DNA from: Basidiobolus meristosporus CBS 931.73 | Taxonomy: Eukaryota; Fungi; Basidiobolomycota | NCBI GenBank assembly: GCA_002104905.1 | Contig: MCFE01000421.1 | Coordinates: forward strand, 14,144 to 78,143 | Length of the DNA: 64,000 nt | Direction of reading: 5' to 3' | Shown here: in pieces, positions 1-64,000 of the stretch | Layout: each line of letters opens with the position of its first letter | Position numbering within the stretch: position 1 is the first letter of the stretch | Notes under the pieces: model-generated | What the model saw: only the letters and a program-made list of their open reading frames with translations | The model's database searches: none | Told to the model about the DNA's origin: nothing | Position numbers and translations under genes: made by a program

Positions 1-231
1 GAGGCCCAGTATATATGGTTATTGGAATCTTTTAATCTTAGCTCCTTAAGTACTGCTTCAAATGAGCTGTAATTGAAACATGTGTTGGCTTCTGAGTGTT
101 TTGCATGACATGATCTTCTTGGGTGGATTGTTGGTCAGGGTCTTGGGCTTTTGTCCTTCAAAGTTGTAGTTTCTTGATCTTTCATTTGTGTGTTACAATA
201 GTAAAAGCAAAATAAAGAAATGAGTGCAATA

Positions 232-354
232 TGTGGTAAAAATTTGTAATTCCACCTAAATATTCACCTAACTTAGTCACTTAGATCATTACCTTCAAAT
301 CCTAGAGAATACTGACCAAATTCCTTGTTGGGATTTACTGAGAATATTTTCACC
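232..354 (+). mobile_element. 5' fragment of copia-family LTR, fused to an inverted internal fragment
   Basis: TGTGGTAAAAATTTGTAATTCCACC... matches the first ~120 bp of the 348-350 bp LTR and breaks off at ...TTTTCACC. Confidence 0.85.
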
Positions 355-1240
355 TCTTTTACAGTCTGGGGTTCATCAATATGGACTGAATAGGCATAGG
401 CTTAGTTTGTATCCTCATTGATATAGTAATTTGGGCTATTTCTTGTCCAATTTGCTCTCTGGGCGTTTGATACTGGAATGATCACTTCTGGGATATTCCT
501 GGGCACTGATTCTGGCTGAACCACGGTTGTAGAGTCCTCTGGAGTGAAAAAATATTCATTGTTTTGCTCTGATTCATTCCTGACAATTGGTGGACTTGAG
601 ATCAAATTTTGTCATCATTTGATGTCATTTTTTGTGAAAATTTTGAATTTTCAACAAACAACACATGCCTGGACTTGATCAGCTTCTTTGCTTTGTTATT
701 GTAGAGTCTGTATGCCTTACTCTCATTGCAGTAGCCCAAAAATATGCATTTTAGACTTTTTGGCTGAAATTTTGACTGATTTCCAGCCAGTTTTTTGGCA
801 TATGCTGTACACCCAAATATTCTTAGATGCTCTGCACTTGGTCTGTATCCATACCATGCTTCAAATGGAGCAGAATCACAAAGTATTCTGTTATAACTCC
901 TATCTTTAAGGTATACAGCAGTGGCAACTGATTCCACCCAAAAATCATAGGATAATTTTTGATCATGGATCATAGATCTTGCCATATCAATTATTGATCT
1001 GTTAGCTCGTTCTGCTACTCCATTTTGCTGTGGGGAGTATGGTACAGTAGTCTCTTGCTTAATCCCATGAATTTTGCAGAAATGGATGAAGAACTTTGAG
1101 GTATATTCTCCACCATTATCAGAGTGTATTTTCTTGATTTTTTCACCAGTTTCTCTCTCCACCATGGCTTTAAACTCCCTGAACTTAGACAGAGCTTCTT
1201 CCTTTCTCTCCATGAAGTAGACCCATGTGTATCTTGTATA

Positions 1241-4200
1241 TGTTGTAAAAATTTGTATTTCCACCTAAACATTCACCTAACTTAGTCACTTAGATCATTA
1301 CCTTCAAATCCTAGAAAATACTGACCAAATTCCTTGTCGGGATTTACTTAGAATATTTCACCAAAATGCCAGGTACCCAGAACATGAAAGTTCTCAAAGT
1401 TGTCCAAACAGCTCCAAACTTTGCACACATGTTCTTGGGACCTTCCTTAGCCTATTCTACTTGTTTGTAATGCCAAGACCAGGTAAAAGTATAAATACTA
1501 CTTTTACATTCAATAAATCATTAAGTGGAAACCACATAATCTACTTGTTCTCCCAATCACTTCCAATATCTCCAAGACTCTGACAACAGGTTATGAGCCC
1601 CAAGCTGTCACTCTCTGCAATGTCTACTACTGCTATTACTGGAACTTTTCCCTCTGCTGAAAAGTTGGATGGATCTAACTACCAAGTGTGGAAGGTGAAG
1701 ATGAAGATGCTGCTACAAGAAAGAGGCCTTTGGGATATTGTCAGGGGAGAAGAATGCCCTCCTAAAAACGTGGGAGAGGAAGCCTTGAAGTACCAGAAGA
1801 AAGAACAAAGTGCCTTTAACTGCATTTGCCTTAATGTTAAAGACAAACTGCTAATTCAATGCTCAAGAGCAAAAACGGCAAAGAATGCCTGGAAGGCATT
1901 AGAAGACACCTACCAGTCATGTTCAGCTGCCAAGAAAATGTATCTGAGAAGAAAATTCTTTACTACAAAGATGCTGCCAGGAGAAGAAATGAAAAATCTA
2001 ATTAAAAGAATTACCCTGCTGGTAGATGAGATGGAATCTGTGGGTGTACCAACTACTGATGAGGATGTGATAGTTACCATCCTGAATAGCCTGACAGACA
2101 AGTTTCAGGGCCTTGTATCTGCCCTAGAGTCCAGAACTGAAGATTTGACCTTAAATTGCGTATATGGAAGGCTCCTGGATGAAGAATTGAGAAAATCAAG
2201 CGCCAATAAGAAGGAAGAAGAAAATGCTTTAATAAGCAATGATAACCAACAAAGGAGGTACCCAAGACCCTACAAAGGCAACAGCAACCTATTTTGCAAC
2301 TACTGCAAAAGGAAAGGACACACATCAGACCGGTGTTTCAAAAAGAGTGATTATCAGCAAAAGAAGCCTGAATATGGAAATGCTGCAACTACTGAAGATA
2401 GACTATTCATATCTGCACTAAATATGACCACAAACAAGGATTCTCAGATGTGGTATATTGACTCTGAAGCTTCTCAACACTTTACACACCAAAAAGAACT
2501 TTTTACCCAATATCAAGAAATTCTAATTAAGAAGGTTTTCATGGGTGACAATAGAACACTTGATGCAGTGGGAGAAGGAACTATCCAAGTAAACCTTAGA
2601 AGCAGTGAAGGAAGCCATACACTGACCTTTAAAGAAGTACTCTATGTACCAGAAATAGCCAACAACCTACTCTCTGTAAGCAAGGCCACAGCTGAAGGAC
2701 TCAGTTTCAGTTTTGACAATTCTGGATGCAGGATCACTGATCAAAATGGAGGCCATATTGCTTCGGGCATCAGGGATCAGAATCTATACAAGTTGACTTA
2801 TATTCCATCATATCTGGAAGCCAATATAAGTAACTTAAATGAAGAAACACCAATGCTTTGGCACAGGAGATTTGGACACATCAATTTTGATTATTTGCGT
2901 AAAATGATCAAAGATCAGCTAATTTCTGGAGTGAAAATTGATCCCCCAGCTATTTTGGAGCACTGTGAAGCCTGCATATATGGGAAACAAGCCAGACAAC
3001 TGTTCAAGAGCTCTGAGTTAATCAAAACTAAGAAAAAATTAGATCTAATTCACTCAGATCTGTGTGGACCTATGCAAAATTTATCCTTAGGCGGCATGAA
3101 GTATTTAATCACTTTTATTGATGATTATACAAGATACACATGGGTCTACTTCATGGAGAGAAAGGAAGAAGCTCTGTCTAAGTTCAGGGAGTTTAAAGCC
3201 ATGGTGGAGAGAGAAACTGGTGAAAAAATCAAGAAAATACGCTCTGACAATGGTGGAGAATATACCTCCAAACTCTTCATCCACTTCTGCAAAATTCATG
3301 GGATAAAGCAAGAGACTACTGTACCATACTCCCCACAGCAAAATGGAGTAGCAGAACGAGCTAACAGATCAATAATTGATATGGCAAGATCTATGATCCA
3401 TGATCAAAAATTATCCTATGATTTTTGGGTGGAATCAGTTGCCACTGCTGTATACCTTAAAGATAGGAGTTATAACAGAATACTTTGTGATTCTACTCCA
3501 TTTGAAGCATGGTATGGATACAGACCAAGTGCAGAGCATCTAAGAATATTTGGGTGTACAGCATATGCCAAAAAACTGGCCGGAAATCAGTCAAAATTTG
3601 AGCCAAAAAGTGTAAAATGCATATTTTTGGGCTACTGCAATGAGAGTAAGGCATACAGACTCTACAATAACAAAGCAAAGAAGCTGATCAAGTCCAGGGA
3701 TGTGTTGTTTGATGAAAATTCAAAATTTTCACAAAAAATGACATCAGATGATGACAAAAATTTGATCTCAAGTCCACCAATTGTCAGGATTGAATCAGAG
3801 CAAAACAATGAATATTTTTTCACTCCAGAGGACTCTACAACCGTGGTTCAGCCAGAATCAGTGCCCAGGAATATCCCAGAAGTGATCATTCCAGTATCAA
3901 ATGTCCGGAGATCCAATCGGACAAGAAACAGCCCAAATTACTATATCAATGAGGGTACAAACTTAGCCTATGCCTATTCAGTCCATATTGATGAACCCCA
4001 GACTGTAAAAGAGGCCCTAAATAGCCCTCAGACAAAGTTTTGGAGATCTGCAATGGCTGAGGAATATCAGGCCCTGATGGAAAATCAAACTTGGGACTTA
4101 GTCAAATTACCAATCAACTGAAAATCAATTGGATGCAGATGGGTCTTCAAGACAAAATACAAGGCTGATGGTACAATTGAAAGATACAAAGCAAGACTTG

Positions 4201-5923
4201 TAGCCAAAGAATACTCTCAGACAAAAGGACTTGACTATACTGAGACCTTTGCACCGGTAGCCAAGTTTAATTCCATCAGATTAATATTGGCTATTGCAGC
4301 CAAATATAAGTTTTTTATTCATCAAATGGATTTAAAAACTGCATTTTTGAATGGAGAACTTGATGAGGACGTGTATATGGACCAGCCTGATGGGTTTGTT
4401 GACCAAGATAACCCCCATTTGGTCTGCTAGCTTAAAAAGTCACTATATGGTCTCAAACAATCACCGAGAGCCTGGAATTGCTAGATAGATTCTTATTTGG
4501 AATCTTTGAGTTTCAAAAGGAGTAATGCTGACTATAGTATATACTATAAGCCAGATAGAGCAAATCCAGTTCTATTAGCTCTATATGTGGATGATCTTAT
4601 TATAGCCGCCAATAACCTAGAAACATTGGAAGAGACTAAATCCAACCTATCTAAGGAGTTCAAGATGTCCAATCTAGGAGAACTCAGTTACTACTTAGGG
4701 ATTAAGTTCTCCATAGACAGAAGTACCCAGACTATCACCCTAAGTCAGTCCAAGTATATTCAAGATATACTAAAGAAGTACAAAATGGAAGACTGTAAAC
4801 CGGCAGCTACCCCAATGGAGACAAACCTTAACTTGGTCAAAACTCAACCAAATCAAGAGAGCTTGGTGCCATCTGAAAGCCCTGACTTTCCTTATCAATC
4901 TATGGTCGGCATTCTGATGTATATCATGCTTGGAACACGTACAGATATCTCATATTCAGTGGGAGTTGTCAGCCAACATAATCAGAACTATGGATCTGAT
5001 CATATTGCAGCAGTTAAGCGGATTTTTAGATACCTAAAAGAAACTGGTGATATTTGCTTAAGATACACTTATAAGGACTCAGAACAAGATCTTGTGGGAT
5101 ACTCTGATGCAGATTGGGGACAAAATTTGGAAGACAGAAGATCCACCACAGGATACACCTTTCTTTACTGTAAAGGAGCAATTTCATGGAATTCAAGAAA
5201 GCAACCAACCGTAGCACTTTCTACTACAGAGGCAGAGTATATGGCAGCCTGTGAAGCTACAAAAGAAGCAATTTGGCTAAGAAAGCTCTTTACAGATTTA
5301 GGCCTATGTCAAAAAATGCCTATTACTTTATTTCAAGATAACCAAGGATGTATACAATTAGGTAGAAATCCAACTTTTCATGCTAGAACCAAGCACATAG
5401 ATATTAGACATCATTTCATACGTGAAGCTATAGAGAATAACTTAGTTAGCTTAGTTTACTGTCCTACAGATGAAATGATTGCAGACATATTTACCAAACC
5501 ATTAGCTAGAGACAAGTTTGAATATCTTAGGTCAAAATTAGGACTAGTCAGTATGAACATTTAGCTGAGTGGGAGTGTTGTAAAAGTTCATATTTCCACC
5601 TAAACATTCACCTAACTTAGTCACTTAGATCATTACCTTCAAATCCTAGAAAATACTGACCAAATTCCTTGTCGGGATTTACTTAGAATATTTCACCAAA
5701 ATACCAGGTACCCAGAACATGAAAATTCTCAAAGTTGTCCAAACAGCCCCAAACTTTGCACACATGTTCTTGGGACCTTCCTTAACCTATTCTACGTGTT
5801 TGTAATGCCAAGACCAGGTAAAAGTATAAATACTACTTTTACATTCAATAAATCATTAAGTGAAAACCACATAATCTACCTGTTCTCCCAATCACTTCCA
5901 ATATCTCCAAGACTCTTACAACA
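1241..5923 (+). mobile_element. Full-length Ty1/copia LTR retrotransposon, inactivated by nonsense mutations
   Basis: LTRs 1241-1588 and 5576-5923 (TG...CA, 348 bp, ~11 differences); TSD GTATA at 1236-1240 and 5924-5928; PBS GGTTATGAGCCC 1589-1600; PPT GAGTGGGAG before the 3' LTR. Confidence 0.97.
1593..5564 (+). pseudogene. Disrupted gag-pol polyprotein (gag, CCHC knuckle, protease, integrase, RT, RNase H)
   Basis: In-frame stops at 4119 (TGA), 4428 and 4482 (TAG). Motifs include CNYCKRKGHTSDRC, HRRFGH..CEAC, HSDLCGP, RSDNGGE, YVDDL and YSDADW. The protease motif is DSEA here versus DSGA in the intact copy. Confidence 0.95.
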
Positions 5924-7809
5924 GTATAATCATCAATAAAAGTGATTAAAAACTTCATCCCACCTAAGGATAAATTTTGCATAGGTCCACACAGATCTGA
6001 GTGAGTTAGGTCTAATTTTTTCTTAGTTTTGAATAACCCAGAGCTCTTGAACAGCTGTCTGGGTTGTTTCCCATATATGCAGGCTTCACAGTGCTTCAAA
6101 TTAGCTGGGGGATCAATTTTCACTCCAGAAATTAGCTGATCTTTGATCATCTTACACAAATAATCAAAATTGATATGCCCAAATCTCCTGTGCCAAAGCA
6201 TTGGTGTTTCTTCACTTAAGTTACTTATATTGGCTTCCAGATATGATGAAATATAAGTCAACTTGTACAGATTCTGATCTCCAATGCCTGAAGCAATATG
6301 GCCTCCATTTTGATCAGTGATCCTGCATCCAGAATTGTCAAAACTGAAACTGAGTCCTTCTGCTGTGGCCTTGCTTACAGAGAGTAGGTTCTTGGCTATT
6401 TCTGGTACATAGAGTACTTCTTTAAAGGTCAGTGTATGGCTTCCTTCACTGCTTCTAAGGTTTACTTGGATAGTTCCTTCTCCCACTGCATCAAGTGTTC
6501 TATTGTCACCCATGAAAACCTTCTTAATTGGATTTTCTTGATATTGGGTAAAAAGTTCTTTTTGGTGTGTAAAGTGTTGAGAAACTCCAGAGTCAATATA
6601 CCACGTCTGAGAATCCTTGTTTGTGGTCATATTTAGTGCAGATATGAATAGTCTATCTTCAGTTGTTGCAGCATTTCCATATTCAGGCTTCTTTTGCTGA
6701 TATTTTTTTTGAGACACCAGTCTGATGTGTGTCCTTTCCTTTTGCAGTAGTTGCCAAACAGGTTGCTGTTGCCTTTATAGGGTCTTGGGTACCTCCTTTG
6801 TTAGTTATTATTGCTTATTAAAGCATTTTCTTCTTCCTTCTTATTTGTGCTTGATTTTCTCAATTCTTCATATAGGAGCCTTCCATATACGTGATTTAAG
6901 GTCAAATCTTCAGTTCTGGACTCTAGTGCTGATACAAGGCCCTGAAACCTGTCTGTCAGGCTATTCAGGATGGTTACTATCACATCCTCATCAGTAGTTG
7001 GTACACCCACAGATTCCATCTCATCTACCAGCAGGGTAATTCTGTTAATTAGATTTTTCCTTTCTTCTCATGGCAGCATCTTTGTAGTAAAGAATTTTTG
7101 TCTCAGATACATTTTCTTAACAGCTGAACATGACTGGTAGATGTCATCAAATGGCTTCCAGACATTCCTTGCTGTTTTTGCCCTTGAGCATTGAATTAGC
7201 AGTTTGTCTTTAACATTAAGGCAAATGCAGTTAAAGGCACTTTGTTCTTTCTTCTGGTACTTCAAGGCTTCCTCTCCCATATTTTTAGGAGGGCATTCTT
7301 CTCCCATGACAATATCCCAAAGGCCTCTTTCTTGTAGCAGCATCTTCATCTTCACCTTCCACACTTGGTAGGTAGATCCATCCAATTTTTTGGCAGAGGG
7401 AAAAATTCCAGTAATAGCAGAAGTAGACATTGCAGAGAGTGACACCTTGGGGCTCATAACCTGTTGTAAGAGTTTTGGAGATATTGGAAGTGATTGGGAG
7501 AACAAGTAGATTATGTGGTTTTCACTTAATGATTTATTGAATGTAAAAGTGGTATTTATACTTTTACCTGGTCTTGGCATTACAAACATGTAGAATAGGT
7601 TAAGAAAGGTCCCAAGAACATGTGTGCAAAGCTTGGGGCTGTTTGGACAACTTGAGAATTCTCATGTTCCAGGTACCTGGTATTTTGGTGAAAATATTAA
7701 GTAAATCCCAACAAGGAATTTGGTCAGTATTCTCCAGGATTTGAGGGTAATGATCTAAGTGACTAATTTAGGTGAATATTTAGGTGGAATCACAAATTTT
7801 TACAACATA

Positions 7810-8603
7810 TACACCAATAGATCTTTTCTCATCAGCCAAGATAGTTATTTTGTTATATAATTTTTCATTTCCTCTCCTTGGAGCATATTGGTAGTAGGGA
7901 ATATTATCTAAGAGACATTCTCTTAGTAACTGAGCATAACTGGTTGGTGTCTTCTGGTTCCTTCTAGGCATTATCTGCCATCTTTGCTCTAGAGCATAGA
8001 GTTAGCCTTTTGTCTTAAACATCAAGGCAAATGCAGTTAAAGGCATATTGTTCTTTCTTCTAGTACTTTAGAGCTCCTTCTCCCATATCATTGGGAGGGC
8101 ATTCTTCTCTCATAATAGTATCTCAGAGTCCTCTTTCCTGTAGCAGCATCTTCATCTTCACCTTCCAGACTTGGTAGCTGGATCCATCTAGCTTCTCAGT
8201 AGAGGGAAATTCCAGTAATTGCAGTAGTAGAAGTTTGGGAGAGTGACAGCTTGGAGCATATAACATGTTGTAAGAGCTTTGGATATATTGGAAGTGATTG
8301 GAGGAACAAGTAGAATAAATGGTTTTTGCTCAATGACGTGCTGGATTAAAGTGGTATTTATACTTTTGCATGGTCTTGGTGGAGCTAACACAGAATATAT
8401 GCTTAGGAAGGTCCCAAGAACATGTGTGCAAAGTTTGAAGCTGCTAAGACAACATTAAGAAATTTTATGTTCTGGGAACATGATGTAATGGTGAACATAT
8501 TTTAAATAAGTCCCAACAAGGAATTTAGTCAGGTTTCTCCAAAACTTGTAGGTAAACTACCAAGGTAGGTGAGTATTTGAGTGTAATTACATGATTTACA
8601 ACA
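7810..8603 (-). mobile_element. Diverged copia relative: LTR (8266-8603) plus degenerate gag start
   Basis: TGTTGTAAGAG...TTTACAACA boundaries and a gag-like YQVWKVKMKMLLQER remnant at ~8140-8180. Confidence 0.85.
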
Positions 8604-9966
8604 CCCACTTAGGGGCAAGTTGAATACTTAGTTTTGTTATTACCAAAGCTACAGGTTAGCATATTAGAAATAAAGTTTGGATGTCAGGCTACATACATAT
8701 ACATATATATACCTTGCAGGCTATTTAGTAAACTGAGAAATGTAGAATTTTTGCTTAAGATTTGGTTTATATGATACTAGCAAAGTCTTGGAATAAATCA
8801 AGGCTTGGAAGTAGTCAGTATCCTTAGAGCCCATCCAAAAGCCCCTGTAATTACACACCATGGAGTCATCACATTTCCCACACTCAGCAATCCAGATACT
8901 CTAATCACTTATAATCCTCCCTAGAACCATGCAGCAAATGGATCATTGGAACAGTGGTATGCCCTAACAGAATGTAGATTTTCAAACCCATCTGTGCAAT
9001 CCCTACCTGTACACATAACTTCTTGACACCTTCTTTAGGTCAACCTTGGCATTACTTTTCTGAAGCTCCATAAGAAGTATATCAACCAGCCACTGAATAT
9101 CATGCATATCTCAAGTCCACAACGCCTTTTTCAACACTTCCTAAATATTTCTTCACCAACAATGCTATGTGGTAGATATCAAATTGCAAGAGAGGATGTG
9201 CACATGGTTAACATCTCACCAACAACCACTGGTCCACATCAAATTGCGACCGCACCGTTCTCAACGGAGGTGACTTATGACCAGGGGTGAACAAACGTTG
9301 GTCGGTCATACGAAAATGGCACATAGTCGAGGAGCAGAATCCGGATTATAGACCCGGGAGGATTCCGATCTTGGATAGGATGGGAATGTTGCATGAAACA
9401 TGACTTCCCATCGGCCTGAACCAAAAGAGCACCATTCACAGCGGTCCAGAAACCCACCAGGCTTCTCGGAACACACACAAACATACGGCCATCCTGCAGC
9501 CGCAGCATCAACACACTCGCCCAGCCTCTGGAGCGAAACTGCCGCTCAACTCGCTTGCAATTGACACTATCTACCAGTCACACTATTGTATAAACCTGGG
9601 TGCGACACCGAACGTGCGCCTGGATCGCCGTGACCAATATATGTATCATGAGGAGCAATCTATTTAGTAACACCACTTTACGAGTAGGTATGGGAGAGGG
9701 TCGACAGTGATCCAACTTGAGAATAAACGGTGACCTCCCTTCCCTTCCCTTCCTAAACAGGCGAAGTTGACATATGGCGAATGTAACGAAGCTAGTAGCG
9801 GAAAGGGTCCACTTCGCGCTCTTCACGAGAAAAACATGTGTATTTCAAGCAGTACCTTCGGCAAACTGAGGGCTCAGGAGAACAGGGGTGTTGAAACAGG
9901 GGGAAAGGTTCACGGACGTATGTTCTATCTTGATGAGGGTGGGGGACATCGGGAAGGGCGGGCAGA

Positions 9967-10519
9967 CTAGAAGAGTATTTCGGTGTCAGGGATTCCAGTT
10001 TCCATGGGGATTTCCTCCATGGGAATGGGCTCGGGGGAAACCTTTTCGGGAAGTAGGCCGTCCCCTTCCAGCTCCACGGTGCTTTTGAGGTGGTCCTTTG
10101 AGGAAAAGGTAAGAGTTAGTTCAAAGGGTTCGAGCGTTCCGTCAGTCCCATAAACGGTAAGATTTACCAAGATGGAGTACAGTTGATCGCAAACCGAGTC
10201 GAAATACTCCCAGTCGTGACCTAACTTGGATAACTCTTCATCGAACGGTTTCGAGACGTCCCGCTCTAATCTGGGAGGGGCAAAGTTTACTCATATCAGT
10301 AACCGCTTTCTAGACACAAGGAAGATCGAGGAGCTGGGCGTACTTGTCTTTGTTCTGAGCCGCGGAATGCAGAATGTTTCCACTGGTGATCAACATATTC
10401 TAAAGTAAGGGATCTTTAGCGGGGTTACCGTCGCCTTTAATACAAATAAACATCCTACATACGTGAAAAGTCTGCCGTAAGGCAGCGATCTCAGAGGTGA
10501 GGATCTTGGGGTCCGACAT
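9967..10519 (-). CDS. Small 114-aa protein, possible Mediator Med29/Med2-like subunit; exons 10519-10463, 10399-10344, 10270-10168, 10095-9967
   Basis: Four exons with GT-AG introns splice in frame (345 nt): MSDPKILTSEIAALRQTFHNMLITSG...EYFDSVCDQLYSILDHLK...ILF*. The segment resembles the Med29 EEFYALCDQLELCL motif. An upstream exon is possible (acceptor TTTGTAG just before the ATG). Confidence 0.6.
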
Positions 10520-11011
10520 GGTAGCTACAAACGGAAGAAGAAAAGTGGTTTCCAGCCAGACGCGGTCCACTAATCCATGGAGCAGAAAATCAATCCCCCT
10601 CCGATCAAGCCTCCCGCAATATGAAGAGTCGGGCCGCCAGGATTTGATTGGCCCATTGGAGAGAATGATCCATTCTCATGTGGTGGTTGAACTTGGTTTC
10701 GGTGAGAGGATTATGCTATGCGCACCGAAGTCCCCTCTGGTGTGACTAAGAAGGCCTGTTGGAGGGTTGGCAAAATGTTCATGCACTCTTGGGACACGGC
10801 TGCCATTTGGAGATGTGCTCCGTACAAATATACACATCAGAAGGACTGAATTTACAATCATCCCACTATTCCATAACAATTGATTCGAGAATGGCCCTTG
10901 GGATCGTGACATATTTGAAAGTCATCGATTGTGATGACAATGGAGGAAGTTAAAATTTTTGATATCACCTTTCTTCGTCAACCCGAAGCTATCCCATTGG
11001 TATACCAAAGC

Positions 11012-11894
11012 ATGTATCTCGCCTCAAGTCTAAGATTGCCGGCACTTTCCCTCAGAAGACAGCTTCTGGCAAACCTCAGACCTCTGGGTAATCCGGTCTT
11101 CAGTCTCCCCGTCAGACAGTTTGTGAGTTTTTGCTTTTGGGACTAACAAGCCCGCCATTGTGACTAAAGAGAATCGTTTTCCTTAGGGAACCGCCGGTTC
11201 CTCGCTCCGCGCCCCTACCCAGCCGTGGAAGGGTGCGAGGCTTTCCCAGCCGTTCGGTGCTCGTAACTTCATGAGCAGCGCCCCCAGAACCGCTGCCAGC
11301 CCTAACCCTACCAGCTCGGCCTACCGCAACGCCCAGCGCATTAAAAACCAGGATTACCTGATGTACACCACCTCCGTTCTCATAGTGGTCCTGGGGCTCT
11401 CGTATGCCGCGGTCCCCTTGTACCGCATGTTCTGCGCAGCCACCGGGTACGGCGGAACCCCCAACACCAACCACACCTTCGACGCCGAGAATCTGGTTCC
11501 GGTCACCAACTCGCGCCGCCTTAAAATCACCTTCTCCAGCAATGTGTCGGACATGCTGGAATGGACCTTCAAGCCCCAACAGCGCGAGGTGAACGTCCTG
11601 CCCGGCGAGACCGCACTTGCGTTCTACACGGCCAAAAACAAGGCGGACCGTGACATCATCGGTATCTCCACGTACAACGTCACCCCCATGAAGGCGGGCC
11701 AATACTTCAACAAGATCCAGTGCTTCTGCTTCGAGGAACAAAAGCTCGCCGCCGGCGAAGAGGTGGACATGCCGGTGTTCTTCTTCATCGACCCCGAGTT
11801 CGCCGAGGACCCGTGGATGGAGGACGTGGATACCATCACCTTGTCTTATACTTTCTTCAACGCCAGACCCAACCCCGCCGCCCAAGCCAACTAA
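11012..11894 (+). CDS. COX11: Cytochrome c oxidase copper chaperone Cox11/CtaG; join(11012..11122,11187..11894), 272 aa
   Basis: YAAVPLYRMFC, QCFCFEEQ copper motif and DMPVFFFIDP; Arg/Leu/Ser-rich mitochondrial presequence; intron GTGAGT...GACTAAC...TAG splices in frame. Confidence 0.96.
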
Positions 11895-12066
11895 ACCCCC
11901 GCCACCCAGGACCTGACGGGGCACGTTTCTCCTTTTTCAAGGGCTTGAAATGTCCAGCTTTCCACAACCAAAATGATGTATAGAAATACAAATCATCCTC
12001 TCCAATCTCACTCCAGAAATAAAGCCATACCCATCGCTATATCCAGCCTAGCACATCCATATCTGC

Positions 12067-12090
12067 GCCCACGCCCACGCCCACGCCCAC
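12067..12090 (+). repeat. (GCCCAC)4 microsatellite
   Basis: Read directly from the sequence. Confidence 0.85.
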
Positions 12091-13328
12091 ACACTTCCCC
12101 TGCCCATATAGCCAATAAGGAAGCCCTCGGTCGGTGTAAGCTTATTTGGAGGGCTCGCTGAGTGGCCATGAGGAATCAGGCTACACAAATCCAGCGGACA
12201 TCAATGTGTCAGTCACGCTCAGCTGTCTCAATGGCCAGCGCCATTCGGTCATCTCAGTACTTGGGTTCGTACGATCCCATGCTGTCTGAGACCGGTGATG
12301 GCTCAAGTCATCTCCATGGCAAGAGGGCTGAGCCAACATCATCCGTTGGTGACATACCCTCTGTCTGCTGAATCACTGCAGCACCAGTTCGTGCAGGTTG
12401 GCTGACTCATGAGCATAATGGTGAGAGTGAGAATAAGTTATACCTGATGGCTCACCCAGCATTCATGAGTACACGCATGCACCTCCGGGTTGATTGCTGG
12501 GGGAAGCCTAGGAGCCTGGGCGCCGGTTGAACGAGGATCCCTCCATTCCAGATGCGCCGGCTGTGGCACCGGCTCGAAGCCTGACATATCAATGGGGCGA
12601 TGGAGCTAGGATAATCGTGTGCTCATGAATTAGGCTTATGCCTTGTCTAGTACAGTCTCATCCGACACGTACCCGGTGGTATAACAGGATGCCCAACCCG
12701 TATCCCGATGAAACTCACAGTAACGATCTCTGAAGTGCACCACTCTCCCGGACTGATTCCTGGTCACATTACTATATTCATGGGGGTGGTTTCACCCGAG
12801 CAGCTAATTTGGCGACTTCAATTGATTAGATTTTAATTAGTATTGCTTCATGCCGCTGGGGGCGGATGTGGATGTAATGATGGCTAGACCAAAGCAGAGT
12901 GTTGACTGACATGAACCTGGATGACACTGTTGAGCAGATGAGGATTAAGGAGCAAACTGAGGAGGATCGGAAGAATGGCGGGATGCTGGCGGATGGGTAT
13001 ATCAAGATTCAAATTATGATGGAAGGCTGAAGCGGAAATTCAAAATGAGCCTGGTCGAGGGGATTGAAAACAATGTCCGGGGGAGTGAGGTTCAGAAGAT
13101 ATAGTCTGTTACGAAATTCATTATGCAGTGTACGCACTGAATGGGATAAAGCCTTATTCAAGGAGCGGTTGGTGGTCCTCATGATTATATCATACATCAG
13201 CACACTCGGATGCATTCACCTTCCGGTCAAAGAGTCCTGCGCAGTCAGTTGCGCAGTTCTCCATAAAACCAGCACTGGGGGAAAGCCTCTTGAGAGGTAT
13301 ACAGAAACCAATTATCATGTCTGATATG

Positions 13329-14792
13329 CTAAAGCCAGTAGGGCACTATAAACGCAGGGAGTCGGTGGATCGCATTTTGCCTGCCGGGCATCTTTCTCCA
13401 TGTGATCTTGACACCGGTGGACTCCAGCAGACCCTTGGCTTGGTGCTCAGTGATGTTCCGGCAAAAGCTCAACGATACCTTCTGAAGGTTCGGCAGCCTA
13501 CTCAGAGTTACCAGGCTGGCGGGGGTGATATGTGAGCCAGATATTTCCAGGTTTTCGATATTAGCACAGTCTTGCAGCAGCGCCATAATCATCCGGTCGG
13601 CCTGTAGTGGGCACTTTAAGACCGCGCACCCAAGGGAAAGGGACTTTAGCTTGGAGGTGGATATCACCATTGAAGTGACATCCACATAATTGTAGAATAG
13701 GCCTCCAATGTCGAGATGTGTGATGCTAGGACAGTAATAGGAGATGAGTTTAAACAACTCCTCGGTGTGTCCGATCTTAGTATGAGCTACGTTCAGTTTT
13801 CTTAGCGATGCTCTGGAAGAGCGGATGACGGTTTGAATAAAGTCCATTCCAACATTCGTTTCGCTAACATCCAGGCATTGGATGGGGATGAGTGCGAGGG
13901 ATGCGAGAACTTGATCGTTTAGGCACGAGCAGCGGGTGATCTTGACGGATCGTAGATTGGGAAAGCTATCAAGCTTGGCAAGGGCCGAAACAGAGGAGAG
14001 GTCGCAGTTCCGAAGTTTGAAGGACTCCAGGCTATGGCTGTGGTGCTTGACGAGGGAGTTCATGAGGCCCTCGAGCTGGACGTCATGGATGCAATCGAGG
14101 ACAAGCTTGCGCAGGGTATTTCGCCGAATTTGTGAGGTGATATTATCAAGATTCACGTGTGTGAAGGAGCTCTTTAATGAGCGAATCTTGATAACTTCTA
14201 GGTGATGGCAAGTTCTCGCAATTGCTTCGAAAACTTTATTATCAATAGGGTCGCATCGGGAATGTTCAATTACTAGGTGAGTCAGTTGAGTTAACTTAAT
14301 ATGCGGGCCAAAAACAAGCTCGAGAGGAATCGTTTCGGCACATCTCAAACGTTCCAAGTTGCTCGAATATCCCTGCGCCAGAGCACACCATAGCTGTTGC
14401 ATAGCTACCTCCACTACCGACACTCCATGCTCCTGGCTCTCAAAACTCTGCTGGTTAATGGACCACAGTGCCTGTTGAACCCATTTGAGATCTATCCTCT
14501 TTACTAGAGATAGATAATTGACCAAGGTGGATGGTCCTGAGGTGGAAGATGCTCGAAATGTATCAAGCTCTAAACAGGAGAACAGCGTATTCATAAGTAA
14601 ACGAGCACGCTTCTGTTGTAGAGAATTAGTAGCAACGTTAGGAAAAGAAGACCAAGGAGATTGGTAAAGATAGTATGCGACCAACTGGGACCACTGCCGG
14701 TTTACCCGGATACAGTGGTACATTGTGGACATATCATTTCTTGACCACTTCAGGATCTTTGAAAAGCATTCAGGCGGAAGTGCTGCAAACAT
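13329..14792 (-). CDS. F-box-like / leucine-rich-repeat (RNI-like) protein, 487 aa, intronless
   Basis: N-terminal LPPECFSKIL...CIRVNRQW F-box-like motif followed by repeated LxxLxLxxC units. Confidence 0.88.
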   Translation of the reverse strand: MFAALPPECFSKILKWSRNDMSTMYHCIRVNRQWSQLVAYYLYQSPWSSFPNVATNSLQQKRARLLMNTLFSCLELDTFRASSTSGPSTLVNYLSLVKRIDLKWVQQALWSINQQSFESQEHGVSVVEVAMQQLWCALAQGYSSNLERLRCAETIPLELVFGPHIKLTQLTHLVIEHSRCDPIDNKVFEAIARTCHHLEVIKIRSLKSSFTHVNLDNITSQIRRNTLRKLVLDCIHDVQLEGLMNSLVKHHSHSLESFKLRNCDLSSVSALAKLDSFPNLRSVKITRCSCLNDQVLASLALIPIQCLDVSETNVGMDFIQTVIRSSRASLRKLNVAHTKIGHTEELFKLISYYCPSITHLDIGGLFYNYVDVTSMVISTSKLKSLSLGCAVLKCPLQADRMIMALLQDCANIENLEISGSHITPASLVTLSRLPNLQKVSLSFCRNITEHQAKGLLESTGVKITWRKMPGRQNAIHRLPAFIVPYWL

Positions 14793-17700
14793 AAGGAGAT
14801 TCTAGACGAGTAAGCATTCACTGGCAAATGGTGGTAAGTGGATGGTGATTGATCTGCGATAGAGCACCACGAATGGGAGAGGGGAGAAGAGGGTTGGAAA
14901 GAGGAATGATCAAAGTTGAGTGGATATGATATAAGGTGAGCGAAGGTGAGTGAGTCTTCGCCGGTGCCTGAGTGAAACAGAGTGAGTCGACAACGTCAAC
15001 GTAGAAACAATCAAGAAGGGATGTTAAGGAGGAGAAGTAAAATACAAATTCTAGATGGGAAAAATCAGGAAGTAAGGAGCAAGTCATTGAAGAGAGGGCA
15101 GCAGATATAGGAATTAGAAACCTGTTGGCGGCTGTTACACTCCGCGCAACTATAGATCAAATAGGATTCATCAGGACGGGTAAATAATGAAACTGAGCTT
15201 AATTGATAGCTTCTGAATAATGCCCATATATGATAATGGTTGAATGGTAACAATGAAGATAAAAATAGATATCCTGCAGCTGAGGAGAGATGCGCACCAT
15301 CACGAAGCTAATAGATTTAATATAGATATAATGCGGCCTGGCCAATGAGGGCGAGGAGCGGACACCACTCATATAAGATCAGTTGGTATGGGTTTTGTTT
15401 TTATTTTGCCCAGTTCAATTATAGTGATGGCGATAGAATGGCATCACTTGATATATGTGGCAGCGCTGACTGGCTGCCAGCCGCGACAGAGGTAAATCAT
15501 AGGCCAGCAGCACAAATGAAACATCCATTGTACAGAGTAGCGGTGAAACACTCGCTGTCTGAAACAAACGTCTGGAAAAGTCAGTAAATCGACGGCCAGT
15601 CATTGGCATTCCTTGAGCCCGGAATAACGTGACAATCGCCCTAGCTACCAGCGTCGATTCGCCAGACACCACATGGAGCCCAGGAGTCCGATGGCATCAT
15701 TGGGATCGAATGAAACCTTGCTAGATGAAATCGCATGTATTCAGACTCCACTCGAGGGGCTCAGGGAATGATGTTGCCGCCTCGGAGGCAACGCTACGCT
15801 CATCCACGGCCAGCAACCCACGCAAATTAATGGATATTGCGCGTAACCTTGATGTTTCGGAATGTGGTACATGGCAGGAGGGCGAGTGAAAATTTGCATC
15901 GATTAGTTGTCAAGCGTGGGCAGCGAGATCCCCCCAATCCAGCGCCAACCTCAGGTTTGGCGGGTCCCGATTTTCCCCATCCGATTGTGCGTTGATAAGA
16001 GGTTGATGCCACGCAGTGCTGATCCAAACTGGCAAGACGAGCCTGCTCAGGGGCATATAGCGGATGGCTGCAGAATTCATTTATTGTGTAAGGCAATTGA
16101 GGGTCAGGCCGCTTGGGTGTGTCCTAGGGAGCGCTTGGTGTCCCAACCCTCTTGTTTCCTGCTCTATGAACACCTCGCATACATCGCCGCTGGCGACATC
16201 CAAGACCAGAAATTCTCCTGGATAATGATCACTGATCTTATCGTGGTGGTGTACGATGATCTGGAGATACAGAGATTAGCCCTAGCGATGCACCACCGTG
16301 CATACAATGCACCGCAGCGCAGGCCAGCTACAGGGCAGACACTCTACGAAGAGCATTTGGGCCTTGCCTAGAATTGGGGATTGTGCTGATGAACAAATAG
16401 ACTCACCACCAGATCGGTAGACCCGATGATAAGCTTCAGGCGGGGCGACATCTAGAGGCCCTACATCTACATCTCCAGAAAGATGATCTTTGCCCTGAGC
16501 TTACGGGCCCTTCAAATGCGCACTTCCCTGCTGCTGGATGCGGCTGATGGTTATCGGGCCAAGAATGCACCTCAGCCCTTCTGCTGCTCCTGTTACAACA
16601 TGCGTCACCATTCGATGGATCTCTTGCACGATGATTCTCAGCAATCGAAATGAGAACGGTGTCCATTTGCGGCCGGATGTTTCACCTGGTGCGATCTGCT
16701 CGGATTCCATATCTGGATGATTTTAGAAGTCGAATCTTGCTAAACGCAACCCAGCCATTGTTTACGCAATATCTTTATTGGCCTTACTAAATAAGGAGCA
16801 TGGAGACGGGCGGTACCACCTAGTTTCTTCAGGTGCCTTGCCATTATCGAAGATCTCTGGCTGGGAGAGTGGCTATGAATGACCCCGCTCATGTCGCCAG
16901 CAATCGACAGCTGTTGCTAGCAAGTCGCTCCAGTGTTTCTAGAACGGCAGCGTAGGGAATTCTCCGGCACGCCTATCTACTGATCAGTCCATTGGATCGA
17001 TATCTGATTGCTACGGTCAAGCCAACATGCATCCACCATCTTGATTCAAGCACTACACGTACACTGCCGAGTCCATTAATCTCAACAGGATTTCGAATAT
17101 ACTCCGAGCTCTAGAGCACCTCTTGCTTGACCACCATCTCCTGGCTAGGCTTAGGATGAGTGAATGGCATTTGGACTATTCTGTGCCACAGCAGTCCAGG
17201 TTCAGTATTTGGAAATGAACAGCACATCGCACAAAATTGAAGTGGTTTCAGTTGTAACGTGTTATCCCAGGAACGAATTAAGCAGTATGCATGAAACCTG
17301 TTTGAACGAGCGGCCATTGGTGTGATAAATATACATATATTTACGAAGGCCTTGGATTTGTGAATCAAGAGCATGAATGCCGTCGCGCAGAGATTGTCAA
17401 TTAATGAAGCAAAGGGCAAACCGGATTGGGCTACCGGTTTGGTAAATCTGTGATCGTAATCCTAGGTCTGGTGCTTTATTTGACTCGACTAAATTTACCG
17501 CACCATGGTTCTATCTATAGAACGCCAGTACGCCATGTGAATCTCTGACTACAAATAAATGTTCCAACTTCGCGATTTGGTAATAATGAGAATTTCGGCC
17601 GCATCCACTTCTCGAATATATCAAGAGATCCGTGTTACCGTGGTGTACTTGGAGCCATCTAACCATCCAGTATGCCAAACATGCGCATGCTAGTGCATTG

Positions 17701-19039
17701 CTAAGCATTGGCAAGCTGGACATGTACGAAGCTTCACAGTATGCAACGTATTTACCTCTGAGGTCAATGAGAGACCAAGGTGGGCACACTCAATCTATCC
17801 ATCAAATGTACTTGTCTCTTCGCCCATTTATGGCTTATCGGCGCCAGCAAATGTCCCATTTTGTACATGCTCGAGCAAAAAGATGAAAAGGGACATGTAA
17901 ATAAGACAGTAATCAGGGTCGTGGTAATCTGGCAATCGCTTGGTTTTACATCGCCTCTTTAATTTGATGGTCGAAGAGTCGCTCGAACAAAAAAGGTAGA
18001 TGATGTTATTGTGGTTATCATGGACATGAAGTTGTGGGCAGATTCTGATTCTCCATGATTGACACATGAATATGTTTAGCATTGGATCATCTAAGACTAA
18101 TTGAGAATGGCGTCTATCCTATATTGGTTGTGGAGGAATGTTTACCGTGTGTGCCACTGGTTGAGATGTAGGGAGAGTGCTGGGGAGCCATCTATTTAAC
18201 TTTTGTATTCGTATGGTCGATGATGCCCTCGGTCAGATATAGCCGAGCTCGCCTTCCGAAATTCCTTAATCCTGACGCGTTATGAAACATGGAAAGCGAG
18301 CTTCTTTTTGAAAGCACGGTTCCTCAAGTGACCTTTGCCGCCTACTACTGTCTTGTAAAGCTCAAGATTGTACTTCATATCTCAGCATGGATTAATGATG
18401 ATCCCAAGTTTGCTAATGGATATTCCGAGACGAATCACTGAATCAGGCATTTACGTCATCAGTATTGATGAGGAGCCGAGCAAGAGGATATCTAATGTTC
18501 TAATGCGAGATCAAACAGTCTGTGATCGGTATCGATTGCTGTTGCAACCTTGACAAACTCTCCTCTAGCAGGTTCAAGCTATGAGTGTGAGAGAGGGTCA
18601 TACAATGCCAGCTCATGGGTTTCGAGCTTCGGCGCAAAACGTATCTGTGTAATGAGTTCGTATCTCCTAATGATGTTGATAGTTTGCTTGGTTGCTCTTC
18701 ACATGAAAAATGCTGTGAGGAATTTTGTTGTAAATATCTCGTATGTTTTTGTTATAACTGATTGGCTTCTTTCTTTTTCTGGGACATTTTGAAAGAATTT
18801 TAGTGATACTAAGACAGTTGGGTTTTCTTGGAGATGCTGATATGAGGAAATATGATTTTCACCTGCAAATGCTGAAGGGTGTACCTACTCTTGTGATAGT
18901 ACATTGTGAATCCAATATGGGTGTGCGCTGTTGTGACTGTGAGAAGTTTAGTCAAGTACAAGGCCTTTAATGCTATAAATATTTAGCTTACATCTATATC
19001 ATTCATAAGCCTTAGGATTCTAATTAGCTTATTGACAAC

Positions 19040-20045
19040 TTTTGAGTTATTACCTCGGATTTAGTTCATAAGATATTTGCCAATTCTCAGAATTAATGAA
19101 GGCCTTTATCAAGATCTTCAAACTTGTCCAAACGTCCCTAAGCTTTGACACCAACATGCCAAATACCTATTTGCCCCTAACCCCAAATGTACTCAATACG
19201 CCAACAAGTGAATATCATGCAATGCTTCTTGTTCAACAAGCCGCTTATAATACTCCCTAGAATCTTGTAATGCTGCAAAGGTCTGATTACTTGGGGTTAC
19301 AACTCCTTAACAGCTACAGATTCCTCTGAAAATCCCAATAGTCTGTACAAGTATCAAATACATGTAGGGACTTCAGATGTAATACTAATTATTTGAAATG
19401 TAGTGGCCATGTCCAATAGTGATTGCTTTACATCCCTGTTAGACCTATAGCATGCAGTGCTAGTGAGAATTATATGCTGGTGAATTTGAGGATCCAATGC
19501 CCTGATGTTGAGCTACTTACCAGCTATTTATTCATCTGTTAATATAATATCGTATTTTGCTGATTGCTTAGTTAAGCGTACTTCTTACCGCTAGTCAAAC
19601 TCACTGACCAGTGTGGGGCATGCGAAGCATTAAGCTATTGCGGGTATATGCTTACCAAGGCCGCGGAAATATCTCAAGGATTCTGGAGATATTGAAGTTA
19701 CTAGCAGTGTTGGTTGGCTAAGCAATTATCACTAATATACTTACTGTATGTATAGATAGTCATATGATTTACAAGTCAGCTTATTGACATTCTCATATGG
19801 CTATGACACAAAGCATGTAAAGCATGCTCAGAGTGAACTCATGGATCTTGCTATTTCTTGCCCTAATTCTAGTTGGGATCTACTGATAAGAAAGATCTCA
19901 AACTTGTACTTGATCAAATTCTCAGCTGGTATTCTGCTGGTATTCAGATGATATTTTTCCTTCAATTTTTCAGAAATCAGGTACCAATGATATGAGAAAT
20001 CTCACATTGTTCAGAGAGCCCCTAAACTTGCACACATGCTCTCGG
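19040..20045. mobile_element. Highly degenerate LTR relics of the same copia superfamily
   Basis: CpG-poor block with LTR-like pieces, e.g. AGGTACC...AAACTTGCACACATGCTC at ~19980-20040 and GGAGATATTGAAG at ~19685. Confidence 0.5.
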
Positions 20046-20393
20046 TGTTGTAAAAATTCGTAATTCCACCTAAATATTCACTTAACTTAGTCACTTGGAT
20101 CATTACCCACAAATCTTAGAGAATACTGACCAAATTCCTTGTTGGGATTTACTTCGAATACTTTCACCAAAACATCAGGTACCCAGAACATGAAAATTGG
20201 ATAAGTTGTCCAAGCAGCCCCAAACTTTGAACACATGTTCTTGGGACCTTCTTCAACCTATTCTACGTGTTTTTTACTCCAAGACCATGTGAAAGTATAA
20301 ATACTACTTTTACATTCAATAAATCATTAAGTGAAACCACATAATCTACTTGCTTTCCCAATCACTTCCAATATCTCTAAGACTCTCACAATA
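20046..20393 (+). mobile_element. Solo LTR (no matching TSD)
   Basis: TGTTGTAAAAATTCG...CTCTCACAATA, colinear with the family LTR; flanks CTCGG and GTGCA. Confidence 0.92.
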
Positions 20394-21462
20394 GTGCATA
20401 GACTTGGCCAATGTAGATATGAAGCTTACAATGGCAAGCACATCAACAAGCTATATGTGAACATACTTTGACAAGCATTGAGGTGTCTGGTTTTTAGTTC
20501 AAATATCCAGAAATATTTTTCATCCATACACAACCCCCAGTAAGCATTAGGGCTTCGTCCTAGTAGTAATAGGCTCTTAGAATATATATATATGCATATA
20601 TATTAATTCACCATGAGATGGTCGATTATTACTTCCAGTAAACACAATTTCAGGTTCTGTTTGCTGTGTGAAGATGCGGCAATACCTAATATTCCTATAT
20701 CCTATTTGGTCGGGTGGGTCAGAAATATCCGAGCACCATCATGTTACACCTGACCTCATGTAATTTGAGAAATACCAGTTCACGTATTGAGGCATTCAAC
20801 CAGGATAAGAAGTTCGTAAGCCAGGTTCAGAGTTTTCGCTTCCTGGCTCACAAGGCCATTTGCTACAAGTAAATCTATGGACACCATCAGTGCCTCAACA
20901 CTTCAAAACTACCTAGCAATGCATAGGTCTCATTGATAGTGTCATGTAAAAACCAGTTCGGAATCGGAGTTTTAACTCCATGTTCTGAGGCCGAGTGCCT
21001 TCCAGCTCTAAGCATTACTGATTCTAAGCTTCCTATGGACGAAGCCAGCCCAGAACTTCGCCCTTCTTAGCTTTCAGGCTGTCGGGCGTACGAAAGATGC
21101 TGACATTGACGATTCTCCGGTGTCAGAATTATCAAATGAAGAAATTCTGCGCTGGCGAATTCAATCCATATGTTCCCGACACAGCAGGCGAGAAATACCA
21201 ATCAGCGAACCTTACCAATGAATTAGGAAATCGCTTTAGCCGCACCTGTGGTTGATAACACCTGAACTGGTCCTGGAAATTCCGATGTCCTCTAGCACCC
21301 TAATGGTTGTATAGTGCGAATGACGGGAGAGTTCCGCTTACATGGGGTTTCTTCTGATCATGAATGATCCGCTGCGCGATGTGATTTGTTCTTGAGGTGC
21401 ACACAGACCGGAAATCCTATTTAATGGATGTATCGGCCCTCTAATCTCCCTAGAGAACTGCA

Positions 21463-22593
21463 ATGTTCACCGATAAGCGTCAGTGGAGAAGTCTGGACAC
21501 TGGGTTTAAGATTCCGTATCATGCGATCGTTGACGATGCTCAGCTGGAGCATCTCTCGGCCATTTCCTCCACTTCCAGTAGCTCCTCGAGCTCTTCCTTC
21601 GGCACATCCATACCACAAAGGTTCATTTTCAACGCAACCAAGACATCCCAACCGAAAAAACCTCGACAAAACCGCTTGAGTGAGCTGCCCCTTTTCGCTG
21701 CGCTAAGGAAGCGCAAGGCTCAACAATCCTTGAAAACGCTCTACGGCCCACTATCCATCGTCTCCTCCACCAGCTCTGGAAGCATGGTTTACAAAAGCTG
21801 CTCGCCACAGAATGGGCAGCTCCACGCGATCAAGGTGTTCCGCTTTCGTTATACTTACGAGACTCACCGGGAGTATTGCCTCAACATCAGCAATGAAATC
21901 TACATTGCCACCTCACTGAAGCACGAGAATATCATTCGAATGGTGGATGTTTTGGAGGAAAATGGGCGGCTGTATCAAGTCATGGAGTACTGCCCCTACG
22001 ACCTATTCACGGTATTTGAAAAGCTGAGCCCCACAGACAGCCAAGTCAAACAGTATTTCGTGGAGCTGGTGCATGGCGTTGCATATCTTCACCATCGGGG
22101 AGTGGCTCACCGTGATCTCAAGTTGGAGAATCTATGTATTGACCAACAGGGACACTTGAAGATCATAGACTTTGAGTTCGCCACCCTCTTCCGGAGCTCG
22201 TCCAACTCGAAGGAAACTCATGTCACGGGTGTCTTCGGCTCCAATACTTACATTGCCCCGGAGGTTTGGGCACGGGACTCGTACGACCCTTCTAAGGATG
22301 ATGTGTGGGCTGTGGGCATCCTCTTTGTAGGTATGATAACCCGTAAGTTTCCTTGGCAAAGGGCCATTCCCGATGACCCGAGTTTTCGCCTCTTCTTGGA
22401 ATCCTGGGAGTCTATACGGCTATTCGATTATTGTCCTCCAGAGTCCATCCCACTGCTGAAACGCCTACTGGAAGTTGAGCCGGACCACAGAGCAACGATC
22501 CAAGATATACTATGCGACCCATGGTTTCAGTCGTTGGAGGCGGAGGTACAGAGTCAAGCCTCTGGCTGTTCACCAGTTCAACCGTGCCTGTAA
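21463..22593 (+). CDS. Ser/Thr protein kinase of the fungal HAL/NPR1/Hrk1-like type, 376 aa, intronless
   Basis: HAIK Lys, NE alphaC Glu, HRDLKLEN, GSNTYIAPE, DVWAVG, FPW; DFE in place of DFG. Confidence 0.88.
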   Translation: MFTDKRQWRSLDTGFKIPYHAIVDDAQLEHLSAISSTSSSSSSSSFGTSIPQRFIFNATKTSQPKKPRQNRLSELPLFAALRKRKAQQSLKTLYGPLSIVSSTSSGSMVYKSCSPQNGQLHAIKVFRFRYTYETHREYCLNISNEIYIATSLKHENIIRMVDVLEENGRLYQVMEYCPYDLFTVFEKLSPTDSQVKQYFVELVHGVAYLHHRGVAHRDLKLENLCIDQQGHLKIIDFEFATLFRSSSNSKETHVTGVFGSNTYIAPEVWARDSYDPSKDDVWAVGILFVGMITRKFPWQRAIPDDPSFRLFLESWESIRLFDYCPPESIPLLKRLLEVEPDHRATIQDILCDPWFQSLEAEVQSQASGCSPVQPCL

Positions 22594-24099
22594 TTACCTA
22601 GTTAATTTTGCTTCTCCACCATCTCTGTTGTCTATAACAAAACCCAGCCCCATGACTGGATTGCGGTGGGTGTCACCCTGGAAAGGGATATCCCCATCTA
22701 GCTTCAAAATACCTGGGGCGCATCCTGTTCATCTGATCCGTATCTATAATCGCTCCATCCAGCATGCTCTTCTGGAAAAGGTGCCTTAGTCTCTGTACAT
22801 AACGCTCACACCCCATCACACCCCATCACCAATTCCGTTCAGCAGCTACCGATTTCTAATGAAATAAATGGCTCCAGTGAACCGATACAACGGTTGGTCC
22901 TTTCGCACTATCAAAAGCTTCAATCTCCCCTGGTCGTCTGGCCTCCGTTGTGGATCCCAATCCTGAATCGTGTAACATTACATGTGATATATGTGCAGTG
23001 CTTTTGCCAGCGCTTTTACCAAAGCTTGCTTTGTCACATGCGGCTATCATTGATCCTGCGATAAACACATGATACCACTGTTTCCTTGTATGGCAAAGTC
23101 ATTGGGACTGGTATGCATCTTGATGTCTACGTTGCGGTTCAAGGATTTTCCCGTCTATCTGAACAGGTGTCATGATAGTGGGAATTAAATGGCGACTTTG
23201 TTCATGAATGAGGATGCCGCGATAAGCAATTTCTACCGGTTACACAGGTTATGTTTCTACCGGTGTCTTGTGCTAAGCTAAATCCAGGGCAATTCACTTT
23301 ACCATATTAATATATGGGCGACAATAATTAGTGATTCGATTACCATACTTGGCTTAGTGCTACCAAGGCCTAGTACAGTCCAGTTTGTTATCTAAAGGCG
23401 GGTCTGAGAGGTCCAGAAATGCGATTGGTGAGCCACTGGTATGTCGCATGATAGATAAGCGCTTCGCTACAAAAGTACGTATACATGTATGTATATGTAA
23501 ATCATTGTGCCATCAATGAACTAGTATTATAGATATGGAAATGGCAGAACGAGCAGGCCGGGCGAACCAAGTAGGGAGGGAAGGTTTGGGATGCTTGGAG
23601 AATGTGAGTTTTCACTGTGGGGTAACTAGGCATTTGACCATGTTTATAAAAATTTGCAAAGCAGACCAAAGGAGTCTAATAGAAAGCCATGGAAAATAGG
23701 CACTATTCAGTTTTCGGTATTTCCCCCATTTCGAGCAGTTGGAAATATATATAAAGTCATTACGAATACAAGATTAGCAAACTTTAAGCTGAATATGGGT
23801 AGAGATTGAACGTACAAACGAATTTAATCTATGGCAAGCGCAATATTCACTCATATACCCCAACAGAATTTTCTGACAGATACTATCCAAACACCACATG
23901 TAAATCAGTAAAACTTTCGATGTTGAAAAAAAATTACAATTAGAGGCCATATTAAAATGAGGTTTTCATACACCAGATTGGCCCACCTCTGCCCCTCATC
24001 TTAGGCAATAAGCTACACCTCAAAATTTTTGAGTGCAGTACTGTTGTGATGCCGTGCAAATATGGCTGAAGTACCTGCCAGAACAGAAATTGATCTAAG

Positions 24100-24397
24100 C
24101 ATGAAATGTGCATGCCGCATTCTCATAAGAGCCTTGGATTTACTAGAGTTGGAAAAGGTACTACCGGTGGTGTGCAAAGTTTGAAGTATTTTGGATGGCT
24201 TTGCAAAATATTGTATACTGAGTACCTGACATTCTAGTTTAAATGTTCCAAGAAAATCCTGATAGAAAATTTGGTCAAGCATTACTTCAAGCTGTGAAGT
24301 TAATGTCAGTCTTTTTGGTGAGTGTCTTGGAGATATTGCAAGTATTAGGGAGAACAAATCAATTAGGCAGTTATCACTTGATGTTCATTGAATATAG
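24100..24397 (-). mobile_element. Degenerate LTR relics
   Basis: GTGTGCAAAGTTTG (~24171) and GTCTTGGAGATATTGCAAG...GGGAGAACAAA (~24324) match the reverse complement of the LTR. Confidence 0.65.
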
Positions 24398-24729
24398 TGT
24401 TGTAAAAATTTGGAATTCCACCTAAATATTCACCTAACTTGGTCACTTAGATCATTACCTTCAAATCCTAGAGAATACTGACCAAATTCCCTGTCGGGAT
24501 TTACTTAGAATATTTACCCAGAACATGAAAATTAGATAAGTTGTCCAGACAGCCCCAAACTTTGCACACATGTTCTTGGGACCTTCCTTAACCTATTCTA
24601 CGTGTTTGTAATGCCAAGACCATGTAAAAGTATAAATACTACTTTTACATTCAATAAATCATTAAGTGAAAACCACATAATCTACTTGTTCTCCCAATCA
24701 CTTCCAATATCTCCAAGACTCTTACAACA
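24398..24729 (+). mobile_element. Solo LTR with a small internal deletion (no matching TSD)
   Basis: TGTTGTAAAAATTTGG...CTCTTACAACA, 332 bp; flanks TATAG and GTTAC. Confidence 0.93.
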
Positions 24730-25521
24730 GTTACAACTTGCAGTATCAGAAGTTGTAGTCATCTTGAGAATAAGTAGTCATATATCTTAGAAGGTGCTGA
24801 GCCTGAGTAATCCTCTTACCAAACATGGTAACAGGCAGTTCACTGACTCCAAATATATTTGTACTTGAAATATTGACTGAAAAATACCAGCAGTATACTA
24901 TAGGAAATCCAATTTTGATATTTTCATAGGGTAAATCTCAAACTAACCATTAAGTACTTACTCAGCAGGTTTTTAGACTTCTACCTGGACTCTCATAACG
25001 CATTTGGAATAGTCCTAATTCACACTAGGTGGTTTGCCAGGTTGGCAACACTCCTTTCCTAAGCCCTTTGTATTTTGATTGACTGAATTACATTTCCTAT
25101 ACCGAGCAATATATTGTGTGGCTGAATAATGGGCCTAACAAGGGCTTACTGGATCTGTTGGACGTTGTGGGGCCCCAAGTTAGTCTGTACTTCGCTAGCA
25201 TCCATTCAAATGCATAAAAATATCCATCTGTTGTGCCGTAAGTAGCGTTATCATCTTGCTCTCACAGTGTCACCAATCAACCATGCAAGATCCATGGCAC
25301 AACCGCCGCATGATTCCTAGCAGATAACCTACTGAAGGAGTAAAAATTCTTTCCATCCAACAGCCAATCACAATCCACCCATCGACACTATAATCACATT
25401 GACCTGGAAAAAGACTACATTTCGATGAGGTGGACCATATTTGTTGGCTGATTCACAGAAACCGCCAGCTCGAAGTATTTCCTAGTCGTAAGCATACCCG
25501 TTATCGAAACCACCAGGAACC

Positions 25522-26448
25522 ATGAAACTCGCCTTCGCCTTAATACTGTCCCTCTTCTGCGTGGGTTTGAAAGCAGACGTAAACCTGTCGGAGGTAGCTA
25601 CTTTCTTGGTCGGTTGGGTGGGCTGGAGCTGGTCGGATCTTATTAAACGCATCTTTTTCACAGGAGAAGATATTGGAGGTTTGGCATAAGGCAGGAAAGC
25701 AGGAGGAATACGTCAAGCGCGGAGAGATCGTATACACTTTGAAACCACAACATGCCAAATACGTCCCCGACGCCAATTCAATCCAACTTAGCCCCTCGGA
25801 AAAGGATCTTTACAACGTCAAAGTCAACAGTCTTGGTGAGGCTCCCAAGGCCGTGACCTTTTCTTCCGCCAAGTGGGTAAGCGGGTCTGGTGAGTGCTGA
25901 TTCCCTTCATCTTAGCTCACTCGGTGTTTTCTAGTGCATGTTGGAGGCTTCTCAATTCAGCGACAAGTTCACCGTTCATTTTGACAAGGAAGGTAAGGGG
26001 TCTTACGCGGCAAAGTATGCTCTGTGAAGGATACTCAACTCACTTGATAAAGGCAACTTCTTCCACGCCGATTATCATCCTGGGGCTCATGGCTGCCAGG
26101 AGGAGGCTCAAGTACTTAAACACATAGTTCAGATTGTCTTGTCAGGGGAAACTAATTGCTCGACATAGGTCACCAACGTCGAATTCAACACCAGCATTGA
26201 CCTAGTAAAGCCTCATCATGAATTAAGGTACATGCGTCCGGACATGTTTGTTTCAGCATGGTTGGTTAATCATCTGTCTTAGACCCAGACTTCAGCGCGT
26301 CACAGAAGAGGAGTTGAAGCAGAAGGAAAACGCGGAATACTCGAACTTCTTCACGAAGTACTGGTATATCATTGTCCCCGTGGTTCTGGTGTTGTTGGTT
26401 GGTGGTGGAGACCCACCAAAGGAGGGCGAAGGAAACGGCGGGCGTTGA
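25522..26448 (+). CDS. EMC10: ER membrane protein complex subunit 10-like, six exons
   Basis: Signal peptide MKLAFALILSLFCVGLKA; spliced CMLEASQFSDKFTVHFDKEGNFFHADY; C-terminal NFFTKYWYIIVPVVLVLLVGGG TM motif. Confidence 0.85.
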
Positions 26449-27144
26449 TGGATCACCAAACGCCAGTAGCAGCTGACCCCATCATCACTTCACGTTTAAT
26501 TTGATGAACAAGCGATTTGCCTCAGTAGTATTTGTTCAATGTCCCTTATTACCTTTGAGGAATGCCCATACATTAAGTGCCAACCTGTCTTTTTCGGAAA
26601 TAAAACCCCATTGCAATACTTGTCCGAGTGAGCCCCTTAAATCGCCGTGTCCATGTTTTGCCACGATGTACATAATGCCGCCTGTATTGTGTGCCGACCA
26701 AGCGGACAACCAGCTAGCGTATGGGGCTGAGGGTTGGCTTCAATGGACGGAGTTCCAGTGCCCTGCCACTCGATCCATTCCATTTGCAGTGCCATTTAGG
26801 CACCTTCACCCTGCGTCCGTCACCCTGATCCAATCCTTTTGGCCAAATCTAGATGAGCAGAAATTTGTATCACTTGATGCTCAACTTAGCCATTCTTTCA
26901 CAATCGTATGGACAAAGTCTGGTCAGAATCGGCAGAGCGTACATCTTGGCATTGGGTGCCAACGCCCGCCAAATGTACGCTTTCATCCAGAATATTTTTA
27001 CGAATCCAAATAAATAGAATTTGTTTACTGTGTAATATTGATCATTCAATAGGTTGCCCTAACGTACACATTACTGATCCCGTCCTATAATATAAGTCAA
27101 AAACTTGCTTCCAAACTCACTCCAAGAATACCATTTATTTCACT

Positions 27145-29701
27145 ATGTCTGCTACCTACGAATCGCAATATCCTCAAGATGATCATAATTACCCAGAAGG
27201 AGTACCCTCAGATTCAGAATACAGTCAGGAATTTCACAACCAATCCATAGAAAGAGACCACTATCCAGACATTACGCATGAGGAGACACTAGATGGCCTT
27301 GTAGAAATGCTGGCCAATCTCGATGTAGCTCTCTTTCCTTTACTCTAGCATTCTGAGCAGCTATGCTTACTGATGAACCCATCTCGCTTTCATTCCAGTG
27401 TGGACTCCCGTTGTTGCTAGATAAGACGAAGCTATGCATGCTTTCATACAAGGTATGCCTACTGAAAGCGGGGGCTTTGTTTCATCCTCCTGATCCCCTC
27501 CACTTCCCTAGGACCTGGTGCTCTTTCTGAAAAAACGCGCCATGCTCGAAGAGGAATATGGCAAAGGAATGTTAAAACTAACTCAGCAGATCGCCAAATC
27601 GGCGGAAAAAAGTGACATCAAAGTGGGGTAAGAGTTGAGAGCCAAGAGCGAGGGGGTGTTGGCCCATTCAGCACACGTTTATCTAACCCATCTCAACTAG
27701 CACGTTTGGTGACAGCTGGGGAAATTTCATCAAATACCACGAAGCTATCGGGGAGAATAGAGTGAAGTTCGCCTCCACCATCAACGAGGTTGGGGACAAC
27801 CTTTCTGCGGCTTACAAGGAGCACGAAAAATCCCGGAGACAGGTAGGGTTCCTTCGCTCTCGTGTGGCCTAGAGAACCGAGTTTTGCTCACTTGGCTGTC
27901 TAGCTCAAGGAAAATGGTTTGAAGCTTCAGAAGCACTTACACGAGGCTGAGTCCAACTTGGAAAAGGTAAATCTCGGTTAGATGTGAAGATATCAAGTAA
28001 GATCCTTACCCGCCTTCTGATTTCCCTTATTGTAGGCAAAGATCAAATATTCCATGCAAAGTGAAGAGTGGGAGCACGCTATCCTCAAGAAGGGCAGTGA
28101 CAGTATTCGTCAAAAGGGAACCTCCATCACCAAATCCGTTGCGAAACCGATGAACATCTTCAAACAAAACAAATCATCTGATCAGGTCACTAGCGTCCTC
28201 AGCACTACTTGCGCTTTAGTCAAACTTACCATCATAGTTGAGATAGGTCGAGGAGGATGCTCGTCAAAAAGCAAACACTTATAATGAAAATTACAAGTCG
28301 CAATTGGCTTACACTAACAAGACCAGACACGAGTATCACACCGTCGAGCTGCCTCGAATCCTCAAGGTACACGTCGAATCGGCTCTTTTTGGCGGATCGA
28401 TGCTTTGACTGACATACATGCTTTGTCCCGACTCCTAGTCTCTCAAAGATGTCGCATACGAAGCCGTGATTTCCATTCAGTATCATTTGGCCAAATACGC
28501 CTTTCACCTGGAGTCTACTATATTGGAGGACGGGATCATCATCGCCCCTCTCAACGAAGGTAAGCGAGCCTTCAGAATGGTCCACACCTGGCCCGAGCCT
28601 GATGCAACTTCTACCAGATGGAGGAAGCGTGCCAGATCTGCGGTCGTTGGTCGATCAAATCGACAGCGAAGCTGATCTGAAGGATTACATCCGAAAGCGT
28701 AGCACTAGCGGAAACCGAGTCGAGAAGAGCGAAATCCCTTACAATGAATATGCTCTGGTAAGAGTGGTGTTCCCCAGAATCTGCACATCAATTCCTAAGC
28801 AGTTTCACCCATCTTAGTCGGCGGCAGCCAACTCTATCATCAATCCAAGAAACATCTTTGGCGTTGATCTTGCTTATCAATTGGATCGTGATCATGAGCC
28901 TATACCACCTATTCTGTTGAAGTGTGCCGAGGCTATCGAGCGTTTTGGTTAGTTGATCATCCAACCTGCTCGCGAGCGAACCCTGACTAAGCTGGGGCGA
29001 TTTCTTAGGTATCAATAGCACCGGGATCTACCGTATATCTGGAACCATCATCCAGATCCAGAAGTTCCGAACCCTATTCAACCGAGGTCTGATGCATCGA
29101 TAGCCTTCGGGTAGATCCACATTCGATTAATATGGATTTCGCATCTTCTAGATAGCAGTCAAGTAGACCTTAGCAGCGACGACAAGATCGGGGACATTAA
29201 TAACATCACCGGGGTTCTGAAGTTGTACTTCCGCGAACTACCCGAGCCTCTGTTCACCGCATCCATGGCGAACGAATTCATCAATGCTGCCAGTAAGCCG
29301 TTTCCTATCTTCCATGCCCTCTGGCCTGAAACTAACCATACTGTGTAGTGGTGATGGATGAAATGCAGTGCCTATCAACCATGAGTCAGCTGATGAACTA
29401 TCTTCCCCCGCCCAACTATCGTACGATGAGATACCTCTTTGCACATCTTCTAAGGTAATTGGCCCGAAGAGAGCTCCATTCCCACCATCCCTTACTCATG
29501 AGATGAACAACCCGCAGGATCCAAGCAAACCAAGCCCGAAACATGATGAGTATTCAAAATCTAGCCATTGTGTTTGGGCCTACCCTCCTGGCCAATCGAC
29601 AGGACAAGGACATCAACGTCGACATGAGTTACCAGAGTAAAGTTGTAGAAGTGATGCTCGAGAATTTCCAGTATTTGTTTGCGCGCGAGCCAACCCATTA
29701 A
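27145..29701 (+). CDS. F-BAR (FCH) + RhoGAP protein, Rgd1-like, multi-exon
   Basis: Exons encode FLKKRAMLEEEYGKGMLKL (FCH), IFGVDL...PPILLKC, GIYRISG, GVLKLYFRELPEPLF and NLAIVFGPTLL. The exact exon structure was not fully resolved. Confidence 0.9.
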
Positions 29702-31079
29702 TCCATGCAATAAACTGAAGTCACTGTATTTTGAGACCACATGGTTCCCCCGTCACTTTGCATACAGCCCACCAACGCAACGAAGGGGAGGCATGGACTC
29801 GGCCCCGTCAGTTGCCATGCTGGAATTAACCGTGAACAGAAAATCCAAAAGGAAGTCGATAGGGGGGTCTTGGTCCTGGTGGCATCCGATTTGGCATCCA
29901 GGATTCATCTATCCCACATCTCTGGTAACCTCATCGTTGATTTGCCCAAGCCAAGGGCCACTATCAACCGAGCTCATGCTTGGAGAATGGTAAAGCATGG
30001 GCTTTGATGGTAGCCACAAGAGCCGGCAAGATAAACACCATTGGAAACCTGCGCCATCAGATCCGTATGGAGGCTTACCACACAGTCATCTGATTGACTC
30101 GGCTGTGACAGCAAACAGCGGGCAAACCAATAAGAAATGAAAGGTCTTGAGACAGAATGATCCCAAGTATACCGGACTTGGATTTAATTTCTGATAACCT
30201 AGCTCATGAGCACAACATGCCCATGCTGATCATCGTGCCCTTTCCTTTTTAGGAAGGGCTTGGCATCTCTAGGCATCATCAATGCTCGAAGCTTGACCAT
30301 AACTTGGCCAGATTAGACATTACACCGTTCGGTAAGTAAGGGACTTCGTTGCTTTCTGTGGCGCGTCGTGGGATTAACCAGGCCTCCAGCTGAATCAACT
30401 CCTACATCCCATAAGAGTGACCGTTTCTACGTCATCTTCGTCACCCGGTCCCGTTGTTTGAGACGTAAATAAGAACAATCCTGAAGGCGAGCCACCACCA
30501 ATCGCCATTACACATCAGCCCAATCAACCATAACCTCCCGTGGCGTAACCAATCTTAAATGGGTTTCCCTAGGGGAAAGATATGTGAAACGGACTTCCCT
30601 GCCTCGTAGATTTGGCCGATCTCATTGCTTGTCAGATCTATTTATGATGCATCCTCTGGCGCATGCTTTGCATATAATCGCCGGGCGGGTTGCATGAATA
30701 AGGTCAGCATGAAGGCGCGTCCCATGCAATCGTCGGTTTGGGATTGCCATGGCTTGCATTGCGGATTAGTGCGGCCGGTGGCAGCCACTTTATCTGCTGT
30801 TGCTCGATCCCAACTTCCATGACTGGTCCTTACGCTTCACGCTTGACATTCTGATCGGGGAAGGAATCCTCCTGGAGTATTGGAGATGGCTGGGTTCGTT
30901 GCATCCCCAGTACCAGTCCAATGGAAGGCAACTTAGGGTTAGGGTTAATTTTATTCTAATGGATGGCGAATGATTACAAAAATTCGGGAGATGTAGCAGA
31001 ATCTGAAGAATCGACTCCTCCAGGACTGGCTCCCATAGGAATGGACCAACCTACACTGCATGCTGAGCTCTTGTTCAAA

Positions 31080-33362
31080 CTAGTTGCTATGGTCCTCTGC
31101 CACTCTACTGCTGTTGCGTAGTTCATTCTCAAATTCAAGATCTTTCTTTGTGATTCTGGACATCCGTTTGGATAGAAGCGCCACCCCACCAAATATCACG
31201 ATGACGCCCAGACTAAACATGCCGTATTGAAATGCGGTGAAATCCATGAATTCATTGTAGTAAATACCTAAGAGTCGTTAGAAGTAGTCGTTGATGCCCG
31301 ATTGGGCTCTGGTATTAGGGGTAAAGGCTTCTTACCTCCACCGATAATGTCAAACACAGTCCAAATAACATAGAAAACCGGGACCTGCAGCATGGCATCG
31401 TATCGTTGCAGACCCATGTTAATCCAGTACACCTGCGACACAGCCGTGATCACCGTTACGATCAATATGATCCACGCCAGTGGGCTCTTAAACTGATTGG
31501 ATTTCTGAAGTATGGACACCGACAGCAGGTTAATCAACGATTTCGCAAATAGCGTGGTCATCGTTGCCATCATTGCCCCCAGAAATGCATAACACAAAGG
31601 TAGTACGTTCCTAACGGCCCATGATGTTCGTGGTATTGTTTTTGGTAACGATGGGATAATGGAGATTCTGTGATAAAAGTGAAGCCAGCGCTCCCAATAT
31701 ACCCGGGCCAGAGGCCTTTTCTTGACAGAGTTGAATACTCGGGAATTCCTGCGTGCCTCTGACATTTCTGAAAGTATCGGGTGTTCACTGGTGCTGTCGT
31801 GACCGTCATTGGATACAATACTGGATGCTTGGTCCGTTTTATTGTTTGCTTTCAGAGAGCTATTGTTGGCTCTCTCATGGGGGCTTGTTTCGGAAGAAGC
31901 TCGCGAGTTGTGGCCCCTCTCTATCGACTCTCGTATCTCGGGCGCGATAGACGATATGCCGTTCTCTGTGCTGGTGATGACTTGTTCTGGTTGAACGGTC
32001 ATGGGCGTGTCAATAGCTTCTGGGGTAATATTTTTCTCAATGATCTTTATGTAGAAGAATGCGAATACGATAAACGCAAATATCAATACGATATAAACGA
32101 TCGTTGCTCGTTGTTTGAACAAGTTCAACAGTACACACAGACGATAATCTAGATGAGAGCTTGAATAATCTAGACATAGTATAGAGAGGAAACCGCATCA
32201 GCACTGCACATACCTTGGACAACTACTCCTGAAAATATAACGACAAGCACGCATCCAGCAATGATCACCACCACACCTATAATATCGTATCTTCCCAATT
32301 TTTCCTTGTTCATTATGGGTGCAATGATCACATTTGTAACCAAGGATATAGCACCCAGTGGGGCTACCAAGGACTGAGGTGCAAACTGCAACGCTACAAA
32401 GTTTAGAAAACTCGCCGCGACATAGATAACGAACCCTATCACCCATATCTTGATAAAACCGAGTCAATATGGGTCTTGAATCGTAATGTGCCTTTACTTG
32501 CAAAGAGGCTTACCGGGTTGATCTTGGAGTTTGAATAAGTGAGTCTTTGTAGAAGACTGCGACGGCCATTGGTTTGCTCCATTCCTATACTTGGTGAATG
32601 ACCGTACATACTGTTTTGAAGCTGAAGCTTCTTTCTCTCCTGGATTTTTCTCAGTGCGTACTTCTGCAGGTTCAGGCCTATGTTCAATGTGGTGCCGCCT
32701 AAGAGTACCAATATGACCCCAATCCATATAGAATGTTTTTCATTACTGCTTACACACACTCCAGACACCGTAATACCTCTTTGTTGCCGAGAAGAGTTAT
32801 TCTCGATATGGCATATTGATCCATCGTCACATGGGTTTACTTCACCAGATAACATCGAGCAATTCTGATCGATGTGTACACCACCACAACAAGTTCCACT
32901 CTGTAGGTTATATGGTGCGTCGGGCAATGTCCAAGCACCGTCACATGTTGACTGAATGGTGCAATACTGAGCTGAGCATATGTCTGCTGGCGGCGTCATA
33001 TTTGCGCGTAGGTAACTGTTGTAAGAGGCGCATTCCTCCGAGGCTCGGCACAACTCCCCTACAGAATCAAGGTGTCAAAATCCAGCCAGTATCCAAGAGT
33101 CAGCAATACATGCATGGGTGGCCTTCAACTTACCAGCAGCGACTACATATTGGCACTTATTCCTCACACATATATAATCCCCTAAACGAGTGGACTTGAA
33201 GCTGGCACTGCCCGAAGGAGTACTCAAACCAACACTCAAATCCACGCAATCTCTGTCAATAATACATGTGGAAGGAGGCTGGTAAGCCCTGGCAACAGAC
33301 AGTTCAAGATAGATTATCGTTAACACGCCAAGCAAACGCTCGGCTACACAGAAGAAGCGCAT
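31080..33362 (-). CDS. NIPA-type Mg2+ transporter (DMT fold) with a signal peptide and Cys-rich N-terminal ectodomain, multi-exon
   Basis: NIGLNLQKY, NFVALQFAPQSLVAPLGAISLVTN, TTLFAKSL, YWINMGLQRYDAMLQVPVFYVIWT, GGGIYYNEF. Confidence 0.88.
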
Positions 33363-34717
33363 TTCAGTTGAAATGTCACGAGTACCACTCGAGCTATTGA
33401 GATGCAAACACAAACGAAGGTGGTCCCTGCGCGGTTATCTGGGTTGTGTTTAAAGAAAGGAGCGGGGTTCAAGCAAAGTACCTCTGAAAAGCGGCGAAGT
33501 AGACAAACGAGTGAATGATATTTTGATAATACGAGTTCAGTTACAGAATATTTAAATCAGCAGTCAAGTGTATACCAGTCAAATCCATGTTTGGTTCAAA
33601 AAAATACCATATCTATCTTGATTCCGAGTATGCTTGATCCCTGGGCTGTATATGTATATTCAGTTGCCAATCAAAGGCCGAGAGAACTGTGAACCAGAGA
33701 CGTACAAAATTGAATATCAAAGTAGAATTGTATTATAAAACCCAAAATCTCCCCACAGGAATGGCCGTCACAATCACTGATCAGGTATATTACTTGTGAT
33801 CCATGGCCCTGGCAGTAGAGATCTAGCTGTCTTCGAGGATACTATTCATCTTGACTAGGAAGATATCACATGATTATGCTTTCAATTGTCAATCTCAATC
33901 TCACTTCAGACCCATCGAGTATGGAGTGTACTTCCACGCGCCATTTCGTAAGGTTCTTTCAAAAGCTTTAAACTTCAGATGGTCTTGTCAAACGTAATCA
34001 CGAGAATTCCGCTGAGGTGCGTTGGTGCACATCGGAGGGGATATCGCAGCCTACAACATTTTTGCATTGAAAAGCAAATGATGCCAGAGTGTCGAGGCTT
34101 GCACTCGGATCAGTTCATTCGAAATTCCAAGTGAAGCCCAGGACCGTTGGAAAGTACACTAGATATTTGGCCATCGTGAATGCTTAGTTGGTATTGATCG
34201 CACGTACTGGCACCTGGGAGCTTTCTATCTGGTTTAGAGGCACACCGATGTATCTATATATGCTTTCCTATTTATAGGCAACCTATCTCGAAGTGGCCAA
34301 TTGACGTCAGTCCAGCCAGTGCTATTTGGCTTCCTAGACTACATGTACGCACAGATTGTTCTATCTGCGTTTGACGTCTGTTCGTGTGGTAGATTTATTA
34401 AACGGAAAGGATTGGAGGTGGTTTGTACAAGAGCGAACAAAGTTTGGGACTAAGAATTCAGCATACTCGTGAAATAGCACGGTTAAAGAAAATGAGTGCA
34501 AGGTATGAAAATATGCGTAATATGCTTTAGCGATTGTGTACGCTGCATAACACTGGTCGTTTTTGCCATGGAGAACGGTGTGCACATATATGGCGGTACT
34601 AGATATTGGCTTACTTAATACTATTCCATGCTTTTCTATACTGGTGTTAGGGAATCCTGCAGAATTATGCAGTGAGCGATGAAATGGGCGAACGGAGCGC
34701 TCAAAACCAAGAGTTTT

Positions 34718-35462
34718 CTAACGACAGGGATTTTCTACAGGATGGTTGACTATAACTTCATCCTCGATTGTAGGAAGAAGTCCCCAGATAAGCGGCTGTG
34801 AGTCTGAAAAAGAGTTACGTTAGATGGAATTTGTAATCGACCAGGAGAAGAGTTAAGTTGTACCTTTGGGGTCAATCCTCACAGATGCTATTACTGAAGT
34901 AGAATAAAGCATCCAATAGTGTCCATTATTGCAGGCTGTTAGACACGACACACAGGCAGAAGTCACGTTATAACCGAGTATATTCCCGCTATGCTCAAAA
35001 AGTATCGTTAGCGTAGCCTCACTATTTTTCTGGACAATCGAATTGTATTGAGCGGATTAATTACCAATTCAAACAGGCCACATCTTTGATCTTGCAAAGG
35101 CAATTGTTTGTGGAATACTCGAGTCCTACATGCTCTACGCTGTGGGTAAAAAAGGGTTAATTTGCAATATCATACAACCACAGCTTGAGGTGAACGAACC
35201 CAAAGGGAGTCGAATCTGTCGAATACAATTCAACCCTTGTGTCGGCAAGTAGAATGGCCTTCATGCCGCGTTGGCATACAGTGGTTCGACACGCATTACA
35301 CGATAGGATACAGACGGTCTTGCGCCGAAAGTGTGGAAGGAGATCTTGTCTGGTCAAGGAAGTATTGTTTCTATTCCTGAGGTTGATTCCCCTTGAGCTT
35401 AAATATTCGTCCAAATCAGAGCCAGGGGGGAGTCTTTGGGAGGGTTGGTGTGATTGTACCAT
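34718..35462 (-). CDS. FAM72 family protein, multi-exon
   Basis: Spliced CILSCNACRTTVCQRGMKAILLADTRVELYSTD...[40 protein letters not shown]...LIWGLLP matches the FAM72 consensus. Confidence 0.88.
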
Positions 35463-37124
35463 TGAGATTTGTCCAATGAAGCTGTACAATGCTCGCGTTT
35501 GAAGTCTGGAGATAGTGTGGCTACCCTTCGACGAAGTTTTTTATATGTACCATGGAATCGAAGCTTGGAAAGGATGACCAGAAACTAGGTCAGTAGGGCG
35601 AGCTTGAAAAGGATATATCGAAATTGGAGTGGTGGCTGGATTACTTGTTTCAACATTCTTGGCCGGATTAAAGCAATATTTCTAATCAGGGGAATTGTGT
35701 CATTGCTGTATCAGGTATAATAGTCATTAAATATAAATATGTGAAAAGTGGTCGATGTCTTGAGGAATGAGATCTGGAATTTGAGCATTGAGTAAGCCGA
35801 AGCACTGAGAGGAATTGAAGTACACATCGGTGAAGGCAAGCGTGGAATAAACCATCTCAAGCTAAAATCAGAACAGGGTTACACTCATGAACAATATATG
35901 GCTTCCATAACAACCTGAGGGTCGATGATCCTGATTTATTCCAGTGCTCATCAGATTTGCAACCACAAGCTGGAATATCTAAACTTGTGCGTTGAAACAG
36001 TCAGCGTAGATTCCACGCTGAAATCAGCAGCAAGTGATTTTGAGGATAAAATATGGCGCTAATGACAATATGACGTTGGTTGTTGGTAATACCCATATCG
36101 ACCACGAAGAACAGTCAACCAAACTGCATTTGGCATATTCGCTCTCCTCCTGGTATGAGCTGGGTTGCCACTGTTGGGTCTAACCAACCCAGTCCCGACA
36201 AACTCACCCTCACCTTACCACTTGCTCCGTCATCACATAGCCTACCCAGAATACATATAAGTCTCGTAGTGCCCCTCGGCCTACCAGGCACGTTGTTGGG
36301 ATTGCTAAGTAGTTCCTACTTACGGGTTGGGATGCCCCTTTAGCTTTCATTAAGATTCACATGAGCCCTATGTACCCGGAGAGATTAAGAATGATCTCAC
36401 ACAGCGATGCGGCAATTCCTCTAATTCCCCAATTTTCCTCAGTGGAATCTGAAATAATCTCGTACATAATGTGCGCATACAGTATCTGCATCCGAGATGT
36501 AGTAATCTGAGGGCTAGCAGAGTTTTGGCTTCAAGAAATAGGCTTGATTTGATGTATATGTAAGCTAGTAGGCATGAACTCTAAAAACATTCGATTATCC
36601 CCATGCCATGGATTCAAGTTTTATCATTGCTTTACCCCTGAGCATGAAAACAGGTACAACACTAGGTGCATAGTCTCATGAGTAGTTTAGGTTGATTGGG
36701 AGGGTGAAAGTCAATATAATCTGGCCAACAAGCCTATTACTCAGGTTTATTTCTCTTGTCTTTTTATCTTCTCCTTCGTACACTTTGGTCTACTGGTCAA
36801 ATTTTGGAGTATTACTTGGCATTTCTTGGCTATCTATCGAATCCCCCACATACCAGGTATTCTGCGCTGTGCCCTTGATATCCGAAGCTACGTTTTTGGT
36901 TGTATTCCTCAATTCCTACTGAACAGTCTTATCTGGTTAGACTCTATAGTAATACAACCAATTATGATCGCTAATATCGAAAGTAAGCCTACGCTGAGAC
37001 CACCGTTAAATTTCTCCAAGGTAGTTACCAGTGAATCCACCACAACAATGGTTGACCCAGAGAGCCTCTACTAATGCTCCTTTTCATTTCTGACCATGTT
37101 TTACTTCTTGGATGCGTTTGCTAG

Positions 37125-39815
37125 CCAATTGGCGGCCGCTTTTTGAAACCTCGGCAAAGTGGTGAGGATACACCTTCTAGTGCCAGTTCTGGCGCGAAGA
37201 GAGAGGAGGGGGATCCCGCGACATCGCAAGAGAATATCGTTGGTAGGTTTAGTGGCAATACGACCTTGTCCCGTTCTCTGCGCAACAAGTCCGGTCTTCC
37301 TCCTCCTTCAACCAGCTTTAAAGGTTACACCAAATCGGCTGAATCATTGGACGTTGCACTTGCAGTAGATAACCCACTACTGATAGGTTCTACAGAAACC
37401 GGTAAAGAGGAGACGACACATAGGGGCAGACCTGATGATCCTTTCTCCGGTGGTTTCAATGGGCTCAGCGATGCCAGGTCAATCCCACAAAGTGGAAAAA
37501 AGGATTTAACTCAGAGGTTTGCTGCCCCTCCTCGTGGCAAGATTAACACGGCTCCTTCAAAAACCGCCCTGGCTATAGATAAAATGAAGCAAGAGAGAGA
37601 AGAACGCAAAAAACGCTTTGCAGAAGCCAAGGTTCATAAACAACAGCAGCAGGGTGAGGCTTTCGAGATAGCCAGATACGTGGAGATGATCAATGAAACG
37701 CGATTGGAGTTGGACACCAAGGTGTTAGGAACCAAGCGTAAATCAACCGGGAATTACGGCTCTGCCGACACCGGTAGAGATGTATCCATCCAAGTATGTG
37801 TCAGAAAAAGGCCCCTGAGTGGCAAAGGTAAGCTGTGGCTAAATCTCCAATGGTGCCGTGAAACCCATACCAAAGCTTTTCGTTAGAAATCGAGATGAAT
37901 GCATTCGACATTGCAACCTCCGTGTCAAGCAAGCACCGTAGCACATTGAGTAGAATGTACATTCATGAGCCAAAATGCCGGTTGGATCTTACGAAGAGCC
38001 TGGAGACTCATTGGTTCGACTTTGATGAGGTTTTCGATGAGGACAGCTCCAATGTGCAGATCTATCGAGCGGTAGGGAAGCCCTTGGTCGAAAAGCTCTT
38101 TGAAGGAGGAAACTCCACCTTGTTTGCTTATGGCCAAACGGGGAGTGTAAGTTCGTGTATATGGATAGGTCCCACCTATCTGATCGTTAGAATTCATATT
38201 AAGATCCATGATATAACATACATCTCCTATATTCTAGGGGAAAACGCACACAATTTTCGGCTCCCCTGATGGACACAACGTAGGGGTGTATGAGTATGTA
38301 TGCAGAGATCTATTTCGTATGAAAGATAATTATCGCGGGGGAGCATTGTCGATAGCCATGTGTTTCTTTGAGATTTATGGAGGCAAGGTATATGACCTGT
38401 TCAACGACAAAGCCTCGGTGACCATCTTGGAGGATGGATCCGGAAAAATCCAAGTGACCGGCCTTAAAGAGGTGTCGGTAGCTTCCTTGGACGAGATGCT
38501 GAAATTTATAGAGCGTGGGAATCTGTCACGTACCACTGCATCCACCGAAGCCAATGCCACATCTTCCCGATCACATGCAATTTTTCAAATCGTTCTGTAT
38601 AAGCCTGGCAACTCCGCGGTTGGTAAATTTTCGCTGATAGACCTGGCTGGGTCCGAAAAAGCCTCCGAAAGTGGGGCCACCTCGAAACAGGCCCAATTTG
38701 AAGGAGCAGAGATCAATAAGAGCCTGTTGGCACTAAAAGAGTGCATACGTGCTCTCAGCATCAACGGTGATTCTAAGAACGGTTACATCCCATTTAGGGC
38801 TAGTAAGCTAACCCAGGTGCTGAGGGATGCATTGGCCGGGCCTTGCTCGAACACGGTTGTTATGGCCAATATCTCCCCCAGCTCACTAAGCTGTGAGCAC
38901 ACACTAAACACCTTACGATATGCAGGGCGAGTAAAAGACTTGAAGAGTGGGTCCTTAACAGGCGCTTCGACCAAAAAACCCCCACATGTCACCAACTCCT
39001 ATCTGAGTCCCGAAACATCATCCTCATTCGACGATGACCATGAAAACGATACCGACGAAATTACAGATTCCGAGGATTTCCCAAGTACGAAAGGTGACCT
39101 ATGGGCCCCAAACCCAGATAAATCTGTCAATATTCCTCCTACTTTCGAGGCTTTTCGTAGTAGGGTGCTTAATTCTGAGGACTCGATTGCTCAAAATGCC
39201 GAGCTATCCTTCCTCGGAATGCCAGTACCAGCGCCCTTGATACGAGGAACATACATCTCACAGGAGCAGATAAGGGAGACGAATATGGAAAAAGGCAACA
39301 AACTAATTCAAGAAAATCTTAGAGGGCTGAACATTGAGAACGTGGCGATGCTCGCCCAGCCAAGCAGAATTCCGCGTAATGTAATCAACACCAGTAACAA
39401 CAGCATTTCATCTATCATTTCAAATCCTCGTCGGCAACTTCATAAGCCGATTAACTCCATCGATACAAATCCATTAACACCTCCGCCACCATTCGACCCG
39501 CCCAAACTTAGTGGTACTACTGATTCTATCAAAACTCCAGGTGGAAACTCAGAACTGCAGGAATCTCTAGATAGATTATTAAGACAGCAAGCATACGCGC
39601 TTGAAAATGTTGATAGATTAAGTGACGAAGAGAAGAAGATGCTTTTGGAAGTCAGTCGATTGGAGACAGCAGAGGCGGTTGAATATCCAGGGAAGTTGGA
39701 AGAGATTTTAACCGAAAAGATCGCCGTGTTAGCTGCACTCAAAGAACTGGTTCTAGAGTTCAAACAGAAATCTAGGCAGGTTGTTGCTTGGGAAAAATTG
39801 AAGACGGTGAACTAG
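37125..39815 (+). CDS. Kinesin-13 (KIF2/MCAK-like) microtubule depolymerase, multi-exon; true start lies upstream and is unresolved
   Basis: VCVRKRPL, HEPK..DLTK, AYGQTGSGKT, EIYGGKVYDL, NATSSRSH, DLAGSE, EINKSLLALKECIRAL, PFRASKLTQVLRD; internal motor domain. Confidence 0.92.
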
Positions 39816-40538
39816 AGTATGGTGTGGCGGAATATTCCTAACACCACATCTATAAAGGTTAAATTTCTTCAATTTTGTTCGAAGCAAGCCTTCATCTCTC
39901 ATTTTTGAATAAACCTAATTCCAAATATGAACACAAATTTAACACCGTTATAGTCAGCAATGTTATGAATTTAACCCGGATAACGTGGTAACGAACACCA
40001 ACATATATGGTTGCCAAGAGTGCTCTGTTCAGTTGAAACATTGGCTGTATATGGAGTTGATCTATTCATGCAGACAAATGACCTATCTCTACATGGGTTC
40101 ATTGACGGTCACCGTTGGCGTTGAGTTTGCCTACTCAGGCCAGCCTTTTCTATGCAATAACGATATCGCAAGGCATTCAGATGCTTAAGGAATTTCTCGC
40201 TTTAATGCTTCAGGCTAAGTGATCAAAACCGAGGTCATAGGATGTGGCAAAGCCGAGATGTCAGGTATTTATTGATAATTTTATGATTGGGACAGAATCG
40301 TAGATATATTGAATAAGTGGCGCTTCAGATTGGGTCTGATTGACGATGAGGAGCCTCACGCATTTGGGGTATTATCAAATTTATAGGTACATCAGGAAAG
40401 CACCAATCGCAACGATCAATCCTGACGAAGGTTCAACTACTGCTCCGGAATTCACCTTGCTTGTGCTTCTTGAGCTTACGCCCGAGTTGACTGAGCTAGG
40501 ACGTATGCTATAAGTAAAATTGTGGATTAAGATAAGCT

Positions 40539-40904
40539 TCAGATGGGATCGAGTATATTGGGATCAGCGTACCTGCTCTGCGCTCCAGATACTGGTGCGG
40601 AAGGTACCGCAGTGTTGGATTCAGTGCTGAATCCAGTAGGAGTGGAGCGGATGGCAGAGCTACCGGATGAACTACTTGGCGATAAACTACTTGCGGAGGC
40701 ACCCGGCGAAGAGGTCAGCAGGAATGAAGGGGTCGGGATAACGAGAGAACTTGAGCTTGCGGATGGGATTGCGTTTGTTGGAACGCTTTGGCTGGCGGAC
40801 GGTAAAGCGGGTGTGCTGGACCCTGCGCCTATAGCTCCTTCATTACTGACTTGAGCCATCACGACAGTGCTTAGGATAAGTGCGAAGAATTGCTGGATGA
40901 GCAT
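40539..40904 (-). CDS. Small secreted Ser/Thr/Pro-rich protein, 121 aa
   Basis: Hydrophobic signal peptide MLIQQFFALILSTVVMA followed by a low-complexity S/T/P tract; no clear GPI signal. Confidence 0.6.
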   Translation of the reverse strand: MLIQQFFALILSTVVMAQVSNEGAIGAGSSTPALPSASQSVPTNAIPSASSSSLVIPTPSFLLTSSPGASASSLSPSSSSGSSAIRSTPTGFSTESNTAVPSAPVSGAQSRYADPNILDPI

Positions 40905-43374
40905 GGTTGTTTGTTAATACTAAATCGATGGCTCAGAAGATGGACTTACTTGAAGATCTGGCGACAAACATTTATAATTCACAGGTTGGGGACAGCGCTT
41001 TAGATCTCTTACAGATACTTCCCCTGGAACGTGTCTTCACCTCCTATCATCGCTACACCCTGCAAATCATCCCTTTCTCCTAATCAAGGGTCGAACGATC
41101 TACTTTGAGCTTTTGATGTAGACCCTTCACTCTAGCATTACCTATCGTTCGCCAGGGAAGTTATAGCATTCACCAATCGCATGTATTACCAACATCCTAT
41201 GAATGGATCTCCATATATTACGTCAAATAAGCGCTATAGGTGCAGAGCCACCGTTGCTTACCTCGATCTACAGTCGTCTTGGTAGCTCTATTGCGAGCAG
41301 GTGTGCCATTAGCTCTTGCTTACGGACATGGTATGTCCCAACATGCATATTCTATTAGAAATGCAACCGCGACGCGAGTTAGGCCGCCCTGCGACTCCTG
41401 GCGCATCGCTTACACTTGCTAGATTGCTTTACTGTTGTAGCATCCTATTTCTAAAATACAAGAATTACGTATCAGAGCTTTCTATGCAACTAGGATACAT
41501 ATAGCCCAGGGGATCGACAATCAAGAAATCATGCTTAATGTTTGAGCCGGAATATATAAGGCCGTAAGATATTTGCAATCGCGGAGTTATGGTTGATTCC
41601 GGGATAATTTAGGGCACTGAAGCCTCAACATAGGGACATATTGGCACGTCAGTAAAATTATTATGTTGATCTACCCACGCCCCATACGAGTGTAGCCAAT
41701 TTAGCGCAAACGAAAAACTACTGCCAGGGATAGGAGCGAGGAATCCTCGTCCAAATGAAAGAAATGCCTGCGGTCTGACAAATAGCTGGAGCCTACATTA
41801 TCACTACAAGCCCAATCAAATTCATGGATTCCGTAAGGAGATAAATCCGGTAGTCGGTAGTAGTAATACTACGATTGGAATCACATATTCGCCGAAGGGA
41901 GCCAGCAATCACCGATCCGCTTCGCTTGTAGGAATTCTCTTCATGCACGTAGGCTCAGTGCTAACTACTTTGGGGGCCCTACATCTACCCAGAAGGCTGA
42001 GTCATAAGTGCAAACTCAGCAGTTTGGGTAGATATCACATGCCCAGCACATACAATCGTTATTCCGGAGCATATATTGTATTACAATGGTTAAGGCCATC
42101 CTTGCGATCTATTTAGGAAAAAAAACCAAATATTCCAAAATAGAAATCGTCATTACCCGGCAATCAGATAGCTCGACCAAAAAGTCAATATCTGTACTCA
42201 CCAAACCACTTGAATTTTCAATTGACTGAGCTGATCTATGCAATTTGTAGAGACATCACGAATTCACCCGTATGACTCTAGAGCAAGAGTCAAAACTCTA
42301 TCGAAACTTAATTTCCATTTCAGGGGATTAAACTGGGTAACATTGATATCGGACTAATTTGGTTTTGGTTAGCCTAAATGTTGCTTTCCAATGATGCAGC
42401 CATCTAAACACTGGGTTTATTGGTCGAAACTCCAGTAGCTAGTGTATCGTACACGGGTGATTATTTTCTCTCCAGAATCTCGTTGGTTACCCTCTTCTCG
42501 GAGACACCATCTGTTTATTTTCCTAAAGTTTTTTTTCAATAACAATTGTTGCCCAGAGCCTAGCTCAGTGCCATTTGCAGCACCAGAATCACAATTCTGG
42601 TTGTCTCCGCCATATACGTGGAAGCCACCCGTAAATTACAATACCAATAGGATGGACACTGCTCACAGGTCCGCGATTTCGAGATCTCCGATACTTCCAG
42701 GGCTGCATTCAGGCTCGTTGAAATAACATGCATCCCAGCCTCTTCCCCGAATTTCTTTCCATGATGATCCAGGTGGATTGGACTCCACATTGAATCCAAG
42801 AGCTGCTGCACACGAGCCCGCTGCCTTGCACGATTTTACATGGACATAACAGATATCGATCAGATGACTTCCTGTAGGCCAACAGTGCGTATGCGTGTAG
42901 GTCCTTGGTCGATCGAGGCTATTTGAAAACAAAGACCTTGGTTCTGGTCAATATTTTCCCGAAACTTGGGGCGAAGTGGTCGTGTTTGGGATCAAACAAA
43001 TAGATAGCAGCTCCAAACACATTGAAGCATATTCTATTTTCAAGTCGATCTCTATACCAAATTTAGACATCGGTCGGTTTAGCGCGCAAAAAGGTCAAGG
43101 TCAGTCTAACGTATTGGCCACAACCAAGTGCTGAGCCGAGAATCTAGAAATATTGTTCGATCCCAGCCAATTAATGCTCGAACTAGCCCACCACTTTCGG
43201 TGTTTGCTTTTGTTAGATATGTGAGCGGTTCGGTAGATTCAGTATATATAACCAAGTGGGCGACCCATATGTCCCCAGGCTGTCAACTGCCAGCTTATAT
43301 AGCTGCTCCTAGTATTCAGACTAAAAGTTTTCTGTCCAAGAATCCATTTTTATACCTGCCACACGCCTCCAACC

Positions 43375-44670
43375 ATGACTGAAGAGAATCCATCCTCTTT
43401 CGCCGAAAAGGAAATACACCAATTCGAATACGAAGAAGTTACGACACATGAAAGAACAGGCTCATCCCTAGGAGCCTATTACAACATCGTGTCCATCATT
43501 GCGGGTACTGGTACACTTCAGCTACCATTCGCTCTGAGACAAGCTGGTTGGGCTGGCATCATCATTATCTTGATTGCTACCCTAATGGCCATTTACACCG
43601 GCAGTCTACTTATCAAATGCTTGTACTATGATGGCATCAGCAGACTCCCAGATTTCCCGGCCATAGGCCAAGCTGCTTTCGGCAGGCCTGGTAAATATTT
43701 CATTCGTATCTTTCATTACTCCATTCTTCTGGGCTGTACCTGCGTCTATATTATGCTAATCGGATACAATATCAATCTGTTGTTGGAGATGGTTGATGTA
43801 ACCATTGGATTGAAGGCTTGGATCGCAATTGCTGGCTGTATCGTATTAATCCCCTACTTGTTCCTCAAGACAGTCAAGGAGGTTGCCTGGTTAAGTGCCA
43901 TGGGTGTCTTGACTACTAGCCTGGTAATCATTATAAGCGTAGCTGTCGGACTGATTCAGCTGAAGTCACACCATCTCCACTACGACCATAACATTGTGAA
44001 TTGGTCGCAATTGCCAATTTCTCTGGGCTCTATTTGCTTCTCGTTTGGAGGCAATGTTATTTATCCTCACGTAGAGGCCGGAATGAAGAACCCAAATGCG
44101 TGGAACAAAGTCCTGACATGCGCTATTTTAACCGTTTGCAGCATGTATTTGTTGATTAGTATCCCATGCTACTACGTATTCGGTGTTATCACCGAAAGTC
44201 CGATCTACAACAATCTAGAAGCTGGAGGTGCCAAAGTCGCAGCCATCCTGCTGATCACTATACACATTGTGATGGCCTCCCCGCTCTACCTTACCAGCTT
44301 TGCTAACGAAATGGAAGAAATGCTAAAGATCGATAGGAAGCATCATAGCAAGGCCCGAGAGTTTGTGCTCAGGTGTCTTCTCCGTGCGTTCATCCTGACC
44401 TGTCTTACGCTGGTGGCCATGTTTGTCCCCGTTATAAGTGATTTCATGTCACTTATCGGATCCTTGTCCTATTCCATTATTTTGTTCATGGCACCAGTCG
44501 TGCTATATATCAAACTTTATGGTTTCAAGAAGCTTGCCAAGTGGGAGATGCTCGTCTGTCCCCTAATTATTCTAATTTCCCTTACCGCATGTATCCTAGG
44601 AACAAAAGATGCGGTGATTCAGTTAAAGGCTAGTCTGAGAGCGTTACACGATACCCATACAACCCACTAA
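43375..44670 (+). CDS. Amino acid/auxin permease (Aa_trans, AVT1-like), 431 aa, intronless
   Basis: NIVSIIAGTGTLQLPFALRQAGW, FSFGGNVIYPHVEAGMKNP, ~11 hydrophobic segments. Confidence 0.93.
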   Translation: MTEENPSSFAEKEIHQFEYEEVTTHERTGSSLGAYYNIVSIIAGTGTLQLPFALRQAGWAGIIIILIATLMAIYTGSLLIKCLYYDGISRLPDFPAIGQAAFGRPGKYFIRIFHYSILLGCTCVYIMLIGYNINLLLEMVDVTIGLKAWIAIAGCIVLIPYLFLKTVKEVAWLSAMGVLTTSLVIIISVAVGLIQLKSHHLHYDHNIVNWSQLPISLGSICFSFGGNVIYPHVEAGMKNPNAWNKVLTCAILTVCSMYLLISIPCYYVFGVITESPIYNNLEAGGAKVAAILLITIHIVMASPLYLTSFANEMEEMLKIDRKHHSKAREFVLRCLLRAFILTCLTLVAMFVPVISDFMSLIGSLSYSIILFMAPVVLYIKLYGFKKLAKWEMLVCPLIILISLTACILGTKDAVIQLKASLRALHDTHTTH

Positions 44671-45749
44671 GGGTTCGCATCGATACTGCTCTCGGCCTCA
44701 TTCTGTACGGGACTTGGTTTATATACTCATTTTAGCCGCCCCAGGTGTATGTTTAGTTCGAGTTTGCCAAATATTTGTATATAGTAATAGGTTGTACGCA
44801 ATAAATCATATTTTCGGTAGCTTTTTGTTCGGCTTTTGCCACCTACACATGGTGAATACATACTATTCGCGAATCACATGATCGCGAACTCTGGGGTCTA
44901 CCAGTTGGCTTTGTATTAGAGGGAAAACTTGAAGCTAAGTCCTGACTATGCTTAATTCTTTATATTTAGTAGGTGAATATTACGCTGCAAACAAAGATAC
45001 TTCGACAGGTGGAGTTTCACTCAGCGAGGAGTATGCAACTGCAATTTAGGCGGATTTACATCGATGAGGATCATTTCAAGTAACCGCTGATCAATGGAAA
45101 CAGGGTCTAGCTCATTAATTTGACTAGGCATCAGTCATATATTGCTGAATTCCCTTGGTTGTAAGGCACAAATTTAGCAGGGGGGAAAGTCACCAGCTTT
45201 GTGAAATCTTAATTTTTACCAAGTCGTGACATATAAACTCAAGTCAAAATAAAGAAGCCAACCAAGACTTGTTCAATCTCTTGAATGAATAATCTAAATT
45301 AAACTTTGTTTTTTTGTAAGTGTTTTGGAGATTTCTGAAGTGATTGGGAGGACAAGTAGATTATGGGGGTTTCACTCAATAATTTATTGAACTTAAAAGT
45401 AGTATTTATACTTTTGCATGATCTTAGCAATACACACATGTAGAATAAACTCAAGAAGGTCCCAAGAATATGTGTGCAAAGCTTGTGACTGTTTAGGCTG
45501 TTGTAAAAATTCGTATTTTCCACCTAAATATTCACCTAACTTAGTCACTTAGATCATCACCTTCAAATCCTAGAGAATACTGACCAAATTCCTTGTCGGG
45601 ATTTACTTAGAATATTTTCACCAAAATACCAGGTACCCAGAACATGAAAATTCTCAAAGTTGTCCAAACAGCCCCAAACTTTGCACACATGTTCTTGGGA
45701 CCTTCCTTAACCTATTCTACGTGTTTGTAGTGCCAAGACCATGTAAAAG

Positions 45750-45777
45750 TATAAATACTACTTTTACATTCAATAAA
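45750..45777 (+). promoter_or_regulatory. LTR TATA box (TATAAATA 45750-45757) and poly(A) signal (AATAAA 45772-45777)
   Basis: Both motifs recur at the same spacing in the family LTR copies. Confidence 0.6.
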
Positions 45778-45848
45778 TCATTAAGTGAAAACCACATAAT
45801 CTACTTGTTCTCCCAATCACTTCCAATATCTCCAAGACTCTTACAACA

Positions 45849-45860
45849 GGTTATGAGCCC
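45849..45860 (+). promoter_or_regulatory. Primer binding site for a half-molecule tRNAi-Met
   Basis: GGTTATGAGCCC directly after the LTR, the type used by Ty5 and Drosophila copia. Confidence 0.85.
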
Positions 45861-48800
45861 CGAGCTGTCACTCTCTGCAATGTCTACTACTGCTATTACT
45901 GGAATTTTTCCCTCTGCTGAAAAGTTGGATGGATCTAACTACCAAGTGTGGAAGGTGAAGATGAAGATGCTGCTGCAAGAAAGAGGCCTTTGGGATATTG
46001 TCATGGGAGAAGAATGCCCTCCTAAAAACGTGGGAGAGGAAGCCTTAAAGTACCAGAAGAAAGAACAAAGTGCCTTTAACTGCATTTGCCTTAATGTCAA
46101 GGACAAATTGCTAATTCAATGCTCAAGAGCAAAAATGGCAAAAAATGCCTGGAAAGCATTAGAAGACACCTACCAGTCATGTTCAGCTGCCAAGAAAATG
46201 TATCTGAGAAGAAAATTCTTTACTACAAAGATGCTGCCAGGAGAAGAAATGAAAAATCTAATTAACAGAATTACCCTGCTGGTAGATGAGATGGAATCTG
46301 TGGGCGTACCAACTACTGATGAGGATGTGATAGTTACCATCCTGAATAGCCTGACAGACGAGTTTCAGGGCCTTGTATCAGCCCTAGAGTCCAGAACTGA
46401 AGATTTGACCTTAAATTACGTATATGGAAGGCTCCTGGATGAAGAATTAAGAAAATCAAGCGCCAATAAGAAGGAAGAAGAAAATGCTTTAATAAGCAAT
46501 GATAACCAACAAAGGAGGTACCCAAGACCCTACAAAGGCAACAGCAACCTATTTTGCAACTACTGCAAAAGGAAAGGACACACATCAGACCGGTGTTTCA
46601 AAAAGAGAGATTATCAGCAAAAGAAGCCTGAATATGGAAATGCTGTAACAACTGAAGATAGACTATTCATATCTGCACTAAATATGACCACAAACAAGGA
46701 TTCTCAGACGTGGTATATTGACTCTGGAGCTTCTCAACACTTTACACACCAAAAAGAACTTTTTACCCAATATCAAGAAATTCCAATTAAGAAGGTTTTC
46801 ATGGGTGACGATAGAACACTTGATGCAGTGGGAGAAGGAACTATCCAAGTAAACCTTAGAAGCAGTGAAGGAAGCCATACACTGACCTTTAAAGAAGTAC
46901 TCTATGTACCAGAAATAGCCAAGAACCTACTCTCTGTAAGCAAGGCCACAGCAGAAGGACTCAGTTTCAGTTTTGACAATTCTGGATGCAGGATCACTGA
47001 TCAAAATGGTGCCCATATTGCTTCGGGCATCAGAGATCAGAACCTATACAAGTTGACTTATATTCCATCATATCTGGAAGCCAATATAAGTAACTTAAAT
47101 GAAGAAACACCAATGCTTTGGCACAGGAGATTTGGACACATCAATTTTGATTATTTGCGTAAAATGATCAAAGATCAGCTAATTTCTGGAGTGAAAATTG
47201 ATCCCCCAGCTAATTTGGAGCACTGTGAAGCCTGCATATATGGGAAACAAGCCAGACAACCGTTCAAGAGCTCTGGGTTAATCAAAACTAAGAAAAAATT
47301 AGATCTAATTCACTCAGATCTGTGTGGACCTATGCAAAATTTATCCTTAGGCGGGATGAAGTATTTAATCACTTTTATTGATGATTATACAAGATACACA
47401 TGGGTCTACTTCATGGAGAGAAAGGAAGAAGCTCTGTCTAAGCTCAGGGAGTTTAAAGCCATGGTGGAGAGAGAAACTGGTGAAAAAATCAAGAAAATAC
47501 GCTCTGACAATGGTGGAGAATATACCTCAAAACTCTTCATCCATTTCTGCAAAATTCATGGGATAAAGCAAGAGACTACTGTACCATACTCCCCACAGCA
47601 AAATGGAGTAGCAGAACGAGCTAACAGATCAATAATTGATATGGCAAGATCTATGATCCATGATCAAAAATTATCCTATGATTTTTGGGCGGAATCAGTT
47701 GCCACTGCTGTATATCTTAAAAATAGGAGTTATAACAGAATACTTCGTGATTCTACTCCATTTGAAGCATGGTATGGATACAGACCAAGTGCAGAACATC
47801 TAAGAATATTTGGGTGTACAGCATATGCCAAAAAACTGGCCGGAAATCAGTCAAAATTTGAGCCAAAAAGTGTAAAATGCATATTTTTGGGCTACTGCAA
47901 TGAGAGTAAGGCATACAGACTCTACAATACCGAAGCAAAGAAGCTGATCAAGTCCAGGGATGTGTTGTTTGATGAAAATTCAAAATTTTCACAAAAAATG
48001 ACATCAGATGATGACAAAAATTTGATCTCAAGTCCACCAATTGTCAGGATTGAATCAGAGCAAAACAATGAAAATTTTTTCACTCCAGAGGACTCTACAA
48101 CCGTGGTTCAGCCAGAATCAGTGCCCAGGAATATCCCAGAAGTGATCATTCCAGTATCAAATGCCCGGAGATCCAATCGGACAAGAAATAGCCCAAATTA
48201 CTATATCAATGAGGGTACAAACTTAGCCTATGCCTATTCAGTCCATGTTGATGAACCCCAGACTGTAAAAGAGGCCCTAAATAGCCCTCAGACGAAGTTT
48301 TGGAGATCTGCAATGACTGAGGAATATCAGGCCCTGATGGAAAATCAAACTTGGGACTTAGTCAAATTACCAATCAACCGAAAATCAATTGGATGCAGAT
48401 GGGTCTTTAAGACAAAATACAAGGCTGATGGTACAATTGAAAGATACAAAGCAAGACTTGTAGCCAAAGGTTACTCTCAAACAAAAGGACTTGACTATAC
48501 TGAGACCTTTGCACCGGTAGCCAAGTTTAATTCCATCAGATTAATATTGGCTATTGCAGCCAAATATAAGTTTTTTATTCATCAAATGGATGTAAAAACT
48601 GCATTTTTGAATGGAGAACTTGATGAGGACGTGTATATGGACCAGCCTGATGGGTTTGTTGACCAAGATAACCCCCATTTGGTCTGCAAGCTTAAAAAGT
48701 CACTATATGGTCTCAAACAATCACCGAGAGCCTGGAATTGCAAGATAGATTCTTATTTGGAATCTTTGAGTTTCAAAAGGAGTAATGCTGACTATAGTAT

Positions 48801-49824
48801 ATACTATAAGCCAGATAGAGCAAATCCAGTTCTATTAGCTCTATATGTGGATGATCTTATTATAGCCGCCAATAACCTAGAAACATTGGAAGAGACTAAA
48901 TCCAGCCTATCTAAGGAGTTCAAGATGTCCGATCTAGGAGAACTTAGTTACTACTTAGGGATTAAGTTCTCCATAGACAGAAGTACCCAGACTATTACCC
49001 TAAGTCAATCCAAGTATATTCAAGATATACTAAAGAAGTACAAAATGGAAGACTGTAAACCGGCAGCTACCCCAATGGAGACAAACCTTAACTTGGTCAA
49101 AACTCAACCAAATCAAGAGAGCTTGGTGCCATCTGAAAGCCCTGACTTTCCTTATCAATCTATGGTCGGCAGTCTGATGTATATCATGCTTGGAACACGT
49201 CCAGATATCTCATATTCAGTGGGAGTTGTCAGCCAACATAATCAGAATTATGGATCTGATCATATTGCAGCAGTTAAGCGGATTTTTAGATACCTAAAAG
49301 GAACTGCTGATATCTGCTTAAGATACACTTATAAGGATTCAGAACAGGATCTTGTGGGATACTCTGATGCTGATTGGGGACGAAATTTAGAAGACAGAAG
49401 ATCCACCACAGGATACACCTTTCTTTACTGTAAAGGAGCCATCTCATGGAATTCAAGAAAGCAACCAACCGTAGCACTTTCTACTACAGAGGCAGAGTAT
49501 ATGGCAGCCTGTGAAGCTACAAAAGAAGCAATGTGGTTAAGAAAGCTCTTTACAGATTTAGGCCTATGTCAAAAAACGCCCATTACTTTATTTCAAGATA
49601 ATCAAGGATGTATACAATTAGGTAGAAATCCAACTTTTCATGCTAGAACCAAGCACATAGATATTAGACATCATTTCATACGTGAAGCTATAGAGAATAA
49701 CTTAGTTAGCTTAGTTTACTGTCCTACAGATGAAATGATTGCAGACATATTTACCAAACCATTAGCTAGAGACAAGTTTGAATATTTTAGGTCAAAATTA
49801 GGACTAGTCAGTATGAACATTTAG
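45853..49824 (+). CDS. Copia gag-pol polyprotein, 1323 aa (Gag, CCHC, PR DSGA, IN HHCC/DDE, RT YVDD, RNase H)
   Basis: Uninterrupted single ORF in PR-IN-RT-RH order; the ATG lies inside the PBS. Confidence 0.97.
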   Translation: MSPELSLSAMSTTAITGIFPSAEKLDGSNYQVWKVKMKMLLQERGLWDIVMGEECPPKNVGEEALKYQKKEQSAFNCICLNVKDKLLIQCSRAKMAKNAWKALEDTYQSCSAAKKMYLRRKFFTTKMLPGEEMKNLINRITLLVDEMESVGVPTTDEDVIVTILNSLTDEFQGLVSALESRTEDLTLNYVYGRLLDEELRKSSANKKEEENALISNDNQQRRYPRPYKGNSNLFCNYCKRKGHTSDRCFKKRDYQQKKPEYGNAVTTEDRLFISALNMTTNKDSQTWYIDSGASQHFTHQKELFTQYQEIPIKKVFMGDDRTLDAVGEGTIQVNLRSSEGSHTLTFKEVLYVPEIAKNLLSVSKATAEGLSFSFDNSGCRITDQNGAHIASGIRDQNLYKLTYIPSYLEANISNLNEETPMLWHRRFGHINFDYLRKMIKDQLISGVKIDPPANLEHCEACIYGKQARQPFKSSGLIKTKKKLDLIHSDLCGPMQNLSLGGMKYLITFIDDYTRYTWVYFMERKEEALSKLREFKAMVERETGEKIKKIRSDNGGEYTSKLFIHFCKIHGIKQETTVPYSPQQNGVAERANRSIIDMARSMIHDQKLSYDFWAESVATAVYLKNRSYNRILRDSTPFEAWYGYRPSAEHLRIFGCTAYAKKLAGNQSKFEPKSVKCIFLGYCNESKAYRLYNTEAKKLIKSRDVLFDENSKFSQKMTSDDDKNLISSPPIVRIESEQNNENFFTPEDSTTVVQPESVPRNIPEVIIPVSNARRSNRTRNSPNYYINEGTNLAYAYSVHVDEPQTVKEALNSPQTKFWRSAMTEEYQALMENQTWDLVKLPINRKSIGCRWVFKTKYKADGTIERYKARLVAKGYSQTKGLDYTETFAPVAKFNSIRLILAIAAKYKFFIHQMDVKTAFLNGELDEDVYMDQPDGFVDQDNPHLVCKLKKSLYGLKQSPRAWNCKIDSYLESLSFKRSNADYSIYYKPDRANPVLLALYVDDLIIAANNLETLEETKSSLSKEFKMSDLGELSYYLGIKFSIDRSTQTITLSQSKYIQDILKKYKMEDCKPAATPMETNLNLVKTQPNQESLVPSESPDFPYQSMVGSLMYIMLGTRPDISYSVGVVSQHNQNYGSDHIAAVKRIFRYLKGTADICLRYTYKDSEQDLVGYSDADWGRNLEDRRSTTGYTFLYCKGAISWNSRKQPTVALSTTEAEYMAACEATKEAMWLRKLFTDLGLCQKTPITLFQDNQGCIQLGRNPTFHARTKHIDIRHHFIREAIENNLVSLVYCPTDEMIADIFTKPLARDKFEYFRSKLGLVSMNI

Positions 49825-50411
49825 CTGAGTGGGAGTGTTGTAAAAATTCGTATTTTCCACCTAAATATTCACCTAACTTAGTCACTTAGATCATCACCTT
49901 CAAATCCTAGAGAATACTGACCAAATTCCTTGTCGGGATTTACTTAGAATATTTTCACCAAAATACCAGGTACCCAGAACATGAAAATTCTCAAAGTTGT
50001 CCAAACAGCCCCAAACTTTGCACACATGTTCTTGGGACCTTCCTTAACCTATTCTACGTGTTTGTAGTGCCAAGACCATGTAAAAGTATAAATACTACTT
50101 TTACATTCAATAAATCATTAAGTGAAAACCACATAATCTACTTGTTCTCCCAATCACTTCCAATATCTCCAAGACTCTTACAACATAGGCAACATTGAGA
50201 AATTTCATGTTCTGGGTACCCAATAACTTAGTGAAAATATTTTGAGTAAATCCCAACAGGGAACCTAGTCAGAGTTCTCCAAGATTTACAGGTAATGACC
50301 AAAGTGACTAAGCTGTATGAATATTTAGTTGTAATTACAAGTTTTACAACACTTGCATTCAAACAAATTTTCATATCAACTAGTACTTATTGTGATCTAA
50401 AATATCCAAGT

Positions 50412-50760
50412 TGTTGTAGAAATTTGTAATTCCACCTAAATATTCTCCTAGCTTGGTCACATGGATCATTACCTACAAAACATAGTGAATACTGACCAAA
50501 TTCCTTGTCAGGATTTACCAGGAATATTTTCACCAAAACATCAGGTAACTGGAACATTAAAATTCTCAATGTTGCCTAAACAGTCACAAGCTTTGCACAC
50601 ATATTCTTGGGACCTGCTTATGCATATTCTACATGTGTGTATTGCCAAGATCCGGCAAAAGTATAAGTACTACTTTTAAGTTCAATAAATTATTGAGTGA
50701 AACCCACACAATCTACTAGTACTCCCAATCACTTTCATTATCTTCAAGACTCCTACAACA
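50412..50760 (+). mobile_element. Diverged solo LTR inserted in the RNase H end of the old copy
   Basis: TGTTGTAGAAATTTG...CCTACAACA; near-perfect TSD CAAGT/CAAAT. Confidence 0.9.
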
Positions 50761-51681
50761 CAAATTTGTCCCTAGCTAATGGTTTGGTAAATATATCTGC
50801 AATCATTTAATCTGTTGGACAATAAGCTAAGCTTACTAAGTAATTATCTATAGCTTCACATATGAAATGATATCTAATGTATATGTGCTTAGCTCTTGCA
50901 TGAAAAGTTGGATCTCTACCTAGTTGCTTACATCTTTGATCATCTTGAAACAATTTAGTAGAGGCTATTTGGCATAAGTATAGGTCTTTAAAAAGCTTTC
51001 TTAACAACATTGCTACTTTAATAGACTCACAGGCTTCTTTATACTCTGACTCTGTAATAGAAAGTACTATATTTGGTTGCTTTGTTGAGTTCCATAAAAT
51101 TGCTCCTTGACAGTAAAGGAAGGTATATCTTGCAGTGGATCTTTTGTCACCCAAGTTCTTTCCCCAATCTGCATTGGAGTAGCCTACAAGATCCTGTTCT
51201 GAACTTGTATAGGTTTACATACAGCAAATACATGTAGTTCCTCTTAGGTACCAAAAATCTGGTTAACTGCTGCAATATTGTCAGATGCATAGTTCTGATA
51301 ATGCTAGCTGACTACTCCCACTGAATATAAGATATTGGGATGTGCTCCAAGCATGTTACGCATCAGAGTGCCAGCCACAGATTGATAAGGGGGTTCTAGG
51401 CTCTCAAATGGCACCAAGCTTTCTTAACTTGGTTGCGTCTTGACCCAGCTAAGATATGTCTCTATTGGAGTAGCTACTAGTATACAGTCTTCCATTTGGT
51501 CCTTCTCTAGTATATCTTAAATATATTTGAATTTTTTAGGGCAATAGTCAAGGTACTTCTGTCTATGGAGATCTTTATTCTGAAGTAGTACCTGAGCACC
51601 CCTAGATGGTATACTTGGATCTCCAGGCATAGGCTACATGTGTATCTCTCATTATTTCTTGGTTATTGGAGACTTTGATTG

Positions 51682-52027
51682 TGTTGCAATATTCTGAGGA
51701 GTATTGGAGTAATGTGGAGAACTAGAAGATTTATATGTTATTCACTTGTAGATTTATTGATCAAAAGCATGGTAGCATACTTTGGAAAGAGTAGCACAAA
51801 CAAACATGTAGAGTTTGTCAAGGAAGGTTGCAAGAGTATGTGTACAAAAATTGGGGCTTTTGGAAAACTTTGAGAAAGATCATAATCTGGATACATCATA
51901 ATTTGGCAAAAATACTCTAAGTTAATCCCAATAAGAAATTTGGTCAGGAAAGAATGCAAATCAATGAGTAAGATCTATGAGACTAAGTTAGCATGAATGT
52001 TTGGGTGACAACCTAATAATTACAACA
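51682..52027 (-). mobile_element. LTR of a diverged subfamily
   Basis: TGTTGCAATATTCTGAGG...AATTACAACA, colinear with the family LTR and closest to 53960-54307. Confidence 0.8.
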
Positions 52028-53959
52028 CTACCACTCAACAAAATATTCATGAGTAACAAATACATGTTGAGAGTGTGCAATGTGTAATAAGCATATAAGA
52101 TTCAAATGTGTTGCATACTGACAATATATTGTTCAACAGTGTATGCATATGTGTTTGACTTAACTGAGAAGTAACTTATAATTCAATGTGCACATCTACA
52201 GAATCATATGCCTAAAAATCTGATTGATACAATGTAATACTAATCAGCAACTTTGATCAGTTACAAAGGCTTGAATAATGAGCTGAGTCTGATTGTCAGA
52301 TCATAATAATGATATGTAGCCTCTGAGCTATCCATTGTTACTTATTTGAAAAAATTGACCCACTTTGATCAAGTCAAGGTTATGTCATTCATGGCAGATC
52401 TGGAGTTTCCTTATTCCAGGCAACAGTCTAATTCATTTAGCCAACTATACTGCATGTCCATATTAGGCTCATGGTTTGTTACTTCCATCAAATAGATTCT
52501 ATATGAGGTAAAAGAAATGACCTATATTGGGTCAAGTTAAGGTTTTGTCATTTACACCTTATCTGGATTATCTTCATTTCCTGGCACTGTAGCACATTCA
52601 ACATGGCTAAAAAAAAGGTTTTTGCTCAACTCTGAGCTGGGATGGCCTGCTCCCCCTTGAACCATGTCTGTTTAGTGATTCAGATCCACAAAATCAATGA
52701 CAATCTAAAGTGGTTATCTTTGTCTTCCCTAAGTAGTAGTAACTTTCTTTTGACTGACTATTTCATTTGTGGTAGATTCAAAGTCCATTTGCTTCTTGAT
52801 TTACTCAGTTTGGTATCAGAAAGTACCCTAGGTTGTCTGGTTCAATATATAATATAATATCTGATAGATCCTGCTGAATTCTCAAAGCCCTTCTGGGGCT
52901 TCTGGCTTGTGCACTTTGTACAAGAGGCTCCATGGAACATATCTGCAGTGCCAGATACTCCAAATATAGCCTACAGAGATTTGGCTCCATTTGGGAAGTA
53001 CCCTAATTTGTGGTAATAGTATTTCTCCATTTTTCTTCTTTTTCTTTTTCTGCTGATGACCCAAGGTAAATTCCTTTTGTGGGATGGCTTGGGACCTCCT
53101 TACAGGTAGGACCTTGGTATATTTGATCATATAAGTCCACATGAAATCATTTGTTCAGAGTATATGACTATTTAAAACTCATATAATCAAAAGTGGTATC
53201 CACTTAGATCAATCATAACTTTTGATAGAGTTGATGAAATTTGATCAAATGAGCTGTGTTGGAAAGCTTGACTCATCAATGCTTTGGTATCCAAATCCAT
53301 CATATTAGCTTTTTGAGTTGCAGAGCCTGGCAGTGACTTGCTCAGCCACAGTTTGTCTGATCTGATCCAGAGAGTTGAATGTCACCAAGAATTTTCTTCC
53401 ACTGCAATAAGCAATATATATATAGCAAGTATAAGTACTATGTTAGCTACTGAGTGAGTGTTAGCTGTACATTGGTTTCAGTGTCAGAACACTTGGTACA
53501 ACTACAGCATGCCTCTAATGAATTTTGTGGCATATATCTGTACACTAGGTGTATATATATGTAAAATATATCAATAGGACCCTAGCCATTGAGGGAGCTT
53601 GCTTCTGATATCTTCTTCCGGTAATAAATAGCTCAAAACAGCTGTTAACAGCCCCAGTACTTGTACTCACAGCCTTTTTTTCAGCAGCAACAGATTTGGT
53701 TAATTTTTCCTCTGGCAATCATTGACTAATGATATATATTTTTTCTTACAATTCAGGATGATACCCTACCCAAAAGCTCACTCAACAGTCAATTCAGGTC
53801 ATATCAGTACATATAGTAATGTATTTCATTTTAGATCTGGACCTTCAATTGCTGGAATTGCACAATCTTCCTCAGTAATGGTAGAACACCAGCATACTAT
53901 ATTTCTTGACATGTATACATACCAGCTTGATAGACACTCCTCCAAAACTAGCTTAAGTG

Positions 53960-54307
53960 TGTTACAATATTCTGAGGAGTATTGGATGTGTTATGGAGAA
54001 CTAGAGGATTTATTTGTTATTCACTTGTAGATTTATTGAACAAAAGTATGGTATTTATACTTTTGATAAAGTAGAGCAAACAAACATGTAGACTTTGCTA
54101 AGGAAGGTCCCAAGAATATGTGTATAAAGTTTGGGGGCTTTTGGACAACTTTGAGAAAGATCATAATCTGGGTACCTGATAATTTGGTGAAAATATTTTA
54201 AGTAAATCCTGACAAGAAATTTGGTCAGGACAGAATGCTAATCAAAGAATAAGATCTATGTGACTAATTTAGCATGAATATTTTGGTGACAACTTAATAA
54301 TAACAAC
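53960..54307 (-). mobile_element. LTR of a diverged subfamily (second copy)
   Basis: High similarity to 51682-52027; retains AAGGAAGGTCCCAAGAATATGTG. Confidence 0.82.
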
Positions 54308-54351
54308 AAAGTTGTGCATAGAACATTTCAAGCTAAATAACCCCTTCAAGA

Positions 54352-54700
54352 TGTTGTAAAAATTTGTAATTCCACCTAAATATTCACCTAACTTAGTCAC
54401 TTAGATCATTGACCTCAAATCCTAGAGAATACTGACCAAATTCCTTGTCGGGATTTACTTAGAATATTTTCACCAAAATACCAGGTACCCAGAACATGAA
54501 AATTTGATAAGTTGTCCAAACAGCTCCAAACTTTGCACACATGTTCTTGGGACCTCCCTTAACCTATTCTACGTGTTTTTAATGCCAAGACCATGTAAAA
54601 GTATAGATACTACTTTTACATTCAATAAATCATTAAGTGAAAACCACATAATCTACTTGCTTTCCCAATCACTTCCAATATCTCCAAGACTCTTACAACA
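54352..54700 (+). mobile_element. Solo LTR with perfect TSD
   Basis: 349 bp TG...CA; CAAGA at 54347-54351 and 54701-54705. Confidence 0.96.
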
Positions 54701-55739
54701 CAAGATACAGGAGAAATTTGAAAGAATTGGCAAGATTTTACAAAGTATCCACTACCCAAAGTTCCTCTCATGGGCTGCAATCAATATTCATACTCATATG
54801 CAACAACACAAATGCAAGGACTGGATGAGCTGAATATGTACTTATTCAAGTGGACTTCTGAAGTCCTTTCTACCCAGAGTATATTGGAAGCCTTAGAAGT
54901 CATATATTCACATTGTAGAAGTATTCATGCAGAAGTGTATCATCAATGCCAAATTGACACATCTACAGCTTTTATGCAAGAAGTTTGTGACAGGATCTGA
55001 GCACCTACACTACAAGCATAAAGCTGAATATGAGAATCTTTGCTGCTACTGTATCTATTTCCTACTCCATCTTGATTGGTTTGGCAGAATATTGGGTCTT
55101 GCTTTAACATTGGGGAGTTTTCTATGGCCCAGATGTGTAGGGAGATAGGGGGATGGGTCAAGTTATAGGTACTGTCATATTCCAATCTCATCATGACTAT
55201 TACCTTAAGGTCTGTCATTAACATAATAAGTTGTCCTATCAAGGACAGCCCAGAAGAGTTGGAAAATACTGAGAATGAAAGAGCGCATGGAGATACTTAT
55301 GCCTTTGAGATTAAGAAGCTAAGCAGCCCAAATGCATGGCTAATAAGATAAGTAATGCAAAGTTGGGTTGGGTGCAACAAGCAACTAATTTTTAGCAGGA
55401 CAACTCTGCCAGTGTATTCCAGGCTTCTCTTGGTCCCAAGCCAGTTTACACATCATTCAGTACAGATTTCACATAAACAAGAGCCCAAGCACACCTATAA
55501 TGGGCAATAGAGTCCAGCAGGGAGAAGGAATATATTGCTCAAAAACCAAGAAGTTCTTTACATATAATCAGGAGGTACTAATAGCACAAGTGGTGGCAAC
55601 CAAGCATATGTTTGCACAATGTAAATGTTACCATGAATACAAGGTATATGGCAACTTTGCAAGTATCACACTAAAAAGTCATAAAGTTGAGGTGATAGAA
55701 GTATGTCAATTGCTGCAGGTGTGTACATATGTCGAGGTT

Positions 55740-58110
55740 AATAAACAGGAGGCAATAGTTTTTATTTGATTCAAACTATATATAAAATACTCAAGGCAGT
55801 GGTGGGTAAGCAAATAAAGAGCAGTGATTCAACAGTGGTAATATGAATGGTGCAAGAGGAGGTAGAACATGGAAATACCAATTGGTACATTGTTATGGTA
55901 GCACTATACAGTACTAGCTGTAGGCTGCTGTACTCCCATAATAATGCCAACAGAGGTTTGCAATGAGATTGTCAGAACACTGTCAAGTTTCTTGCCATAT
56001 AAGGCAATTAGATGTCTTGTTAGATATTTGGACATATTATAGCTTGTAGGAAGCTAAGGAATTGGGTGTTTAGCAAAAAGCAAAATTGATACATTGCAAT
56101 ATTTAAATATTTTGGAGTGAGAGCAAAGCATACATTTAGACATCAAAAAATTTAGCATATTGGCAGGTATATACAGGGGAAAGTTATATATAGGAGAAAG
56201 CATCAGAATAGGTAAAATAGTCAAGATACTGATCAATGCGCAATGTCATCACATAAGAAGATGCCAACCAAGAGAAATATCTCTGGAGGATTATTAGAGT
56301 ACATAAAGCAAGAAAAGTACTATTCTGAGCAATTAAAGTAAGACTGAGAATGTTCAACAGTAACCATGTCCTACCTCTGTCATCATGGTTGGAATCTTAG
56401 TGCCAGATGGTGCTATAGAGTGCCAGAATGATCTGGGACTATTAGCTGGCTGTCATTATGCAGCACTTTCTAGCAGAACACAACTTATGCCTGTGTTATT
56501 ATCACTACAATTTCTGTTTCACCCATGGCATCTGTATGCTGCACAAGTTTCAGACTACTAATCCCTGAGTTGTTGGATGTACTGTGGCTGCTAGAGCCTT
56601 CCAGAACCCTCTTAGAGTATAATTAGCTCATAGCAATAACATTATTAATCTACTGATGCATGATATCTTCTAGAATCTTCACATTAGTAATAGACCTGGC
56701 AATCAGGAAATGTATATAGAGGAAGTCAATCCCTTCTCAATAAGTCATCCCTTCCACCAGCATATTTTTCCCTTATTGATTAGGGATTGATCACTGCTCC
56801 TACCTTCAACAATTTAACCTCAGACCTGCCATCAAGGAGCTTTTCAGGATAGTGCATAACACACACAGAGGCCTTCAGAGACACTTAGAGCACCTAGGAA
56901 GCTAGAGAAGCAGGAGCTTTTACCATAGCTTTGTATTGATAGATGCAGCAGCAGTTTAGGCCCAGAGGATATTGCACTCATCAAGCACATGATACACCTT
57001 GGGATGTGCAGCTTCTTCCAGGAGCATCTCAACACCATCACAACATCAACCATGGAGAAAAGTGCTATCTCAGTTGGAAAAATATAAAAGGCTCTGAGCT
57101 TAGTATATTGCTGGTGATATGGAATATAACAAATTTGTAGCCAGATTCCAAATAACTAGCCTTTGGGTGAGCCTTAGATGACAATGATGCAGTCCCAAGA
57201 TGATACTCTAGGTATCCAGTGCTTCAACTATTCACTCATTGCTTGGCCAAACACTACATGATATTCCCAATTTATGTTGCTTGCTCTATCTGAAGAAGTA
57301 CTTGTTTGAGCATCAACCCACTTAGTTTGGTGCCCAAAGGATAATTTGCTACAGGGATTGTTGTAAAGGTATATTGTGATTGATGCACTACTTGGCAGTG
57401 GCAATACCAAGTTTCTATACAAGTATATTCAAAATAATCTACAATAGCAAATTTTATGCATATTGCCTCTTGTAATACTAACCTCTTACCTTGCTAATCA
57501 TTTTGGGATGCCAATTTATTAAGAATCCAGGACTTGGGACAATCCTATCCCTAGGCAGCTCCTGGAAATATGCTGAGATAGTGCTCTACATATTTCCTTT
57601 TGATGAAAACAATGATATATCACATTAGATGATGCTGAAATGACATGTGTGCATACCATAAGTGCAACTAATCAAACAAGGCTTTGTGAGGTATACAAAA
57701 CACTGGGACTCTTGATAAGTAGTTCCAAGATTGCAATTTGATGCAATACAAACTTAAATACCAGAATATAGTGTTTTATGGCACTTCAAATGGTGTGCGC
57801 AGCCTAGATTATCAATCGACCTTGCCAAGCAGTGTATTCAATTGCCACACATGGAGAAAGATTTGATGGTATTATGATGGCATTTGTGCAGACATCTGTT
57901 GGCATTGCAATGACAATAAAGCAGCCTACAGCTAGTACTGCATAATGCTAGCATATCAATTTACCAAATGATATTTCCTTATGCTACCTCCCCTTGCACC
58001 ATTCATATACAGTGGTGTAGAATCACCCAACTTATTGCATTACCCACTACTACAATGGTAATTTGACATATAATATGAATCAAAGAAAAATATGGCCTCC
58101 AGCTTACTGT
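55740..58110. repeat. Diverged inverted repeat pair (~55740-56030 and ~57820-58110)
   Basis: CAGTACTAGCTGTAGGCTGCT (~55909) versus AGCAGCCTACAGCTAGTACTG (~57920), plus a shared ATATGAATGGTGCAAGRGGAGGTAG. Confidence 0.75.
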
Positions 58111-58310
58111 TGTATCCAAGAAAAAAGTGCATAAAACACATGTATGATTTATCTGACCCACATGGACATTTGACAGTAGAGTTGCAGAGTTAACAGAGTG
58201 TGACAGGACTAATATCATGGGGATTTAAGTCTGGTAATGATCTAGTACATAGCTAGTTTTGACTATGAAGGCAACAGAGTTGGTTTGCTATGCAGGCTAA
58301 GGTTGGTTCA

Positions 58311-59411
58311 GGGGGAGACATTCACCAACAGGTGAAATCTTTATATCAGCTAAAACAAAGAAGCCAGCACTACTGTTGTAGCTTTGACACAAGAGTGTGT
58401 AGCTGAGGGGAATATGCAGGTACATTAATCAGGAGAGAGGATAGTTCTTCAGTGCTCAAAATATTGTTCAGTGGGAAGGGGGGTAGCAACAGGGGTAAGA
58501 ATGATCAGTCAACAGCATTGATAAGGAGAATATGATAAGGATTAGTATTAGTCATAAATGGAGTGTGCTGATTCAAATATCACTGCCAAATATCTGTCAA
58601 GTTCTTCAGATAGGCCAGCTTGGGTTTATCTGACTGCAAATTATAATGAGCAGACTTCTGGACATCAGAATCTTCCAGTATAATTTTCCAGCAGGAGACA
58701 GGTGTAGTGTGGTGTGTTCTCTTCCAGGCCTTGATCAGTAGGTTGTTGCAGTGGAGAATTCTGAGATCAAATCTGGTTCTAAGGTAGGGAAGTTTGATCA
58801 CATAGGGCTTAAGCCCAAAAGCCCAAGAATAGCAAGTGTATAGGGGCACTCAAACATATGAGGGACAAATGAGGTCATGCACCAGACTGCAAGCTTGTCA
58901 AGCATAGTGTAGTCTCTGGAAGTAAGAGAGAGCAGTGGTAAGCCAAATTCCAGGACAGGGAAGACAAACTGCTTTAGCAGAAGGAGGCAGCTGGGAGCTG
59001 AAGTTGTAGGAGGAGTAACAGCCAGTAGCTTGTGGAGTGCCTGTCTTGCCAGGATAATTCTCTTCTTCAGGTGTGCTCCAGAGTCTAGTCCAGTAGGAAG
59101 GAAAGGAAAGCCAAGATATGTAGCAGAAACCTGAGCAGGTAGAGTGGAGTTCTCCAAGTTGATGGGAGAGCCCAAAGGTACTGTCTTTGCAATGGAAAGC
59201 TGGAGATTATTCTTCTGCAGATACTGGTGGATGGTCTGGGAGTCTTGTTGCACATTGGAGGAGGATATTCTGATGTCATCAGCAAAGAGAGTAACCAGGC
59301 AGTCAGCTGAGAGTCTTGGGAAATCATTCAGGAAGATGGCAAACAGTATAGGACCAAGCACAGAGCCTTGAACCACTCCATTAGGAACTGAGAACACTGG
59401 TGATTGCTCAC
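58311..59411 (-). mobile_element. 5'-truncated, frameshifted proximal copy of the telomeric LINE (3' ~1.1 kb)
   Basis: Aligns to 59434-60540 at an offset of ~1128 bp; ORF 58798..59397 carries QGSVLGP/FADD; same 3' terminus. Confidence 0.95.
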
Positions 59412-59442
59412 TTAGGGTAGGGTTAGAGGGTTAGGGGGGGGG
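59412..59442 (+). repeat. Interstitial variant telomeric repeats plus G9 between the LINE copies
   Basis: TTAGGG TAGGG TTAGAGGG TTA GGGGGGGGG. Confidence 0.92.
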
Positions 59443-59496
59443 AGACAGTCACCAACAGGTGAAATCTTTATTTCAGTTGAAACAAAGAAGCCAGCG

Positions 59497-62265
59497 CTAC
59501 TGTTGTAGCTTTGATACAAGAGTGTGTAGCTGAGGGGAATTTGTAGGTAAGTTAATAAGAAGTGATGATAGTTCTTCTGTGCTCAAGATACTGTTCAGTG
59601 GGAAGGGGGGTAGCAAGAGAGGTAAGAATGACTTGTGAACAACATTAATGAGGGGAATGTGATAAGGATTGATATTCATCATAAAGGGAGTGTGCTGCTG
59701 CAGATATTGCTGCCAAAGGTCTGTCAAGTACTTCAGGTAGGCCAGCTTGGGGCTTTCTGACTGCAGAATAAATTCAGCAAACTTCTTGACTTCAGGATCT
59801 CCAAGTATAGTTCTCCAGCAGGAGTCAGGTGTAGTGTGGTGTGTTCTCTTCCAGGCCTTAATCAGTGGGTTGTTGCAGTTGTGAAGTCTGAGGTATAAGC
59901 TGGTTCTAAGGTAGAGAAGTCTGATCTTATAGGGCATGAACCCAAAAGCACCAAGAATAGCATGTCTGTAGGGGCATTCAGGCAAATGAGGCACCAAGGA
60001 GGTAATGCACCATACTGCAAACTTGTCAAGCTTAGTGCAGTCTCTAGAAGTAAGAGAGAGAAGTGGTAAGCCAAATTCCAGGACAGGGAAGACAAACTGC
60101 TTGAGTAGAAGGAGGCAGCTGGGAGCTGAAGTTGTAGGAGGAGTAACAGCCAGTAGCTTGTGGAGTGCCTGTCTTGCCAGGATAATTCTCTTCTTCAGGT
60201 GTGCTCCAGAGTCTAGTCCAGTAGGAAGGAAAGGAAAGCCAAGATATATAGCAGAAACCTGAGCAGGTAGAGTGGAGTTCTCCAAGTTGATGGGAGAGCC
60301 CAAAGGTACTGTCTTTGCAATGGAAAGCTGGAGATTATTCTTCTGCAGATACTGGTGGATGGTCTGGGAGTCTTGTTGCACATTGGAGGAGGATATTCTG
60401 ATGTCATCAGCAAAGAGAGTAACCAGGCAGTCAGCTGAGAGTCTTGGGAAATCATTCAGGAAGATGGCAAACAGTATAGGACCAAGCACAGAGCCTTGAA
60501 CTACTCCATTAGGATCTGAGAACACAGCTGATTGCTCACTTGGGTGCAGAATTCTTGCGTGTGGATCCAGAAACAGAGACCTGACAAGGAGGGTGAGAGA
60601 GGTACTGGAGAAGCATTGCAACTTGGACCAAAGCAGATTTCTGTCAACTGAATCAAAGGCCTTAGTAATATCAAACAGAACTGAGGGATACTTGCACTGG
60701 AGAGAGTGATCATGGCTAAGTATAACTGCATATTCAAAGGAGAGGCCAGGAACAAAGCCAAACGGTGCAGGATGAAACTTGAGGGAGTCAGAGTAGAGCT
60801 CCTGAGCAAGCAGAAGCTCAAACACCTTTCTGCAGGTGGGCAGCAGAGATATTGGCCTGTAGGAGCTAGGATCCAGGTGCTTTCCTTTGCCCTTGTAGAG
60901 TGGCAGAACATTTGCAAAGGACCATTCCTCAGGAGTAGAAAGCTGGGCTGAGCATTGCTGAAACAGTGGAAGCAGAAGAGCAGAGATGGCCTTGGTACTA
61001 GTCTTCAGAAGCTCATAAGAGATTGTGTCCACACCTGGAGCAGTACAGTTGGGAAGCCTCTTGAGCACATTATGGATTCTCCTTTGATCAAGTGCAAGTG
61101 GGATGGGCAGAGTCTTGAAGTCAGGATGAAAGCCAGGAGTTGAGTACTGCTTTGTAGAGAAGAAGATGTTAGCCAGCTGTTCTGTTGAAGGTAACTTCCT
61201 GGAAGAGGGCCTCATTGCCCTGTAGAGTCTTGATACTGTTCTTGTTATAGAGTTGGAAGATTGCAGAGGCAAAGAACTCATAATATGATCCCAGAGCTGA
61301 GTGTGCAGAGTGTGGTGAATTGCCTTGGAGTGGTGTATGGCTGTCAGGAGGAGTTTCTCTGTTTTTGGGTTAGGGAAACTCAGGTAGCTTTGTTGCAGGG
61401 CTGAAACAATGGATTCCCATTTTCTTGAGGTCACAGCAGTAGTCTTGCATGGCAGTGAGAGGGAGGCAGACACCAGAATCAGATGCTTCACAAAGAGCCA
61501 GGCATAGTTGAGATCATCTGGCAGAGAAAGTAGCAAGCTGGCAAGCTTCAAGTAGTTGCCAAAGTCTTTCTTCTGATTCTTGGTAGCTTTGTGGGTGAGC
61601 ACAGTAAGTTTTGGCAGCTTCTTCTTCACAACTGGTTGCATAGAAAGGGACCAGGCTGGGTGGTCAGAGGCTCTCAAGGATCCTAGCTCAGCTCCAGAGA
61701 ATTGCTTAACTTCATTCACAAAGTAGAGGGCAGCAGCAGAAGGGCAGATCCAGTCAACACATCTTTTCTCAGATTGAGCACCTAGTGCTAGCAGATGGCT
61801 TTCTCTCAGGAAGTTCAGTAGGAATGTAGACCTTGGCTTCATTCTTGCAGTCAGGGTAGTCTTGTTCTCAGGATGGGGAATGTTGAGATCTCCAAGCAAG
61901 ATAATAGGTGTTGATATAGATTGCTGGTATTGCTGAACTTTCTGGCAAACAACTTGCACTTCCTGAAGGGCAAGACTTGGAGGCAGATAGCAGAGCACCA
62001 GACTGATAGTTGGCAACTGGAGAGCAGCACAGTAAGTGGAGTAAAGAGGAACACAGAGCTGAGGAGTATTGATGGTAGAAGAGATGAAGCAGATAGAGGA
62101 GGTATTCTTTGTTCTAGGAGTAGAAAAGCAATATAGATTAGTCAATAGTATAGAGGGTAGCTGGACATCAATCAAACACAGGAGGGAAAATCTTGAAAGA
62201 AGTCTCTCTAGAGTTGGTCTTGATGGCTGTATGCTGTTGCAGTTAAGCAACAGAACTTCAGGTAG
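59497..62265 (-). CDS. ORF2: APE/EEP endonuclease + LINE reverse transcriptase; no N-terminal ATG, no RNase H, no C-terminal CCHC
   Basis: EN: LNCN, YLPP, GDLN, VDWI, SDH. RT: APGVD, YRPISLL, FGFVPG, DITKAFDSV, QGSVLGPILF, FADD, YLG. Confidence 0.95.
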   Translation of the reverse strand, partial: LPEVLLLNCNSIQPSRPTLERLLSRFSLLCLIDVQLPSILLTNLYCFSTPRTKNTSSICFISSTINTPQLCVPLYSTYCAALQLPTISLVLCYLPPSLALQEVQVVCQKVQQYQQSISTPIILLGDLNIPHPENKTTLTARMKPRSTFLLNFLRESHLLALGAQSEKRCVDWICPSAAALYFVNEVKQFSGAELGSLRASDHPAWSLSMQPVVKKKLPKLTVLTHKATKNQKKDFGNYLKLASLLLSLPDDLNYAWLFVKHLILVSASLSLPCKTTAVTSRKWESIVSALQQSYLSFPNPKTEKLLLTAIHHSKAIHHTLHTQLWDHIMSSLPLQSSNSITRTVSRLYRAMRPSSRKLPSTEQLANIFFSTKQYSTPGFHPDFKTLPIPLALDQRRIHNVLKRLPNCTAPGVDTISYELLKTSTKAISALLLPLFQQCSAQLSTPEEWSFANVLPLYKGKGKHLDPSSYRPISLLPTCRKVFELLLAQELYSDSLKFHPAPFGFVPGLSFEYAVILSHDHSLQCKYPSVLFDITKAFDSVDRNLLWSKLQCFSSTSLTLLVRSLFLDPHARILHPSEQSAVFSDPNGVVQGSVLGPILFAIFLNDFPRLSADCLVTLFADDIRISSSNVQQDSQTIHQYLQKNNLQLSIAKTVPLGSPINLENSTLPAQVSAIYLGFPFLPTGLDSGAHLKKRIILARQALHKLLAVTPPTTSAPSCLLLLKQFVFPVLEFGLPLLSLTSRDCTKLDKFAVWCITSLVPHLPECPYRHAILGAFGFMPYKIRLLYLRTSLYLRLHNCNNPLIKAWKRTHHTTPDSCWRTILGDPEVKKFAEFILQSESPKLAYLKYLTDLWQQYLQQHTPFMMNINPYHIPLINVVHKSFLPLLLPPFPLNSILSTEELSSLLINLPTNSPQLHTLVSKLQQ

Positions 62266-63708
62266 TCAGGCAGAGGTTGTAGCTTCTTCAGAGGCAGCAT
62301 TGACAATGTGACCAGCAGAGTCCCAGAGCTCTTCAAATGGTGCATCACTTAAGTCAGCAAGGAGGGAAATGGCATGGTTCTTGAGGAAGTATGCCACATC
62401 ATAGGAGGGGGCTTGTCTCTTGATGGCAGCAAAGAAAGACAGAATGGCAACATGGGCTGGAGGCTTGTTGAACAGTAGAGAGTCAGAGGATTCAGATTCT
62501 TCAGGCACTATCTTGAAGTCAGTTTTCAGCCAGTTAAGGTTCTTCTCCACAAAGGCAACAAATGGGTCAGCAATGTTTTGGTCTAGGATAACCTCCAGAA
62601 TCTTCCCTTTTCTCCAGGCCAGGTTGACAATTCTTGAGAGCTGAATATTGCATGCCTTGAGTGCTTTCCTGATGTTGGAAATGGGAGTCCAGGGAACTTG
62701 CTTCAAGTACACCACAGTCCAGGTAGAAGCTGGTGGTAGGTTTGCTGGGGGCTTGTAAGTCCTTCTGTGTTGCAATGGAGCTGCAGTAGTCAGATTGGAG
62801 TCCACATTCTCAGTAGAGGGTTTTCTTGATGTGTCTTGCTGAATGGTACTGGAGCTGGATGTGCTGATAATTCTTGCTAGACCCTTGCCTGCATAAGTCT
62901 GAGGAATAGCTGAGGTGACTGTAGAGGTGGTGGCAGCTGGTGCAGGTGGAGAGGCAGAAACTGAAGCAGGAACTGAGGTCACCTGGGAGAAGGCAGTAGA
63001 AGCAGGTTTTCTGGGAGGAACAGAGTTCACTATCCAGTTGTTCTGTAAAACACTGGAGTAGCTTTTCTGTGGAACAGGATCTTGCTCTTGAACAGGAGCA
63101 GAAGCAGGAGGCTGGGGCTGAGCAGTAGTGGTAAGGCAGTGGCACTCCAAGGAAGCTTTTTGCAAGGCATCTGTGGCAGTTTTCAGGGCAGTATTGGCAG
63201 CCTCTAAATCAGCAATTCTCTTCTCAATTGCAAGGAATCTCTGAAGAAATGCATCAGTAGAAGTGCTGGTATCTGGGAGAGCAGTGGCAGGAATAGAGTC
63301 CATTGACAGTGGGCTTCTTGGAGGTAAGGAAAGTGGACTGGCAGATTCAGGCACAAAAGGAGATATCCTGGCAGGAGGAGAAGGAGTATCCAAGGCAGTA
63401 ACAGAGGCAATTCTTGTTGGTGAAGCAGCAGCAGGGGAGGCAAGCCTGTTCAGAAACTGGGCAGGAGATAGTGCTTGAGGAGAGGGAGTCTTCAGCTTGC
63501 CAAGCATGTCTTCCATCAGAGTGATACCAATATTCCTGGTGCATTTGCAGAGAAAAGTAAGCTTCCTGAGTCTGCCAGCTCTTCCATTCCTTCTGATAGT
63601 TCCTTTGTTTCCACAGTTGGGGCAAGAAATCTTCTTGACAGACTTGTCAAAGCAATCAAGAACCTTCCTTTCAGGTGTAGTGGGCTCCTGTTGAGGTTTT
63701 GGTGGCAT
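62266..63708 (-). CDS. ORF1: 480-aa Gag-like protein (N-terminal CX2CX21CXC, coiled coil, Ser/Pro/Ala linker, C-terminal alpha/beta domain)
   Basis: ATG at 63708 (the track start at 63735 is TTG); IEKRIADLEAANTALKTATDAL heptads; lies directly upstream of ORF2. Confidence 0.85.
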   Translation of the reverse strand: MPPKPQQEPTTPERKVLDCFDKSVKKISCPNCGNKGTIRRNGRAGRLRKLTFLCKCTRNIGITLMEDMLGKLKTPSPQALSPAQFLNRLASPAAASPTRIASVTALDTPSPPARISPFVPESASPLSLPPRSPLSMDSIPATALPDTSTSTDAFLQRFLAIEKRIADLEAANTALKTATDALQKASLECHCLTTTAQPQPPASAPVQEQDPVPQKSYSSVLQNNWIVNSVPPRKPASTAFSQVTSVPASVSASPPAPAATTSTVTSAIPQTYAGKGLARIISTSSSSTIQQDTSRKPSTENVDSNLTTAAPLQHRRTYKPPANLPPASTWTVVYLKQVPWTPISNIRKALKACNIQLSRIVNLAWRKGKILEVILDQNIADPFVAFVEKNLNWLKTDFKIVPEESESSDSLLFNKPPAHVAILSFFAAIKRQAPSYDVAYFLKNHAISLLADLSDAPFEELWDSAGHIVNAASEEATTSA

Positions 63709-63817
63709 ATCCAGAGTTTCAGCTTCAAATTTCAATTTTTGAGATTTTTGGGTGATTTTTGATGGGCGGGATCAAAATTAGGGCTAGGGTTGCGCGCTGT
63801 GACTGCTTTTTACAATC

Positions 63818-63895
63818 TTAGGGTTAGGGTTAGGGTTAGGGTTAGGGCTAGGGTTAGGGTTAGGGTTAGGGTTAGGGTTAGGGTTAGGGTTAGGG

Positions 63896-63936
<41 letters not shown>

Positions 63937-64000
63937 GGTTAGGGTTAGGGTTAGGGTTAGGGTTAGGGTTAGGGTTAGGGTTAGGGTTAGGGTTAGGGTT
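63818..64000 (+). repeat. Telomere, (TTAGGG)n
   Basis: ~30 tandem units running to the window end, G-strand pointing outward; variants CTAGGG (63848) and TTTAGGG (63914). Confidence 0.99.

Follow-up and report, generated by a model that had tools for sequence, protein, structure and literature searches.

A candidate telomere-specialised LINE with a telomeric 3' tail forms one-way terminal stacks in the early-diverging fungus Basidiobolus meristosporus

Introduction

How can a retrotransposon come to lie between a chromosome and its telomere, at an end that still carries telomerase-type repeats? We investigated this question in a window of 64,000 nucleotides from Basidiobolus meristosporus CBS 931.73 (contig MCFE01000421.1; all coordinates refer to the window), which terminates in tandem copies of a non-LTR element beneath a telomeric cap. 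Flies, silkworm and some other fungi possess retrotransposons specialised for telomeres. Such elements form the chief natural bridge from mobile elements to telomerase, and they are known from only a few lineages. An early-diverging fungal lineage would now join these hosts. The preliminary description of the locus had not recognised such an element as described in early-diverging fungi, and our literature search likewise found no description of one.

Organisation of the terminal array

The array (58,307-64,000) consists of two copies of one two-ORF LINE, arranged in the same direction on the minus strand between 58316 and 63817 and followed by (TTAGGG)n (Table 1). The proximal copy is a decayed fragment of 1.1 kb and the distal copy is near full length. 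As first described, both have their 3' ends towards the centromere, the distal copy is capped by telomeric repeats, and the antisense strand of the element lies in line with the G strand, a polarity that fits cDNA primed on a G-strand 3'-OH.

Table 1. Features of the terminal array, in window coordinates.
Feature	Position	Strand	Details
Decayed 3' tail of the proximal copy	58307..58315	+	TTCAGGGGG; other copies have TTAG5-6
Proximal, older, 5'-truncated LINE copy	58316..59411	-	3' UTR and last ~350 ORF2 codons; frame break near 58810
Variant telomere-like units	59412..59433	+	22 letters, from the proximal copy's truncated 5' end to the C/G run of the distal copy
Nine-G run	59434..59442	+	3'-terminal C run of the distal element
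3' UTR of the distal copy	59443..59496	-	AAUAAA 59472-59467; hairpin CACC-UGUU-GGUG 59461-59450
ORF2	59497..62265	-	922 codons, no ATG of its own; predicted APE fold ~61624-62265; RT core ~60301-60870; C-terminal region without conserved CCHC
Candidate programmed readthrough site	62234..62268	-	in-frame UGA 62266-62268, then CUA; 12 nt on, 7-bp hairpin 62253-62234
ORF1	62269..63708	-	480 codons from ATG; zinc ribbon; coiled coil ~63145-63270; C-terminal domain ~62299-62727
5' UTR remnant of the distal copy	63709..63817	-	two telomere-like units at 63778-63791
Terminal (TTAGGG)n cap	63818..64000	+	183 nt, 30.3 units, 97% match; G strand on +; joined straight to the truncated 5' UTR; reaches the contig end

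The proximal copy, which is resolved by tblastn into two pieces in different frames, is 91-92% identical to positions 59443-60540 of the distal copy; the identities recorded in the window are 91% for the proximal and 98-99% for the distal copy. The distal copy is slightly short, lacking ~115 nt of 5' UTR by comparison with 21 other copies, and its ORF1 lacks a 66-nt in-frame segment (22 coiled-coil residues) that is present in most of the others. No further copies were found in the 58 kb of the window on the centromere side of the array.

The 31-nt telomere-like tract between the copies (59412-59442) has the structure originally reported, of variant units followed by nine G, although the length of the G run may be a long-read error, as other copies carry 5-7. 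The "degenerate telomere" placed at 58297-58315 was borne out only in its last nine letters, which are the decayed tail of the element; the remainder is mostly non-telomeric, and positions 58263-58299 belong to a different dispersed repeat.

One-way stacks across the genome

We identified at least 31 further near-full-length copies in the B. meristosporus genome, with 98-99% identity; these are the best 31 of 774 first-look candidates, and internal copies are possible beyond them. All 30 fetched loci contained one-way stacks, and all 71 scored genomic matches lay on the same strand, in an assembly in which 99% of telomere tracts are written G-strand-forward at contig right ends. The polarity of the scored matches is constant, without the random orientation that would have told against the initial interpretation, and the tail is a C run and a telomeric unit rather than poly(A).

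The contig end or telomere is in view for 18 of the 30 loci. At 15 loci a terminal tract of 90-249 nt lies within ~0.9 kb, and three more contigs end inside the element. Both full-length and variously truncated 5' ends are joined directly to (TTAGGG)n. The LINE fragments at the 30 loci all retain the 3' end from its position 1 and are cut only on the 5' side, with none nested or interrupted, and no long terminal direct repeats (LTRs) were found.

Identity to the reference copy is 88-98% for proximal fragments and 98-99% for main and distal ones. Part of this age gradient stems from the sampling, since the main copies were picked for high identity. Of the 30 copies, 26 have an open ORF2 and about 18 have both ORFs open.

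An encoded telomeric tail and its junctions

The 3' end of the element lacks poly(A), and instead carries AAUAAA followed by a small hairpin and a C run, and ends with UAACCC. This 3' module was conserved in 13 sequences of several families, with an invariant stem and a variable loop. Relatives from other samples (58-79% ORF2 identity) end in the same hairpin-C5-TAACCC module, as do other families in the genome. Judged by this conservation, the tail is encoded by the element; and since the genomic copies end in a CCCCC-UAACCC tail, the element RNA presumably also ends in the hairpin, the C run and one or more telomeric C-strand units. The copies had been thought to be interleaved with telomerase repeats, which we do not uphold: the short pieces between them are mostly encoded tail (C run and UAACCC) rather than telomerase tracts, because this tail is conserved in diverged relatives.

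We compared 44 junctions, 41 of which were distinct, with differing truncation points and upstream DNA (truncated LINEs, a SINE head or other DNA). The arrangement ...TA, five to seven G and element was present in 38 of the 41. In 37, no more than 12 telomere-like letters lie between the tail and upstream DNA that is not telomeric, and only four have 22 or more; the 22-letter spacer of the window is among the longer ones, the census median being 6. Short-read unitigs additionally contained independent head-to-tail joints of the same kind. In dozens of them ("back" joints), a variable internal position is connected to 59436-59438 across 1-12 telomere-unit letters. Some short spacers may have shrunk after insertion.

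Coding capacity

ORF2 (62265-59497) matched Pfam RVT_1 (E 8e-23), and the best solved-structure match of its RT was human L1 ORF2p (1.3e-11). The nearest relatives are all APE+RT proteins. In a tree without labelled clade references, the RT groups with APE LINEs, among which the family stands alone on a stem of 2.26 changes/site.

For the N-terminal region, sequence alone gave 21-23 bits against Pfam Exo_endo_phos_2, below the cut-off of 27.4, and the family profile retrieved no PDB match. The AlphaFold model (pLDDT 78, high over residues 1-214) matched both APE1 and the TRAS1 endonuclease in Foldseek (E 1.4e-9), with Z scores of 20.7-21.0 against TRAS1 (21.0, rmsd 2.8, 199 residues aligned), R1Bm and APE1 (20.7). 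This predicts an N-terminal APE (EEP) fold, which, together with the RT and the two-ORF structure, agrees with the initial assignment to the APE-type LINEs. The catalytic residues N8, Y93, D126, N128, D171, D201 and H202 are conserved, and the N, Y, GDxN, D and SDH motifs are kept across relatives down to 44-54% identity; at the metal-binding position closing strand 2, all four family sequences that cover it have Asp (D33) in place of Glu. No CCHC or REL pattern was detected in the C-terminal 230 residues, which contain only two invariant Cys, and no ribozyme was matched in Rfam at E up to 1.

ORF1 contains an N-terminal zinc ribbon (CxxC...CxC) without knuckles, and a conserved C-terminal beta-alpha-beta-beta-alpha-beta domain with weak RRM/ferredoxin-like matches in a fold search. 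It is separated from ORF2 by a single in-frame TGA. Of 30 genomic copies, 28 share the UGA-CUA-hairpin arrangement, as do four diverged relatives; in one of these relatives a compensatory change (G:C to A:U) has occurred in the hairpin. ORF1 and ORF2 are probably translated as a readthrough fusion.

Attachment to chromosome ends and competing explanations

On balance, we think it probable that this is a telomere-specialised non-LTR retrotransposon, whose reverse transcription is primed on eroded ends via the telomere-complementary tail and followed by re-capping by telomerase. The explanation starts from what is observed: how the element is built and oriented, its place at the terminus, its 3' tail, the structure of its junctions and its intact ORFs. 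Priming on the end itself, at some time relative to telomere loss, is the proposed part: the tail would let the ribonucleoprotein engage the G-strand 3'-OH at an end with most or all of its TTAGGG lost, and the RT would then copy the RNA outward, placing the element 3' end on the centromere side with its antisense strand continuing the G strand. The 5' end would be trimmed by incomplete copying or later erosion, and telomerase would put normal (TTAGGG)n onto what remained. Repeated cycles would produce one-way stacks, with the innermost copy the oldest.

The role of the APE domain in such a cycle is also conjectural, and it could be a different one. In a TRAS-like process, the APE-type endonuclease would nick duplex TTAGGG repeats on the G strand, always at one position; the C-strand-like tail would pair with the nicked strand, and insertion would occur within the array and not on the physical end. 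The orientation is that of TRAS, a few junctions contain 22-41 telomere-like letters, the predicted fold matches the TRAS1 and R1Bm endonucleases, and the catalytic motifs are conserved among diverged relatives, which argues that nuclease activity is selected and could cut telomeric DNA as in TRAS/SART. The match to TRAS1 nonetheless says nothing on shared specificity, because it is tied with that to APE1, and the replacement of the metal-binding Glu by Asp throughout the family (four sequences covering the position) counts against the idea. Random nicks in tracts of 116-249 nt would be expected to give far longer proximal spacers than the 12 or fewer letters at 37 of 41 junctions, of which about one unit is the element's own tail. 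Finally, SART1Bm depends on a poly(A) tail and on three or more repeats (PMC7265360), whereas the element here has no poly(A). We regard TRAS-like insertion as unlikely.

It is very improbable that the stacks have spread mostly by end-to-end recombination (break-induced replication, unequal exchange or segmental duplication), with retrotransposition rare or extinct. Subtelomeres often exchange sequence, and both the 98-99% likeness among copies and the recurrence of certain junction types, e.g. the same SINE head against a LINE tail at several loci, are consistent with such exchange; but recombination is unable to make new 5'-truncation/tail joints, and it sits poorly with the 41 of 44 junctions that are distinct in truncation point and upstream DNA, the dozens more junction types in short-read unitigs and the open ORFs in most copies. 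That the tandem is an artefact of long-read assembly, chaining reads from dispersed repeat copies, is scarcely credible: the element is present in many copies, the junction in the window is not crossed by any one short-read unitig and the G9 run resembles a homopolymer error, yet the same architecture occurs independently on 30 other contigs, in short-read unitigs and in contigs of unrelated samples with diverged relatives. The tandem, whose reality had been questioned at the outset, is in our view a genuine structure.

Under priming on eroded ends, any benefit to the host is a further supposition, and the elements could equally be parasites of deprotected ends rather than end maintenance for the host. 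We raise only tentatively, and with some doubt, the idea that the LINE constitutes a second, telomerase-like end-healing system, in which the RNA tail would act as a built-in telomeric template, the RT would extend repeat-less ends and telomerase would gain a fresh primer. If true, the element would be a working intermediate between LINE and telomerase, kept by the host because its genome has very many chromosome ends. The telomerase-type caps, the culturable host, the many ends and the presence of both open ORFs in about half of the fetched copies make direct tests possible, of how a chromosome end primes a LINE RT, whether this requires the endonuclease, and how the ends are divided between telomerase and retrotransposition.

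Comparison with known telomeric retrotransposons

The Basidiobolus element resembles TRAS1 and SART1 (Bombyx mori, R1 clade) in its two ORFs, its N-terminal APE-fold endonuclease (here predicted) and RT, and its coexistence with telomerase-type repeats, and TRAS has the same orientation. ORF1 of TRAS/SART has CCHC knuckles, whereas that of Basidiobolus has the zinc ribbon and no knuckles, and its ORF2 is without a conserved C-terminal CCHC. TRAS and SART have poly(A) tails and integrate into repeat arrays at one defined nucleotide, for which several repeats are needed (PMC7265360). In Basidiobolus, by contrast, the tail is a telomeric C-strand unit, and the spacers on the proximal side measure about one unit. 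Fixed insertion of this type, with repeats on both sides, is ruled against by the 37 of 41 junctions with no more than 12 letters beside non-telomeric DNA.

HeT-A, TART and TAHRE of Drosophila (Jockey clade) form terminal one-way arrays with their 3' ends on the centromere side and variable 5' truncation, and attach to ends without a specific target sequence; TART and TAHRE retain an APE domain. The Basidiobolus stacks share the one-way head-to-tail arrangement, the proximal 3' ends and the variable truncation, and their proposed attachment to chromosome ends would likewise do without a specific target. Drosophila, however, lacks telomerase repeats and has poly(A) at the junctions, whereas (TTAGGG)n caps the visible Basidiobolus stacks and the tail is a telomere unit. 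A Drosophila-style replacement of telomerase repeats by elements was considered, and the 90-249 nt of (TTAGGG)n at every visible stack end argues against it.

Athena and Coprina, which are endonuclease-deficient Penelope-like elements, attach to exposed G-rich overhangs aided by reverse-complement telomeric repeats at their 3' ends (PMC8557442). Such repeats are likewise present at the 3' end of the Basidiobolus LINE, for which we propose the same mechanism of attachment. Athena and Coprina differ in that their RT is telomerase-like, they lack an endonuclease and they carry hammerhead ribozyme motifs, whereas the Basidiobolus RT is LINE-type, with a predicted APE fold and no Rfam ribozyme. The element would thus represent a new combination, of ordinary APE-type two-ORF LINE machinery with the telomere-complementary 3' tail of endonuclease-less Penelope-like elements.

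The known fungal telomeric non-LTR elements MoTeR, FoTeR and Cnl1 belong to the CRE clade, and contain a single ORF with an RT followed by a C-terminal REL endonuclease (PMC12857005). They are restricted to chromosome ends, with the 5' end towards the terminus, and have 5' tandem repeats and interleaved telomere repeats (PMC12857005; PMC10055393). The Basidiobolus element is similarly fungal, located at chromosome ends and oriented with its 5' end towards the terminus, but differs in its two ORFs, its predicted N-terminal APE fold and its host, which belongs to a different fungal phylum.

Stringent-type LINEs, such as UnaL2 of eel, possess a 3' stem-loop and a short repeat tail, the repeat being unrelated to the telomere. 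The conserved 3' hairpin and short non-poly(A) repeat tail of the Basidiobolus element may, by analogy, form a similar module for RT recognition and priming, with the difference that its tail repeat is the telomeric unit. Endonuclease-independent L1 can also prime on deprotected telomeres, although this is an experimental condition and not a specialised lifestyle of the kind that we propose for the Basidiobolus element.

Organization of the terminal array

We resolved the end of the window into two copies of a two-ORF, APE-type LINE beneath a telomeric cap, whose G-rich strand reads 5' to 3' up to the contig end, as in a true right-hand telomere. The reading in the preliminary description, of two tandem copies in one orientation with the distal one under (TTAGGG)n, held for both the coordinates and the cap. 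The degenerate telomere that it placed at 58297-58315 proved to be largely another dispersed repeat (58263-58299), with only TTCAGGGGG at 58307-58315 corresponding to the decayed tail of the element.

Coordinates of the features identified in the window and of related 3' modules at other genomic loci (L-numbers)
Feature	Position	Strand	Remarks
Terminal (TTAGGG)n cap	63818-64000	+ (strand end)	183 nt; 30.3 units, 97% match
Distal non-LTR element	59443-63817	minus	immediately inside the cap
ORF1	ATG at 63708 to 62269	minus	
Single in-frame TGA between the ORFs	62266-62268	minus	
ORF2	62265-59497	minus	922 codons; lacks its own ATG; RVT_1 domain, E 8e-23
Spacer separating the two copies	59412-59442		variant telomere units (22 letters) and a nine-G run
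Proximal copy, 5'-truncated	58316-59411	minus, as distal copy	91-92% identical; frame break
Other stacked families sharing the 3' module	L005:6060-6636, L008:6174-6214, L012:598-639, L016:870-909, L025:1344-1383 and others		

The distal copy lacks approximately 115 nt of the family 5' region, and telomere repeats are joined directly onto the cut. Its 5' UTR contains two telomere units, one letter off, at 63778-63791; these units are perfect in most other copies (e.g. L002:5837-5848), and the motif is absent in the diverged relatives L034 and L038. Erosion of a 5' end as far as these units would expose a telomerase-ready end.

Neither LINE protein matches nor tail modules occur anywhere in window positions 1-58250, and older layers of the stack deeper in the window were rejected on that basis. 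Dispersed repeats of other kinds occur there in both orientations (1240-8555, 20045-24733, 45498-50186 and 54352-56016), and also just proximal to the LINE stacks on other contigs.

Distribution of the family across the genome

We searched the genome of the window (89.5 Mb, 1366 contigs) at the DNA level and scored the best 31 of 774 candidates. Among these we identified at least 31 further near-full-length copies, with 98-99% identity, on 30 contigs; all 71 matches lie on the strand of the window copy. The assembly contains 6728 forward and 68 reverse occurrences of (TTAGGG)6, indicating that the telomere is placed on the right in almost every telomere-bearing contig, so that a single strand for all copies corresponds to a single polarity toward the chromosome end. 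The constant polarity anticipated in the preliminary description was thus borne out among these best-scoring candidates. The number of tracts, in turn, implies very many assembled chromosome ends.

Thirty loci, containing only the best-scoring copies, were mapped against one natural copy. All fragments start at position 1 of the element 3' end and are cut at the 5' end only, with short telomere-like pieces between successive fragments. In 15 of the 30 loci, the copy is followed within approximately 0.9 kb on its distal side by 90-249 nt of (TTAGGG)n that reaches the end of the DNA; three more have a contig end inside the element, and in the remaining 12 further tailed elements come next. No element at these loci is interrupted by another, and nested insertion into older copies was rejected, as no interrupted element resumes distal to an insert. 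Taken together, the polarity, the complete 3' ends, the absence of nesting and the terminal location show that copies were added in the outward direction, starting from the chromosome end. Proximal fragments are 88-98% identical, versus 98-99% for distal ones, a gradient that fits outward growth and is partly a selection effect.

Full-length copies measure approximately 4.5 kb. Their 5' end carries 100-nt units in tandem, whose number ranges from one to at least eight (L011:6059-6753, L003:6058-6185, L027:6057-6257) and which may represent a reiterated promoter acting as a buffer against terminal erosion. All 922 codons of ORF2 are open in 26 of 30 copies, and approximately 18 have both ORFs open, indicating that the family is young and, judging from its sequence, probably active.

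The preliminary description had also raised the possibility that the tandem is an assembly artefact. We examined unitigs from two short-read DNA runs of one sample, perhaps the source of the window's own assembly, and identified many joints (twelve listed and 53 more) leading from various points inside the element back to 59436-59438, with 1-12 letters readable as pieces of telomere units between the two sides. Head-to-tail junctions were therefore not created by long-read assembly, although no unitig from these runs spans the junction of the window itself. A search for RNA runs containing this sequence returned none.

Structure of the 3' tail and its junctions

We compared 41 distinct 3' junctions, none of which contained poly(A). 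On the G strand, 38 of the 41 follow the pattern of TA, five to seven G, then the element. The telomere-like letters ahead of the G run have a median of 6, and number 12 or fewer in 37 junctions and 22-41 in only four. The upstream neighbour is usually non-telomeric DNA: in some cases this LINE again, as a truncated copy, and in others a tRNA-like SINE (at its 5' end), a different element or sequence of another kind. The SINE head repeatedly adjoins LINE tails (e.g. L006, L008, L019, L020, L022 and L027).

Relatives with 58-79% ORF2 identity, identified in contigs from other samples, end in a module of AAUAAA, a CACC-loop-GGUG hairpin, a short pyrimidine stretch, C5-6 and UAACCC; L031 and L032 fall outside this comparison, as their contigs stop before the tail or in adapter. 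Since these diverged relatives end in the same module, the telomere-like tail is encoded by the element itself. Several other families stacked in the genome share the AAUAAA, hairpin, C run and UAACCC. The stem of the hairpin is invariant and its loop variable, hence covariation support is absent; the hairpin fits a putative recognition element. Rfam returned zero matches in 58000-64000, and thus no hammerhead or HDV-like ribozyme.

Proposed mechanism of addition to chromosome ends

The spacers of approximately one unit, which are the element's own tail and adjoin non-telomeric DNA, favour priming on chromosome ends that have lost nearly all of their repeats, and we judge this account moderately likely. 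An end without most of its repeats would serve as the primer for a new copy, the tail would pair with whatever G strand remains and so aid priming, and the new 5' end would then be capped by telomerase. This mechanism is the one described for Athena and Coprina, which are endonuclease-less Penelope-like elements (PMC8557442), whereas in Basidiobolus it would be carried out by a LINE.

Alternatively, the endonuclease might nick telomere tracts in the manner of TRAS, a reading to which the conserved APE domain still lends weight. However, arbitrary nicking in tracts of 116-249 nt should often leave proximal spacers of tens of letters, instead of the approximately one unit seen, and SART1Bm, unlike the Basidiobolus element, depends on a poly(A) tail and on three or more repeats (PMC7265360). 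We consider targeting by the endonuclease the less likely of the two accounts.

Coding capacity and phylogenetic position

The N-terminus of ORF2 falls below the Pfam threshold for endonuclease families, and a profile of the family endonuclease had no sequence match among solved structures. A model built from a 12-row alignment, confident over residues 1-214, superposes on TRAS1 EN, R1Bm EN and human APE1 (Z 20.7-21.0, rmsd 2.5-2.8, approximately 195-200 residues). The APE assignment follows from these matches of predicted fold, not from sequence matches, and the tied matches establish the modelled fold and not the clade. The N, Y, GDxN, D and SDH motifs are conserved in an alignment with diverged relatives and remote LINEs; the metal-binding Glu is replaced by Asp in all four family sequences covering the site. 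ORF2 lacks both an RNase H domain and a conserved CCHC at its C-terminus.

An RT tree of 70 rows recovered the family as monophyletic (100/100), with a very long stem (2.26 changes per site) and surrounded by unnamed APE LINEs. Among the relatives of the RT, one carries the NCBI name of a Basidiobolus meristosporus CBS 931.73 protein. No labelled Tad1, L1, R1, Jockey or RTE references were recovered from word-index and exhaustive protein searches, cluster names, the Pfam annotations of neighbours or the RT tree.

ORF1 has a zinc ribbon at its N-terminus, a coiled coil and, at its C-terminus, a conserved domain of beta-alpha-beta-beta-alpha-beta order. The window copy and another copy, C988, lack a 22-residue in-frame stretch of the coiled coil (63145-63270) that most other copies have. 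A fold search returned weak RRM/ferredoxin-like rows (best E 0.015), and an L1-like architecture of coiled coil plus RRM is a lead only.

The reading frame continues from ORF1 into ORF2 through UGA-CU(A/C/U), which is UGA-CUA in the window. Twelve nt downstream lies a 7-bp hairpin, present not only in the window copy but also in 28 of 30 genomic copies and four diverged relatives; L031 shows one compensatory change, G:C to A:U. In the window, the arrangement of UGA, CUA and hairpin spans 62234-62268. From the shared frame and the conserved hairpin, ORF2 is probably made by readthrough, a candidate for programmed readthrough.

Relationship to known telomeric elements

The fungal telomere-associated non-LTR elements known to date (MoTeR, FoTeR, Cnl1 and Malassezia candidates) belong to the CRE clade (PMC12857005; PMC10055393), and MoTeR1 was the sole fungal telomere-associated LINE in a 2023 survey (PMC10088271). 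MoTeR, FoTeR and Cnl1 have a single ORF and a restriction-enzyme-like endonuclease, as do the Malassezia candidates, whereas the Basidiobolus element is APE-type with two ORFs. A full-text literature search of limited coverage returned no account of such an element in Basidiobolus or any other early-diverging fungus, in agreement with the earlier view that an APE-RT telomere element had not been described there. What is new is the combination: a LINE of APE type with two ORFs, whose tail is a telomeric repeat and whose copies form terminal stacks beneath a telomerase cap.

Base composition

CpG is nearly absent from the LINE, with 6 observed versus 223 expected in the distal copy and 0 versus 51 in the proximal; the few present are mostly in the 5' UTR. 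The observed/expected ratio is 0.38-0.64 in the remaining window. Across 59443-63817, the strand continuous with the telomeric G strand has a GC skew of +0.245 versus -0.003 in the flank, 62 GGG versus 9 CCC runs, and 13 versus 0 two-tetrad G4-type motifs. A comparable strand bias has been reported for other telomeric retroelements (PMC10088271).
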